A stretch of DNA of 54,544 nucleotides, counting the filler, from Stramenopiles sp. TOSAG23-6 (taxonomy: Eukaryota): NCBI GenBank assembly GCA_900128565.1. It is 4 parts of 4 records of this genome, joined end to end, with 100 filler letters (N's around TTAATTAATTAA, not from the genome) between each part and the next. Parts side by side here need not be neighbours in the genome. Positions count along the whole stretch, not along the records: positions 13,790 to 27,344 come from LT636163.1; 3 more parts are not named here. One strand, 5' to 3'. Under the pieces are notes generated by a model. That model saw nothing but the letters and a program-made list of their open reading frames with translations, did not search any database and had not been told where the DNA came from. The translations under genes were made by a program, and so were the position numbers. Each line of letters opens with the position of its first letter. Position 1 is the first letter of the stretch. This document shows positions 1 through 54,544 of this stretch, piece after piece.

Positions 1-56
1 GTACGAAATTTTGTACCTAACAATTTTTTTTTTTGAAATATTTTTCCAAAATACAG
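1..56 (+). mobile_element. Introner-like intron, 3' part (truncated at window start); the only copy ending in AG
   Basis: gtacgaaattttgtacctaac...gaaatatttttccaaaatacag matches the family consensus; an open frame follows at 57. Confidence 0.75.
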
Positions 57-263
57 GCAATGCTTGATGAACCTTCTATTGATCTTACAAAAAAATATGA
101 TCAAGATGGTGAAGGTCCATCTGAACAAGAATTATATTGGAACAGATTTCCTCATCGATGCCCTGAACGTTTCAGGACTAAATTACAAACAAAACGAATG
201 CGTGAAAGACAGGAAAAACATATACAACGTCATGAAATACGTGAAGCTGAATTAAAATTGTAA
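57..263 (+). CDS. Last exon of an unknown gene (5' part missing)
   Basis: Open frame AMLDEPSID...EAELKL* directly after the intron 3' end, followed by AT-rich UTR-like sequence. Confidence 0.6.
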   Translation, partial: AMLDEPSIDLTKKYDQDGEGPSEQELYWNRFPHRCPERFRTKLQTKRMRERQEKHIQRHEIREAELKL

Positions 264-528
264 AAATATTTTTTTGATGATATCAAATAGTTTGAAGTGA
301 TTTGAATGATTTGAGTAGAGAAACTATTGAAATTATAATTTACAATAATTTTATATATTATTTCCTTTGTAACATATTAAATGATAATGCTTTTTCAAAT
401 TTTACTTTTTTTTTTATGCTTATAATTTATTTATTATAATTATTACATTGCTTTCAACTGATCCGTATTCTTTTATTTTCTCTACAAATAAATAACGGAT
501 GTCCATTTAGAAAATGCACATTCATCAA

Positions 529-1347
529 TTAAGTGACACTACTTGGAATTTTAATAGTTTTTAGTGATATACATCCAAAGAAAGCATAACCACCAATCTC
601 AATCACACTATTTGGTATTGTTATAGAAGTTAATGAATCACATGCAATGAAAGAATAAGCAACAATACTGGTAACACTATTTGGAATTGTTATAGAATTT
701 AGTGATGTACATTCAAATGCACTCTCACCAATACTAGTCACACTATTTGGAATTGTTATAGAATTTAATGATTTACATCCATAGAAAGCAAACTCATGAA
801 TACTAGTTACACTATTTGGAATTGTTATAGAATTTAATGATTTACATCCAGAGAAAGCATAAATACCAATACTAGTTACACTATTTGAAAGAGTTATAGA
901 ATTTAATGATTCACAGTCACAAAAAGCATGATTACCAATACTAGTCACACTATTTGGAATTGTTATAGAATTTAATGATTTACAGTCACAAAAAGCCTTA
1001 TCACCAATACTAGTCACACTATTTGGGATTATAATTGATTTTAGTGACATGCCTCTGAAGGCTTCCTTTTCAAAATAAGTCACAACTTCTGACAAAAACG
1101 ATTTGATATTACGCCATACATCACCACCTCCATTCCAATACATATTTCTCCTGGCTTCAGCATCTCTCAAAATTTGGGTAACCTTTTGTTTTTTAAAGGT
1201 GTCCTGATTATTTGTTTTTCCACGAGAGCAGCACAGTAGCATCCTCACCTGCAGTCTCGAGTCGTTCACCACAAACATAGTTTCATGGTGCATCAATTTA
1301 TCTTTATCCATTAGAATACCATTTTTTAATGTAACAATTGTAGTCAT
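529..1347 (-). CDS. BspA/TpLRR-type (LRR_5) leucine-rich repeat protein
   Basis: About 7 tandem ~23-aa repeats [21 protein letters not shown]; first ATG at 1347 (ORF extends to GTG 1446). Confidence 0.85.
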
Positions 1348-1579
1348 CCTTGATATTAATACAATAAATTTTGTCAGCACTCCATAGCCACTACTAAGCC
1401 AAATACAACTACTCAAAGGTATTTCATTTTTTTTAGTGTCGTCCACATAGCCCTAATTATAGCGAGGCTGATGTTTTGACCGAATTCCGTGTTTTTTTTG
1501 ACCAGACTGACTGACCAGTCTTACTTTTTTTCATAAAGAGTAGCTCCTTTACAACATATTTTTCCAGAATTAGGTACTT

Positions 1580-3021
1580 ATGGGTGACTCAAAATTAAAG
1601 TTTAGCCGTATTGGCAAATCTCTTAGAAAGATTGTTGGTCGCAAACTTAGTTTTAGCTGCACAATTGACGGTAGACAATTTTCTGGTTTGAGTAAGGTAG
1701 CAGAGGGTGGATTTTCTGAGGTGTTCCGTGTCAAAGAAACCACAAAAGGATCGAAAACAAAAGGTTTTCATTTTGCTGTGAAAAAGATGTGTGTGACAGT
1801 AGATACAGAAAAGGATGTTCACCGTGAAATTAGTGTTCATAAGGTTATAGATCATCCAAATTTAATGCCACTACTTGGTTTCGAAATGAGAGAGTCCAAG
1901 GATAAACACCAGGAGGCATTGCTTCTATTCCCTTTATATACTGCAGGTTCACTGTATGATAGTATACGTAATAGAAACACTTTTCTATCTGAACTTGAAA
2001 TTTTACGTGTATGTCGTGGTAGTCTCCGAGGTCTTGCTTCACTTCATGAAAATAATTTATGTCATTTAGATGTAAAACCAAGTAATATTTTATTAAGAAA
2101 TGATAAAAAATCTTCAATTGAAAATGCTGATTTAGCTGTCTTGATGGATTTCGGTTCTGCAGCACCTCGTTGGGTATCGATCAAAACAGCTAATCAGGCT
2201 AGATTGATTGAAGAACGTTGTGCTGAGAAATGTACCTTACCTTTTCGTTCTCCTGAATTATGTATGTTTTATTTTTTTGAAAATTTGCATAAGTTTTTTT
2301 TCGTACTAAATTTTGTACCTAACAAAAAAAAGTTAAATTTTTTTTTTGAAATATTTTTCCAAAATACATTTTATCTAGATTGGAGAAATCTTAGTTCTAA
2401 TGATAATAGAAATGTCTCTACTAAAGCAAGTACATCTACGACTGACCATGTACATGTTAATTCTAAGCGTACTAATGATATCAATACTATACCTTCTACA
2501 TTGAATAAAGACACTTCTGAAGGAGGTGTTTTTGATTATGCTCCATGTGATATTTGGTCATTTGGATGTACTTTATTTAATGCCGCTTTTGGATATTCTC
2601 CATTTGAATCGTCAAAAGAAGGAGTAAAAAAACTTGCAATATGTTTGTTTTCATCATTCATTTTTTATTTTTTTAATTTTTTTAATTTTTTTAATTTGTT
2701 TTATTTTTGTTTTATGGTTTTCAAAGTACCAAATTTTGTACCTAACAAATTTTAAACTCGAAACACTTATTTTTTCACAATATATTAAACGCAAAGTTTT
2801 CAATACCTCCAAATAATAAAACTATGAAATATTCAAAATATATGAGTAAAATTATAAAACTATGTTTAAAAAAGAATCCAAGTAAAAGACCAACGAGTAA
2901 AAATTTACTCTTGGAATTTGACAAGGCAATTTCTTTTCTTGAAGAAATTAAAAATAGTATTGAAAAAAATATAAATATAGAAAATAATTGGCAGCCTTTT
3001 GCAGATGATTCAATGAAATAA
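1580..3021 (+). CDS. STK16: STK16/NAK-family Ser/Thr kinase; exons 1580-2261, 2370-2642, 2786-3021
   Basis: EGGFSEV, FAVKK, HLDVKPSN, LMDFGS, EKCTLPFRSPELF, DIWSFGCTLF...SPFE, LAILNAKFSIP, NPSKRP; C-lobe complete only after removing two GT-AT introns. Confidence 0.8.
2262..2369 (+). mobile_element. Introner-like intron GT...AT, 108 nt, AT direct repeat
   Basis: Family consensus; removal gives the kinase motif SPELF. Confidence 0.8.
2643..2785 (+). mobile_element. Introner-like intron GT...AT, 143 nt, T-rich internal expansion
   Basis: gtttgttttcatc...ttgtacctaac...cacaatatat; removal joins LAI to LNAKFSIPP in frame with ORF 2824. Confidence 0.8.
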
Positions 3022-3165
3022 TAATTAATATTCTTTTGCTAATTGAATCAATAAAATAATTTATATATATATATAGCGTATATATCATCTACATTTAGAC
3101 ATTTGTATATACATACTATTATTAAAACTTTCAAATTTATTTATTTTTTTTTTAAATATTTGTTT

Positions 3166-4044
3166 TTAATGTAATGATTTCCAACCATTTACAATGAATT
3201 CTTGAAAATAAGATGCCAGAGGATTATTAATATTTATCCACCAACTTTGAGAATCTCCAATATGAATATATTCACATCGTCCTTCTAATTGACATTGATG
3301 GCTTTCTTTTTCTGTAGACGCTACAAATATTGAAAATAGAGGTTCTATGTGATGAGGAAAAATGAGACTGGACAACCCAACAATGACAATACATACAAAA
3401 AATATCGTGACTATTATTGAAATATCTTTTTCTATTGGATTTTTGATATGGCGAACAATGAACTTATTCTGAGCATCTGAAAGGCAATTTCTAATTTTAT
3501 TTGCTTGTTGTTGTTTTTCTGTACTTGTCAATGGTGTACCAATAAAGCGACCATCTTCCTCAAAATTTAATTCATTTCGAGGATGCCAAGGATCAAATTT
3601 TGGACGATAATCAACATTGTCACCGCTCGGTGGAAAGGCTAATCCAAATTGATATATTTCTACTTGTTCCTCTGGTTGTAGAAATACTTGGAAGAGAGCA
3701 GTCTCTTGCAACCTATTTTTATTCTTCGAATTGTATTTTTCCCATGCACTTTGACTTGTAAACTCTAAAATGTGGTCACTTTTTGAGACATCTTCAAAAC
3801 CACGTAATGTAAGTGAACGTTTTAAACCAGGTATGCTAAATTTAATTTCGGAATGTTTCTTTTCGAGATCTAATAAAACGTCATATTTTTTAGGTCTCCA
3901 TTTACGACGGCAAAGGACGCAAATAGGTTGGGTATTGCTTGAGCTTGAAGACTTTAAAATAGCTGTGAGGTTATCGAGCCGATTCGTTTTATTTGTTTTC
4001 CTCTTTTTCTTTTGTCGACGTTGCTTTGTACTAGAGGCAACCAT
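3166..4044 (-). CDS. Hypothetical single-pass membrane protein
   Basis: 292-aa ATG ORF, basic N-terminus, hydrophobic segment ISIIVTIFFVCIVIVGLSSLIF. Confidence 0.65.
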   Translation of the reverse strand: MVASSTKQRRQKKKRKTNKTNRLDNLTAILKSSSSSNTQPICVLCRRKWRPKKYDVLLDLEKKHSEIKFSIPGLKRSLTLRGFEDVSKSDHILEFTSQSAWEKYNSKNKNRLQETALFQVFLQPEEQVEIYQFGLAFPPSGDNVDYRPKFDPWHPRNELNFEEDGRFIGTPLTSTEKQQQANKIRNCLSDAQNKFIVRHIKNPIEKDISIIVTIFFVCIVIVGLSSLIFPHHIEPLFSIFVASTEKESHQCQLEGRCEYIHIGDSQSWWININNPLASYFQEFIVNGWKSLH

Positions 4045-4340
4045 TGAATGCTATAACTACAAAAGGATTTGATAAATTATTATTGCCTTGAACTTATTGT
4101 ATAAGACATGCTGATAGTATTTGTATTGCCTCTAGTAAGCTAATAAGGAGTATCAAATATATATATTACTTAGTCTACGGTACCAGTACAGGTAAAGTGC
4201 TATCTTTGGTTTCGACAGTTACTAGATGTCAGTTATTAGTGGACACTAGTAAGTTAAGTATAGTAACTAACTACTTGAAACAACGGAGTAGGTTACTGAA
4301 ACTAGGTACCGTAGTAAGAAGGGTGAGTATTGTTATCTAT

Positions 4341-6945
4341 AATGCAATCGGATCATAGTTCAACTCCTTATCTACAAAACCAGTATTTACATGATAATAA
4401 TCGATGGACTAGTGTGAGAGGAAATAAAGCAACTGCACAGGATACATTCCACAGAAATAGTCGTGGTACAGTAAATGGTCAACAAACTATAGAGAATCAA
4501 CAAACTATAGAGAATCAACAAACTATAGAAAATCAACAAACTATAGAAAATCAACAAAGTATAGAGAATAGTAAACACAACACATCGGATCGTACTCAAC
4601 ACCAAATATTTCATAGTCAAAACATAAGCCTTAGAGTACACATGGCTAATAAAACATTTCGAGTTGCTGCGCCACTAAATGCTACTGTTCGAGATTTAAA
4701 GAATAAAATTGACTTCGACTACGCTTCCCTATCGCATAATATAACTCCATTCATGTGTAATCAGCTTCGGGACAAAAGTGGATGCATATTACCTGATAGT
4801 CTTATGATCTGTGATGGCTTGAGCCAAAATGAAGAGGTTATTGTTGATGTTTTAGATCATGTCGACGATGGATTTGAAGATAAACAAACGCTTCGAAAAC
4901 GTGTAAGTCTAGCAGGGACAGTTCAACAATGGTTATCTTGGCAAGGATTTACATGTAGAGTCATTGATGCTCATTTATCGAAGTATTTCGCAAATCCATT
5001 TGAAAGCAAAGAAATTGATCCATACGAAAAAGTAAAAATAGGTAAAAGAGAAAACACAGAAAAAATATCAAATTTGAAAAATAATCAAAATGCTCTACTA
5101 GAATTTATTCAACAAACATTTCCAGTTTTGATTTCTATTATTTCATCAAATATTAGCACTATAATACATTCAAATAGGATTGAAAACAATGCTGCAATTC
5201 TAAAAAAACTTGATAAAAATGCAGTAATTGGTTTGTTATCAGTTACCAGTGAAAATTTAGCTACAAAAGCAACGTCAATTATTGCTGATGTTGCCAAAAA
5301 TAAGAAAGCTGCAATGTTTATGGTTTCACATAGAATTTTATCCATAATAAGTACTAGAGCAATGCTACTAAGTAGATCAAATAGTAAAACTCGTACAAAT
5401 GATGAATTAAATACATCTAGAAAACAACAAATAAAAGAGTTATGCGTGTCCGTAACTTTACTGCGATTATTACATGCTTGTGCACATCATAAAAATGTAG
5501 TAAATAAATCATGGACAATAGATTCTGATGAATTATCACAAACAACAGTAGCGTTGCTTCATTTAGGTAAGAGCGTGTACAAAGGAGTAAAAGATACTGC
5601 AATTTCAGGTCTTGAAGTTCTTCAAAGAATAACTACAACAAATACATACAAGACAAAACAGTCAAGAATATCGACAAAAGAGTCACAAATGACAACAGTG
5701 CCTACATTAGAAAATATGGACGCTCTCTTAACACTTTATCAGAATGGTTCGTCAGAAGTTCGGACATTTGCAGCTAATGCAATTTGTGAATCAGCACCAA
5801 GTTCACAATTTTTAGAAAGTTTGCAGGCTAATTCAAATAGAGATGAATCAAAAACTACAATCAAACGTGTATTAAAAGACTTAATTAAATTTGGTGGAGG
5901 GGATGGCCGTCAATTGGTTACAAGTGTTATTTCTAAAATAATCAATAGAAATCGTAGTATAAATATGCAAAAACGTTCAAGTCCTACGCAAAGTCGTTTT
6001 ACGATAGAGCATCCTAGCAAATTTCCTACATCAAATATATATGGTCTCAAAGCAATGGCTCGAGGTGGAGTACTTGATATTATAATACTTCTAGCATCTT
6101 GTCCAATATCTACCAGTGCATCAAAAGTAATAGGAACAGCTTTATATGCATTACATAAACACAAACTTTCAAAACTTAATTCAAAACAGTTTTGTGTACT
6201 ATTGAAATCAAACCAAGCAGCACTTCAAGCAGTAGCATTATCTCAAATTATACCATTTATTGATGGTGAATTGGAATCAGGAGCGTCGCTGACAAAGTAT
6301 CAGAAAAATTCCGTACAAAATAAAGAATTAGATACAATGAATATTGATGAAATTTCATTGCATGGAAGAAGAAATAATACTAAAATTTCAAAAGCAAGCT
6401 TTAATTCAAGTTTTCGTGCAAATATGAAATATCGTGGTGAAATATTCATGCTCATCAAATTGGTACTCAAGATTGCAACAATGCATCCATTAAACGAATC
6501 TAAAATAAAAGATAAAAGCAAACAGACAGATATGATTCTGCAGCAAAAAGCCCTTGAAACGGTAGTTGAAATGAGTTTGCGACATAGCTTAAAGACACAT
6601 CTTGTTAAAGCAGGTGTGCTACATTTATTTGGAACGATTCTATCAATGCCATGTGCATCAGATGATAATACATTCACGCAACTTGATACACAAAGTACAA
6701 GTCAATTATCTGATGAAAATTCTAATGATACAGACAAGACAAAATTATCTTTTAATAACAGTCAAAATGTATTGCACTCAAAAAGACTTTCAGCAAAGGG
6801 ACTTGTCAATATGGTGAGTGGTGTTGAATTTTTACAACGCAAAACAATTATTAGATACGTAGAAGATTTTCTTGATCACTATGAAGACATTCACAGAGAT
6901 CCGGTTATCCTCATGTATTTAGAACTTTTACGTGAGTCGATATAA
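4341..6945 (+). CDS. Hypothetical protein, helical/ARM-like repeats, possible ubiquitin-like N-terminal domain
   Basis: ~870-aa intronless ORF; segments such as LVKAGVLHLFGTIL and MARGGVLDIIILL resemble ARM repeats. Confidence 0.65.
4476..4569 (+). repeat. 18-bp coding tandem repeat (QQTIEN x5)
   Basis: caacaaactatagaRaat repeated. Confidence 0.9.
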
Positions 6946-7071
6946 TGTGCCTTAAATGTGTGGCACAAAAATATGATTTAATTATGTTGTTGCATAATGT
7001 AATATGTTGAGCTAAATGTTACAGTGATTTGACTTGAACAAGTTGATTCTCATAAAACTTCTTAATTTTTA

Positions 7072-10000
7072 TTATAACCTTTTTTCAGTAATAAAGACAG
7101 CCCATTTAGGCAAATGATCTGCGCCAACTTCTTCTAAAAATCTTTGTAATGAATTTTCACCAAGCGGCAGTATGTAGCGCATGAGACCTTGTTCTTCAAC
7201 TTGTAACCTGCCGCCATCTGGGAGCAACTCAGCTATACCAGCAACAAAGCGAGCTAATTCCAATCGCCGTTGTCGAATTGCAGCAGGGTGAATAATCCAA
7301 TACATACTATCACCAGGTGTATGCTGTGGTACTATCAATGGGACCTTTCCATTACAGCTGTCCGTTGTTTGATAAATAGATAACAATCCCTGTTCTAAAT
7401 GATACCCGGAAAGCTCAGATAGGAATACCTGACCACCAATTTGTGTCCCATATAGCCCCAACCATGCACTAACGAATGCACGAATGACAGCAGTTGTGAG
7501 AAACTTTCGAGTATTGAATTCATTACTCCGCATGATTGTAGCTCTCAAGTAGCGACATCCAATATTTGATGGTGTAGCAGCAGAAACTACAAGACGTTGC
7601 TTCTGAATACTATTTAAGCTTTCTACATGTATAGGATACGCTACCCCGGCATCATTCGCCCAGTTCTTCATGGCGGCATCATCTGTTGCCATATATATTT
7701 GGTGAAACTCCTTCTGTGCCAACCAAGATGCGTAATATTTAAATAAATAAATTACATCCCTCTCCGAAAGCATAAATAAATCTGCATTCATGCGAGAACG
7801 CTCTTTCTCTAAAGCATTCAAGGCAAGTAAAAACTCACCTATTTCTCCTCCAGGTGTTCCAGCAACTGCAAAATTAGCTCTTCCATCCATACTCGCAAAG
7901 AATTGCTGACGCATGTCTTGGACAGGCATCCTAGATGGTGCATAGAGTTGAGCTTCAACAAGCCCAACATCTCTATGAATATCCCAAATTCCAGTATAGT
8001 GTCCAACATGGCGAGCTTCATTCATTGGTGTGGTCTTACCTGTTAGATCAGTTTCTTCACGTACTGTTATTGTACTTAATCCAGGACATATTGGATTCAT
8101 TGTGGGATTAGGATCATATGTCGAACCATGTGGCATTGGTGGCAGTTCTACACGTTTCGCTACAAACTGAACTTGACTATGATTCATTCCAGTATCTTTT
8201 GAATCCCGGGATACATGGGGAAACTTTGGCTCTTCGGGAATATGAACTGTACTACAAAATTGTTCGTGTCGAGACATTGCACCTGCTGGACAAGTATTCG
8301 CACGAGGACCGGTGGGCACAAGTCTATGACAAATCTTATTCAACATATCAGCACAAGGCTTCTCTTCTGGACAAAGAAACGCACCTTTCATCTTATACCA
8401 TAAATATACAGTATTAGCATGGTCTTTGCACATCTTCAAACGGGATGTCCAGTACCGACTTTTATTTGTTGTCGAAAATACAAGATATTCTATTCCGCCT
8501 TTAGAGCCCAAATGATTTTCTCGCTCAGACTCTATAATCAACTTTTCATTATCACTACGCAACGTACTCAATTCTTTAGGAGGCTCTTTACGACAGAATC
8601 TCTTTAGATCATCTACGGTGGATATTTTCGGATCGCATTTACCATGAAAACTACCTAGAATTGGTCTCCCACTAAAGGACGGAGTCATACATACTGGTTT
8701 TCCCTTCACATGTTTTATTCTTCTACAAGGTCGCAAGCCCTCACAAGATGGGTCGGCATTTTTCCATTCAAACATAGCCTGTACACGTTTTTCTCCTTGA
8801 TGGCCAGAATAGCACACAGGCAATCGAGGTATCCATGCATATGTTGTATGTTGAACAACACTTGATTTTCCAAACATTGTTGTTCCATACATACGAATAG
8901 CTTCACGAAGACTCCGAGGTTTTCGTGGAGCTCCAGCGCCAAGTTTTGCATATTTCAGATCCCATGCTCCTTTCCAATTAAACCATGGCTCTAATGTTGG
9001 TGTAACATCTTTGACTAAAACTTCCGGATCTGCATATTCGATAAATCCATGGAAAGTTTCATCATCTTGGCATACTTCTCTCTGGCACGTTTTATCTTCA
9101 GCTACACATCCAACCCCTGGTTGTCTACATCTTTCTCTATTAAGCTTTGTTGACTCAGGACATTTTGGCACTCGACATTGTTTCTTATTGTACGCACAAG
9201 GTCTTGCACCTATGCACATTTTACCCCATCGAGCATTCAATACAAGTAATCGTTCACTCAAATCATAATTAATCAATCTGGCTTCAGCCTCAATATCATC
9301 AGAAGTTTGACGAATTTTATCATTATCAGCTCCTTGGCCACCTACAGAGTCTTCAGTATGAACATTTGATAAATTTGCATTGTTGTCATCGACAGGTAAA
9401 ACTGAATTCGCAACAAGTTGGTCAATATTAAATTGTTTCCCTAAAGTTTTCTGCACTTTTTCCAAAATAGAGGGAGAAGAAGCACCAATACTAACATCAC
9501 TTGACGATTCATCTGAATGTTTTACATCAGAGCTATCCTCTGTTTCTCTTTGAAGATCGCGTTGGTCTATAGAGGGAGAAGAAGCACCAATACTAACATC
9601 ACTTGACACTTCATCTGAATGTTTTACATCAGGGCTGTCATTTATTTCTCTTTGAAGATCACGTTGGTCTACAGATGGAGAAGAAGCACCAATATTAGCA
9701 GCACTTACAACACCAGAGCTGTCATTTATTTCTCTTTGAAGATCGCGCTGGTCTGCTTGATAATAGGCGCAGTACTTTTTAAGATCATCAAAAGGTATGG
9801 ATGATAAGATTTTCCCTTTTAGTTCACGCAACTGATGTAGTGCTTTTTCAATCATTGGCATGTCGTTTTTTTCCTCGAGAACATTTTTAATTTTACCAAG
9901 CTCTCTCTCTAAATGACCGATTTTTTTCGATATGTCTTCAGCACTTTTATCATTTGAAATTGATTTATACTCATTATCACCAGAATCAAGTAAACTTTTT

Positions 10001-12147
10001 ATCATACTTTTTGTTGTTTTTAAAATGTCACCTTGTTTTCCATGTTTCTTTAATTCAAACACCAGACCAGCAAGATTGTATACATTTCTTTGCCAATCGG
10101 GACAGTTAGGGTACTCAGCTAAATGTTCGGCATATGAACTTCTACCACTTTGCGAAGCATTACTATATAACGGTGTAGAGAGCTCTTCTTCTTCTTTTGG
10201 TGAAAGTCCATCTTCTGGTGTAAGACTATCTTCTAATGTAAGACTATCTTCTGATCTAAGACCATCCTCGCCTGATTCTTTTAAATCACTTTTCATACCA
10301 TGTAGAAGATCTCTTTGGTCTGCTTGATAATAGGCGCAGTACTTTTTAAGATCATCAAATGGTATTTTTTCTAAAATGTTTCCTTTTAGTTTTTTCAACT
10401 CATCTATTGCTTTTTTGATCATTTTCATATCTTTTCCTTCTTTGAGAACCTTTTCAATATTGCTCAAATGACGTTTGACAAGATCCAAATATTCTTCAAC
10501 TATTTTTTGTTTTGTACTTTCACTAATGGAATCATCAGCTTTGGTACCAGAATCAAGGAGCAATTTCATCAGTAAATTCATCCTTTGTCTCAGGAATTTG
10601 GATTCTTCTGAATGCTTCTTTAATTCAAAAATGAGACCAGCAAGATTATATAAATTTCTTTGCCAATCGGGACAGTCAGGGTACTCAGCTAAAAGTTCAG
10701 CATTTGTCTTTCCCTCTTTTGGCGTTTTACTATACAATGGTGTAGATATTTCTTTTTTTTCTTCTGATGTAAGACTATCTTCTGATCTAAGACCATCCTC
10801 GCCTGATTCTTTTAAATCACTTTTCATACCATGTAGAAGATCTCTTTGGTCTGCTTGATAATCGGCGCAGTCCTTTTTAAGTTCATCAAATGGAATATTT
10901 TCTAACATGTTTGTTTTTTGTTTACGTAACTCATCTAATGCTTTTTTAACAGTTTCCATATCTTCTATATCTTTCGGATTTTTTCCTTCCTTGAGAATCT
11001 CTTCAATATTCTTCAATTTGTTTTTGACATTTTCCAAATATTCTTCAGCTACTTCTTGTTTCGTACTTTCACTAATGGATTCATCAACTTTAGTACCATA
11101 ACCAAGGAGCAATTCTAACAACATATTCATCCTTTTTTTCGCGAAATTGGATTCTTCTGAGTGCTTCTTCAAATCAAAAATCAAACCTGCAAGATTGTAT
11201 AGAGTTTTTTGCCAATCGAGACAGTTAGAGCTCACTGTTGCAGAGTGTGTTGTAAATCTAAATGCATTTGATGATGTTGGTACAGAAGAGTTTGATAACA
11301 TATACAATATTGATTGTATTGATCGGACATCTCCCAATGCTTTTGGGATATCATATTTAGGTAAATGTAAACTAGAAAAACGATATTGATTAAATTCATA
11401 GGTGTCATCATCGCTTTTTATGTATTGGTTTTTTTCTTGTTTCAAATGCTTATTGGAAGCCTTATAGTTTCGCCTTTTTTTANTTGAATTCACCTCCAAA
11501 AAAAGAGATCCTTTACTCACTGAATCTGGAAATACGCCTATTTTAGTTGTAAATCTAAATGCATTTGATGATGTCGGTACAAAAGAGTTTGATAACATAT
11601 ACAATATTGATTGTATTGATTGGACATCGCCCAATGCTTTTGGGATATCATATTTGGGTAAATGTAAATTAGAAAAGCGATATTGATTAAATTCATAAGT
11701 GTTGTCATCGCTTTTTATGTATTGTTTTTTTTCTTGTTTCAAATGCTTATTGGAAGCCTTATAGTTTCGCCTTTTTTTATTTGAATTCACCTCCAAAAAA
11801 AGAGATCCTTTACTCACTGAATCTGGAAATACGCCTATTTTAGTTGTAAATCTAAATGCATTTGATGATGTCGGTACAAAAGAGTTTGATAACATATACA
11901 ATATTGATTGTATTGATTGGACATCGCCCAATGCTTTTGGGATATCATATTTGGGTAAATGTAAACTTGAAAAGCGATATTGATTGAATTCATAGGTGTC
12001 ATCATTGCTTTTCATGTATTGTGTCGTATCGCTCGGTGCCAAACTACCGTCGTTAAGTTTTCTATTTGATGCTATATATCTACTATGAGTTTTCCATATA
12101 CAAAAGAACAATACCAAGCTCATAAAGGTGTTACATTTCATCGCCAT
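7072..12147 (-). CDS. Large secreted repeat protein with Cys-rich region and C-terminal CDCA/zeta-carbonic-anhydrase-like domain (degenerate)
   Basis: 1691-aa ORF, N-terminal signal-like peptide, internal repeats, motifs SMDGR..GTPGGEIGEF, YMATDD, NIGCRYLR, LSGYHLE. Confidence 0.7.
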   Translation of the reverse strand: MAMKCNTFMSLVLFFCIWKTHSRYIASNRKLNDGSLAPSDTTQYMKSNDDTYEFNQYRFSSLHLPKYDIPKALGDVQSIQSILYMLSNSFVPTSSNAFRFTTKIGVFPDSVSKGSLFLEVNSNKKRRNYKASNKHLKQEKKQYIKSDDNTYEFNQYRFSNLHLPKYDIPKALGDVQSIQSILYMLSNSFVPTSSNAFRFTTKIGVFPDSVSKGSLFLEVNSXKKRRNYKASNKHLKQEKNQYIKSDDDTYEFNQYRFSSLHLPKYDIPKALGDVRSIQSILYMLSNSSVPTSSNAFRFTTHSATVSSNCLDWQKTLYNLAGLIFDLKKHSEESNFAKKRMNMLLELLLGYGTKVDESISESTKQEVAEEYLENVKNKLKNIEEILKEGKNPKDIEDMETVKKALDELRKQKTNMLENIPFDELKKDCADYQADQRDLLHGMKSDLKESGEDGLRSEDSLTSEEKKEISTPLYSKTPKEGKTNAELLAEYPDCPDWQRNLYNLAGLIFELKKHSEESKFLRQRMNLLMKLLLDSGTKADDSISESTKQKIVEEYLDLVKRHLSNIEKVLKEGKDMKMIKKAIDELKKLKGNILEKIPFDDLKKYCAYYQADQRDLLHGMKSDLKESGEDGLRSEDSLTLEDSLTPEDGLSPKEEEELSTPLYSNASQSGRSSYAEHLAEYPNCPDWQRNVYNLAGLVFELKKHGKQGDILKTTKSMIKSLLDSGDNEYKSISNDKSAEDISKKIGHLERELGKIKNVLEEKNDMPMIEKALHQLRELKGKILSSIPFDDLKKYCAYYQADQRDLQREINDSSGVVSAANIGASSPSVDQRDLQREINDSPDVKHSDEVSSDVSIGASSPSIDQRDLQRETEDSSDVKHSDESSSDVSIGASSPSILEKVQKTLGKQFNIDQLVANSVLPVDDNNANLSNVHTEDSVGGQGADNDKIRQTSDDIEAEARLINYDLSERLLVLNARWGKMCIGARPCAYNKKQCRVPKCPESTKLNRERCRQPGVGCVAEDKTCQREVCQDDETFHGFIEYADPEVLVKDVTPTLEPWFNWKGAWDLKYAKLGAGAPRKPRSLREAIRMYGTTMFGKSSVVQHTTYAWIPRLPVCYSGHQGEKRVQAMFEWKNADPSCEGLRPCRRIKHVKGKPVCMTPSFSGRPILGSFHGKCDPKISTVDDLKRFCRKEPPKELSTLRSDNEKLIIESERENHLGSKGGIEYLVFSTTNKSRYWTSRLKMCKDHANTVYLWYKMKGAFLCPEEKPCADMLNKICHRLVPTGPRANTCPAGAMSRHEQFCSTVHIPEEPKFPHVSRDSKDTGMNHSQVQFVAKRVELPPMPHGSTYDPNPTMNPICPGLSTITVREETDLTGKTTPMNEARHVGHYTGIWDIHRDVGLVEAQLYAPSRMPVQDMRQQFFASMDGRANFAVAGTPGGEIGEFLLALNALEKERSRMNADLFMLSERDVIYLFKYYASWLAQKEFHQIYMATDDAAMKNWANDAGVAYPIHVESLNSIQKQRLVVSAATPSNIGCRYLRATIMRSNEFNTRKFLTTAVIRAFVSAWLGLYGTQIGGQVFLSELSGYHLEQGLLSIYQTTDSCNGKVPLIVPQHTPGDSMYWIIHPAAIRQRRLELARFVAGIAELLPDGGRLQVEEQGLMRYILPLGENSLQRFLEEVGADHLPKWAVFITEKRL
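9467..12020 (-). repeat. Three blocks of coding repeats: ~3 x 297 bp (11250-12020), ~3 x 540-600 bp (9750-11220), ~3 x 90 bp (9467-9755)
   Basis: Recurring peptides YEFNQYRFSSLHLPKYD, DWQxxxYNLAGL...YQADQRDL, IGASSPSxDQRDLQRE. Confidence 0.9.
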
Positions 12148-12434
12148 TGATATCTTTAATATGGAGCTTTATTCGACGCTTACTTTGTCTAAATTATATG
12201 CTAGCAAGTAATTTACAATATACTTTACTACTACAGCCACAGCTACTGAACGTTGTTGTGCAGCGTAGTATACTGATATTGTGTCCTGTGTCGCAGGAGC
12301 GAAAAATAATTTTTGAATAAAAAGTAGATACCCGGTAACGTAAACGATTCGTGAATGACGATTGGTCAACATCTGGTTGCCTTGGCCGCATACAAATTCC
12401 ACTCTTCATATTTTCATTTTACTGTGAGGCACCA

Positions 12435-13612
12435 ATGAGCTTTACATTTTCATCAGAAGGCCCCAAAGCCCCGGAAGCTTCACCGATTGCTTCGCCAGCT
12501 TCATTTTCGTTTAGTAGTTCGATTGGAGTACCTACTCCTAGTGCTGAAGTAGATAGTAATATTTTACCGAATTTTACAGCAGATGAGTCTACACCATTTA
12601 AATTTGCTGGTTTTACAGCAACGTCGCCAACAAAATCTGATTCTACATCCACCGCTTTTCAATTTAATTTGAGTACTGAAGAAGTAGATACGGATACGTC
12701 CGATATTTCAAAGGTGAAAGAATCTTCTTCTTTTGTTTTCGGTGCTTCGACTGGAAAAACTAGTGCGGTTTCTAGTAAGGTAACAACAGAGAATGTTGCC
12801 GAAAAGGACAAAACGTGCTTAGGTTTATTCCCATTTTTAGATTCTCATAGATATGCTTCAGATACTACTGCATTAGCTCAATCGAAACAAAGCAAAAATT
12901 GTCAACATGATGTAAATGTGTCTGTTAGTTTTCCAGATACGGAAATTATTCATTATCTAGATTCATGGGAAGTTTTCTACGCTCGTGGTATTAATCGATC
13001 TTGGCGAAGAGAAGTTCAATCCCCAGTATTTTGGACTGTACAGCGTTGTGCTGTCATAGCTGCGGGTCGGCGTAGTCGAGCCTCTAAATTCATGCGATTA
13101 CTTGACCGGAATAGGTCTAAATTTATGGAGGAACCCGTTGGACCATTGAATATGTTTATATCATTAAAACCTGCATGTGAGGGATGGAATACTGCAATTG
13201 AGTCAATATGGTATCAATCGTCACATATGCCTGGATCTGTTAATTGCATAGATGAACCACACAAACTTATTGTAGCATCTAATACGAGAGATTTTAAAGT
13301 ACTCTCTTTATTGTGCAAAAAAACTGGAGTAGAAATTGTCAGAGATGCGTGTATGTTTTATTTTTTTTTTTACAAAAAAATCGAATTTATTTTTCATACG
13401 AAATTTTGTACCTAACGATTTTTTTTTGTTTTTGAAATATTTTTCCAAAATACATTCACAAGTGAAATAATTTCACCTAAAGTTCTTGGCCTTCCATCAC
13501 CTCCATATTATGTTGTATTGAGACCTGATACGGGGTTTTGTGAATATGGACGATATGCCCATGGTCATTATGATGATTTTACTTTATCTGCAGATTCCGC
13601 ATGTGATATTAT
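12435..13612 (+). CDS. Putative F-box-like protein with Ser/Phe-rich N-terminus; exons 12435-13350, 13456-13612, 3' end missing
   Basis: FPDTEIIHYLDSWEVFYARGINRSWR resembles an F-box; frame joins ORF 13518 after intron removal. Confidence 0.55.
13351..13455 (+). mobile_element. Introner-like intron GT...AT, 105 nt
   Basis: Family consensus; removal gives DA-F-TSEII in frame. Confidence 0.8.
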
Positions 13613-13689
13613 GTACGTTTTATTTTTTTTCAAATTTGATTTTTTTTTCGTACGAAATTTTGTACCTAACAAATTTAAGTTTTTTTTTT
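13613..13689 (+). mobile_element. Introner-like intron, 5' part (contig ends inside it)
   Basis: at|gtacgtttt...ttcgtacgaaattttgtacctaac. Confidence 0.75.
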
Positions 13690-13789
13690 NNNNNNNNNNN
13701 NNNNNNNNNNNNNNNNNNNNNNNNNNNNNNNNNTTAATTAATTAANNNNNNNNNNNNNNNNNNNNNNNNNNNNNNNNNNNNNNNNNNNN
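13690..13789. other. Artificial contig linker
   Basis: 100-nt N run containing TTAATTAATTAA (stops in all frames). Confidence 0.98.
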
Positions 13790-13844
13790 GTACAAAATTT
13801 CGTACGAAAAAAAAATAAATTTGAAATTCATAATGAAAACGTAC
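13790..13844 (-). mobile_element. Introner-like intron, 5' part (contig ends inside it)
   Basis: Reverse complement gtacgttttcattatg...ttcgtacgaaattttgtac. Confidence 0.75.
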
Positions 13845-14269
13845 TGCCAACGAGAGTCCCATTTACTAACCAACATTATACGAGAGCAACTACGCTTACG
13901 ATGTCTTGCAGCATTTGATTTATCGACCCATGTTGCATTTCGGTTAAAATATAATTCAGTACTTTTGTGTCCAAAGTATGCAGAGACACACAACCAGGTC
14001 TTTGCAACTAAATTATATGCTTCTTCAAAATCATCTTTACTTACAGTCCTCCGAAGGACCACAACTACGTCTGTGTCCATGTAATCTCTCCTTTTAGCCC
14101 AAAACATATACCATTTCCTAGGATCTTTTGGGATTAATGCCCAAAGATAGCGTATCTCTAAGCAGATGGAACGGAGAATATTACAAAGTCTTTGTAATTT
14201 TGTTTCTTTTTTGGGTATTTTTTGATCGCCATTTTCCCAGTCGTCCTCTTCTGAGGATGAAAATCCCAT
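13845..14269 (-). CDS. First exon of an unknown gene (3' part missing)
   Basis: ATG ORF MGFSSSEEDDW... running into the intron donor at 13844. Confidence 0.6.
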
Positions 14270-14576
14270 TCTAACAGAAGAAAATCTACGAAAGAATTAT
14301 GCTTGAGTCAGATAAATATTAGAGTAAAGGAAATCGAGTGAAAAAACACACGCATATTAATCGTACCTAGAATATTGTGTCATTTGTGTTTTCAAAGGCA
14401 TCTACTTTTTTTTTGAGACATATTATTTCTATTTACGTTAAGGAGCGTTACTTTTACAGTTACAACACTCGAACTGTCCCAATCTTTTGCTTTGTCAGAA
14501 TTTTTCTCTTCAAGGTTATTAGTACATAGAACCACGACAAATCATTCTTGAGTGTGAATTAAAAGAAAAACGAATA

Positions 14577-15959
14577 ATGTCGGATGCATCTGACTTTGAG
14601 GACAGTGCGAGCGAAGATTTTGAGGACGAAGATGTCTCTCCACGACAAAACAACAAAGATGACTTTGAAAATGATGTTGAACAAAAAAAAACAGGAAAAA
14701 ATCGACGAAAACCATTAAATTTACGATATTCATCGGCAGATATGTTAGTACCACGAGGCCGAAAGTTGACTGTAGATAAGCTTCAACGTGGTGGGTCAGC
14801 AAACCGTGGTCAAAATCGGGGTACTTTTGGTGAATTTCGTGTGAAAGATCCAAACAAGAAAAGTGTAAAACAATTAAGAGACGAAAAACGTAATGCATGG
14901 AAAAGTGCTAGATGGGACAAATTATATCTTTCTGCACAAAGAGGTCCAACGCAACGTACTCCTCCTAGTAGTCCCATCAAGCGGAAAGAAAATGAATACC
15001 GGAAAAGTCGTCTAAAAGCAGATGCAGCCCGTATGCATGTACGTTTTCATCATCAATATCAAATTTATTTTTTTTTATGGTAAATTTTGTACTTAACGAT
15101 ATTTTTTTGAAATATTTTTTCACAGTACATGCCTTAGCAGAACCTAAACGAAGAAGTTTTCAGAAATTTTCAAGTCCTAATGATGCTAAACATTGTACGT
15201 TTCGTCCAAAAATTACAAAATATCAAAGTGAAAGTAAAAGTGACGAAGATATTGAAGACTCTGTCAGATTTCATAAATATTTAGAGAGAATAGAGGCAAA
15301 AGAATTGTATGTTTTATTTTTTTTTCAATTTCGAATTTATTTTTTTATAGTAAATGTTGTACCTAACGAATTTTTTTTTGAAATATTTTTCCAAAATATA
15401 TGGCCAGACGACAAAATTTGGAGACTAAAATAGGTGAACAAAATTACAAAGTTCGATTAAATAAAAAGATATGCAATGAGTGTGGTGCTGCGCAAAGTTA
15501 CGATGAATATAGAAATAAACGTAATGTATGTTTTATTTTTTTTCAAATTCGAGTTTTTTTTCGTACGAAATTTTGTACCTAACGATTATTTTTTTGAAAT
15601 ATTTTTACAAAATACATTATTGTGGCTGTGGTGGGAAATTTGTTAGAAGCAAAGATTTCGATAATCGAATGAAAATTTTCAATAAAAGAATGGAGGAAGA
15701 TTCTCTCCGAAAAAAGAAAAGTTTACAAATAATCACTAAAAAATTACAAAATGATGTTTTAAGTAAAAGTTTTCGAAGTAGAAATGGAAAACTTATCGAT
15801 ACTAAACAAAATTGGAAAGATGTTAACTTTCTTGAAAGAATGAACGAACATGAAGAGAAACGAAAAGAAAGACTGGAAAAGTCTCAAAAAAAATATCATT
15901 TGGAGCGACTTCGAAAAAATGGAGACGAAAATGAAAATACTGAGATTGTTGAAAACTAG
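14577..15959 (+). CDS. Hypothetical basic/charged protein with CxxC...CxC motif; exons 14577-15038, 15131-15306, 15402-15525, 15618-15959
   Basis: Four consecutive ORFs are joined in frame by removing three family introns; HCTFRPKI and CNEC...RNYCGC motifs. Confidence 0.7.
15039..15130 (+). mobile_element. Introner-like intron GT...AT, 92 nt, AT direct repeat
   Basis: cat|gtacgtttt...cacagtacat|gcc; an in-frame GT-AG alternative (15031-15125) also exists. Confidence 0.7.
15307..15401 (+). mobile_element. Introner-like intron GT...AT, 95 nt
   Basis: tt|gtatgtttt...ccaaaatatat|g; an in-frame AG at 15407 is an alternative acceptor. Confidence 0.7.
15526..15617 (+). mobile_element. Introner-like intron GT...AT, 92 nt, AT direct repeat
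   Basis: aat|gtatg...aatacat|tat tgt ggc tgt; no in-frame AG nearby. Confidence 0.8.
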
Positions 15960-16179
15960 TTTTTTAATATATATTGATTGTCATAACTAAGAATTTAAAT
16001 GTCGTAATTCTGATACAAATTGACTGTCATAACTAAGAATTCAAATATCGGGAGAATGTAGGCTTGTATATGATTTTTCTATGAATCTTTTGAGAAAACG
16101 GAAACATTTTTATATTCTTAGTAAATAAAAAAGCATATTTCATATTTTAAAAATTATTGAAAACTTTCCTATGTTTATT

Positions 16180-16258
16180 CAAAAATATTCAAGACTACTT
16201 CCAACGTCTTTGTGATGCAAAAATATTCAAGACTACTTCCAACGTTTTTGTGATGCAA
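16180..16258. repeat. 38-bp tandem duplication spanning a stop codon
   Basis: caaaaatattcaagactacttccaacgtYtttgtgatg x2. Confidence 0.9.
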
Positions 16259-17728
16259 TTTCCTTTTTTATTTGCAATTCTTTATTATTTGCCGAGGCCA
16301 TTTGCTTCATCTTTTGGTTTCGTATTTCGTGTTCAAACATTAACTGCCATCTAGGTTTTTGTAATGACGAAATATAACGTTTTGAGTTAAATACATTTCT
16401 CCTCCTTTGCTGAACGTTTTCGCAGTTGTTTAGAACTTGCATCCAATAAGATACTTCTGCATATTTTAGACCTTTAAACTTATTACAAATACTATCAAAA
16501 TGTTGAAAGGATTTTTCACCTTGAGTATCCAGAGATGATAAAAGTGCTGTGCAAAAATAGGTCAAAATTCATAATTCGATGAGTATAAAATTTGGTACAA
16601 AATATTTTTTTTTGAAATGAATGGTTAGGGTTAGGGTTACGTACAATTTCTGTAACTCCATCGAAACGACGCACATCTCTCGACGCAACAAGACCAGATT
16701 TTAATAACATATGTAAAAGGTTCAGTATCAAAGATTGTACTACTTCATGTTCTCTTTGAACAAGTGATGTATTGTGAAAAAAAAATTAAATTTGAAATTT
16801 GTTAGGTACAAAATTTCGTATGAAAATAAAAATATAAATTTGAAATTCATGATGAAAACAAACCTGCTTCTAATAAACGTAAACCACTACGAATTTGTTT
16901 TTCCAATACAATTCGTCTTTGAATATTTACTGGTCCTGAACACGGCAAAAGCAAAACTTCATCTTGAAGATATCGAACTAAATTTTCTTCTATTGATCCA
17001 GTCAATGGATCCATCAATTTTCGATAAAATCGAATCTTTGGTATTTCATACGTATTGTGAAAAAATATTTCAATTTTTTTTTCGTTAGGTACGAAATTTC
17101 GTATGAAAAAAAAATTAAATTAGAAATTCATATAAAACATACACGTAAATCGTAAGACATTCAATATGTCTTGCTTCTTTTGAAATACACCATCATTTTC
17201 TATGCTCAAACTTTCCATATGATTTAAAGTATCATGTCCAGTGCTCAAAGTTCCCTTATGATTTAACTTTTCATTTTCAATGCTTAACGTTCCTCTATGA
17301 TTTAACTTACGATTACCTAATCTCCGTTGTAATCCTGTTTTCGTGTTTAACTGTTGTTGAGAATGAAATTCATCCACAGTATCACTTTTTGTAGGAAATA
17401 ACTTCAAAAGTTGGTCGGATAAAAAAGCAGAACGAAAACAACGTTGTACTGAACAAAACGTTGCAGCCGCTAGCAAATAGTTTTTTAGTAGTCGCATACA
17501 ATGCTGGGCTTTTTCTTCGCCAATGGGTCGCATTCTTACCCCAGAACTCATCGAAACTAATCTAGCAAATTCAATTTTATTCTGGTTTGATTTATCAATA
17601 GTACTTCTTGTAATCTTGCGCTTTGGATACATGTGAACAAGACTTGGAATTCGAAGGTTTCGCGGACGACTCACTGACTCATCTTTCACCTGAAAAAGGC
17701 AGCGAAGCACGTTGGATCTTTCACTCAT
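16233..17728 (-). CDS. Hypothetical protein; exons 17728-17143, 17049-16864, 16766-16645, 16541-16233
   Basis: One continuous frame after removing three family introns (FT-Y-EIPK, LEA-A-LVQR, TEI-LSSLD). Confidence 0.7.
16542..16644 (-). mobile_element. Degenerate introner-like intron GT...TT, TT direct repeat, contains a (CCCTAA)n insert
   Basis: att|gtacgtaaccctaaccctaacc...cacagcactt|tta; a GT-AG alternative (16640-16547) is also in frame. Confidence 0.6.
16767..16863 (-). mobile_element. Introner-like intron GT...AT, 97 nt
   Basis: ag|gtttgttttcatcatg...cacaatacat|ca, phase 1 on both sides. Confidence 0.8.
17050..17142 (-). mobile_element. Introner-like intron GT...GT, 93 nt, GT direct repeat
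   Basis: acgt|gtatgtttt...cacaatacgt|at; contains an in-frame stop. Confidence 0.8.
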
Positions 17729-17941
17729 TTTTTCTATAATTCAAAATAAATCATCGTTTACTTTTATTTGTGGTAAACTTCTTACTGAAAGATGAAATAC
17801 AATAACTCTGTGGTGACCTAGAGAAATCTATTTAAAAAAAGAATAACGTGTAACTTTTGACAATAAAATGAACATAGTAGAACTCCGCACGGCGGTTAAA
17901 AAAAATAATACATCCGACGTCAAAGTAATGCGCGCCAACCA

Positions 17942-17959
17942 TTAGGGTTAGGGTTAGGG
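17942..17959 (+). repeat. Interstitial telomeric repeat (TTAGGG)3
   Basis: ttagggttagggttaggg in a divergent intergenic region. Confidence 0.85.
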
Positions 17960-18073
17960 AAACACAAAAAGCGCACAAGTCGAAGTGTCATAATAGTATA
18001 CTTTTAAGTACCCTTGCTCCTCCCCTCCCTCCCTCATATAATAGAATAAATTTGATTTGAATTGTGTGTGAGA

Positions 18074-21000
18074 ATGTTACAGATCGCATACATTAAAACG
18101 TTGATCATACTCCTTTTAAGTCAAAAAGGAAACGCGAGTGGGACTTATTTTTTTGCTGCAACACGGAAGGATATTAATAATAATCAACCTCCTAGTGGAA
18201 GTACTGCTGGCGGGGGTATATTTGAAGTTAAATTGTACAACCGTGTTCATGATACCGACCCCACTAAGACCGGTGCGGAAACATACAAACACGATATAGT
18301 AATAAGTTCATTTGCGTTCAATGATCCAATTGCTCCAGGTGGGTTTAAATATAAAGACGCTGATGGCGATGGTAAAGATATATCCCTGCAATATGTAACT
18401 GTAGATGGTGCAGCGGCAGAGTGTAACATATCTACATCTCCATATTCTTTAGAGTGTGTATACCCACCAGTAGAAGACTTGGGAGCAGAGTTGGAAGTAA
18501 GCTATATACTAAGTACCTCTCATTATACGCAATCCCTCTATGACATGACCGCAGGATATTGCAGTGATGAGAGTAAGAACAAAAGTGAGGGAAATAATCA
18601 GTGTTTGGATGTAAGTGATTGTGGAAACACAAAAGGCTGTGAAGTGAGGTCGTATGATAATGAATGTGTTAGATCCACAGATTCAACAAAATGTGGAAAC
18701 AATAATGGTAATTTCGTCAAAACTGGAACTTGTCGAGAAGACACAGGAAAACCATGCAGTGATGCTACTACTCAAGGAGATTGTGAAAAGAATACAATTC
18801 CCAAAAGGGTAGAGTATTGTAAATGGAATTCCTCTTCTTGTGAAAGAAAGAATATTGACGAATGTGTAGTCGAAAGAAGAGAATATCGACCATTCACTGT
18901 AAATCTTGATCCACCAAAGATTTATAATATAAGTGGTTGTACTAAATCGACCTCAAAGGAGACCGTCACATCCAATTGTCCGCGCCAAGGAGGTACAAAA
19001 ATTACAATTAATGGTATGAATTTTGGTGAATGGGGTGCAGTTGTTCTTGTAGATGGAAAAACTTGTAAGAATGTTCAACACATAAGTACTCGTTATAGCA
19101 ACACTAATACCAGCATAAATGGCTTGTGTAAAGATACATGCTTGAGAACTGCCAAAAACTTAACCGATTGCTATAATGATCATCGCCCAAAATTATCGTT
19201 TGGTACTAGACAAACAAATGAGTGCAAATTCGAAAATTACGAGTGTGTTCAAACTACTGCATTTGACTGTAGTACTCTTGAAACAAGAACTGACTGCGAT
19301 AGTAAGAGCGGTTGTGGATGGTTTGGATCAAATAATACCGAAGCTTTTGCTAAGTATTGTGGAATAAACCCTCCAGCGCCAACTCCAACTCCAACAAAGC
19401 AAGATATCAAATATTTTGCAGGAAAGTGTTCAAGTAGTTATACATCACAAACAACATGTGCCTTAACCACAGACGGTACAAAAACATGGTCTTGCGCCAA
19501 CACTGCAAAGCACACCACATTAGAGTGCATCCTTCCTGAAATGAACCTTCCAGGTAAAGACGAGTATAAAAATGTACAAGTCATTGTAGAGGGAGCTGTT
19601 TCGAGCGCAGCATCGCTTATCAAATACCAGACCTGTGACGCAGGTCAAGTTCAAGACAGTTTTCATTGCTCGGGGTGTAGTCCTGGAAAATTCTCCACGT
19701 TACCTGATTCGACGTCGTGCACCACATGTACCGATATGACAGAATACGCAGCATGTACAAGTTCAGGGATGTGTAATTCATGCCCTACCAATAGCTCACG
19801 TCACTCAAGTTTGACATCGTGTACATGCAATGGAGGATACTTTGCGTTAGATCCGGATATCATAGACCAACAAGGGACTTGTTCGGATGAAACCAAAGTT
19901 ACAAAGGTTGATTGTATAACAACTGGTGCGGGTACATGTAGTGAAACCAAATATAATAATCAACGAGTTCAATGTTTAGATAGTGGAACTTGCTACATAG
20001 GGAAATGTTCTAATTCATCTTTTACGAATAAAAAGATTTGCGAGAAAAACACAGAAACATGGACAAGTGATGGTTATTGCTCAGATGAAACAAAAACTAC
20101 AGAAAATCTCTGTACTACAGCAAAAGGTACATGGACAAACTTTGAAGATGAAGGAAGTTGTACAGACAACAAAAGTACGAATAAAACGGATTGTGAAAAA
20201 GAAAAGAATGGAACATGGAACAGTACTAAAAGTTTGTGTAGTGATAATACGAGTAAAACAGAGAACGATTGTACGAAAAATAAGTTTACTTGGACCTATA
20301 AAATTACTACAAAACCTGATTGTACAGCGCATGATCCCACCGGCTCATGGGCACACACAAATACGTGGACGTCAAAAAACACATGGGTGATACGAAAATC
20401 TGGAACTGGAACTTGTTCTGATCCCACACATACAAGTGAAACAAGTTGCATACAAAGTGGTGAATGTTCTGATAGTGGAAAAGTATGGAAAAGTAGCGAT
20501 GGTGCGAAGCCTACTGATATCAAAGCTCTGTCCAAAGCAGACTGTATAAAGTATTCAATGACATGGACAAGTAAGAATGTGTGGAATGATGGATGCAAAA
20601 GCACATTAAAATGTTATCCTCTTGAATCAAAGCCAGGTCAAATAGTACTTGGTGTCGATGTATCTTTTATTTTTTTCAATTTCTAATTTATTTATTTTTC
20701 GTACGAAATTCCGTACCTAACAAATTTTACAAAAAAAATATATTTTTCACAATACATGGACTTCAAAGTAATACAGCGGGTCTATATGCTCCAGATACTG
20801 CTGATAAACCATTGGATTACTTTACTGAAACATTTACAGGTACAATATCAAATTTCCAAATGAAGATTTCCCCAGGATATTGGCAAGATCCAAAAGCATT
20901 TCGAAGTTATATCTTAAACATAGAGAAAGATGGTCTGTTTAATTTACCGACTACTACAGGTAACCGAAGATTAGAAACAAGTTCTGATGATAGTAGTACG

Positions 21001-23498
21001 ACTGTTACTTTTCCATGGACTCAACGATATGTTGGTTTATTTGAACTTTGTCCTGGTGATGCTATATATTGCTTAGGTGGTACTAGCTGGAATGCATGTG
21101 ATGTGGGACATGATCCAAATGCACCACTATGTGCCTATTGTCTCCCTGGTTATCAGCAAAATGCTGACTATGGGTGTGATAAGTGTAGTTCAAAAGGTAA
21201 CACTATTCTGTACATTTTCGCGCTTTTTGTTGCGTTTGTTGCAATAATTCTTATTGCTGTTTACGCGTGGAAGTATGTCTCTAAGCTGGCATTCTTTGCT
21301 AGCTGGGCGCAAGCACAACAAGATTTCTCTGAAGGTGCAAAGGATCTCAATGAGTCTTTTGGACTATGTGAACAGTGGTCAATGCTCATTCGTATACAAA
21401 GTGACAAGAGTGATTATACACCTGGCTCAATGCGAGGTGGTGCAACACAAAAGCTTAAAATTTTGATTGGTCTCATTCAAGTGGTTGCTGCACTTCAAAG
21501 TGCGATACAAATTCAATGGCCGCAATCTGTTCAGAACTTGTTTAAGAAATTAGATATCGTTAATTTTAATTTTATTGCTATGTTAGAGTTGAACTGTCTT
21601 AATGACACCTTTAGCTTCCGAAGTTGGTTTCTTATGATTTGCGCAATGCCAATGTTTCTATTAGCATTTATGCGCATTTTGGAAATATTGTATATACATG
21701 TTTTTCTACGATGTAAGAAAGATCTATCACAGGATGAAAAGAAACAGAAAATAGAAACGGCTCAATCTACTTTATTCCGTGTGAACTTGGTTTTACTCTT
21801 TTTGATGTATCCTCAAGTTGTACAAGTTATTTGCAAAATGCTTAGACCTTGTCATGAACTCTTGTCAGGTAAAAGGTGGTTACATGCAGACTATCAAGTT
21901 AATTGTGATGACAACCAGCACACAATATATATTATACTCGCCTTTATTGCTACATTGTTGTACATTATTGGTATACCTGGATGGTTTCTTTTTTTATTAT
22001 ATAGGAAAAAAACTGATTTATACGAACAAACGCCTCCACACACAGATGGTGCATTTTATTCTGAAGCATCTGGTGGTTGGCATCGATGGAATGATGACCT
22101 GTTACCAACATTGGGTTTCTTGTATTATGCATATGAGCCTAAGTTTTATTGGTGGGAAGTTTTAGAAATGATTCGAAAGCTGTTTTTTGCTGGTATAATT
22201 GTCTTGATAACACCAGGTTCTCCATCTCAGGTTGTTGTTGGTTTGCTTTTATCATTTGCTTTTACTGTTATCAGCGCATATTGTGAACCATACATTAGTG
22301 ACACTGATGATATTACGGCACTGATAGCACATACCCAGATTGCAATGATTCTATTTAGCGCTTTGTTGATTAAAGCTGACGTAAGTAGTGCAGATAATTA
22401 TGATGAGGATACTTTTGGTGCTGTTATTCTTTTTGTCATTCTTGTTCCTGTCATCTTGTGTATTCTAATGATTGTAGCGCTTGTTTTTATGCCTCCGTTT
22501 GAGAGTTGGCGTTTCGATGTAAATCGACGTAATAAGCTTGGTCTTAAGCCAATTTCGTTTTGTAGTTATATGCATCGTGTTTGGGTTCAAAATGAAAAAG
22601 AGTCAATAGACGAGGATAAACTTGCGTCAGTGTATATGAATCCATGTATGTTTTATTTTTTTTCAAATTCGAATTTATTTTTCGTACGAAATTTTGTGCC
22701 TAACGATTTTTTTTTGAAATATTTTTCCAAAATACATCTGTTACGACAAAGATGAGTCACTGTAGAAAATCAATTGCAGAATTTCAGGAACACGCAGAGA
22801 AGGCAGGTTTTTTACTTACTCATATATTGAAAGTTTTTTCTCGATTAGATATTTTACTTGAAGGACTTGCTCAAGCAGAGATTGATGAAGAACGCGGCAA
22901 TCAATTTCATGTTCGCTTTGAGCATGCTTTAGATCAATTAGTTTGTATATTTGATGATTTGAGTGGAGCTAGTCTCAAGCTTGAGGATGTGTATGAGTTG
23001 AATTCTCGAATGGTCGAACTTGAAATTTATGTTTGTGGGAATACAAAAGCAAAGAAAAGTGTTTTAGAGGAAAAAAGTATGAATGGCGATCAAGACATAG
23101 ACTCAAAGACAAAACCAGAAGATACCAAAGTTACAGTGAATGGTGTTGTGGACAAGGATGAATCTTCTTTTGTAGATGCAGAGGGAAAACAGTTAGTTGA
23201 TGAGCAAGCTGCTGAATATGACGAATTGTTTGGTAAAGAATCTGATATTGTAGTTGAGTTGACACGCGTGCTTTTAAATGTGAAGAAGCTTCGTCGGCGT
23301 TTGATGAGTAGAGTTGGAAATAGAAAACATTTGATTCATTCAAAAATCAAAATCAAAAAGTCGTTGTTCTCCTTCAATAAGCTACTTGTAAAGCCTGGCA
23401 AACTTTTGAAGAAACTGCCAAGCATAAAAATTGGTAAACGAAAAAATAATACTGTAAAAGGTGAAGATGTTCGTGTTGATGTTGGTTCTAAAGATTAA
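18074..23498 (+). CDS. Large Cys-rich multi-pass membrane/receptor-like protein; exons 18074-20659, 20758-22645, 22738-23498
   Basis: Signal peptide, IPT/TIG-like CPRQGGTKITINGMNFG, CSPGKFS and GTCSD repeats, then a multi-TM block with KLKILIGLIQV and GFLYYAYEPKFYWWEVLEMIRK. Confidence 0.85.
20660..20757 (+). mobile_element. Introner-like intron GT...AT, 98 nt, AT direct repeat
   Basis: gat|gtatctttt...cacaatacat|gga; joins ORF 18062 to the frame of ORF 20812. Confidence 0.8.
22646..22737 (+). mobile_element. Introner-like intron GT...AT, 92 nt, AT direct repeat
   Basis: ccat|gtatg...aatacat|ct; joins ORF 20812 to the frame of ORF 22752. Confidence 0.8.
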
Positions 23499-23725
23499 TT
23501 GTCGGTGAATCAAAAAACTTTTGGAACTAACCTGCTCAAATATAATAAAAAAATGACAGAAATCAAAAATATTACCTTTTTTTTGTTGAATACGCGTGTC
23601 CTCGTCAACAACACCAGTAGTAGACTGACTTCCGAACAATAAGCGCGACACTCTCTCTTCGAAACATCACACTATCTAAACACAAATCCTTGTTCATTAC
23701 TGATACCGACGTTGTCGCTGTAGGC

Positions 23726-26700
23726 ATGTCCACAAGTCACTTGGGTATGGGTGATATGTGTGGAGTTCCGAATGGCTGGGGCGACGTAGGTTTAGTTGCT
23801 TCGAATCAACCATTCGTGCGGCCACTGTTTGCTGTAGGCAGAGAAAATAAAAATATTAGTGGTGTGGATGCAGTTTGTGACACTGCAAGTCTTGTTGATG
23901 GTGCTTGTGGTTCACTCACTAGTAATACTAGGTAAGTGTATAATTCTTAAATTGGCTCACTCTATCCATGAAATTTCTTCTCATTTACATTTGTGTGTAG
24001 TCTTATGTTTTTCTAGATACAGTCTTCTTCTCTTTTACCCGTATTTATAAATGAAACACTATGTGAGATTGCATGTATCTACAAACAGATTTCATTCAAA
24101 GATGATCATGGCAGTTTATTTTTGTCTTGTGTATTTTTTCATCAATTTTGTTGTATAAATGTTAGGCTTTTTCAACTCACTTTTTGCTATTTTTTCATGA
24201 ACTTCATTCCACAGCTTACCTCCTACTGATCAAGCGACGCAGGCTATGGAAGCGCTTGGTTTGGGCACAACATTTGGGGCTTCTGTAGTTATGAATGAAA
24301 CACAATCAGTTGGTGCTCTACGTAGTTTAGGTGGTGAACGTTTTCATTCACAGCGGCATGAACCTCCCAGTGCCATTGGTAATATAGGTAACGTGAAACG
24401 TCAGGAATCACCAAGCGCTCTCTCTAGTTCTTTTGGCAATAAATTCCCCCAACTTGTCCCGGATAGTCTTTGTACAACACAACCTTTGATTCCTAGTGTA
24501 AATAATGCTCATAACCAAACGTATAATTCCCTTGAAAAAAAGAGAAATATTTCTCGACGAAGAGATTCTCGTCATTTGATAGGTGGTATGTTTTCTAATG
24601 AGCTTTCTACTGGTTATTTTAAGTCACAAAATGAAAGTAGCGTTCATGATAACAACATATCCACAACATTGGATGATATTCATGTTGCGGATAAATCGTT
24701 TCTGTTTGGATCATCTCATTCAAAATTCAGATGTGAGCAGAATACGTGTACGTTTTCATTTCAATTTCGAATTTATTCTTTTTTATAAGAAATTTTGTAC
24801 CTAACAAAAATATTTTGAAATATTTTTTCACAATAACTTACGAAACACGAAATCTGAAACTCCAATGGTACAAAGTCCCCCATTACCCATTCCATTGTAT
24901 TGTACTGAAGATAATGGTACATATCTCAGGCAACAACGACAAAGGAAATCTTCATTTGTACCAAGCAATAGTATAAATATGTGGAGTGTGCAACACAAAA
25001 CACAAAAACAAAATACAGATCAATGTGCGTTTTCTTCATCATGAATTTTAAATTTTTTTTCGTACGACATTTTGTACCTAACGATTTTTATAAAAAAAAT
25101 ATTTTTTCACAATATATGTGCGACTTGGATTCCTTCTTCTCTTGTTGGAACATCTCCATCTCTAGTTAATGTGAATAGAAACACTCTGGACAATGATGCT
25201 GGAGCGTTGCGACATCATCAATATACAAATAGTTCATCATATCGACGAAGTATGAATCAAGCGATTCTTAACCCTAACCCTAACAGTATGAATCATCAAG
25301 CGATTCTTTCCAGCTCGTCACCGAATAAAGAAACTACACAATCAAAAAGTCAGTATAATTCACAGTTTCATGGACGATCTAATGTGATATCTCCAAGAAG
25401 TGTATCTCCAAGAAATGATATGTGTAACAGCATGAACGAAAATACTAAAAATATGTCATGTATCCAAACTAGCTATAATAATCAAGGTAATTTATCTGTT
25501 AAAAAATCACCAAATAATCAAGGTAATTTATCTGTTAAAAAATCACCGAAACAAAGATCTTTCTTAGCTGCAGCACGTATGGCTCCAGTAGTTCATACAC
25601 CAATTGCTGTAAAGACAGGCTTTTCAAATACACCAATTGCTGTAAAGACAGGCTTTTCAAGGATACGACAAACAAGTCCAAATTTTAATGTTGTTTCAAG
25701 TCCTGTTTCGGAAACTCAGACGCCTGGATTTCACCGTAATAAAATTCTCAGTAAGAACGATAAGTACACATCTGAATCGACTTGCTTCAATAAAGACAAA
25801 AGAAATTCCAATAATGGTGGTTGGCTAAAAGTACCGTTGAGATCTCAGGGCACTGACACTAACCCTAATAACACTAATACGAAACAATATGAAGATTTTG
25901 AAGAAATTGTTCCTGGTGCACATCCTAATAAGGGAAGTAATTCACCACAGAAATCAATTACGCGGCTTTCTTTAAGAAGTGGTGGGCTTCCTACAACTCC
26001 TGTTGTTCCACTCTCTGTAAAACGAACCACAACTCCTGTCTGGACTGCTGTTTGCAATAAAGGGAAATGTACAGAACGAAGACGTCTTGATCGAGAACAA
26101 ATAGAACGAAAACGTCTTGATCGAGAACAAATAGAACGAAAACGTCTTGATCAAGAACAAATAGAAGCCGAATTACAATTAAAACAGAAAGAAGCTGAAT
26201 TACAATTAAAACAGAAAGAAACGAATAAATCAGCTGAATTACTGAAAATACAAGAAGAACAAATACAAGGTAAACAAAAGAATAATAAAAAGAAGCAAAA
26301 GCAAAAGAAAGCAAAGGAAGAAGCCAGGGAGGAAGCTGAAGCAGAAATATCTGTTTTGAAAGAGACATCGAATTATCGAAAGCAAAACGTCGAAATTGAA
26401 AAACCAATAGAAAAACTTCCAGCCAAAGTTCTACGAGCCAGAGCAAAGGCAAAAGCCAAAGCTGATGCCGACGCTGCTCGTATTGAAATTGCTGCACGTG
26501 TAGATGCAATAGAATTACCAAAGTCGAATGGTGAACACGAAATACCGTTGGAGTGTCCGGATGCTTTGGATATTCATATAAATACCAAGGATTTGCGTCA
26601 CAAAAAAAAGAAGAAACGAGGGAAGAAGAAAAAGAAAAAGAGGAAAAAGAAGCAGTCAGCTGATAATAGTGGTAGTGTCGATGGTGCATTTGGTAGCCGT

Positions 26701-27261
26701 AAAGAGTCCAATGAGACCGCTGCATGTGTAGTTATGAGTTGTGCATTTTGTGCAAACTTACTATCCAGAGAAGTCCTGAAACAATGTGCCCGTTGTCGTC
26801 GTGCTATGTATTGTTCGCGAAAGTGTCAAACTTCTCATTGGGAAACTCATCGTTTGCGCTGTCAGAGAGTAGCAGTGCCTCTTATTGGTGCAGATGAAAA
26901 ACGAACTGTAAGACGAATGCGCAAAGCAGCAAAAAATATGCCGCGTATAAACAATGGCGATGGCATGATGTTTTCCAAATCTGGAATTTCTCCATCTGAT
27001 GTTGGGAAAGCAATGGCATTGGCTTGTCAAGCAGGATCTTGCCCTTCAAGCTTTGCATCAAATTCACTAACACAGGAAGGATTATCTGTTACTCTTCGAT
27101 TGTGGTTGCTTGGTCTTTCTTCACCCGATAGTTCTGTTCGGCTTGAGACAACTCGTCATATTCGAACTGTCTTGTCTAAAGCCGAGGCATTGCCTCTGGT
27201 TGGTAAACTTATGGGTGCAGGTGTTGTACCACTTCTCGTTGAATTCCTTGAACATCATCAT
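23726..27261 (+). CDS. MYND zinc-finger protein with importin-alpha-like ARM start; exons 23726-23931, 24215-24747, 24839-25024, 25118-27261, 3' end missing
   Basis: CAFC...CARCRRAMYCSRKCQTSHWETHRLRC; GLSSPDSSVRLETTRHIRTVLS...GVVPLLVEFL. Confidence 0.75.
23932..24214 (+). other. Canonical GT-AG intron, 283 nt, unrelated to the repeat family
   Basis: ag|gtaagt...ttccacag|c, phase 2, joins ORF 23690 to the frame of ORF 24246. Confidence 0.7.
24748..24838 (+). mobile_element. Introner-like intron GT...CT, 91 nt
   Basis: acgt|gtacgtttt...cacaataact|ta; cutting at the consensus-aligned position opens exon 24839-25024. Confidence 0.7.
25025..25117 (+). mobile_element. Introner-like intron GT...AT, 93 nt, AT direct repeat
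   Basis: caat|gtgcgtttt...cacaatatat|gt; contains an in-frame TGA. Confidence 0.8.
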
Positions 27262-27344
27262 GTATGTTTTATTTTTTTTCAAATTGAAGTTTTTTTTCGT
27301 ACGAAATTTTGTACCTAACGATTTTTTTTGAAATATTTTTCCAA
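27262..27344 (+). mobile_element. Introner-like intron (contig ends inside it)
   Basis: cat|gtatgtttt...gtacctaacg...gaaatatttttccaa. Confidence 0.75.
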
Positions 27345-27444
27345 NNNNNNNNNNNNNNNNNNNNNNNNNNNNNNNNNNNNNNNNNNNNTTAATTAATTAA
27401 NNNNNNNNNNNNNNNNNNNNNNNNNNNNNNNNNNNNNNNNNNNN
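27345..27444. other. Artificial contig linker
   Basis: 100-nt N run containing TTAATTAATTAA. Confidence 0.98.
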
Positions 27445-30400
27445 TATGTAAAATAGTATAGAACATTGTACCTTGAAATTATAATGCATCAATGAAGTTC
27501 AAATTAAGATTCGTTTGTCAAATTATTGGCATCTTAACAACATTCAAATATTCCGTATCTGCAAGTTGTTTCCCACAACTACAAGATGTCAGAGTTCTTT
27601 CCGACAATGAGCTCAAACATTTCTTTCGCACACCTGTTGCGACGCAAACAAACGATAAAGAGAAGATTGTTGTAGTTAAAGTTCACTCTAGTCACCCGGA
27701 TGGAAATCGAGTACCATTTCGAGTAAATTCAAATCTATACTATGCGCTAGTCCCTGATGGGTACAAAGCGGGCGATGAGTTGCGCGTATTAATTAACATT
27801 GGAGAAGAGAGCTCTAATATCAAGAGCAGCCAAAAAGAAAGTCTCAATGATAGAAACATTTTTGATGCTAAAGTAGAGAAAATAAAAATTTTGCCCAAAA
27901 TTCATCGGATTTTTTCAAAGAAAGTACAAGCATTTAGTGTTGTTGCTCTACTCCGTAAAAAATGTGAATTTTCTCGGGCTCTTGAAAAAATACTGCCCTT
28001 GCTCTCAGCTGCATTTGAAACTTCGTATTTTCCTTCAAAGGACTTTTCTAATTCACAGCGCCCAGTGCACATTTTGAAAAGTTACGTTACTTCTTTTGAC
28101 GGGCTCGATTTTCGGTGGGGTGTCGTAAGTAATCATTATTGTATTTTGCTATAGTTCTTTTAATTACCTATTTTTATTCACTTTTAGTCGTCACTTTCTA
28201 ATATTTCTACACAGAACTGGAAGGTTTGCCTGCTTTACTCTTATTCTCACATTCTCCGCCTTCAGTACGCGGTTTTCAAAGTGCAAGGACAATTGGATCT
28301 TTCGACCGGGAAGGAATTTTATTGGTTAATGATGATAATGATAGTGAAATTTCTATCGGAAATCTAAATATGCCTTTACACTTTTCATTTAATCAGGATG
28401 ACCTTAATCCTAACACACCAAATGCAGAAATCCATGAAGATGACATAAATGTCATTACATACTTTAGAAATATCTTTTTACTTTTGTTTGGAAATATTTA
28501 CAAAACAATAACACAAACAGACACTTTGATAATTAACGTTGATGAAATAATTGATTGGATTCGATTTTCAGCTTCTCGAATTACGGGACTGTATCCAATA
28601 TGTCGTTTAAAGTCTGTGAGCAGTTTAAAAAAACATCTTTTTAAGGATCTGAAAGTTGACCAACTTCAACAAAATATAACAAATGTACAACATTGTCCGG
28701 CAAATATGTTTGTGGATGAAAATTGGGCCATTGAAAATGTGAAAGAAAATGGAATAATAAAAGACATAGAAGAAAATAATGTGAAAGAAAAAACTTCTGT
28801 ATTTACGATTGATTTACCAGTTCCATTAAGTAGATACCATATCAATTGTTTACTTTTTCTATCAGGACTTTTGATTCTAGGTCGTCTTATCAGTACATAT
28901 ATACAATAAATACAAATTAGATCAAAATTTGAGATTTCATACTTTATTTATTTAAATTGTAAATTGCCTGTAAGTCTTTGGAATCTACTTACAAGTCCTG
29001 AGTACTCAGCGAATAGTTCAAGAAATTCTTTTCTCGCCTTTGTTGAACGGAGAAGCGGCTGTATAGTTTTTCGTCTGGTCGTTGTATTTGAATCTTTCTG
29101 AAGGTCAGAAATAATTTTCTGTTCTTCATTTCTTAGCTTCTTTATCTTATCTATCGGAGAGTCTCCATATTTCTGCTTAAGAGTAGATAAGAGTGCCTTT
29201 TCTCTTCCTCTATACTTATCCAATTGCTGGACAAGGCTACCAGGTTCACTTGAAGTTGTAGAGAATCCNGAATTATGTACATAGAAATTGTATATTGATT
29301 CGATTTCTTCAATAATATGAGCTTGATCCGAATCAGGAACATTAAATGTAGATAAGTGAGATCGAAGAACTTTTATCATACCTCGACATTCTTTTGAAGC
29401 AGTCTTTAGCATTGCTACATTGTTATTGGCTAGACGTAACTGAACGTTGCGTTGTTTCTTAACTGTATTTATGTCTTCTTCTCCTCCTGAGCTATCAATA
29501 TCAGAGTCTCCCCACATGTTTGGTGCATTCCTTGCGATTTCATCTTCTAATGCTTCCTGTGCTGCTTGCTGATGCTCTTCTAATATATTTTGATGGTTTA
29601 ATTTTGCCAATTTCTTTGCTACAAGCGCCTCATCTTGTTCTTCTTTAAGCTTTGTTGTGAATTCATTTTGTGTAATGTTCCGAACTGCTTGGAGACTATC
29701 TTCATGCTGTTGTATCAAAACACCAAACTCCTTTTCACTTTGCTGTTTTTGGAGTATCAGTTCATTCTGGTACTCTTCCTTTGTGTCTTGTTCTGTTTGG
29801 ATCATAACTTGTTTGTCCTCTTCATAATTTGCTATATGTTCCTTCTGTTTTTCCAAAAAGTGGTTCATTTTTTCCTGTGACACAGCTTCTTCATTTGCTA
29901 ACCACCGATTTCGAAATGTTTCGAATTCATCCTCGAGAGTTCGTGTCATTACTACTTTGACCTCATCTTCGAATAAATTTCGCTGTTTTGTCATCTCTTT
30001 CATATGACTTTCATTTAGCGACACTTCTTGCAACAATATTTCATGTTTGTATCGAATAGCTTGTTCTTGATACTCTTCATTATGTTTCTGTAATGTTTTC
30101 ACGAGTTCATTCTCCGATTTGTTGTCTTGTTTTAGTGAATGCAATAATGCCTCATTGCTGTGATGCTCTGCCTCATATGTGGTTTTCAATAATGCCTCAT
30201 TGCTGTGATGCTCTGCCTCATATGTGGTTTTCATGGACTTCACATGTTCCTCGTGGTTTCTGGAGCTTTCTTTGTGAAGTTTTAACAATGACAAATATTC
30301 ATCTTTAAGCATTTTCCCGTTTTCTGGACTATTTTCATGTTCATTTTGCTGCAAAAGATTTGCTTCATAATCTTCCAATTCTCGAATGCGTGTAATATAT

Positions 30401-30685
30401 TTCTTTCTCTCGTTTTTGTTTACTTGAACCATCTGTTTTATCATAGCCTGCGTTGAAAATTCATTTTGTTTTGCCTGGTTTGAAAATGATTCTTTCACTT
30501 GATGTATTTCATTTCGATATCTAGTTTTATCTGCTTCGGTTGCCCTGCCTAATCGACGAACTTCTTTATTTACGCTTTCCTGGGTTACTCTCATTGAGGA
30601 TATTTCTTCTTTCAAAAGAATTTCACTTTTTCGCATCTCTTTTACTTTTTCTTCATGTTTATCTCTCATCTGTTGTTGTTCGTTT
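27445..30685. repeat. Left arm of a 3241-bp inverted duplication (partner 37751-40991)
   Basis: Mirror ORFs have identical translations; coordinates sum to 68436; even the single N is shared. Confidence 0.95.
27492..28909 (+). CDS. Secreted/membrane protein with thioredoxin-like segment; one intron from 28125 (acceptor ambiguous, 28214-28223)
   Basis: Signal peptide, CEFSRALEKILPLLSAAF, FRWGV..GLPALLLF, C-terminal hydrophobic helix. Confidence 0.6.
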
Positions 30686-30739
30686 CGCATCTCTTTTACT
30701 TTTTCTTCATGTTTATCTCTCATCTGTTGTTGTTCGTTT
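28948..30739 (-). pseudogene. Duplicated 3' part of the coiled-coil gene (probable chimera)
   Basis: Identical to the 3' part of ORF 35262-39488; no own start; fused to RPA1 sequence. Confidence 0.6.
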
Positions 30740-31087
30740 CTTAGCACTAGGATTCCCGATTTTCGGCACTGGTCCTGATACAACTGAACACTCGAGAATG
30801 ATGATGATTTGTCGGCCTTGCACTTCATTAATTAGATACTCTGGACACTGGATAATACAGCATTTTTGAATTTCGTTACTTTCTACCATAGGGTTCAACT
30901 TTGTCGTTACCATTGCCTGTTTGGCAACTTTACCATCTGAAATAACCAACCGATAACGCTTCGTTGATGCTGACTTTCCTGCCTTGATTTGTTTCACGGC
31001 AAGTACCTGTAACTTCGGATTAAAGGTCGTATTCTTGGGATCCGCGCACATCCTATCCAGAACACCTTCCTCTAATACATGACCCAT
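30740..31087 (-). CDS. RPA1: Replication protein A 70-kDa subunit, N-terminal OB domain only (truncated at the duplication junction)
   Basis: PKLQVLAVKQI...KRYRLVISDG...AMVTTKLNPMV...IIIILECSVV...KIGNP. Confidence 0.85.
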
Positions 31088-31364
31088 GTCTCAAAAGAAA
31101 AATGCGTCCACTTTCGTAAAATTGTGTGTCTTATACAAAAATTGCCCGTAGTCGGTTTGTATTCTCTCTCGATTCTTCGACCAACAAATGATTCGAGGAA
31201 TAATCGCGCACATCAAAAGAATTCTCAAATCTCAATTCTGACCGCGAAGTAACGTTACCGGGTACGCGTTCTGTTCAGTGCAATTTAGATTCAGATCAAA
31301 AAAGGCTTAGAGGCTCTACAGTAAAAGTTGTCTTTCATTGTGGTTATTGTGGTAACTAACCACA

Positions 31365-32950
31365 ATGTCATGTCATGGAAAGCGTAAATTAGATACTTCT
31401 GAGGTTGTTCAGTCTAAAAGACATACGTTAGATCATCATGTATTATGCTGTACTTGTGGAACAACGATCAGACCAAATCCTGCAACCATGTGTGTCCAGT
31501 GTCTTCGAAATGAGGTTGACATTACAGAGGGCATTCCGTCAGAAGTAGTCATCTTCTCCTGCCGTGGATGTGCTCGATATCTTGGTGGTATCTCATGGAA
31601 CGTAAGGTACGCCTTGTTGATGCTGCATTTATTTGGACAGAAGAGCACTCAAGGCGTATAAAAGTGAAAATTACTATACAAAAAGATGTCCACGGAGTTA
31701 TTCTCCAACAAATTCTTGTCGTGGAATTTGTCGTAAACAATCAATGTTGTGATGAATGTCAAAAATTGGCATGTAATCAAGCTTGGACGTCTTGTGTTCA
31801 AGTTCGACAAAAAAATGTGAAACATAAACGGACCATGTTATATCTCGAACAACTCATTCTGAAACACGGGGCTCATCGAAACGCAAGTGGTATTACAACT
31901 GTATCTGGAGCTGGTCTGAATTTTTTCTTTCGTGAACGCAGTGCTGCTCGTACTCTTGTAAATTTCTTAGGTCAAGTGGTCCCAATTGTCACAAAAAATT
32001 CACGGGAATTGATATCTACTGATGTAAAGTCAAATGTTGAAAAATATAAATTTACAACCATTGTCGAAATATCACCTATCTGTAAAGATGATATTATTTG
32101 TATGCCTGATGCAACAGCACGCAAAATGGGCAACATGAATAATCTTGCTATTTGTTATAGTGTTACTAATGTTATATCTGTTGTGTGTCCGATTACACTG
32201 AAGCGTGGTTTTATTGATAAAACGAAATATTGGAAAAATCCGTTCCGTTCAATGCTCACNCGTGAACGACTTTTCGAATTNACTATTCTTGATGTAAATC
32301 CTGTACGTGGNCCTGAAGGTGCCCAAGCACTGGAGAATTCACGGGGGAAATTTCAGCTTGCAGAAGTTGAATGTGCTCGAACGGTTGATCTTGGAAAAAA
32401 TGATTGTACATACCACATTCGAACTCACCTTGGATTTGTATTAAAACCTGGCGATACTGCCATGGGTTATCTCACTAAAGCAGCAGTTTATAATGATAGT
32501 GATGCTAAAGAAATTCTCGGTGAAACCACTTCAGGAAAGAAACGAAAGGTAGTAGATCTCCCTGATGTCATTCTGATCCGAAAATCATATCCTTTGTGGC
32601 GGAAAATGCAAAAAGATAAAGAACGAAGTTGGAAGTTGAAAATGTTGCCGATTGTACACGGCGTTGATCAAATGCACGAAGAAGATAGAGTAAAAGAAGA
32701 AGATTTAAGGAATTTCATGGATGATATTGAGGAGGATGAAGAATTTCGTTCAAAATTTAATTTATACAAAAATGAAAAATATACTGGAAACACAAATAAA
32801 GATAACATGGAAGATGTAGAAGAGGATAAGCCTGAAATAAATATTGATGAACTCCTTGATGATTTAAAATTAGATGATGCAACTGCAGAACCTGATGCAC
32901 ATGATAACATGGGAAATATTGATAGTGAATTTGATGATGATGATTTGTAA
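31365..32950 (+). CDS. NMD3: 60S export adaptor NMD3, with frameshift/deletion near 31600
   Basis: CCTCGTTIRPNPATMCVQCLRNEVDITEGIP; KVRLVDAAFIWTEEHSRRIKVK; HIRTHLGFVLKPGD; the two halves are in different frames. Confidence 0.9.
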
Positions 32951-33126
32951 ACACTCTAATTGTGATGATCATTTTATTAATAGTAATGAATAANCTAGTT
33001 TTGAAGTTCTAATTATGATGAGTAAAATATCAATATGACCAATGTTTTTGTACAATTTCTAAAACCTTATTACTGTATTGTATCATGATATAAAATGAAA
33101 CATTGATAAAATATGCTTTCTTTTTA

Positions 33127-34851
33127 TTATATTTTATCTAGTAATGATTCCATGTATGCTCTCTGCATTTTCTCACGTGCTTCATCTGAAGCTTTNACTG
33201 CATCAGAATTGTTACATAAACTCCACCACAACTCATAAACCATCCCAGATGCTTCAAGAGAATCGCATATTTCAGGACACCAACGACAACATGAAGACTC
33301 TGATGCACAACAATCTATATCATTGTAACTTGTAGGATCTTTATTCCAAGCCTTGTCTGCAGGATCTCCATGCTTTGGCTCGCCAAACTTATTTCGTATA
33401 AGAATACGTGCTTCTGCGCCCTGACATGGTTTACAACACGGAAGTGTGAAATCATCGTAACCACAATCAGCTTTCTTTTCTTTTTCCCAAACGAATTTCT
33501 CAATTTCTTTTTGGGAAGGCGGTCTCATACTAGAACCAATCACACCGTCACCACTGTCCCAGTATTCAATATATTCATCTGCTTTCCTTTTAGTCTCCTC
33601 GGTTGCTACAGATTCTACCACATCTTTCATACTAACATATCCTAATGTTGTTGCGATGCTCTGTCGAGTTGTATCGTTATCATTTAGAGCGTGTTCTCGG
33701 TTGTGTAAGAGTAATGCAACGTCATTTTTATCCCTTTTTACATCTAACGGCTTTAAATTGAAATCTAAACCTCCATTAGGATCTTTCTCTATATACTCCG
33801 ACCAGCCATATTTTGCATCAAATGGAAATGAATTAAATGCTCCATCACCGAAGCCCAAGGAATCTGGACAAATTCGACAACATTTCATCTCGTTTGCGGC
33901 AACCCTATATTTACATCCCTTAGAATGCATCATATCATCACACATTGTCACATCTGTTTCAGCATAATTTTTCAATATTGGACCATGAATTCCATTATTT
34001 TCTCTTGGGATAATTTGCCAATTTGTTCCATAATTTATTTCTATTGGCTTTTTCTCTGAAATTAATTCTAAATATGAAAAAGCTGAAGATGGCGATTTAT
34101 TCTGGTGTTTGTTAGAGTTTTTGTAAGAGTCTGCTAAAATTTCAATATTTGATCGTTTTTCGGGTGTTTTCTTCTCATTTTTATCATTTCTATTCAGATT
34201 ATTCTCATATGTATTATTCATCGTACGCCGAATATTTCTCAATGTATTTTGCCGTAGCTGCATCAATTCTTGTTGTTGCTGTAGTTGTAACTTTGATAAT
34301 AATGGATAATTTTCTAAACCAGTAAACATTGGAGTTGATTGTTGTTGTTGGGGTATATATTTTTCTAAACCACTTAAAATAGGAGTTGAGTATTGCTGTT
34401 GTGGCATATATTTTTCTAAACCACTTAATATATGACGTTGCCGTACATTTGATAAATTCATTCGCATCTTCTGTTTCTCAAAACTAAATTTATGTTTTTG
34501 AGCATTTTGATTCGGATCACTGGTCTGAAACCTTGTATCATTAATCCCGGAAATATTCCCTCTCTGTTTATTAAAATCTCCCAGTTTTGTTATTGTTTGG
34601 TCGGCCAATGATCCTACTCCAGGGCGGCCACTGTGGCCCCGTTGGATAGTTATTTCACCATTTATAATACCTTCATTAGATTTTTTAGAAGGATACCAAT
34701 TTGGAATTGAAACATGATCGTCTTTTATTCGTTTCCCTTCACACAGGTGCGGCTTACAAACCAACAACGCGACAAATATACTTTTGAACCAAACTGAGCA
34801 AAGTGTTTGATTTCTTTGTTTTGCACTATTTTCAAGGTAAATTAACTTCAT
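33127..34851 (-). CDS. Secreted Cys-rich hypothetical protein
   Basis: 574-aa ORF, hydrophobic N-terminal segment, CCRIC/CCKPC/CCRWC motifs, ILSGLEKY repeats. Confidence 0.7.
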   Translation of the reverse strand: MKLIYLENSAKQRNQTLCSVWFKSIFVALLVCKPHLCEGKRIKDDHVSIPNWYPSKKSNEGIINGEITIQRGHSGRPGVGSLADQTITKLGDFNKQRGNISGINDTRFQTSDPNQNAQKHKFSFEKQKMRMNLSNVRQRHILSGLEKYMPQQQYSTPILSGLEKYIPQQQQSTPMFTGLENYPLLSKLQLQQQQELMQLRQNTLRNIRRTMNNTYENNLNRNDKNEKKTPEKRSNIEILADSYKNSNKHQNKSPSSAFSYLELISEKKPIEINYGTNWQIIPRENNGIHGPILKNYAETDVTMCDDMMHSKGCKYRVAANEMKCCRICPDSLGFGDGAFNSFPFDAKYGWSEYIEKDPNGGLDFNLKPLDVKRDKNDVALLLHNREHALNDNDTTRQSIATTLGYVSMKDVVESVATEETKRKADEYIEYWDSGDGVIGSSMRPPSQKEIEKFVWEKEKKADCGYDDFTLPCCKPCQGAEARILIRNKFGEPKHGDPADKAWNKDPTSYNDIDCCASESSCCRWCPEICDSLEASGMVYELWWSLCNNSDAXKASDEAREKMQRAYMESLLDKI

Positions 34852-34992
34852 ACTCTGAATTGGTTTTATTGTTTCACTCTAAAATTTATATCAAATAATG
34901 TTATACAGTTCTGAATCCTTGGTCCAAGCGAATCTTAGTGGTGTGGATTAGATTAGTTGTAAAAAGAAGCAAGATCAGTGTGAGTGCTATTT

Positions 34993-35027
<35 letters not shown>

Positions 35028-35285
35028 TTTCTCCGTTGACAAACCTGCCTGCGCTGCGCGTACGAGTCGACGTACGTTAACTGACATTCCTACCTAAAGT
35101 AACGGATTAGATTGGATTCTAGCTAGAGATAATCTAATCTCGGAAATTAAATCCTTTATTGCTTCACTTAAATATTCACCGTCACCATAGTGCTGTGATT
35201 TCTTCTGAAACATCATTTTACCTACATATGATTCTCTTCTTTTTTGCCTAAGAAGCTTTGATTGAACACATACTATATCAGAAAA

Positions 35286-38200
35286 ATGGCTCAACCAACT
35301 CAGTTAAAAATGGTTGGTTCTCCAGCAGACAGTCGTTCGTCGCCGGCCAACTTTCAGGAACAGTTAACATGGATAACGGAAGCCAAGGCACGTTTTGAGA
35401 AGGAATTAAATTCTGCAAAAGAAAAATTCCATTCTGAATTAATTGCTGAAAAGCGAATAGAGTATGATCGGATTGAGTCAATTTTAAAGAGTATGAAAAT
35501 GACCGACAACTACCATGAAGCATACTACGAGCAAAAGCTAAAAAAATACCTTTCAACAACTGTAGCAGATGAAGTTTTGATATCCAGAAATGAGCGAGAT
35601 GCTGATATAAAGAAGCTATGCGTTCAACATAAATCTGCTCTTAAAAATCAGAATATAGAGCACTCTATTCAACTTGAGCATATTCAGCAACGCGAGGGTT
35701 TTGATGCAGCTATAAAAATAGAAGAGATGAAGTCCGAATATCTCACAGAAATGCAAAGACAAAGAAAATTTCATCAGACGCAGTTAGATTCTCAGTTAGA
35801 ACAGACTCAAAAGTATGAAAATAACATGAGAAATAGTTATTTGAGACAACAGAGAGAACAACGCTCAGCCTTTGACACACTTATTAAAGAACAACAATTA
35901 AATATGTTGCAGCATCGTCGGGAATTTATTGAAGGTGAAGCTGCTGTAGATTTCCAACATCAAAAAAAGATAAGAGATCTCAATCAAAAACATCAACTAG
36001 CATTTAGAAACTACGAAATGAAACAACAGAAACGCTTGTCGGAGCAAAAGAGAAAGGAAAGAGTTCAAATGAGGCAAAGTAGGAATCATTTTCGTGAAGT
36101 TGAGTTGCAGGCTTCAAAGCAAAACCAAGAAAAGTATAATACAACTATAAGTCTACTAAGAAATGAATTAATGATGGAACAACAGACGCTTCAATTACAA
36201 AATGAATCTGTATTGCGTTCTACTGAAGCCAGGTTTGCATCTTTTATTTCTAGAGAGAATATTACAGCTGATGATAACAAGGATTTTTATATACAAGAAA
36301 TAGCTGATTTAAAGCGAGATCATAACTTGCAAGCATCGTATACGAAAGAAGTGTTGGAAAGAGAAAATACAGCTTTGGCGAATGCACTTTCGCGTGTAAG
36401 TCAGTTGCAAACTGAACTTGTGGAAAATCAAAATATATTTGCGATAAGAACCGATCAATATGTTTGTGATAATGATAGGAGAATACAAGATTTGGAAAGT
36501 ACGCATAGGATTAATATGAGTGAGTTAGCTACGGAGAAAGATTTGTTATCAGATAGAATGAAAATACAATTTGAAGCTAAGATACAAAGTCATGAAAAAC
36601 GACAACAGTCTGAAATTGGCACTATAAAACAAAATGTATTAGATGAAATGGATGCATTTTGCCATTATGCGCAAGATGAAATTGATGCATCAGAGCGGGC
36701 ACATGATGAAACATCTGTTCTTGCGGAAGAAGAGATTTTGAGTCTAATCAATGAAAGAGATAATCTATATCAAAAGAAGAATATTCTAAAAAATACAATT
36801 TTTACGGATATAACTGTACAGGAGGCTCTTCGTGAAATTGAAAATCAAAAACTTAAGTATGATGAAGAATTTGTATCTATGCATGAGTTAAATGAGAAAA
36901 ATATTGACAAAATTACCGAAGCAACAGTGCATTTGGATAAAGCCAAAACATTTGAAGCAGCAGAAGAAGTAAAATTACAAATATCGCCAATAAAGAGCGT
37001 GAATTCGAAAGCAAGTGACCAAGAAAAGCAAATAGAACAAGATCAAAATAAGGAGAGGCATCTTCATCCCAATGAAAAATATTATACATTGGGAGAAGTA
37101 TTAAGTATGCAGAATGATTCAATTATGAGAGAATGTGAAGCAAATATGAATGCATTCAAAGATGAACTTGTTGAAAAAGCAAATAATGCTCGATTATCAT
37201 GGGAGAAAGAGTGCAAAGAAAAATTCGAGGAAAAGATCAATGAGGGTGAAAAATCCTGGAATAGAAAAAATAATCAGATAGTGAAANAATGCGAAGATAA
37301 TATTGCAGAGCTTCGTGATATAGGGACCACTGCCGAAAAATTATGGAATAATGAAAAGAATTTGTTAATTAAACAACATAAGGCAAATCTAAAGGCGTAC
37401 AAAGATGAGCTTAGAAAAAAAAACATAACGCGGAAGTCATTGGATAAAGAAAAGCAACTGTTTATGAATAAGTACAAAGCAGCGTTACACGAATTCAATG
37501 TAAATGATACTCGCCAAAAAGAGTATCAAGTCGAATTAAAACAAAGAGAAAATAGACTTCAACAAGCATGGGAAAATGAAAAAGCATTGATTCTTCAGAA
37601 TAATGAAATTAAAATGAATATTTTTGAAGAACAACAAGTTCAAATTCGAAATAATGATTTAGAAGCGTGGGAAACTGAGAAACATTTACTAGAACAACAA
37701 TTTGAAGGACGTCTTCATCAGAATACAGCTAACGCTGGAAATATTTTGGAAAACGAACAACAACAGATGAGAGATAAACATGAAGAAAAAGTAAAAGAGA
37801 TGCGAAAAAGTGAAATTCTTTTGAAAGAAGAAATATCCTCAATGAGAGTAACCCAGGAAAGCGTAAATAAAGAAGTTCGTCGATTAGGCAGGGCAACCGA
37901 AGCAGATAAAACTAGATATCGAAATGAAATACATCAAGTGAAAGAATCATTTTCAAACCAGGCAAAACAAAATGAATTTTCAACGCAGGCTATGATAAAA
38001 CAGATGGTTCAAGTAAACAAAAACGAGAGAAAGAAATATATTACACGCATTCGAGAATTGGAAGATTATGAAGCAAATCTTTTGCAGCAAAATGAACATG
38101 AAAATAGTCCAGAAAACGGGAAAATGCTTAAAGATGAATATTTGTCATTGTTAAAACTTCACAAAGAAAGCTCCAGAAACCACGAGGAACATGTGAAGTC

Positions 38201-39488
38201 CATGAAAACCACATATGAGGCAGAGCATCACAGCAATGAGGCATTATTGAAAACCACATATGAGGCAGAGCATCACAGCAATGAGGCATTATTGCATTCA
38301 CTAAAACAAGACAACAAATCGGAGAATGAACTCGTGAAAACATTACAGAAACATAATGAAGAGTATCAAGAACAAGCTATTCGATACAAACATGAAATAT
38401 TGTTGCAAGAAGTGTCGCTAAATGAAAGTCATATGAAAGAGATGACAAAACAGCGAAATTTATTCGAAGATGAGGTCAAAGTAGTAATGACACGAACTCT
38501 CGAGGATGAATTCGAAACATTTCGAAATCGGTGGTTAGCAAATGAAGAAGCTGTGTCACAGGAAAAAATGAACCACTTTTTGGAAAAACAGAAGGAACAT
38601 ATAGCAAATTATGAAGAGGACAAACAAGTTATGATCCAAACAGAACAAGACACAAAGGAAGAGTACCAGAATGAACTGATACTCCAAAAACAGCAAAGTG
38701 AAAAGGAGTTTGGTGTTTTGATACAACAGCATGAAGATAGTCTCCAAGCAGTTCGGAACATTACACAAAATGAATTCACAACAAAGCTTAAAGAAGAACA
38801 AGATGAGGCGCTTGTAGCAAAGAAATTGGCAAAATTAAACCATCAAAATATATTAGAAGAGCATCAGCAAGCAGCACAGGAAGCATTAGAAGATGAAATC
38901 GCAAGGAATGCACCAAACATGTGGGGAGACTCTGATATTGATAGCTCAGGAGGAGAAGAAGACATAAATACAGTTAAGAAACAACGCAACGTTCAGTTAC
39001 GTCTAGCCAATAACAATGTAGCAATGCTAAAGACTGCTTCAAAAGAATGTCGAGGTATGATAAAAGTTCTTCGATCTCACTTATCTACATTTAATGTTCC
39101 TGATTCGGATCAAGCTCATATTATTGAAGAAATCGAATCAATATACAATTTCTATGTACATAATTCNGGATTCTCTACAACTTCAAGTGAACCTGGTAGC
39201 CTTGTCCAGCAATTGGATAAGTATAGAGGAAGAGAAAAGGCACTCTTATCTACTCTTAAGCAGAAATATGGAGACTCTCCGATAGATAAGATAAAGAAGC
39301 TAAGAAATGAAGAACAGAAAATTATTTCTGACCTTCAGAAAGATTCAAATACAACGACCAGACGAAAAACTATACAGCCGCTTCTCCGTTCAACAAAGGC
39401 GAGAAAAGAATTTCTTGAACTATTCGCTGAGTACTCAGGACTTGTAAGTAGATTCCAAAGACTTACAGGCAATTTACAATTTAAATAA
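35286..39488 (+). CDS. Large coiled-coil protein
   Basis: ~1400-aa E/K/Q-rich intronless ORF; C-terminal FYxHN...KYRGRE..L...LKQKYG motif. Confidence 0.8.
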   Translation: MAQPTQLKMVGSPADSRSSPANFQEQLTWITEAKARFEKELNSAKEKFHSELIAEKRIEYDRIESILKSMKMTDNYHEAYYEQKLKKYLSTTVADEVLISRNERDADIKKLCVQHKSALKNQNIEHSIQLEHIQQREGFDAAIKIEEMKSEYLTEMQRQRKFHQTQLDSQLEQTQKYENNMRNSYLRQQREQRSAFDTLIKEQQLNMLQHRREFIEGEAAVDFQHQKKIRDLNQKHQLAFRNYEMKQQKRLSEQKRKERVQMRQSRNHFREVELQASKQNQEKYNTTISLLRNELMMEQQTLQLQNESVLRSTEARFASFISRENITADDNKDFYIQEIADLKRDHNLQASYTKEVLERENTALANALSRVSQLQTELVENQNIFAIRTDQYVCDNDRRIQDLESTHRINMSELATEKDLLSDRMKIQFEAKIQSHEKRQQSEIGTIKQNVLDEMDAFCHYAQDEIDASERAHDETSVLAEEEILSLINERDNLYQKKNILKNTIFTDITVQEALREIENQKLKYDEEFVSMHELNEKNIDKITEATVHLDKAKTFEAAEEVKLQISPIKSVNSKASDQEKQIEQDQNKERHLHPNEKYYTLGEVLSMQNDSIMRECEANMNAFKDELVEKANNARLSWEKECKEKFEEKINEGEKSWNRKNNQIVKXCEDNIAELRDIGTTAEKLWNNEKNLLIKQHKANLKAYKDELRKKNITRKSLDKEKQLFMNKYKAALHEFNVNDTRQKEYQVELKQRENRLQQAWENEKALILQNNEIKMNIFEEQQVQIRNNDLEAWETEKHLLEQQFEGRLHQNTANAGNILENEQQQMRDKHEEKVKEMRKSEILLKEEISSMRVTQESVNKEVRRLGRATEADKTRYRNEIHQVKESFSNQAKQNEFSTQAMIKQMVQVNKNERKKYITRIRELEDYEANLLQQNEHENSPENGKMLKDEYLSLLKLHKESSRNHEEHVKSMKTTYEAEHHSNEALLKTTYEAEHHSNEALLHSLKQDNKSENELVKTLQKHNEEYQEQAIRYKHEILLQEVSLNESHMKEMTKQRNLFEDEVKVVMTRTLEDEFETFRNRWLANEEAVSQEKMNHFLEKQKEHIANYEEDKQVMIQTEQDTKEEYQNELILQKQQSEKEFGVLIQQHEDSLQAVRNITQNEFTTKLKEEQDEALVAKKLAKLNHQNILEEHQQAAQEALEDEIARNAPNMWGDSDIDSSGGEEDINTVKKQRNVQLRLANNNVAMLKTASKECRGMIKVLRSHLSTFNVPDSDQAHIIEEIESIYNFYVHNXGFSTTSSEPGSLVQQLDKYRGREKALLSTLKQKYGDSPIDKIKKLRNEEQKIISDLQKDSNTTTRRKTIQPLLRSTKARKEFLELFAEYSGLVSRFQRLTGNLQFK

Positions 39489-40991
39489 ATAAAGTATGAA
39501 ATCTCAAATTTTGATCTAATTTGTATTTATTGTATATATGTACTGATAAGACGACCTAGAATCAAAAGTCCTGATAGAAAAAGTAAACAATTGATATGGT
39601 ATCTACTTAATGGAACTGGTAAATCAATCGTAAATACAGAAGTTTTTTCTTTCACATTATTTTCTTCTATGTCTTTTATTATTCCATTTTCTTTCACATT
39701 TTCAATGGCCCAATTTTCATCCACAAACATATTTGCCGGACAATGTTGTACATTTGTTATATTTTGTTGAAGTTGGTCAACTTTCAGATCCTTAAAAAGA
39801 TGTTTTTTTAAACTGCTCACAGACTTTAAACGACATATTGGATACAGTCCCGTAATTCGAGAAGCTGAAAATCGAATCCAATCAATTATTTCATCAACGT
39901 TAATTATCAAAGTGTCTGTTTGTGTTATTGTTTTGTAAATATTTCCAAACAAAAGTAAAAAGATATTTCTAAAGTATGTAATGACATTTATGTCATCTTC
40001 ATGGATTTCTGCATTTGGTGTGTTAGGATTAAGGTCATCCTGATTAAATGAAAAGTGTAAAGGCATATTTAGATTTCCGATAGAAATTTCACTATCATTA
40101 TCATCATTAACCAATAAAATTCCTTCCCGGTCGAAAGATCCAATTGTCCTTGCACTTTGAAAACCGCGTACTGAAGGCGGAGAATGTGAGAATAAGAGTA
40201 AAGCAGGCAAACCTTCCAGTTCTGTGTAGAAATATTAGAAAGTGACGACTAAAAGTGAATAAAAATAGGTAATTAAAAGAACTATAGCAAAATACAATAA
40301 TGATTACTTACGACACCCCACCGAAAATCGAGCCCGTCAAAAGAAGTAACGTAACTTTTCAAAATGTGCACTGGGCGCTGTGAATTAGAAAAGTCCTTTG
40401 AAGGAAAATACGAAGTTTCAAATGCAGCTGAGAGCAAGGGCAGTATTTTTTCAAGAGCCCGAGAAAATTCACATTTTTTACGGAGTAGAGCAACAACACT
40501 AAATGCTTGTACTTTCTTTGAAAAAATCCGATGAATTTTGGGCAAAATTTTTATTTTCTCTACTTTAGCATCAAAAATGTTTCTATCATTGAGACTTTCT
40601 TTTTGGCTGCTCTTGATATTAGAGCTCTCTTCTCCAATGTTAATTAATACGCGCAACTCATCGCCCGCTTTGTACCCATCAGGGACTAGCGCATAGTATA
40701 GATTTGAATTTACTCGAAATGGTACTCGATTTCCATCCGGGTGACTAGAGTGAACTTTAACTACAACAATCTTCTCTTTATCGTTTGTTTGCGTCGCAAC
40801 AGGTGTGCGAAAGAAATGTTTGAGCTCATTGTCGGAAAGAACTCTGACATCTTGTAGTTGTGGGAAACAACTTGCAGATACGGAATATTTGAATGTTGTT
40901 AAGATGCCAATAATTTGACAAACGAATCTTAATTTGAACTTCATTGATGCATTATAATTTCAAGGTACAATGTTCTATACTATTTTACATA
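37751..40991. repeat. Right arm of the inverted duplication (intact gene context)
   Basis: Reverse complement of 27445-30685. Confidence 0.95.
39527..40944 (-). CDS. Second copy of the thioredoxin-like membrane protein gene
   Basis: Identical translation to 27492-28909. Confidence 0.6.
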
Positions 40992-41091
40992 NNNNNNNNN
41001 NNNNNNNNNNNNNNNNNNNNNNNNNNNNNNNNNNNTTAATTAATTAANNNNNNNNNNNNNNNNNNNNNNNNNNNNNNNNNNNNNNNNNNNN
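40992..41091. other. Artificial contig linker
   Basis: 100-nt N run containing TTAATTAATTAA. Confidence 0.98.
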
Positions 41092-41180
41092 TTTTATTTT
41101 TTTTTCAATTTCGAATTTATTTTTCGTACGAAATTTTGTACCTAACGATATTTTTTTTGAAATAATTTTCCAAAATACAT
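41092..41180 (+). mobile_element. Introner-like intron, donor cut off by contig start, ends in AT
   Basis: ...ttcgtacgaaattttgtacctaacg...ccaaaatacat. Confidence 0.75.
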
Positions 41181-41846
41181 GATGCAGGCTTTCGGGCCTC
41201 GGTTTTCTTCCTGGGGCATTCAAGTGCAAAGAATGGAACTACTTGATATGCGACCAAAGAAGGGTCAAACTTTTGAAATGATGAAAAAACAGATGATTGC
41301 TGAACGTAATAGGCGTGCTGAATTTATTATTGCTGAAGGTAATAAAGCTGCCGTTCGTTTGCGATCAGAAGGCACGAAACGTGTCAAATTGAATTTGGGT
41401 TTGGCAGAACAGGAAAGTCTTCGAAAAAGATCTGAAGGAGAACGTGACTCTAAGATTGAAATCGCCCGTGCTGAAAGTCAATCATTAGATACAATAGCAC
41501 AAGCTATAACAGGTGGCAATTGTAGCCAAACAGACTATGTATGTTTTATTTTTTTTTCAAATTCGATTTTTTTTCGTACGAAAATTTGTACCTAACGATT
41601 TTTTTTCGTACGAAAATATTTTCCAAAATACATATGGTAGCACAGAGATATATAGATTTATTTAGGGACGTTTTGTCTCGTGTAAAAAGAAAAACTCTGT
41701 ACTTTCCGTATTTAGCAAGCGGCATATCTGGTCTTGTTGGACATCTTCCAAAAGTATTTGGTGCTGACGCTAAGCCAAAAACAATTCCAATTAAACGTAA
41801 AAAGGATGCGACTGGATCAAGTGGTGAATTTTCAGATTTAAGTTAG
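41181..41846 (+). CDS. SPFH/band-7 (stomatin/QmcA-like) protein, 3' part; exons 41181-41538, 41634-41846
   Basis: WGIQVQRMELLDMRP...MKKQMIAERNRRAEFIIAEG.K...SEG; YMVAQRY after splicing. Confidence 0.85.
41539..41633 (+). mobile_element. Introner-like intron GT...AT, 95 nt, AT direct repeat
   Basis: tat|gtatg...aatacat|atg gta gca cag. Confidence 0.85.
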
Positions 41847-41902
41847 CTATACAATGAAATCATTTGGTAATTCTGAATATAAATAAGAAACTTCAAACAA
41901 AT

Positions 41903-44900
41903 TTATTTATTATTGTATTTGTCCTCACAAAATTCGTACCAATTTAACTGTAAGTCTTCATTTTCTTCAATAATGAAAATTCTACGAGGTCGAATCTGAA
42001 GGTGGTTTCCCAGAGAAACTCCTGATGATTTGGCAAAATCGTTCATTGCATCAAGAGCACCGCCTATTGGTTTAGCGACAAGTCCTGAGACACCTGTTGC
42101 TATACCACCCAATGCGCCAGTCCAACCTCCATTAGATACACCATGAATTGGATCTAACACAACTCCTTTTGCCGCCCCTACTACATGTATTGTGAAAAAA
42201 TATTTCGAAAAACAATCGTTAGGTACAAAATTTCGTACGAAAAATAAATTAAAATTTTGAAATTGCAAACGTACACTGTCGGCGAAACCTTGAATGCCAC
42301 TCCACATGCCATTATTACTTCTTCGTCGTCGTTCTTCTCTTTGTTTGACATGTTTATCATCAAAAGAAAGTCGATCTATATGACGCGCAGCACTACTACT
42401 AAAGCCTATCACAGATACTAAAGCACCGCGTACAACATGTCTTGCGAAAGACGCACCAGCTAATCCAAGGCCATGTCTAAATCCTGAAACCCCACCTTTT
42501 CCTGTAGTGTCAAATGGAAGGGTAATTAAATCAATCAATCCTGCTGATAATTCTCGCACAATTACCGAAGGATTTCCTAAAATTTGAAGAGACCCAAGGA
42601 GTCCTGGGCTCATCATGACAGCATCGGCAATATAATTCGCCGCAAGCTCATTTAAAAAACGATCTTTTGAAGCAAATACTGAAGTTAGCGAAACGGCGCT
42701 AAATTTCATTGGCGATTGAGAGACCGAAACATGAATAGGTAGTACTGTTGTGTGTAAGGTGACCACAAGATGAAGCTCTCCAGCATAGTAATGCTTTATA
42801 TACATAAAGGGTACGATAGATGATGACTTAGCTAACATGGGAGGTAGTATATCTTGTATGAAAGATTCAGTGAAGTCATTGTCCTTTGGCATTCCCGTGA
42901 CATCATCAATAAGAACCAACTTAACCTCATTGGAATTCTCTTTCTCCAATGTATTTTTATGGTGCGCGCTACACGTTGAACCAAAAGAGGCATATCTATT
43001 TACTTGTTGGTATATTTCCTGTAATGCACAAAACACTGGCTGGAATGTTCTCATTAAAAACATACCCAAAATATCATCAATTGCAATTTCAATTGGTGAT
43101 GTCTCAATAATAAACTCGCGCCAAAATGATACGACATTTTTCTTATCTAATGTCTCGACGTATGACGCTCGAATCTGCAAAGCTGGAGCAGACGTTTTCC
43201 TACGAAAATCACTACTATCAGAATGAAAGAGTACAGGCAATAATTTTGAACCTTCCCCAAAATTATCTATCTGAATATTTCGTACACAAAATGACCAATC
43301 TGTAAATGAATTGACATAATCAATGTATTGTGTATCAATAATCTTGGGGAAATTAATTGATCGGTTTACATGCAATCCGGAAAGAGTAATATGTATTAAT
43401 TCCTGGAGATCACTGAAAGCATCACTTTCTGTTTCAGTATTTGATACATCATTATTATTATGCAATATTGTGCTATATTTAGATTCTCTCTGTTTTCGAG
43501 TTTTGCCCTCTGATACTCCTACATCCTTAGGGTTAGGGTCAAAATGATCAAAATATGACACAGAAATATTCTCAAAACTGAGATGGAACTCAGATAAGGG
43601 TAAACTTAAAATATTACATGTATTGTGAAAAGAAACATTCTTAATAAAACAATTCGTTAAGTACAATTTTGGTTTTACGAAAAAACAAAATGAAATTGAA
43701 ATGAAGAAAACCTAAATGTCAAAAAAAATGTTTAGATACAAAATTTCGTACCAAAACAAAAATGAAATTGAAATGAAGAAAACGTACTTGATGTATCACC
43801 AGGAGTTGTCATGGTATCTAAAACATCACTATTCGATGTGCTCATATGCTCAAATGTAAGAACCATAGTTCCAGCTCGTTCACAAATATTCACATAAATG
43901 ACATGAGTCTGTAATTTATGAGTAAAAGTAAGTCGCTGCCTATCAGACTTCATATGGATAACTACACCTTCTTGTGACTGTTGTTGCTCCGATTCATGTT
44001 GATTTTCAAAATTCTCATTCGCGATGGTCACTCGAATTGAATATTTAGAACGTTGCATATGAGACAAACCACGATTAAAAACTTTTTCTCTATCGTCTAA
44101 CATTGAAGTAGGTTGACCTTTTTCATACTGAATTCCAAAATCTTTATTTGCGCTACTACTACTAGTTGATCTATTTCTAGATTTTTTGTCTGTATCTAAA
44201 AAGGCCCAATCGTATTCCATCGCAGAATATTTAGGAACATTGAGAATTTTTGAAGACTTTTGTGAATTAAGACGGATTTGTAATGAAATGTCTGTGTGAT
44301 TACGCAAGAAGACAGGAGGTTGTTTGTCCCGAAATAAAACAACATGTTGTACCCCCGTCTCTCTATCTTTTTCAATAAAGTATGATAACATTAACTGTGG
44401 AACGTGAGCCTTTGTATCACCATCGATATCCTCATTATACATAAAGCATTTATTTGCAGAAGGGTCAAATCTTTCTGGTATAGATATAAGTAGTCTCTGT
44501 CTACCAGACGTTTCTTCAATATCGATTCCTCTTGACCATAATGTTTTAGTTGTAAAACGACGATGCCGATCTGTTTTATTTTGGTCATTATTAACTATAG
44601 GTTCAGGTATCGCTACCCGAAATAACATTGGTAGAGTTAAACTTGATTCAGATGATGCATATTGATCATCAGTGTTTGCATCATCATCAATATTTGTACT
44701 ATCATTTTTGTTTTCAGATGTGGCGTGTTGCGTTTTCAGTAATTCCCAAAATTCATCTTGCATTGTCGCAAATTGACCGGCAACGACACCAGCTAATTTC
44801 ACTTTTTCTGAATCATGTTTTTGATAAAACGAAATAATTTTTTCCTTAAAGGAAAGCTCCGAACTCGATATGTGATCAATATATTTGTGAGCCAAAGACA

Positions 44901-47900
44901 CAGAACATTGTTTATCGTGTACCGTACAATCATCAATATTATCTGTGTATATATTAGACTCCTGCCATGTAGCCAATGAAATTGTATTATGACCAGCGGC
45001 AGAGGATAAACATCGAACTTGTCCAGGACTCGCAATTAATAATGAAATTCCAGTGGCATTATGAACTTTAACAGCTGGACGAATATTTAAAATTGTTCCA
45101 ATTCCATTTGTATCCTTGAGAATATCTCGATGTAAAAGTACCTGAAACATTGAGCATGTATTTTGCGAGAATATTTACGATTTGGTTTTTGTTAAAACAA
45201 AAAAAAATCTAGAAAAACAAATCGAAAAAACAAAAGAAATTGAAATTTGAAAAAGCATACAATACATCCTCTAAAAAAATGAAAAAACAAAACAAAATTG
45301 AAATTTGAGAAAAAACATACATCCTCTACTTTGAGATGTACCCGTTATAGGAACTAAAAGTTTAACAGAATGTTCTGCGGCAACATCATTATTTGCTATG
45401 TTTTCCACTTTTGTATCGACTGGATTACAATTCTGTGTATTTTTTTGATTGCCTGATATTTTTATATTGGATTCTTTTTTCTCGGAAAACCCTAAACCTA
45501 AATTAGAATGGAATTGATCCGTGGATATATCTACAGCTCTAGACCAAACATTAATCCCTTTTTGGTTCATATTCCATTCTTTATCGTCTGATGAATATAT
45601 TTTCGGTTTTAATTTAATTTGAAGTATAATCTCAGCAGAATGTGGAATCATATGAATACTGTATCTTTTGGATTTCGGTGGCAGATGCAAAGGTTTCCTC
45701 CATCCTGATACAATAACTGATAAATGCATTGTCGTATGATTACATAATAAGCTTGGTGGAAAACAACGAAAGTGTAATGGCTCTAATCGTGCTACACTAT
45801 TATCTACTGGAGAATTGTGTAACGTTCGCATTTCACACAAAACACATTCCCCCGTATTAAAATCATTCTTTTCAACAAGTCGTTTCAATTCAGACTTCTT
45901 ATCACGATCATTTTGAACAAAAGTCTTTTTTTTTGATTGTTTCACTTTGAGCAATACGAAATGTTTCTTTGCTGTAGTAGATTTCTGTATCTCATTATTT
46001 TCTATTTCAAAATTATTATTATCAAAAAGTTTCATCTGATTCTTGGCTAATAATTCAAATGAGGAAGGATTTAGTGGAATCAAGGGACTAAATATTTTTT
46101 TGTGTATTACATCTGGATGCTCCTGTCCTTGCTCTTGCACTTCATCAACAATATTAGACATCAGAGACAATTGAGCATGGGGTGACGAAGAAGATTCAGT
46201 GATAATTACATTTGGTGCAATACTACTAAACCCCTGCAAAGATACTTTTTGTGGTGATTTTTCCAGGGAATGAAATGCATTTTCCACATCCATTTCCATC
46301 GTTTCTTGTTGAATTACATCAAGTATGGCGTTTTGTGATACATCCCATTGAAATCGAATCTGTGGGTGTAACTCGATAAGTATTTGTCCACCTCGAGAAA
46401 TTGTATCCAATACATTGTCTTTAGGAGAAATTACATTTTCCTGGCTCAATGTACAAAATGTATTGTGAAAAAATATTTTTTTAGTACAAAACAAATCGTT
46501 AGGTACATTTTTTTTCATTTTTTTACGGAAAAAAAATAAATTCATGATGAAAACTTACAGACTGTACGAGAATTCTGACCAAATATTGGTAATTGAAAAT
46601 TTGCCAAATCATTGATAGTATTAAACATACCTGATTCGCCATATACATCGTCACAACTAAAGACATTTTGAGATGACATATTTGCCAATGCCAGTGGAGA
46701 AGACCAATCAGACCAAACCATTTCTTTTTTATCAGTTTTGTCATTTTCTTTTCGAGTTCTAACGATAATCGCGCCAGCATGTTGACCGGGGGGGCAAAGG
46801 AGAGAACCTCTCTGGGCAGCGCATATTTCGCCACCATTGTGTGGAGCTAAAACTTGTGGCTTTTGTCGTAATCCGCGAACGCGGCTACTACACAAAAGAG
46901 GCAACCATTGAATTTGAATCATGATTGGTAAATAATTAACGATACAATGACTACATGTTCTTTGGAAAAATAAATTCGAAATTGAAAAAAAATCGTTAGG
47001 TACAAAATTTCGTACGAAAAAATAAATGCGAAATTGAAAAAAATAAAACATACTATAAATTGTGATACGTGCACATAACCCTTCATGTTTAATCGTTATC
47101 CAAGTATCCGTCCAAACATGGTCTTTTTTTTCACCCGTTGTTTCTCGAACAACGTCATCTTTCCAAAGAGGTAATTTTACTACAAAGCATTTATCAGCAT
47201 TGACGCAAAATGGGAGTGACCATGCCCAAGGTCTAGATTCGCCATCTTTCATGGATAGAGCAATGCGAATTTTATTTCTATCTTCAACAGTTTTCTTCTG
47301 TAACGGTGACATAGAAATAGCTGCTTGAGATTCACCAGGTAACACGAATGATTCTGATGCGCCAAATTGCTCGTAAAAGAGTGGAGTTTTTGTGGCATTA
47401 CGTAAAACATAACGAAAAGCTGCCAATTTCCCACCGTGTATATCTTCTTTTCTCCCACAAGTTTTTATTTCAGTGTTTTTTTTTAAAATGTTTTCATTCG
47501 ATTCTTTTTGTATCGTTCTATTCATTTCTTTGAGAGATTTATCACAATTTGATGGTGCATGAGGCATTTTCGCTGAGAAAATACACAATAATGCACGAAA
47601 AAGTATCAACAATGAAGTTTCACATAAACTAACACACAAAGAATCTTCTGAACAAAAGTGAAGTGAGAAAAATGGAAACGTATCGCGTCGAATAGTATTG
47701 GCTATTGAATGATGAGTATCTACAGGTGTTGTCGTAGATACTACTGTGAGTCTACTTTGTAATTCCAATGGCGATAATACTTCAATTGTATTAAAATGAG
47801 CGACATCGTTCACAATAATACTACATAAAGAAGTTAACTCTACAATAATGGTAGCCATACCACAATGTTCTTTCACATACTTTCGTAACTTATTATTACC

Positions 47901-50900
47901 AACAAAAGATTGGAATGCGGGACGCGGAAGAGATTCGGGAGGTGAATGATCTTTCCATGTTTTATACTTCACCTGAAAATTATCCAATATAATAGCTGTA
48001 ATGCACTCAGAAAAATTACAAATGCTACTTTGTCTATTTAAATATAGCTCACTAAATCCTGTGTCATTTTCAAATACAACATGCGAATCATTATCTAGAA
48101 TAGACAAGCATATTGAATCAATAGACGCATTAATATTTATAAGAGGTTCATATTCACTACGTATACTTGTCTTAAGGCTCAAAGATCTAACTATTGACGA
48201 GTTGACAATATCAACAGCCTCGGTATGAACAGAAATCGATTCCATATCATATTCATTTCGAAGTTCTTTTGCTGTATTGATAGAAGAAACTTTCCACTGG
48301 AATTGCCATTCTGTAGATGCTTCATATGCAGGTGCAGGTGGTATATTTATCTGTACTGGCATGGAGCAATCATTATCAACACTTTGTTTTGGATCTTCTG
48401 GAGCGATCCAACCCACAAGCGACTCAACTAAAGATTTATTTTTTTCTAATCCATTATTGATTTGAACTGGAACACTAAATTCTGAAACACAAACAAATAC
48501 AGTACCACTGTCAGTACTCGTCATACTACGACGACGTAACTCACAATGTAAGACTTCGCCAGTACAGAGGAAACACTGAGCTGGAAGGTAAAGTGGCGCA
48601 ATGTGTACTTCCGTAATATTCCTAGGCTTTTCATAGGACCAACGGACTCCTGACCATTTAGAATAACTAGGCTTCATAGAACTTTTAGTCACTGATATGT
48701 CTACATGATCATTCACTACATCATACTTTTCCGTTCCAAATGTAGTACCCAACGGATTTGTTTCAAATGACATCTGAAAGGGTTCAAGAGGTATTTTGAC
48801 AAACTTTTTTTTATTTCCTTTTTTTGTGACCTCTTTTGATTTTGATACAACCCTTTTAAATTTATTCATGTTGTGTAATACTATTTGATTCAATCGTGTT
48901 TGATCTTTAGGGTGGATTTTACTACGAGGTGGTGTATATTGATGATCTTCTGAGTCATGTACTGTATTCAATACAGTTTTTTTCTCTTCGATTTTCCATA
49001 GAAAAGAATTTAGTCGCAAAGAACATCCACCTATTAGAGATACGATAGTGTTAAGAATAGCCAAGCTATCGGCACTTACTCCAATTTTTAGCCCTGTAGA
49101 ATTTATCAAACATTCCTCAGTAGATTTCACAATATCAAATGAAGTTTTTTGTAATATGTTCAACCTTATAACTTCTTTCATGCCTATCTTAAAACTATTT
49201 TGTTTTTTTAATCTTTTTACTGTGCTGGTTGGCACATTGCAACGAGAAAAAAACATCGATATTCCAAGAATGCCAAAATTCAATTGACCTGACTGTGACT
49301 GAAGATTTATTTTATCCCCATGAATATGCAAAGCTTCAAACATTGGGCCGGGTCCAATTATAATACAGAAATTGTCAGTTTTTACAACAATATCAATTGG
49401 CTCGTTCGCGTCTGCCGAAATATCAAAACTCATTTCTTGATTCGAATTTTGTTTTTGTTTTTTTTGTTTTTTAAGTATACTATTATTATAAACTTTATCA
49501 GTATTACTACATGATAATCGGCGACAAATCATATTTATCCACAATGGCGGGGGCGAGTCAAACCATTTTATTAATGTTTTTATCNACTTTATATCAAATA
49601 GCAGACATTGGCCACCTATATCAATAATGAGGTTATTCTTTTTACTATTATTCTTTTGTTTTAATCTACATACCAAGGTAAATCCATCATTCGGATTACT
49701 CATCGTCCCACCATCGGAGGTTTTTGGCCCACCCCATAATCTCCTTGGATGATTCATCAAACTATCCGAAAGGCAAACATTTTCTATTATCAAATGAAAA
49801 TTCATTGAAGAACCAAGTACACGTTGTAGTGAACATTGAACATCTTGCACGTCCAACAAAAATAAAGACTTATTTGGTGATGATTTTTTTGTCATTTTTC
49901 CTCTATTTTGATGTTGACAAAGTCGAATGCAAACTTGAGGAACTAAAAATTCAAGAACAAAAAGATCACTCGAAGGTTCACAATTCACTACAGGTTTCAC
50001 TTGCATTTCGTTACTGTCACCTACTGTATTTTTACACTGACTATTGCATGTACTATTATATTTTGAATCATCATCTTCAATATAAGACATTTTATCAAAA
50101 GAATATTTTAATAAAGCTAATGCAGCACAAATATGATGAAATCGGGAAAATGTGACTTCAAATAAAACAGGACTACTTGTAATCAATATTCGCAATGTCT
50201 TAGACTTTTCGTTTCTACTAGTATACATACTTGTACTTATTGATATTTGAAGATCTTTTAATAACTTAGGTCCCAAAGCAGTGAACGTGTACCCACTAGA
50301 CCAACCAATTTCTCCAAACCCAAGCGAAATTTCTTGATGACAACCAATCTTCATTTCAGGTTTTATTTCCGTGATTTTCTCGACATCATCAGTTTGAACA
50401 TTTGTACTCAGGAATAGACTAATACAAGATTCAGAACGCCGATAAAAACCTGCAAGCGGGGGTTCAACAGGGAAAAATATTCGAATGCTTTCTATTTTAA
50501 GATTGATATTCATTTGTGGTACAACATTTGACAAATTTTCAATATCATTTTGGTTGTTTTTAGACTTTGGTTTTTCTAATGAGGTAACATTTGTTGTGTG
50601 TTTTGAGTCTACATTAAATGCCTGTAACAGTGGCTGAACTCCAATGAGTGTATGTGATCGAAGAACAGCATCTAAAGGTTTAATCAAACCGACAAAAGTA
50701 ATATTTCTCTTTTTCTCTTCTTCTTCCTGTACAGTATACTGTATGAACAACAAATCATTTTTCAATCCATTATTGTCTTCTTTACGTACATATCCAGACC
50801 TCCATAGCATAGGCAACACTGAATTTTCTGTTGACCTCAGTTGACCAATACACGATTCTATACATAAACTCAATATATACAAAGATGAAGCATGATTCAT

Positions 50901-53900
50901 GTTGAAAAATTTTCTATTTCGAAAAAAATCTTCACAAGCCATGTTGGCTGTACGCGAAGCAATTCGCAAGCATGCAAGAGATTTTTCTGAATTAATATTC
51001 AGAAAAGATGCAATTTTGCTATACAACTCTGAAGAAAGTTTCACAAGACGAGGTCGGTGGATTTCAGTAGCATAAATGTCTTCAACTCGAACTTCAAAAG
51101 TTGATTTTGAGTATTTCACATCTTTTTCTATAGAAGCAGAAACACCTATAATAATTATATTTAACTCATTTGGAGAAAATGGATGTCTTACACTATATTT
51201 TTGTAATATTGTTCTAATTCGAAGTTCTGAAAGTATACTCTTAAAACGCAAGTCAATTTCCGTTTGTTTTGTTTTACATTTTTTTTGTTTATGTTTTGTT
51301 CGGATTTTCTTTTGATTTTGTTGTACATTAAACCAAGGAATATTATTAATTGCTTTCGCAATACTATGGCTCAATGTGATTTTGATTGGACTTATATATG
51401 AATCAATCGATATAAATAATTTGTCCTTTTCGCGATCAATAACCTGCAGCATACATTTTACATCTATATTACATTTTTCAATGATAGAATCAGATTTATT
51501 TATTGAATATTGCGGGATCAAACTACATCGAAAGTATCCGTCGACTAGTTTTAAATGCAATCGTCGTAAATGTTTTTCGCTAGGTAGTTGTCGTTCTGTC
51601 ACAAATGTTATTCTGGGAGACTGTAGTACAAGAAAAGGATTTTCCGATAACTCGATCATCGCTGAAGCACAATCAATATCAACATCCAAATTTTCTGCTA
51701 AAGTATTTTCATTCAAAATCCAGACAAGAAATTCACTATATCCAAAAGATCTAAACGATGAAACATTTTGTTTTGCTACTTTCTGTTGTGATATACTTAT
51801 TTCCTCGGTAGGAAGATTATCCATATCAAATTGTGTACCTAACGAATTTGTTTGAAGAATCGAATGATTTATTTCATCACCATTATTTGATGAAAATATA
51901 TCCATATTTTGTATCCCTGATACAATAATCCCAATACAATCACGAAATACTGAATTCATTTCTATACATCGATGCCAACAAAATTTCAAAGGCAAAATCC
52001 TCATAAATACTTTGAATCTTCGCTTACTTGAAGAGCTATCCGTAACTGAATATTTTTTAAAATCTTCTGTATGAGTATATATTTTTCCTAGGAGATTTTC
52101 TAAACCGACAAACTTCGCAACAAATTCGCAGCATTCAGTTGGAAGATGGTCAATTCTACATGAAGCATTACACAGAGGTAAACACTCGACCTGAGGATCC
52201 GTAGAAAACTCTTTCAATATACCAGATTCAATATTCGAATGAACACTAACAAGAGAATGTGAGAATATATAACCAGATGAAACACGTGCCATTACTCGTT
52301 GAATATTTGATGACATTTCATATGAAACTGTACAATCATTTTTTGTTGATGAAGATTCAAGCTGTAAAATCATATTCCCCATGCATTTCATTTGGAAATT
52401 GTCAAACTCAGCAGTAAACACGCCCGAATTTCCGAAAGAACTAAAAGAATTTGATGATGTTGAATATTCCTGAGAAGGTTGAGATTCAAATGAGAATGTC
52501 GAAAGAATACACGAAATCTCATTTGAAATACGACGAGCTTGGTCTAAACCCACTTGGAAGGTAAAAGCCCCAATTGCAAACTTTACATCCCCATTAACAG
52601 TGACATCCGTCACAGAAGGGATCAAAGTTGAGGCCAAATATAAAACACTCATTGGCGGATATTTATCAATTTGATTTTTGTCGTTTTCAGTGTATAGATT
52701 ATTTATACACAAATTCATCGATCCATTACACAAAACAGACGCATTTTGTAAAGAGAATATTTTACTATGTTTTTGCATAGTACCATCATCACGCATTGCA
52801 AGAAACATGGAACATTCCTGTAAATCACATCTAATTGTCGTTATTTGTTTTATATCTGTCTCTTCTACAGGACTTTTCATGTCAGTTGACACGTTTCCAT
52901 GTTTATCACCACCTAATACACATGACTGATGTTTTGTTATTTTCATAGAGTCTAGAGTAGGTTTAGGGTTAGGGTTCATAGAGTCTAGAGTAGCTATGTT
53001 GACATTTTCACAAGATCCTAAAGTTTCAATTTCTATGCACTGTAATGACAAACACAACTCTTCTTTCTCCTCAAGATTTGTTGTATTGTTTAGTATAACA
53101 TCTGACATTGGAATACATATCTCAATGGTAGGAATTGTAATTAATACCTTTGTTAACAAAAAACCAAAACTTTTCAATCCAGAATCATCAGGACTTTCAT
53201 CATCCTCCTCTCCCACACTATTTTCTTCTATCGAATGTAACGTTTGTACCGGCTCCGCAGTGGAAAGATTTTCTTGGAGTTCTGAACAACGAATATTTTT
53301 TTCATGTAAATGTTTATCATTACTCATCACTGCGAGCATGTCCTTTTCTAATCGCCGTCGGAGTTCTTTTGGTCCTACACTGAAGTCAAATCCACTAGAC
53401 TTTCTTGAATTATTAGATGAGGGGGTCTTCATTCTCTTACTAATATTTCTATCAGTTTTGGACGACAGTATAGAGTGAAGTATCAATAACATTTCAGTAT
53501 CCCATTTAATTTGTAAAACACCAAAAGAAACATCTGCAATAGGAACATTTACACGTTTAGTGACAACATGCACATCATTACATTGAGTAAATACTTTATC
53601 ACTAGATGTTGGGGTACTTTTATCAAGAGAATCCACCGAAGGATTTACATCTGATTTCATGACTTTTTTACCAAATTCTGTATCTAATTGAAATACTCTA
53701 TCTATTTCTGAATTATTATTTCTAGGTATGATTAAGCGGGCACGTATCGCTCTTCTTACAGGTCGATGTTGAGTTTGAGAACATTTAGTTTTTAATCTAA
53801 TATTTGATGCGCTTCGTTTCATAGCTGTTGTTCGAAAAGTATTGACGTTATTCTCGACATTTTCATCGAAATTATTTGTTTTTCTATGTTTATTTGTGTC

Positions 53901-54488
53901 TGGAGATTCAATTTCCATCCACACATCAACTCCATGCCTTTTCACTCGTCTTCGCCGTCTCGATTTAAAAGGAGACGCTACATGTACAACGTCATCTGTT
54001 ACACTATCACCATTAATTTCCCACAGTGTATCACGTTCTTCAGATGCAAAAAGAACTGGCACGGCTCTTCGGGTTTGACACGAGGGTAAAACACTCAAAC
54101 GATGAGCTGGATTTTGACCATATTTTTGATCATATTTCTGAAAGACGGCCTCGCGCCGAAGATCTGCACCTGCACTTACGCCTTTACCTACACCACTACT
54201 GTCTCCAGAACATCCCCATGTGATCCAAGGTCGATTTCCATCAGATAAACCTGAAACACATCTCTTTGGAGATTGTCCATTAATATCATTCTGCAATGGG
54301 CGCAGAGAAAGACTTTGAAGATCTAAAGATATATCATTATGACTACCTAAGACACTTGATTCATTCGCTGCATATATCGAAATTCCATATAGTACAAGTT
54401 CCATCACTGGGTCTTTAAACCAAGAAACAGTCGAACGGCGGCGTTTCTCGTGCTTGGAACTCGAGCGTACTTTGACAAATCCACTTAC
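41903..54488 (-). CDS. VPS13: VPS13-family lipid transfer protein (5' part missing); exons 54488-47054, 46954-46559, 46457-45321, 45155-43788, 43617-42275, 42184-41903
   Basis: VAB-like repeats (YVLRNAT..PLFYEQFG, WSLPF, ITIYS...IVNYLP, PPVFLRNHT) and C-terminal LLGSLQILGNP...GVVLDPIHG...GLVAKPIGGALD. Confidence 0.85.
42185..42274 (-). mobile_element. Introner-like intron GT...AT, 90 nt (3n, no stop)
   Basis: agt|gtacgtttg...cacaatacat|gta; removal restores the Gly-rich VPS13 C-terminal helix. Confidence 0.8.
43618..43787 (-). mobile_element. Introner-like intron GT...AT, 170 nt, internal duplication
   Basis: a|gtacgttttcttcatttcaatttc with this block repeated; ...cacaatacat|gt; phase 1. 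Confidence 0.75.
45156..45320 (-). mobile_element. Degenerate introner-like intron GT...AT, 165 nt, duplicated donor region
   Basis: ggat|gtatgtttt...tagaggatgtattgtatgc...gcaaaatacat|gc; phase 1. Confidence 0.75.
46458..46558 (-). mobile_element. Introner-like intron GTAAGT...AT, 101 nt
   Basis: ct|gtaagttttcatcatg...cacaatacat|tt; phase 1. Confidence 0.8.
46955..47053 (-). mobile_element. Introner-like intron GT...AT, 99 nt (3n, no stop)
   Basis: tata|gtatgtttt...ccaaagaacat|gt; removal gives ITIYSSHCIVNYLP. Confidence 0.8.
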
Positions 54489-54544
54489 ATGTATTTTAGA
54501 AAAATATTTCAAAAAAAAATCGTTAGGTACAAAATTTCGTACGA
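54489..54544 (-). mobile_element. Introner-like intron, 3' part (truncated at window end), ends in AT
   Basis: Reverse complement tcgtacgaaattttgtacctaacg...ctaaaatacat|gta. Confidence 0.75.

What the first reader, a model, noticed from the sequence alone, without database searches (positions are those of the whole stretch)
16542..17142. Acceptor dinucleotide can mirror the upstream exon end: 2-bp target-site duplication of an introner transposon
Seen: in 11 of 19 complete copies the last 2 nt of the upstream exon equal the last 2 nt of the intron. Nine are AT/AT; the informative ones are GT/GT (17050-17142) and TT/TT (16542-16644). The sequence between the repeats has short inverted termini GTAY...RTAC (ATGTAT...ATACAT with the AT repeat), and 16 of 19 upstream exons end in T. 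Known: introners in Micromonas and Aureococcus are non-autonomous DNA transposons that co-opt a splice site from the target site so that splicing restores the coding sequence. Inference: here the element supplies donor and branch site, and the duplicated target dinucleotide (preferentially AT) is used as the acceptor whatever its identity. No transposase is visible in this window.
Basis: partly seen in the sequence, partly recalled or inferred. Interest (0 to 1): 0.85.

Follow-up and report, generated by a model that had tools for sequence, protein, structure and literature searches.

The report
Mobile introns that end in AT
Genes of an unidentified marine protist are interrupted by near-identical introns of about 95 bases that start with the usual GT but end in AT instead of AG; they look like small mobile elements, but the proposed two-base target duplication has only weak support.

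Summary
Of 19 complete family introns, 11 have the same last two bases in the upstream exon and in the intron: 9 AT/AT, GT/GT at 17050-17142 and TT/TT at 16542-16644. 16 of 19 upstream exons end in T.

The family is real. There are 25 introns in 54 kb, all on the coding strand. Each has a GTAYGT donor, a TACCTAAC box and a ...AATAC-AT end. Reading frames rule out an AG acceptor in most copies. One polyA-RNA contig removes exactly 92 nt at 15039-15130, passing an AG 5 nt upstream.

The mirror claim is marginal. Shuffling gives P=0.016, or 0.12 without the degenerate TT/TT copy. 16 of 19 introns end in AT whatever precedes them. The least diverged copies match no better than older ones. AT is its own complement, so AT/AT fits a duplication, an intrinsic AT end or a junction RNA helix equally.

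No transposase, no empty site and only 4-nt inverted ends were found. Verdict: a real introner-like GT...AT intron family. A 2-bp duplication is plausible (about 0.5). "Any dinucleotide serves as acceptor" is unproven (about 0.3). New variant of a known kind.

The parts
2262..2369 (+). Family intron, 108 nt, exon end AT / intron end AT, phase 1, in a protein-kinase gene
   Evidence: an in-frame AG alternative lies at +9
2643..2785 (+). Family intron, 143 nt (T-rich expansion), AT/AT, phase 1
   Evidence: the AT acceptor restores the kinase C-lobe reading ...LAI|LNAKFSIPP; the nearest AG (+11) is out of frame
13351..13455 (+). Family intron, 105 nt, GT/AT (no mirror), phase 1
   Evidence: first AG (+7) is out of frame
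15039..15130 (+). Family intron, 92 nt, AT/AT, phase 0; removal seen in RNA
   Evidence: table 8: polyA-RNA contig (X6 record 10, 290 nt) lies on 14818-15035 and 15128-15199 with nothing between. That is a 92-nt skip, slidable by 3 over CAT. The AGs at -5, +7 and +10 are not used
15307..15401 (+). Family intron, 95 nt, TT/AT (no mirror), phase 2
   Evidence: an in-frame AG alternative lies at +6
15526..15617 (+). Family intron, 92 nt, AT/AT, phase 0; 96% identical to the consensus
16542..16644 (-). Degenerate family intron, 103 nt, TT/TT, phase 0; the 5' part holds telomere-like CCCTAA repeats
   Evidence: nhmmer E=2.9e-4 on the 3' half only. The TT acceptor is the family-homologous position and opens a 102-codon frame (P about 5e-4 by composition). 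The AG 5 nt upstream gives a frame that stops after 27 codons
16767..16863 (-). Family intron, 97 nt, AG/AT (no mirror), phase 1, donor GTTTGT
   Evidence: first AG (+13) is out of frame, the second (+15) is in frame
17050..17142 (-). Family intron, 93 nt, GT/GT, phase 1; one of the two informative copies
   Evidence: In-frame acceptor choices are ...ATA| or ...ACGT|; the next in-frame site gives a TAA stop. The only nearby AG (+14) is out of frame
20660..20757 (+). Family intron, 98 nt, AT/AT, phase 0
   Evidence: DNA metagenome contigs end inside it from both sides (table 8)
22646..22737 (+). Family intron, 92 nt, AT/AT, phase 1; 99% identical to the consensus
   Evidence: metagenome contigs of other copies stop matching after 22737
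24748..24838 (+). Family intron, 91 nt, GT/CT (no mirror), phase 1
   Evidence: In-frame choices are ...AATA| or ...AACT|; the next in-frame site gives a TGA stop. There is no AG within 36 nt
25025..25117 (+). Family intron, 93 nt, AT/AT, phase 1, donor GTGCGT
   Evidence: no AG from -30 to +45
41539..41633 (+). Family intron, 95 nt, AT/AT, phase 0
   Evidence: an in-frame AG alternative lies at +12
42185..42274 (-). Family intron, 90 nt, GT/AT (no mirror), phase 0
43618..43787 (-). Family intron with an internal tandem duplication, 170 nt, AA/AT (no mirror), phase 1
45156..45320 (-). Diverged family intron, 165 nt, AT/AT, phase 1; an internal repeat includes 7 nt of the upstream exon plus the intron start
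   Evidence: only weak nhmmer hits
46458..46558 (-). Family intron, 101 nt, CT/AT (no mirror), phase 1, donor GTAAGT
46955..47053 (-). Family intron, 99 nt, TA/AT (no mirror), phase 1
   Evidence: Sliding the borders 2 nt left (an AT..AC-type reading) would create an in-frame TAA
1..56 (+). 3' part of a family intron cut by the contig end; ends in AG instead of AT
13613..13689 (+). 5' part of a family intron cut by the contig end; upstream exon ends AT
13790..13844 (-). 5' part of a family intron cut by the contig end; upstream exon ends CA
27262..27344 (+). 5' part of a family intron cut by the contig end; upstream exon ends CAT
41092..41180 (+). 3' part of a family intron cut by the contig end; ends AT, next exon base is G
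54489..54544 (-). 3' part of a family intron cut by the contig end; ends AT, next exon bases are GTA

Best explanation
This is a family of small mobile introns (introner-like, MITE-sized, about 90-105 nt) that has invaded coding exons of a compact, AT-rich marine protist genome in very many copies.

Each copy brings a strong U2-type donor (GTAYGT) and a yeast-like branch box (TACCTAAC). The 3' cut is not made at AG. It is made at a fixed place, two bases past a conserved ..AATAC, 34-47 nt behind the branch box, so the intron reads GT...AT.

The two junctions form the interrupted palindrome (C)AT|GTA...TAC-AT|(G). The most likely origin is insertion at AT, preferably within C-AT-G, with duplication of those two bases. 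The upstream copy stays in the exon and the downstream copy becomes the end of the intron, so splicing restores the original coding sequence.

Shown: the family, its strand bias, non-AG ends from reading frames, and removal of one copy in RNA. Inferred: mobility at the DNA level, the duplication, the use of the TACCTAAC box as branch site, and the position-based choice of the 3' site.
For: Family:
- 26 nhmmer hits with E<1e-3 stand for 24 introns plus one fragment. With the diverged intron 45156-45320 that makes 25 introns in 54 kb.
- All are on the coding strand of the flanking ORFs (24 clear; 1-56 plausible).
- Six of the eight contig ends lie inside copies.
- In a DNA metagenome (X3), depth over family positions is 9,708-39,143 against about 8 on unique flanks.

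Non-AG 3' end:
- The nearest AG is in frame in only 2 of the 18 copies that have one nearby. An in-frame AG within 15 nt exists in 4 of 19.
- An RNA contig removes exactly 92 nt at 15039-15130 and ignores AGs at -5, +7 and +10.
- Kinase C-lobe continuity supports the AT acceptor at 2643-2785.

Duplication and palindrome:
- 11 of 19 copies match, P=0.016.
- Exon -1 is T in 16 of 19, exon -2 is A in 11 of 19, exon -3 is C in 7 of 19, and the next exon starts with G in 8 of 19, against 17% C or G in the window.
- In the 15 joint rows shown of 351, X3 contigs from other copies begin to match at AT or CAT before GTATGT (35 contigs, 22 of them including the C). They stop matching after ..ACAT in 46 of 52 contigs.
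- Three of the mismatching exon ends differ from AT only at a synonymous third codon position: 13351, 24748 and 46558 (plus frames).

Known introners are mostly transposons that co-opt a splice site from the duplication (review PMC11282704, section 6 read).
Against: - AT ends 16 of 19 complete copies (18 of 22 with the cut copies) whatever the exon ends in. AT may therefore simply belong to the element.
- Of the copies with a non-AT exon end, only 2 of 10 mirror it.
- The 7 copies at least 84% identical to the consensus show the repeat in 3 cases. Identity to the consensus does not differ between AT and non-AT exon ends (0.77 vs 0.74, Mann-Whitney P=0.30).
- Inverted termini are only about 4 nt (GTAY/RTAC), and the 5' half of them is needed as the donor anyway.
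- No transposase, integrase or reverse transcriptase in 26 ORFs scanned.
- No empty site. All 7 copies reached by contigs of an independent 2024 metagenome are occupied, including in a contig that differs by 142 letters and 38 gaps over about 2.3 kb (table 8).
- No antisense or intergenic copy was found, although selection in a roughly 90% coding window would remove those.
- An AT duplication of 2 bp matches no transposon superfamily I can name (Tc1/mariner makes TA; recalled, not tested).
- Only one junction is confirmed by RNA, and it is slidable by 3 nt.
Confidence: 0.5

Rival explanations
1. There is no duplication. The AT is the element's own 3' end and the whole inserted unit is GT...AT. 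The family spreads through RNA (reverse splicing or an excised intron, then copying into DNA) or by site-specific recombination. The exon context (C)AT|...|G is a preferred insertion or splicing context. One possible reason is that exon -2/-1 pair with intron -1/-2, which extends a short helix between the intron ends and brings the two cut sites together. On this reading GT/GT and TT/TT are coincidences.
For: - 16 of 19 introns end in AT regardless of the exon.
- All copies are in the sense orientation and inside genes.
- There are no real terminal inverted repeats and no transposase.
- Junction pairing (exon -2..intron +4 with intron -6..-1) is possible at 14-19 of 19 copies per position. The two exon bases can both pair with the intron end in 12 of 19 copies, one more than are identical (my count from the exon and intron end letters). 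This count includes the GT/AT copies that the duplication model fails.
- RNAfold puts this end helix at probability above 0.9 in 4 of 19 copies.
- Sites are fixed in an independent population.
- If the intron end mutated from AT, the chance that its -2 base equals the exon's is about 0.2 for G and 0.16 for T.
Against: - Two of the three complete copies with a non-AT end mirror the exon exactly (P=0.016 overall).
- TT/TT cannot pair.
- Exon -3 and next-exon +1 do not pair more than shuffled (5 of 19 against a mean of 8.2).
- No covariation is visible because the columns hardly vary.
- The helix is weak, AU-rich and absent from the predicted fold of most copies.
- Reverse splicing as a source of intron families has no documented case that I could cite from the papers read.
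Confidence: 0.33
2. The element is GTAY...RTAC and duplicates whatever dinucleotide it lands on (AT preferred). The downstream copy is used as acceptor whatever it is, because the 3' cut is set by position only.
For: - GT/GT at 17050-17142 and TT/TT at 16542-16644 both sit at the family-homologous position and in frame.
- 24748-24838 ends in CT (or TA), so a non-AT, non-AG end is tolerated.
- The AG 5 nt before the cut is ignored in RNA at 15039-15130.
Against: - It rests on two copies. One of them is barely a family member (nhmmer E=2.9e-4, 61% identity to the consensus).
- 24748-24838 (GT/CT) does not mirror.
- Seven copies with non-AT exon ends all carry AT.
- All three non-AT ends keep the final T, as expected for single mutations of AT.
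- Neither informative junction could be verified: no homologue of that gene exists in three searches and it has almost no RNA cover.
Confidence: 0.3
3. The true borders lie two bases to the left. On this reading these are AT...AC introns (ATGTAT...ATAC), a known terminal pair, and GT...AT is an artefact of where a slidable junction is drawn.
For: - In the 9 AT/AT copies, and in the RNA-confirmed one, both readings give the same mRNA.
- A and C as first and last bases are a known compatible pair (recalled).
- One mirusvirus family is reported to be enriched in AT-AC introns with a WCTAAC branch consensus (PMC12768974, passages read).
Against: - With borders at GT...NT, 19 of 19 copies start with GT and 16 of 19 end in AT.
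- Shifted by two, only 9 of 19 start with AT and 13 of 19 end in AC.
- The shift creates an in-frame TAA at 46955-47053.
- The conserved GTAYGT is the standard U1/U6 target with the cut before G (established knowledge).
- U12-type signals are absent (see membership test).
Confidence: 0.07
4. These are not introns at all. They would be an artefact of single-cell amplification or assembly, or DNA segments eliminated from a somatic genome.
For: - The window is four contigs of a fragmentary assembly, with at least one chimera-like inverted duplication and one deletion.
- The joined form was seen in only one contig of an RNA library, which can contain DNA.
Against: - Independent metagenome DNA contigs from another year carry the copies at the same sites (table 8).
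- The copies sit on the sense strand, carry donor and branch signals, and keep the frames of long ORFs.
- The joined form comes from a polyA library in which neighbouring non-expressed stretches have depth 0-0.25 (table 2).
Confidence: 0.02

Closest known systems
Introners of Micromonas pusilla and Aureococcus anophagefferens (Huff et al. 2016; known to me only through the review PMC11282704, section 6 and figure legends read)
   Same: Short non-autonomous elements present as many near-identical introns in unrelated genes. The element supplies one splice site and the other is taken from the target-site duplication, so splicing restores the coding sequence.
   Different: Those use canonical GT/GC...AG borders, with a 3-nt TCA target in the example shown in the review. 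Here the 3' end is AT, the putative duplication is 2 nt, the inverted ends are only about 4 nt, and the duplication itself is not proven.
MITE-derived non-canonical introns of the tunicate Fritillaria borealis (Henriet et al. 2019; via review PMC11282704, section 6 read)
   Same: Species-specific introns with non-canonical ends, terminal inverted repeats and duplications. An exonic repeat (TAC) forms the 3' splice site. AG-AT is one of the two commonest border pairs, so an AT 3' end has a precedent. They are removed by a modified U2 spliceosome.
   Different: In Fritillaria the 5' end is also non-canonical (AG) and many families exist. Here the donor is a textbook GTAYGT, a yeast-like branch box is present, and only the 3' end departs from the rule. 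The organism is a protist, not an animal.
Introner elements among the non-canonical introns of Amoebophrya (PMC7789003; abstract and passages read)
   Same: A marine protist with repeated introns, direct repeats of 3-5 nt overlapping the exon/intron borders, inverted repeats that can pair the two intron ends, very variable border dinucleotides, and no convincing transposase.
   Different: Amoebophrya has 8-20-nt inverted repeats, variable 5' ends, GC-richer genes (54-58% quoted for some) and no U1 snRNA found. Here the inverted repeats are about 4 nt, the donor is invariant GT, and the window is 34% G+C.
Nonconventional and 'intermediate' introns of euglenids, and the Euglena-like introns reported from marine diplonemid single cells (PMC6221363, PMC12501133, PMC12621601, PMC10161547: passages read; Gawryluk et al. 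2016 not held)
   Same: Non-AG borders, slidable junctions with short direct repeats, pairing of the intron ends, and a suspected MITE origin. 'Intermediate' introns combine a conventional 5' end with an unconventional 3' end.
   Different: The Euglena code 5'-N3-CDG...CHG-N5-6|R is not present here. The ends here pair over at most about 6 AU-rich bp. A strong donor and a branch box point to the spliceosome. The window's NMD3 has no euglenozoan among its 120 best listed matches, so a diplonemid origin is not supported.
U12-type (minor) introns, including the expanded set in Physarum (via PMC11282704; GT-AT as a rare U12 subtype is recalled)
   Same: The 3' terminal dinucleotide is flexible and chosen by distance. 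AT-AC and GT-AT borders occur.
   Different: No /RTATCCTT donor is present, and no TCCTTAAC box lies 10-15 nt from the 3' end. The branch-like box here lies 34-47 nt upstream.

Membership tests
Introner (transposon-derived intron family) | Many near-identical introns in unrelated genes of one genome | tested here: met
   25 introns in 54 kb in at least 8 different genes. Pairwise identity reaches 95%. Family positions have 1,200-4,800 times the unique depth in a DNA metagenome (other organisms may contribute).
Introner (transposon-derived intron family) | Removed from mRNA so that the reading frame is restored | tested here: met
   One RNA contig shows an exact 92-nt removal at 15039-15130. 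Frames are restored in all 19 complete copies with the inferred borders. RNA proof exists for 1 of 19 only.
Introner (transposon-derived intron family) | Target-site duplication flanking the element | tested here: inconclusive
   11 of 19 copies match, of which 9 are the uninformative AT/AT. P=0.016, or 0.12 without one degenerate copy. The least diverged copies are no better (3 of 7).
Introner (transposon-derived intron family) | Terminal inverted repeats or other transposon termini | tested here: inconclusive
   Only GTAY...RTAC (15 of 19 and 13 of 19 copies). With the AT repeat the palindrome is ATGTAT/ATACAT. No longer complementarity exists: position 5 with -7 pairs in 0 of 19.
Introner (transposon-derived intron family) | Autonomous partner with a transposase, or homology to a known transposon | not testable with these tools
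   None in the window (0 of 26 ORFs). No whole genome is held. No family copy was found in the public collections scanned.
Introner (transposon-derived intron family) | Presence/absence polymorphism or empty orthologous sites | tested here: not met
   All 7 copies reached by DNA contigs of run X3 are occupied (table 8). Only one metagenome was examined and joints were only partly listed, so this is weak.
Euglenid-type nonconventional intron | CAG at +4..+6 and CTG at -8..-6, 3-nt and 5-6-nt spacers, purine starting the next exon (PMC12501133) | tested here: not met
   Positions +4..+6 are TGT or CGT, and the 3' end is ..AAAATACAT or ..CACAATACAT. The next exon starts with a purine in 10 of 19.
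Euglenid-type nonconventional intron | Stable pairing that brings the two intron ends together | tested here: inconclusive
   A 6-bp AU-rich end helix is possible in most copies. It is predicted with probability above 0.9 in 4 of 19 and above 0.2 in 8 of 19.
U12-type intron | /RTATCCTT donor and a TCCTTAAC branch site 10-15 nt from the 3' end | tested here: not met
   The donor is GTAYGTTTT. The only branch-like box (TACCTAAC) lies 34-47 nt from the 3' end.
Canonical U2-type GT-AG intron | AG at the 3' end | tested here: not met
   0 of 19 complete copies end in AG. One cut copy (1-56) does. The nearest AG is out of frame in 16 of the 18 copies that have one and is bypassed in RNA at 15039-15130.

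The most novel reading that the evidence does not exclude
A marine protist's spliceosome still reads a textbook donor and branch site. It places the second cut by position, two bases past a 4-nt terminal repeat, and does not look for AG. A tiny mobile element with a 2-bp duplication is therefore removed without a scar whatever dinucleotide it landed on. This has let it settle in coding exons thousands of times.
Probability: 0.3. Interest if true: 0.85.

Novelty: new variant of a known kind. Interest (0 to 1): 0.62.

Why it matters
If confirmed, this family is a natural experiment on how the 3' splice site is chosen. The donor and branch signals are canonical, yet AG is neither present nor used even when one lies 5 nt away. 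That separates 3'-site choice from the AG rule in a way that engineered substrates rarely do.

It would add a GT...AT class to the short list of lineages where transposon-like introns coincide with relaxed splice-site rules (Fritillaria, Amoebophrya, euglenids).

It also has a practical side. Gene finders that insist on GT-AG will break almost every multi-exon gene of this organism, and assemblies break at these repeats: six of eight contig ends here lie inside copies.

The RNA contig is, as far as I could find, direct evidence that such non-AG introns of an uncultured marine protist are really removed.

Tried and rejected
Tools and data not available:
- No whole genome is held.
- Gawryluk et al. 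2016 is not held.
The introner catalogues of PMC9860276 and PMC12130899 (Dataset S2) could list this family, and I could not check.

More copies from public collections:
- The 20-nt core has 0 matches in viral contigs and 0 in metagenome contigs.
- It has one match in prokaryote genomes, a Bacteroidales MAG. I judge that chance level for a 20-mer in 596 Gb.
- An 18-nt degenerate core gave 66 metagenome loci. nhmmer finds only 28-59-nt partial matches around the seed, none a family copy.

Junction checks by homology:
- Exon 1 of the gene holding both informative copies has no longer relative, no Pfam domain in any of its four exons and no hit among 1.84 billion representatives.
- The 61-aa exon between 24748-24838 and 25025-25117 has no candidate.

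Organism and RNA families:
- Rfam finds nothing in the window.
- The Atlas search says only that the query is NMD3.
- Lineage: NMD3's named best hits are fungi, oomycetes and a choanoflagellate at 41-46% identity, with no euglenozoan among the 120 listed. I dropped the diplonemid idea and leave the lineage open.

Readings rejected:
- U12-type, the Euglena code and the AT-AC register (see membership test and rivals).
- A TA duplication (mariner-like) in another register. It would need an 8-10-nt palindromic target at every site, would leave no inverted repeats, and would delete 6 nt of coding sequence.

Age test: identity to the consensus versus presence of the repeat shows no relation.

Read laying: stretches without RNA cover are not used as evidence. 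The high depth of intron sequence in RNA runs (1,100-3,400 against about 3 on exons) could be unspliced RNA, excised introns or a trace of DNA multiplied by copy number, so I draw nothing from it. Only 15 of 351 joints and 22 of 810 loose ends were printed, so counts are partial.

Literature: no paper in the library holds both 'GT-AT' and 'introner'. Wider searches found no description of this family.
Full report
WHAT THE WINDOW IS

The window is 34% G+C and is eukaryotic. It is not one stretch of chromosome. Three linkers of 44 N, a 12-nt six-frame stop spacer and 44 N (13690-13789, 27345-27444, 40992-41091) join four contigs. Six of the eight contig ends lie inside copies of the repeat discussed here, so the assembly broke at this repeat.

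Genes are densely packed on both strands. They include a protein kinase, NMD3, a BspA-type LRR protein, a MYND-finger protein and many ORFs without a Pfam family. Near-identical DNA is held by two small DNA runs of a named organism (coded; possibly the source, so not counted as support) and by seawater metagenomes and metatranscriptomes of other years.

THE OBSERVATION

Repeat finding, a motif scan and a profile built from 15 copies define one family. There are 26 nhmmer hits with E<1e-3. They stand for 24 introns and one 38-nt fragment lying antisense inside a long ORF. With one diverged member (45156-45320) this makes 25 introns: 19 complete and 6 cut by contig ends (coordinates checked).

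A typical copy is 90-105 nt. It starts with GTAYGT followed by a T-rich stretch, has a central GTAC..GTAC palindrome running into a TACCTAAC box, and ends ..AATAC plus two more bases.

I fixed the donor at GT and put the acceptor at the family-homologous position that keeps the long open frames on both sides.
- 9 AT/AT, 1 GT/GT (17050-17142) and 1 TT/TT (16542-16644).
- 8 non-matching copies: GT/AT twice, TT/AT, AG/AT, GT/CT, AA/AT, CT/AT and TA/AT.
- 16 of 19 upstream exons end in T.

With the cut copies added, the exon end is AT in 11 of 22 and the intron end is AT in 18 of 22. The four others are GT, TT, CT and AG.

ARE THE BORDERS REAL?

Three lines of evidence say the 3' end is not AG.

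(i) Frames. Within -30 to +45 nt of the inferred end, the nearest AG is in frame in only 2 of the 18 copies that have one. An in-frame AG within 15 nt exists in 4 of 19 copies: 2262-2369, 15307-15401, 16767-16863 and 41539-41633. One copy has no AG at all in that range.

(ii) RNA. In a polyA metatranscriptome, a 290-nt contig (X6 record 10) lies on 14818-15035 and 15128-15199 with nothing between (table 8). Exactly 92 nt are missing. Because CAT stands at both junctions, the cut can be drawn as 15036-15127 up to 15039-15130. None of the four drawings is GT-AG. The AGs at -5, +7 and +10 are not used.

(iii) Homology. At 2643-2785 the AT acceptor joins ...LAI to LNAKFSIPP.., the expected continuation of a kinase C-lobe, and the nearest AG is out of frame.

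The GT...AT drawing is the most uniform. 19 of 19 copies start with GT and 16 of 19 end in AT. Slid two bases left, only 9 of 19 start with AT and 13 of 19 end in AC, and 46955-47053 would acquire an in-frame TAA.

For the two informative copies only frames are available. At 17050-17142 the in-frame choices are ...ATA| and ...ACGT|, and the next in-frame site gives a stop. At 16542-16644 the TT end is the family-homologous position and opens a 102-codon frame (about 5e-4 by base composition), whereas the AG 5 nt upstream leads to a stop after 27 codons. Their gene has no Pfam domain and no relative in any of three searches, and it has almost no RNA cover. These two junctions therefore remain inferences.

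IS THE MIRROR MORE THAN CHANCE?

Re-pairing the 19 intron ends with the 19 exon ends gives 7.9 matches on average and P(>=11)=0.016. Without 16542-16644 the P is 0.12. That copy is a weak family member: nhmmer E=2.9e-4 on its 3' half only, and 61% identity to the consensus.

The AT/AT pairs add nothing. The signal is that two of the three complete copies with a non-AT end repeat the exon end. All three non-AT ends keep the final T, which is what single mutations of AT would give. The -2 base of the exon is G in 4 and T in 3 of 19 copies, so chance matches are not rare.

Of the 7 copies at least 84% identical to the consensus, 3 show the repeat. Identity does not differ between copies with and without an AT exon end (0.77 vs 0.74, P=0.30).

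On the other hand, three mismatching exon ends (13351-13455, 24748-24838, 46458-46558) differ from AT only at a synonymous third codon position. That fits later drift of the exon copy.

WHAT ELSE THE FLANKS SHOW

The junctions form an interrupted palindrome, (C)AT|GTA...TAC-AT|(G). In the window:
- Exon -3 is C in 7 of 19.
- Exon -2 is A in 11 and G in 4 of 19.
- Exon -1 is T in 16 of 19.
- The next exon starts with G in 8 of 19.
- The background is 17% for C and for G.

The metagenome run X3 extends this to copies elsewhere in the genome. In the joint rows printed (15 of 351), 35 contigs begin to match window copy 27262-27344 at or before the AT, and 22 of them include the C. 46 of 52 contigs stop matching copy 22646-22737 right after ..ACAT, as do most of the loose ends printed there. 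11 contigs share the G after the AT of 15307-15401 (tables 5 and 7).

So (C)AT before and AT(G) behind are family-wide. A symmetric target C-AT-G cut with a 2-bp stagger would give this. An element whose own end is AT and which prefers, or is only tolerated in, a CAT|G context would give it too.

AT is also its own complement. The same bases allow an RNA helix of exon -2..intron +4 with intron -6..-1, pairable in 14-19 of 19 copies per position. Both exon bases can pair with the intron end in 12 of 19 copies (my count from the end letters), against 11 of 19 that are identical. The helix reading accounts for the GT/AT copies and fails TT/TT. The duplication reading does the reverse.

RNAfold gives the end helix a probability above 0.9 in 4 copies and above 0.2 in 8 of 19. 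It is short and AU-rich, and no covariation can be seen because the columns hardly vary.

MOBILITY

In favour:
- Up to 95% identity between copies in unrelated genes.
- Two subfamilies, with ends ..CCAAAATAC and ..TTCACAATAC.
- One copy per about 2 kb.
- Depth of 9,708-39,143 on family positions against about 8 on unique DNA in X3, that is of the order of a thousand or more copies if they all belong to this organism.

Missing:
- No transposase, integrase or reverse transcriptase among 26 ORFs.
- No inverted ends beyond 4 nt.
- No copy outside a gene or on the antisense strand, except a 38-nt fragment.
- No empty site. The eight X3 contig ends that reach 7 different copies all run into the intron, including a contig that differs by 142 letters and 38 gaps over about 2.3 kb (table 8).
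- No family copy in the public viral, metagenome or prokaryote collections scanned.

Several copies carry internal tandem duplications (41539-41633, 43618-43787, 45156-45320, 46955-47053). These show slippage, not insertion.

HOW IT MOST LIKELY WORKS

The conserved GTAYGT and TACCTAAC are what U1/U6 and U2 recognise in yeast-like introns (established knowledge), so the first step is probably spliceosomal. That is inferred, not shown.

The second cut falls two bases past ..AATAC, 34-47 nt behind the box. The consensus has no AG in between, and where an AG has arisen (15039-15130) it is ignored. I therefore favour a 3' site set by position or by the ..AATAC context, perhaps helped by the short end helix.

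For the origin I put about 0.5 on insertion with a 2-bp duplication at AT. I put about 0.33 on an element that carries its own AT and makes no duplication (RNA-mediated spread or site-specific recombination at a TAC-AT-GTA core). I put small odds on an AT...AC register or an artefact.

COMPARISON WITH WHAT IS KNOWN

The idea that a transposon-like intron takes a splice site from its duplication is established for Micromonas and Aureococcus, with canonical borders. Non-canonical versions are described for:
- Fritillaria borealis: AG-AC and AG-AT borders, with an exonic TAC repeat forming the 3' site.
- Amoebophrya: 3-5-nt direct repeats over the borders and 8-20-nt inverted repeats.
- Euglenids: slidable junctions and paired ends.

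Sources are PMC11282704 (section 6), PMC7789003 (passages) and PMC12501133 (passages).

This family differs in keeping a textbook donor and branch box while only the acceptor departs. It also has a 2-nt repeat and almost no inverted ends. It fails the Euglena code and the U12 signals (membership test).

Euglena-like introns were reported from marine diplonemid single cells without RNA support (PMC10161547 and PMC12621601, passages). I could not read that report. The window's NMD3 gives no hint of a euglenozoan, so I leave the lineage open.

One mirusvirus family is reported to be enriched in AT-AC introns with a WCTAAC branch consensus (PMC12768974, passages). Given the slidable borders, this could be the same class. 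That is untested.

I found no paper that describes GT...AT introners.

VERDICT

- The family, and its non-AG removal, is real and unusual.
- The specific inference, that a 2-bp duplication of any dinucleotide serves as acceptor, is possible but rests on two unverified junctions.
- I file it as a new variant of a known kind.

Noticed in passing
13690-13789, 27345-27444, 40992-41091: The window is four separate contigs joined by linkers (44 N, a 12-nt all-frame stop spacer, 44 N). Adjacency across them means nothing. Six of the eight contig ends lie inside family introns.
   Followed up: yes
27445-29000 and 39436-40991: The third contig carries a 100% identical inverted duplication of at least 1,556 nt at its two ends, including two ORFs of 225 and 235 aa. 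It looks like an amplification or assembly chimera rather than biology.
   Followed up: partly
31366-32950 (+), break near 31597-31610: The NMD3 gene changes frame and lacks 22 residues that are present in a 99% identical 549-aa protein from another assembly (P0001) and in a 72% identical relative (P0002). That corresponds to a 64-nt deletion in this copy. The bases at the break read GTAAGGTAC, which resembles the two family ends joined. The cause is unknown: artefact, allele or footprint.
   Followed up: partly
16620-16644 (-): The degenerate intron 16542-16644 starts GTACGTAA and then carries about 2.5 telomere-like CCCTAA units in place of the usual T-rich 5' part.
   Followed up: no
28120/28125-28214 (+) and its mirror copy near 40222-40316 (-): A non-family intron candidate with GTAAGT, a CTAAT box and CACAG. 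The AG acceptor keeps the frame only with the weaker donor GTGTCG five bases upstream. With GTAAGT the frame would need an end in CA. This suggests AG-type introns coexist with the family, but it is unresolved.
   Followed up: partly
all 19 complete copies: Intron phase is skewed: 12 in phase 1, 6 in phase 0 and 1 in phase 2. In phase 1 the consensus intron is open in frame from end to end, so a retained 3n-long copy would add residues instead of stopping translation.
   Followed up: no
51820-51857 (+), 48725-48762 (+): Two short matches to the central part of the family (E=2.6e-5 and 0.004) lie antisense inside the uninterrupted ORF of the giant minus-strand gene. They may be chance or an old fragment.
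   Followed up: no
41903-54544 (-): One giant gene of more than 4,000 codons with no Pfam match appears to run through the whole fourth contig. It is interrupted by six family introns.
   Followed up: no
7072-12168 (-), 532-1084: A 1,698-aa ORF is built of long tandem repeats (297-nt and about 550-nt units). The BspA-type LRR gene carries 69-nt repeats.
   Followed up: no
intron positions in RNA runs X6-X8: Intron-family sequence is 300-1,000 times deeper than exons in polyA RNA libraries. This could be unspliced or excised intron RNA, or a trace of DNA multiplied by copy number.
   Followed up: no
45156-45320 (-): An internal repeat of this intron includes the last 7 bases of the upstream exon plus the intron start. 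It is a tandem duplication across the exon-intron border.
   Followed up: no
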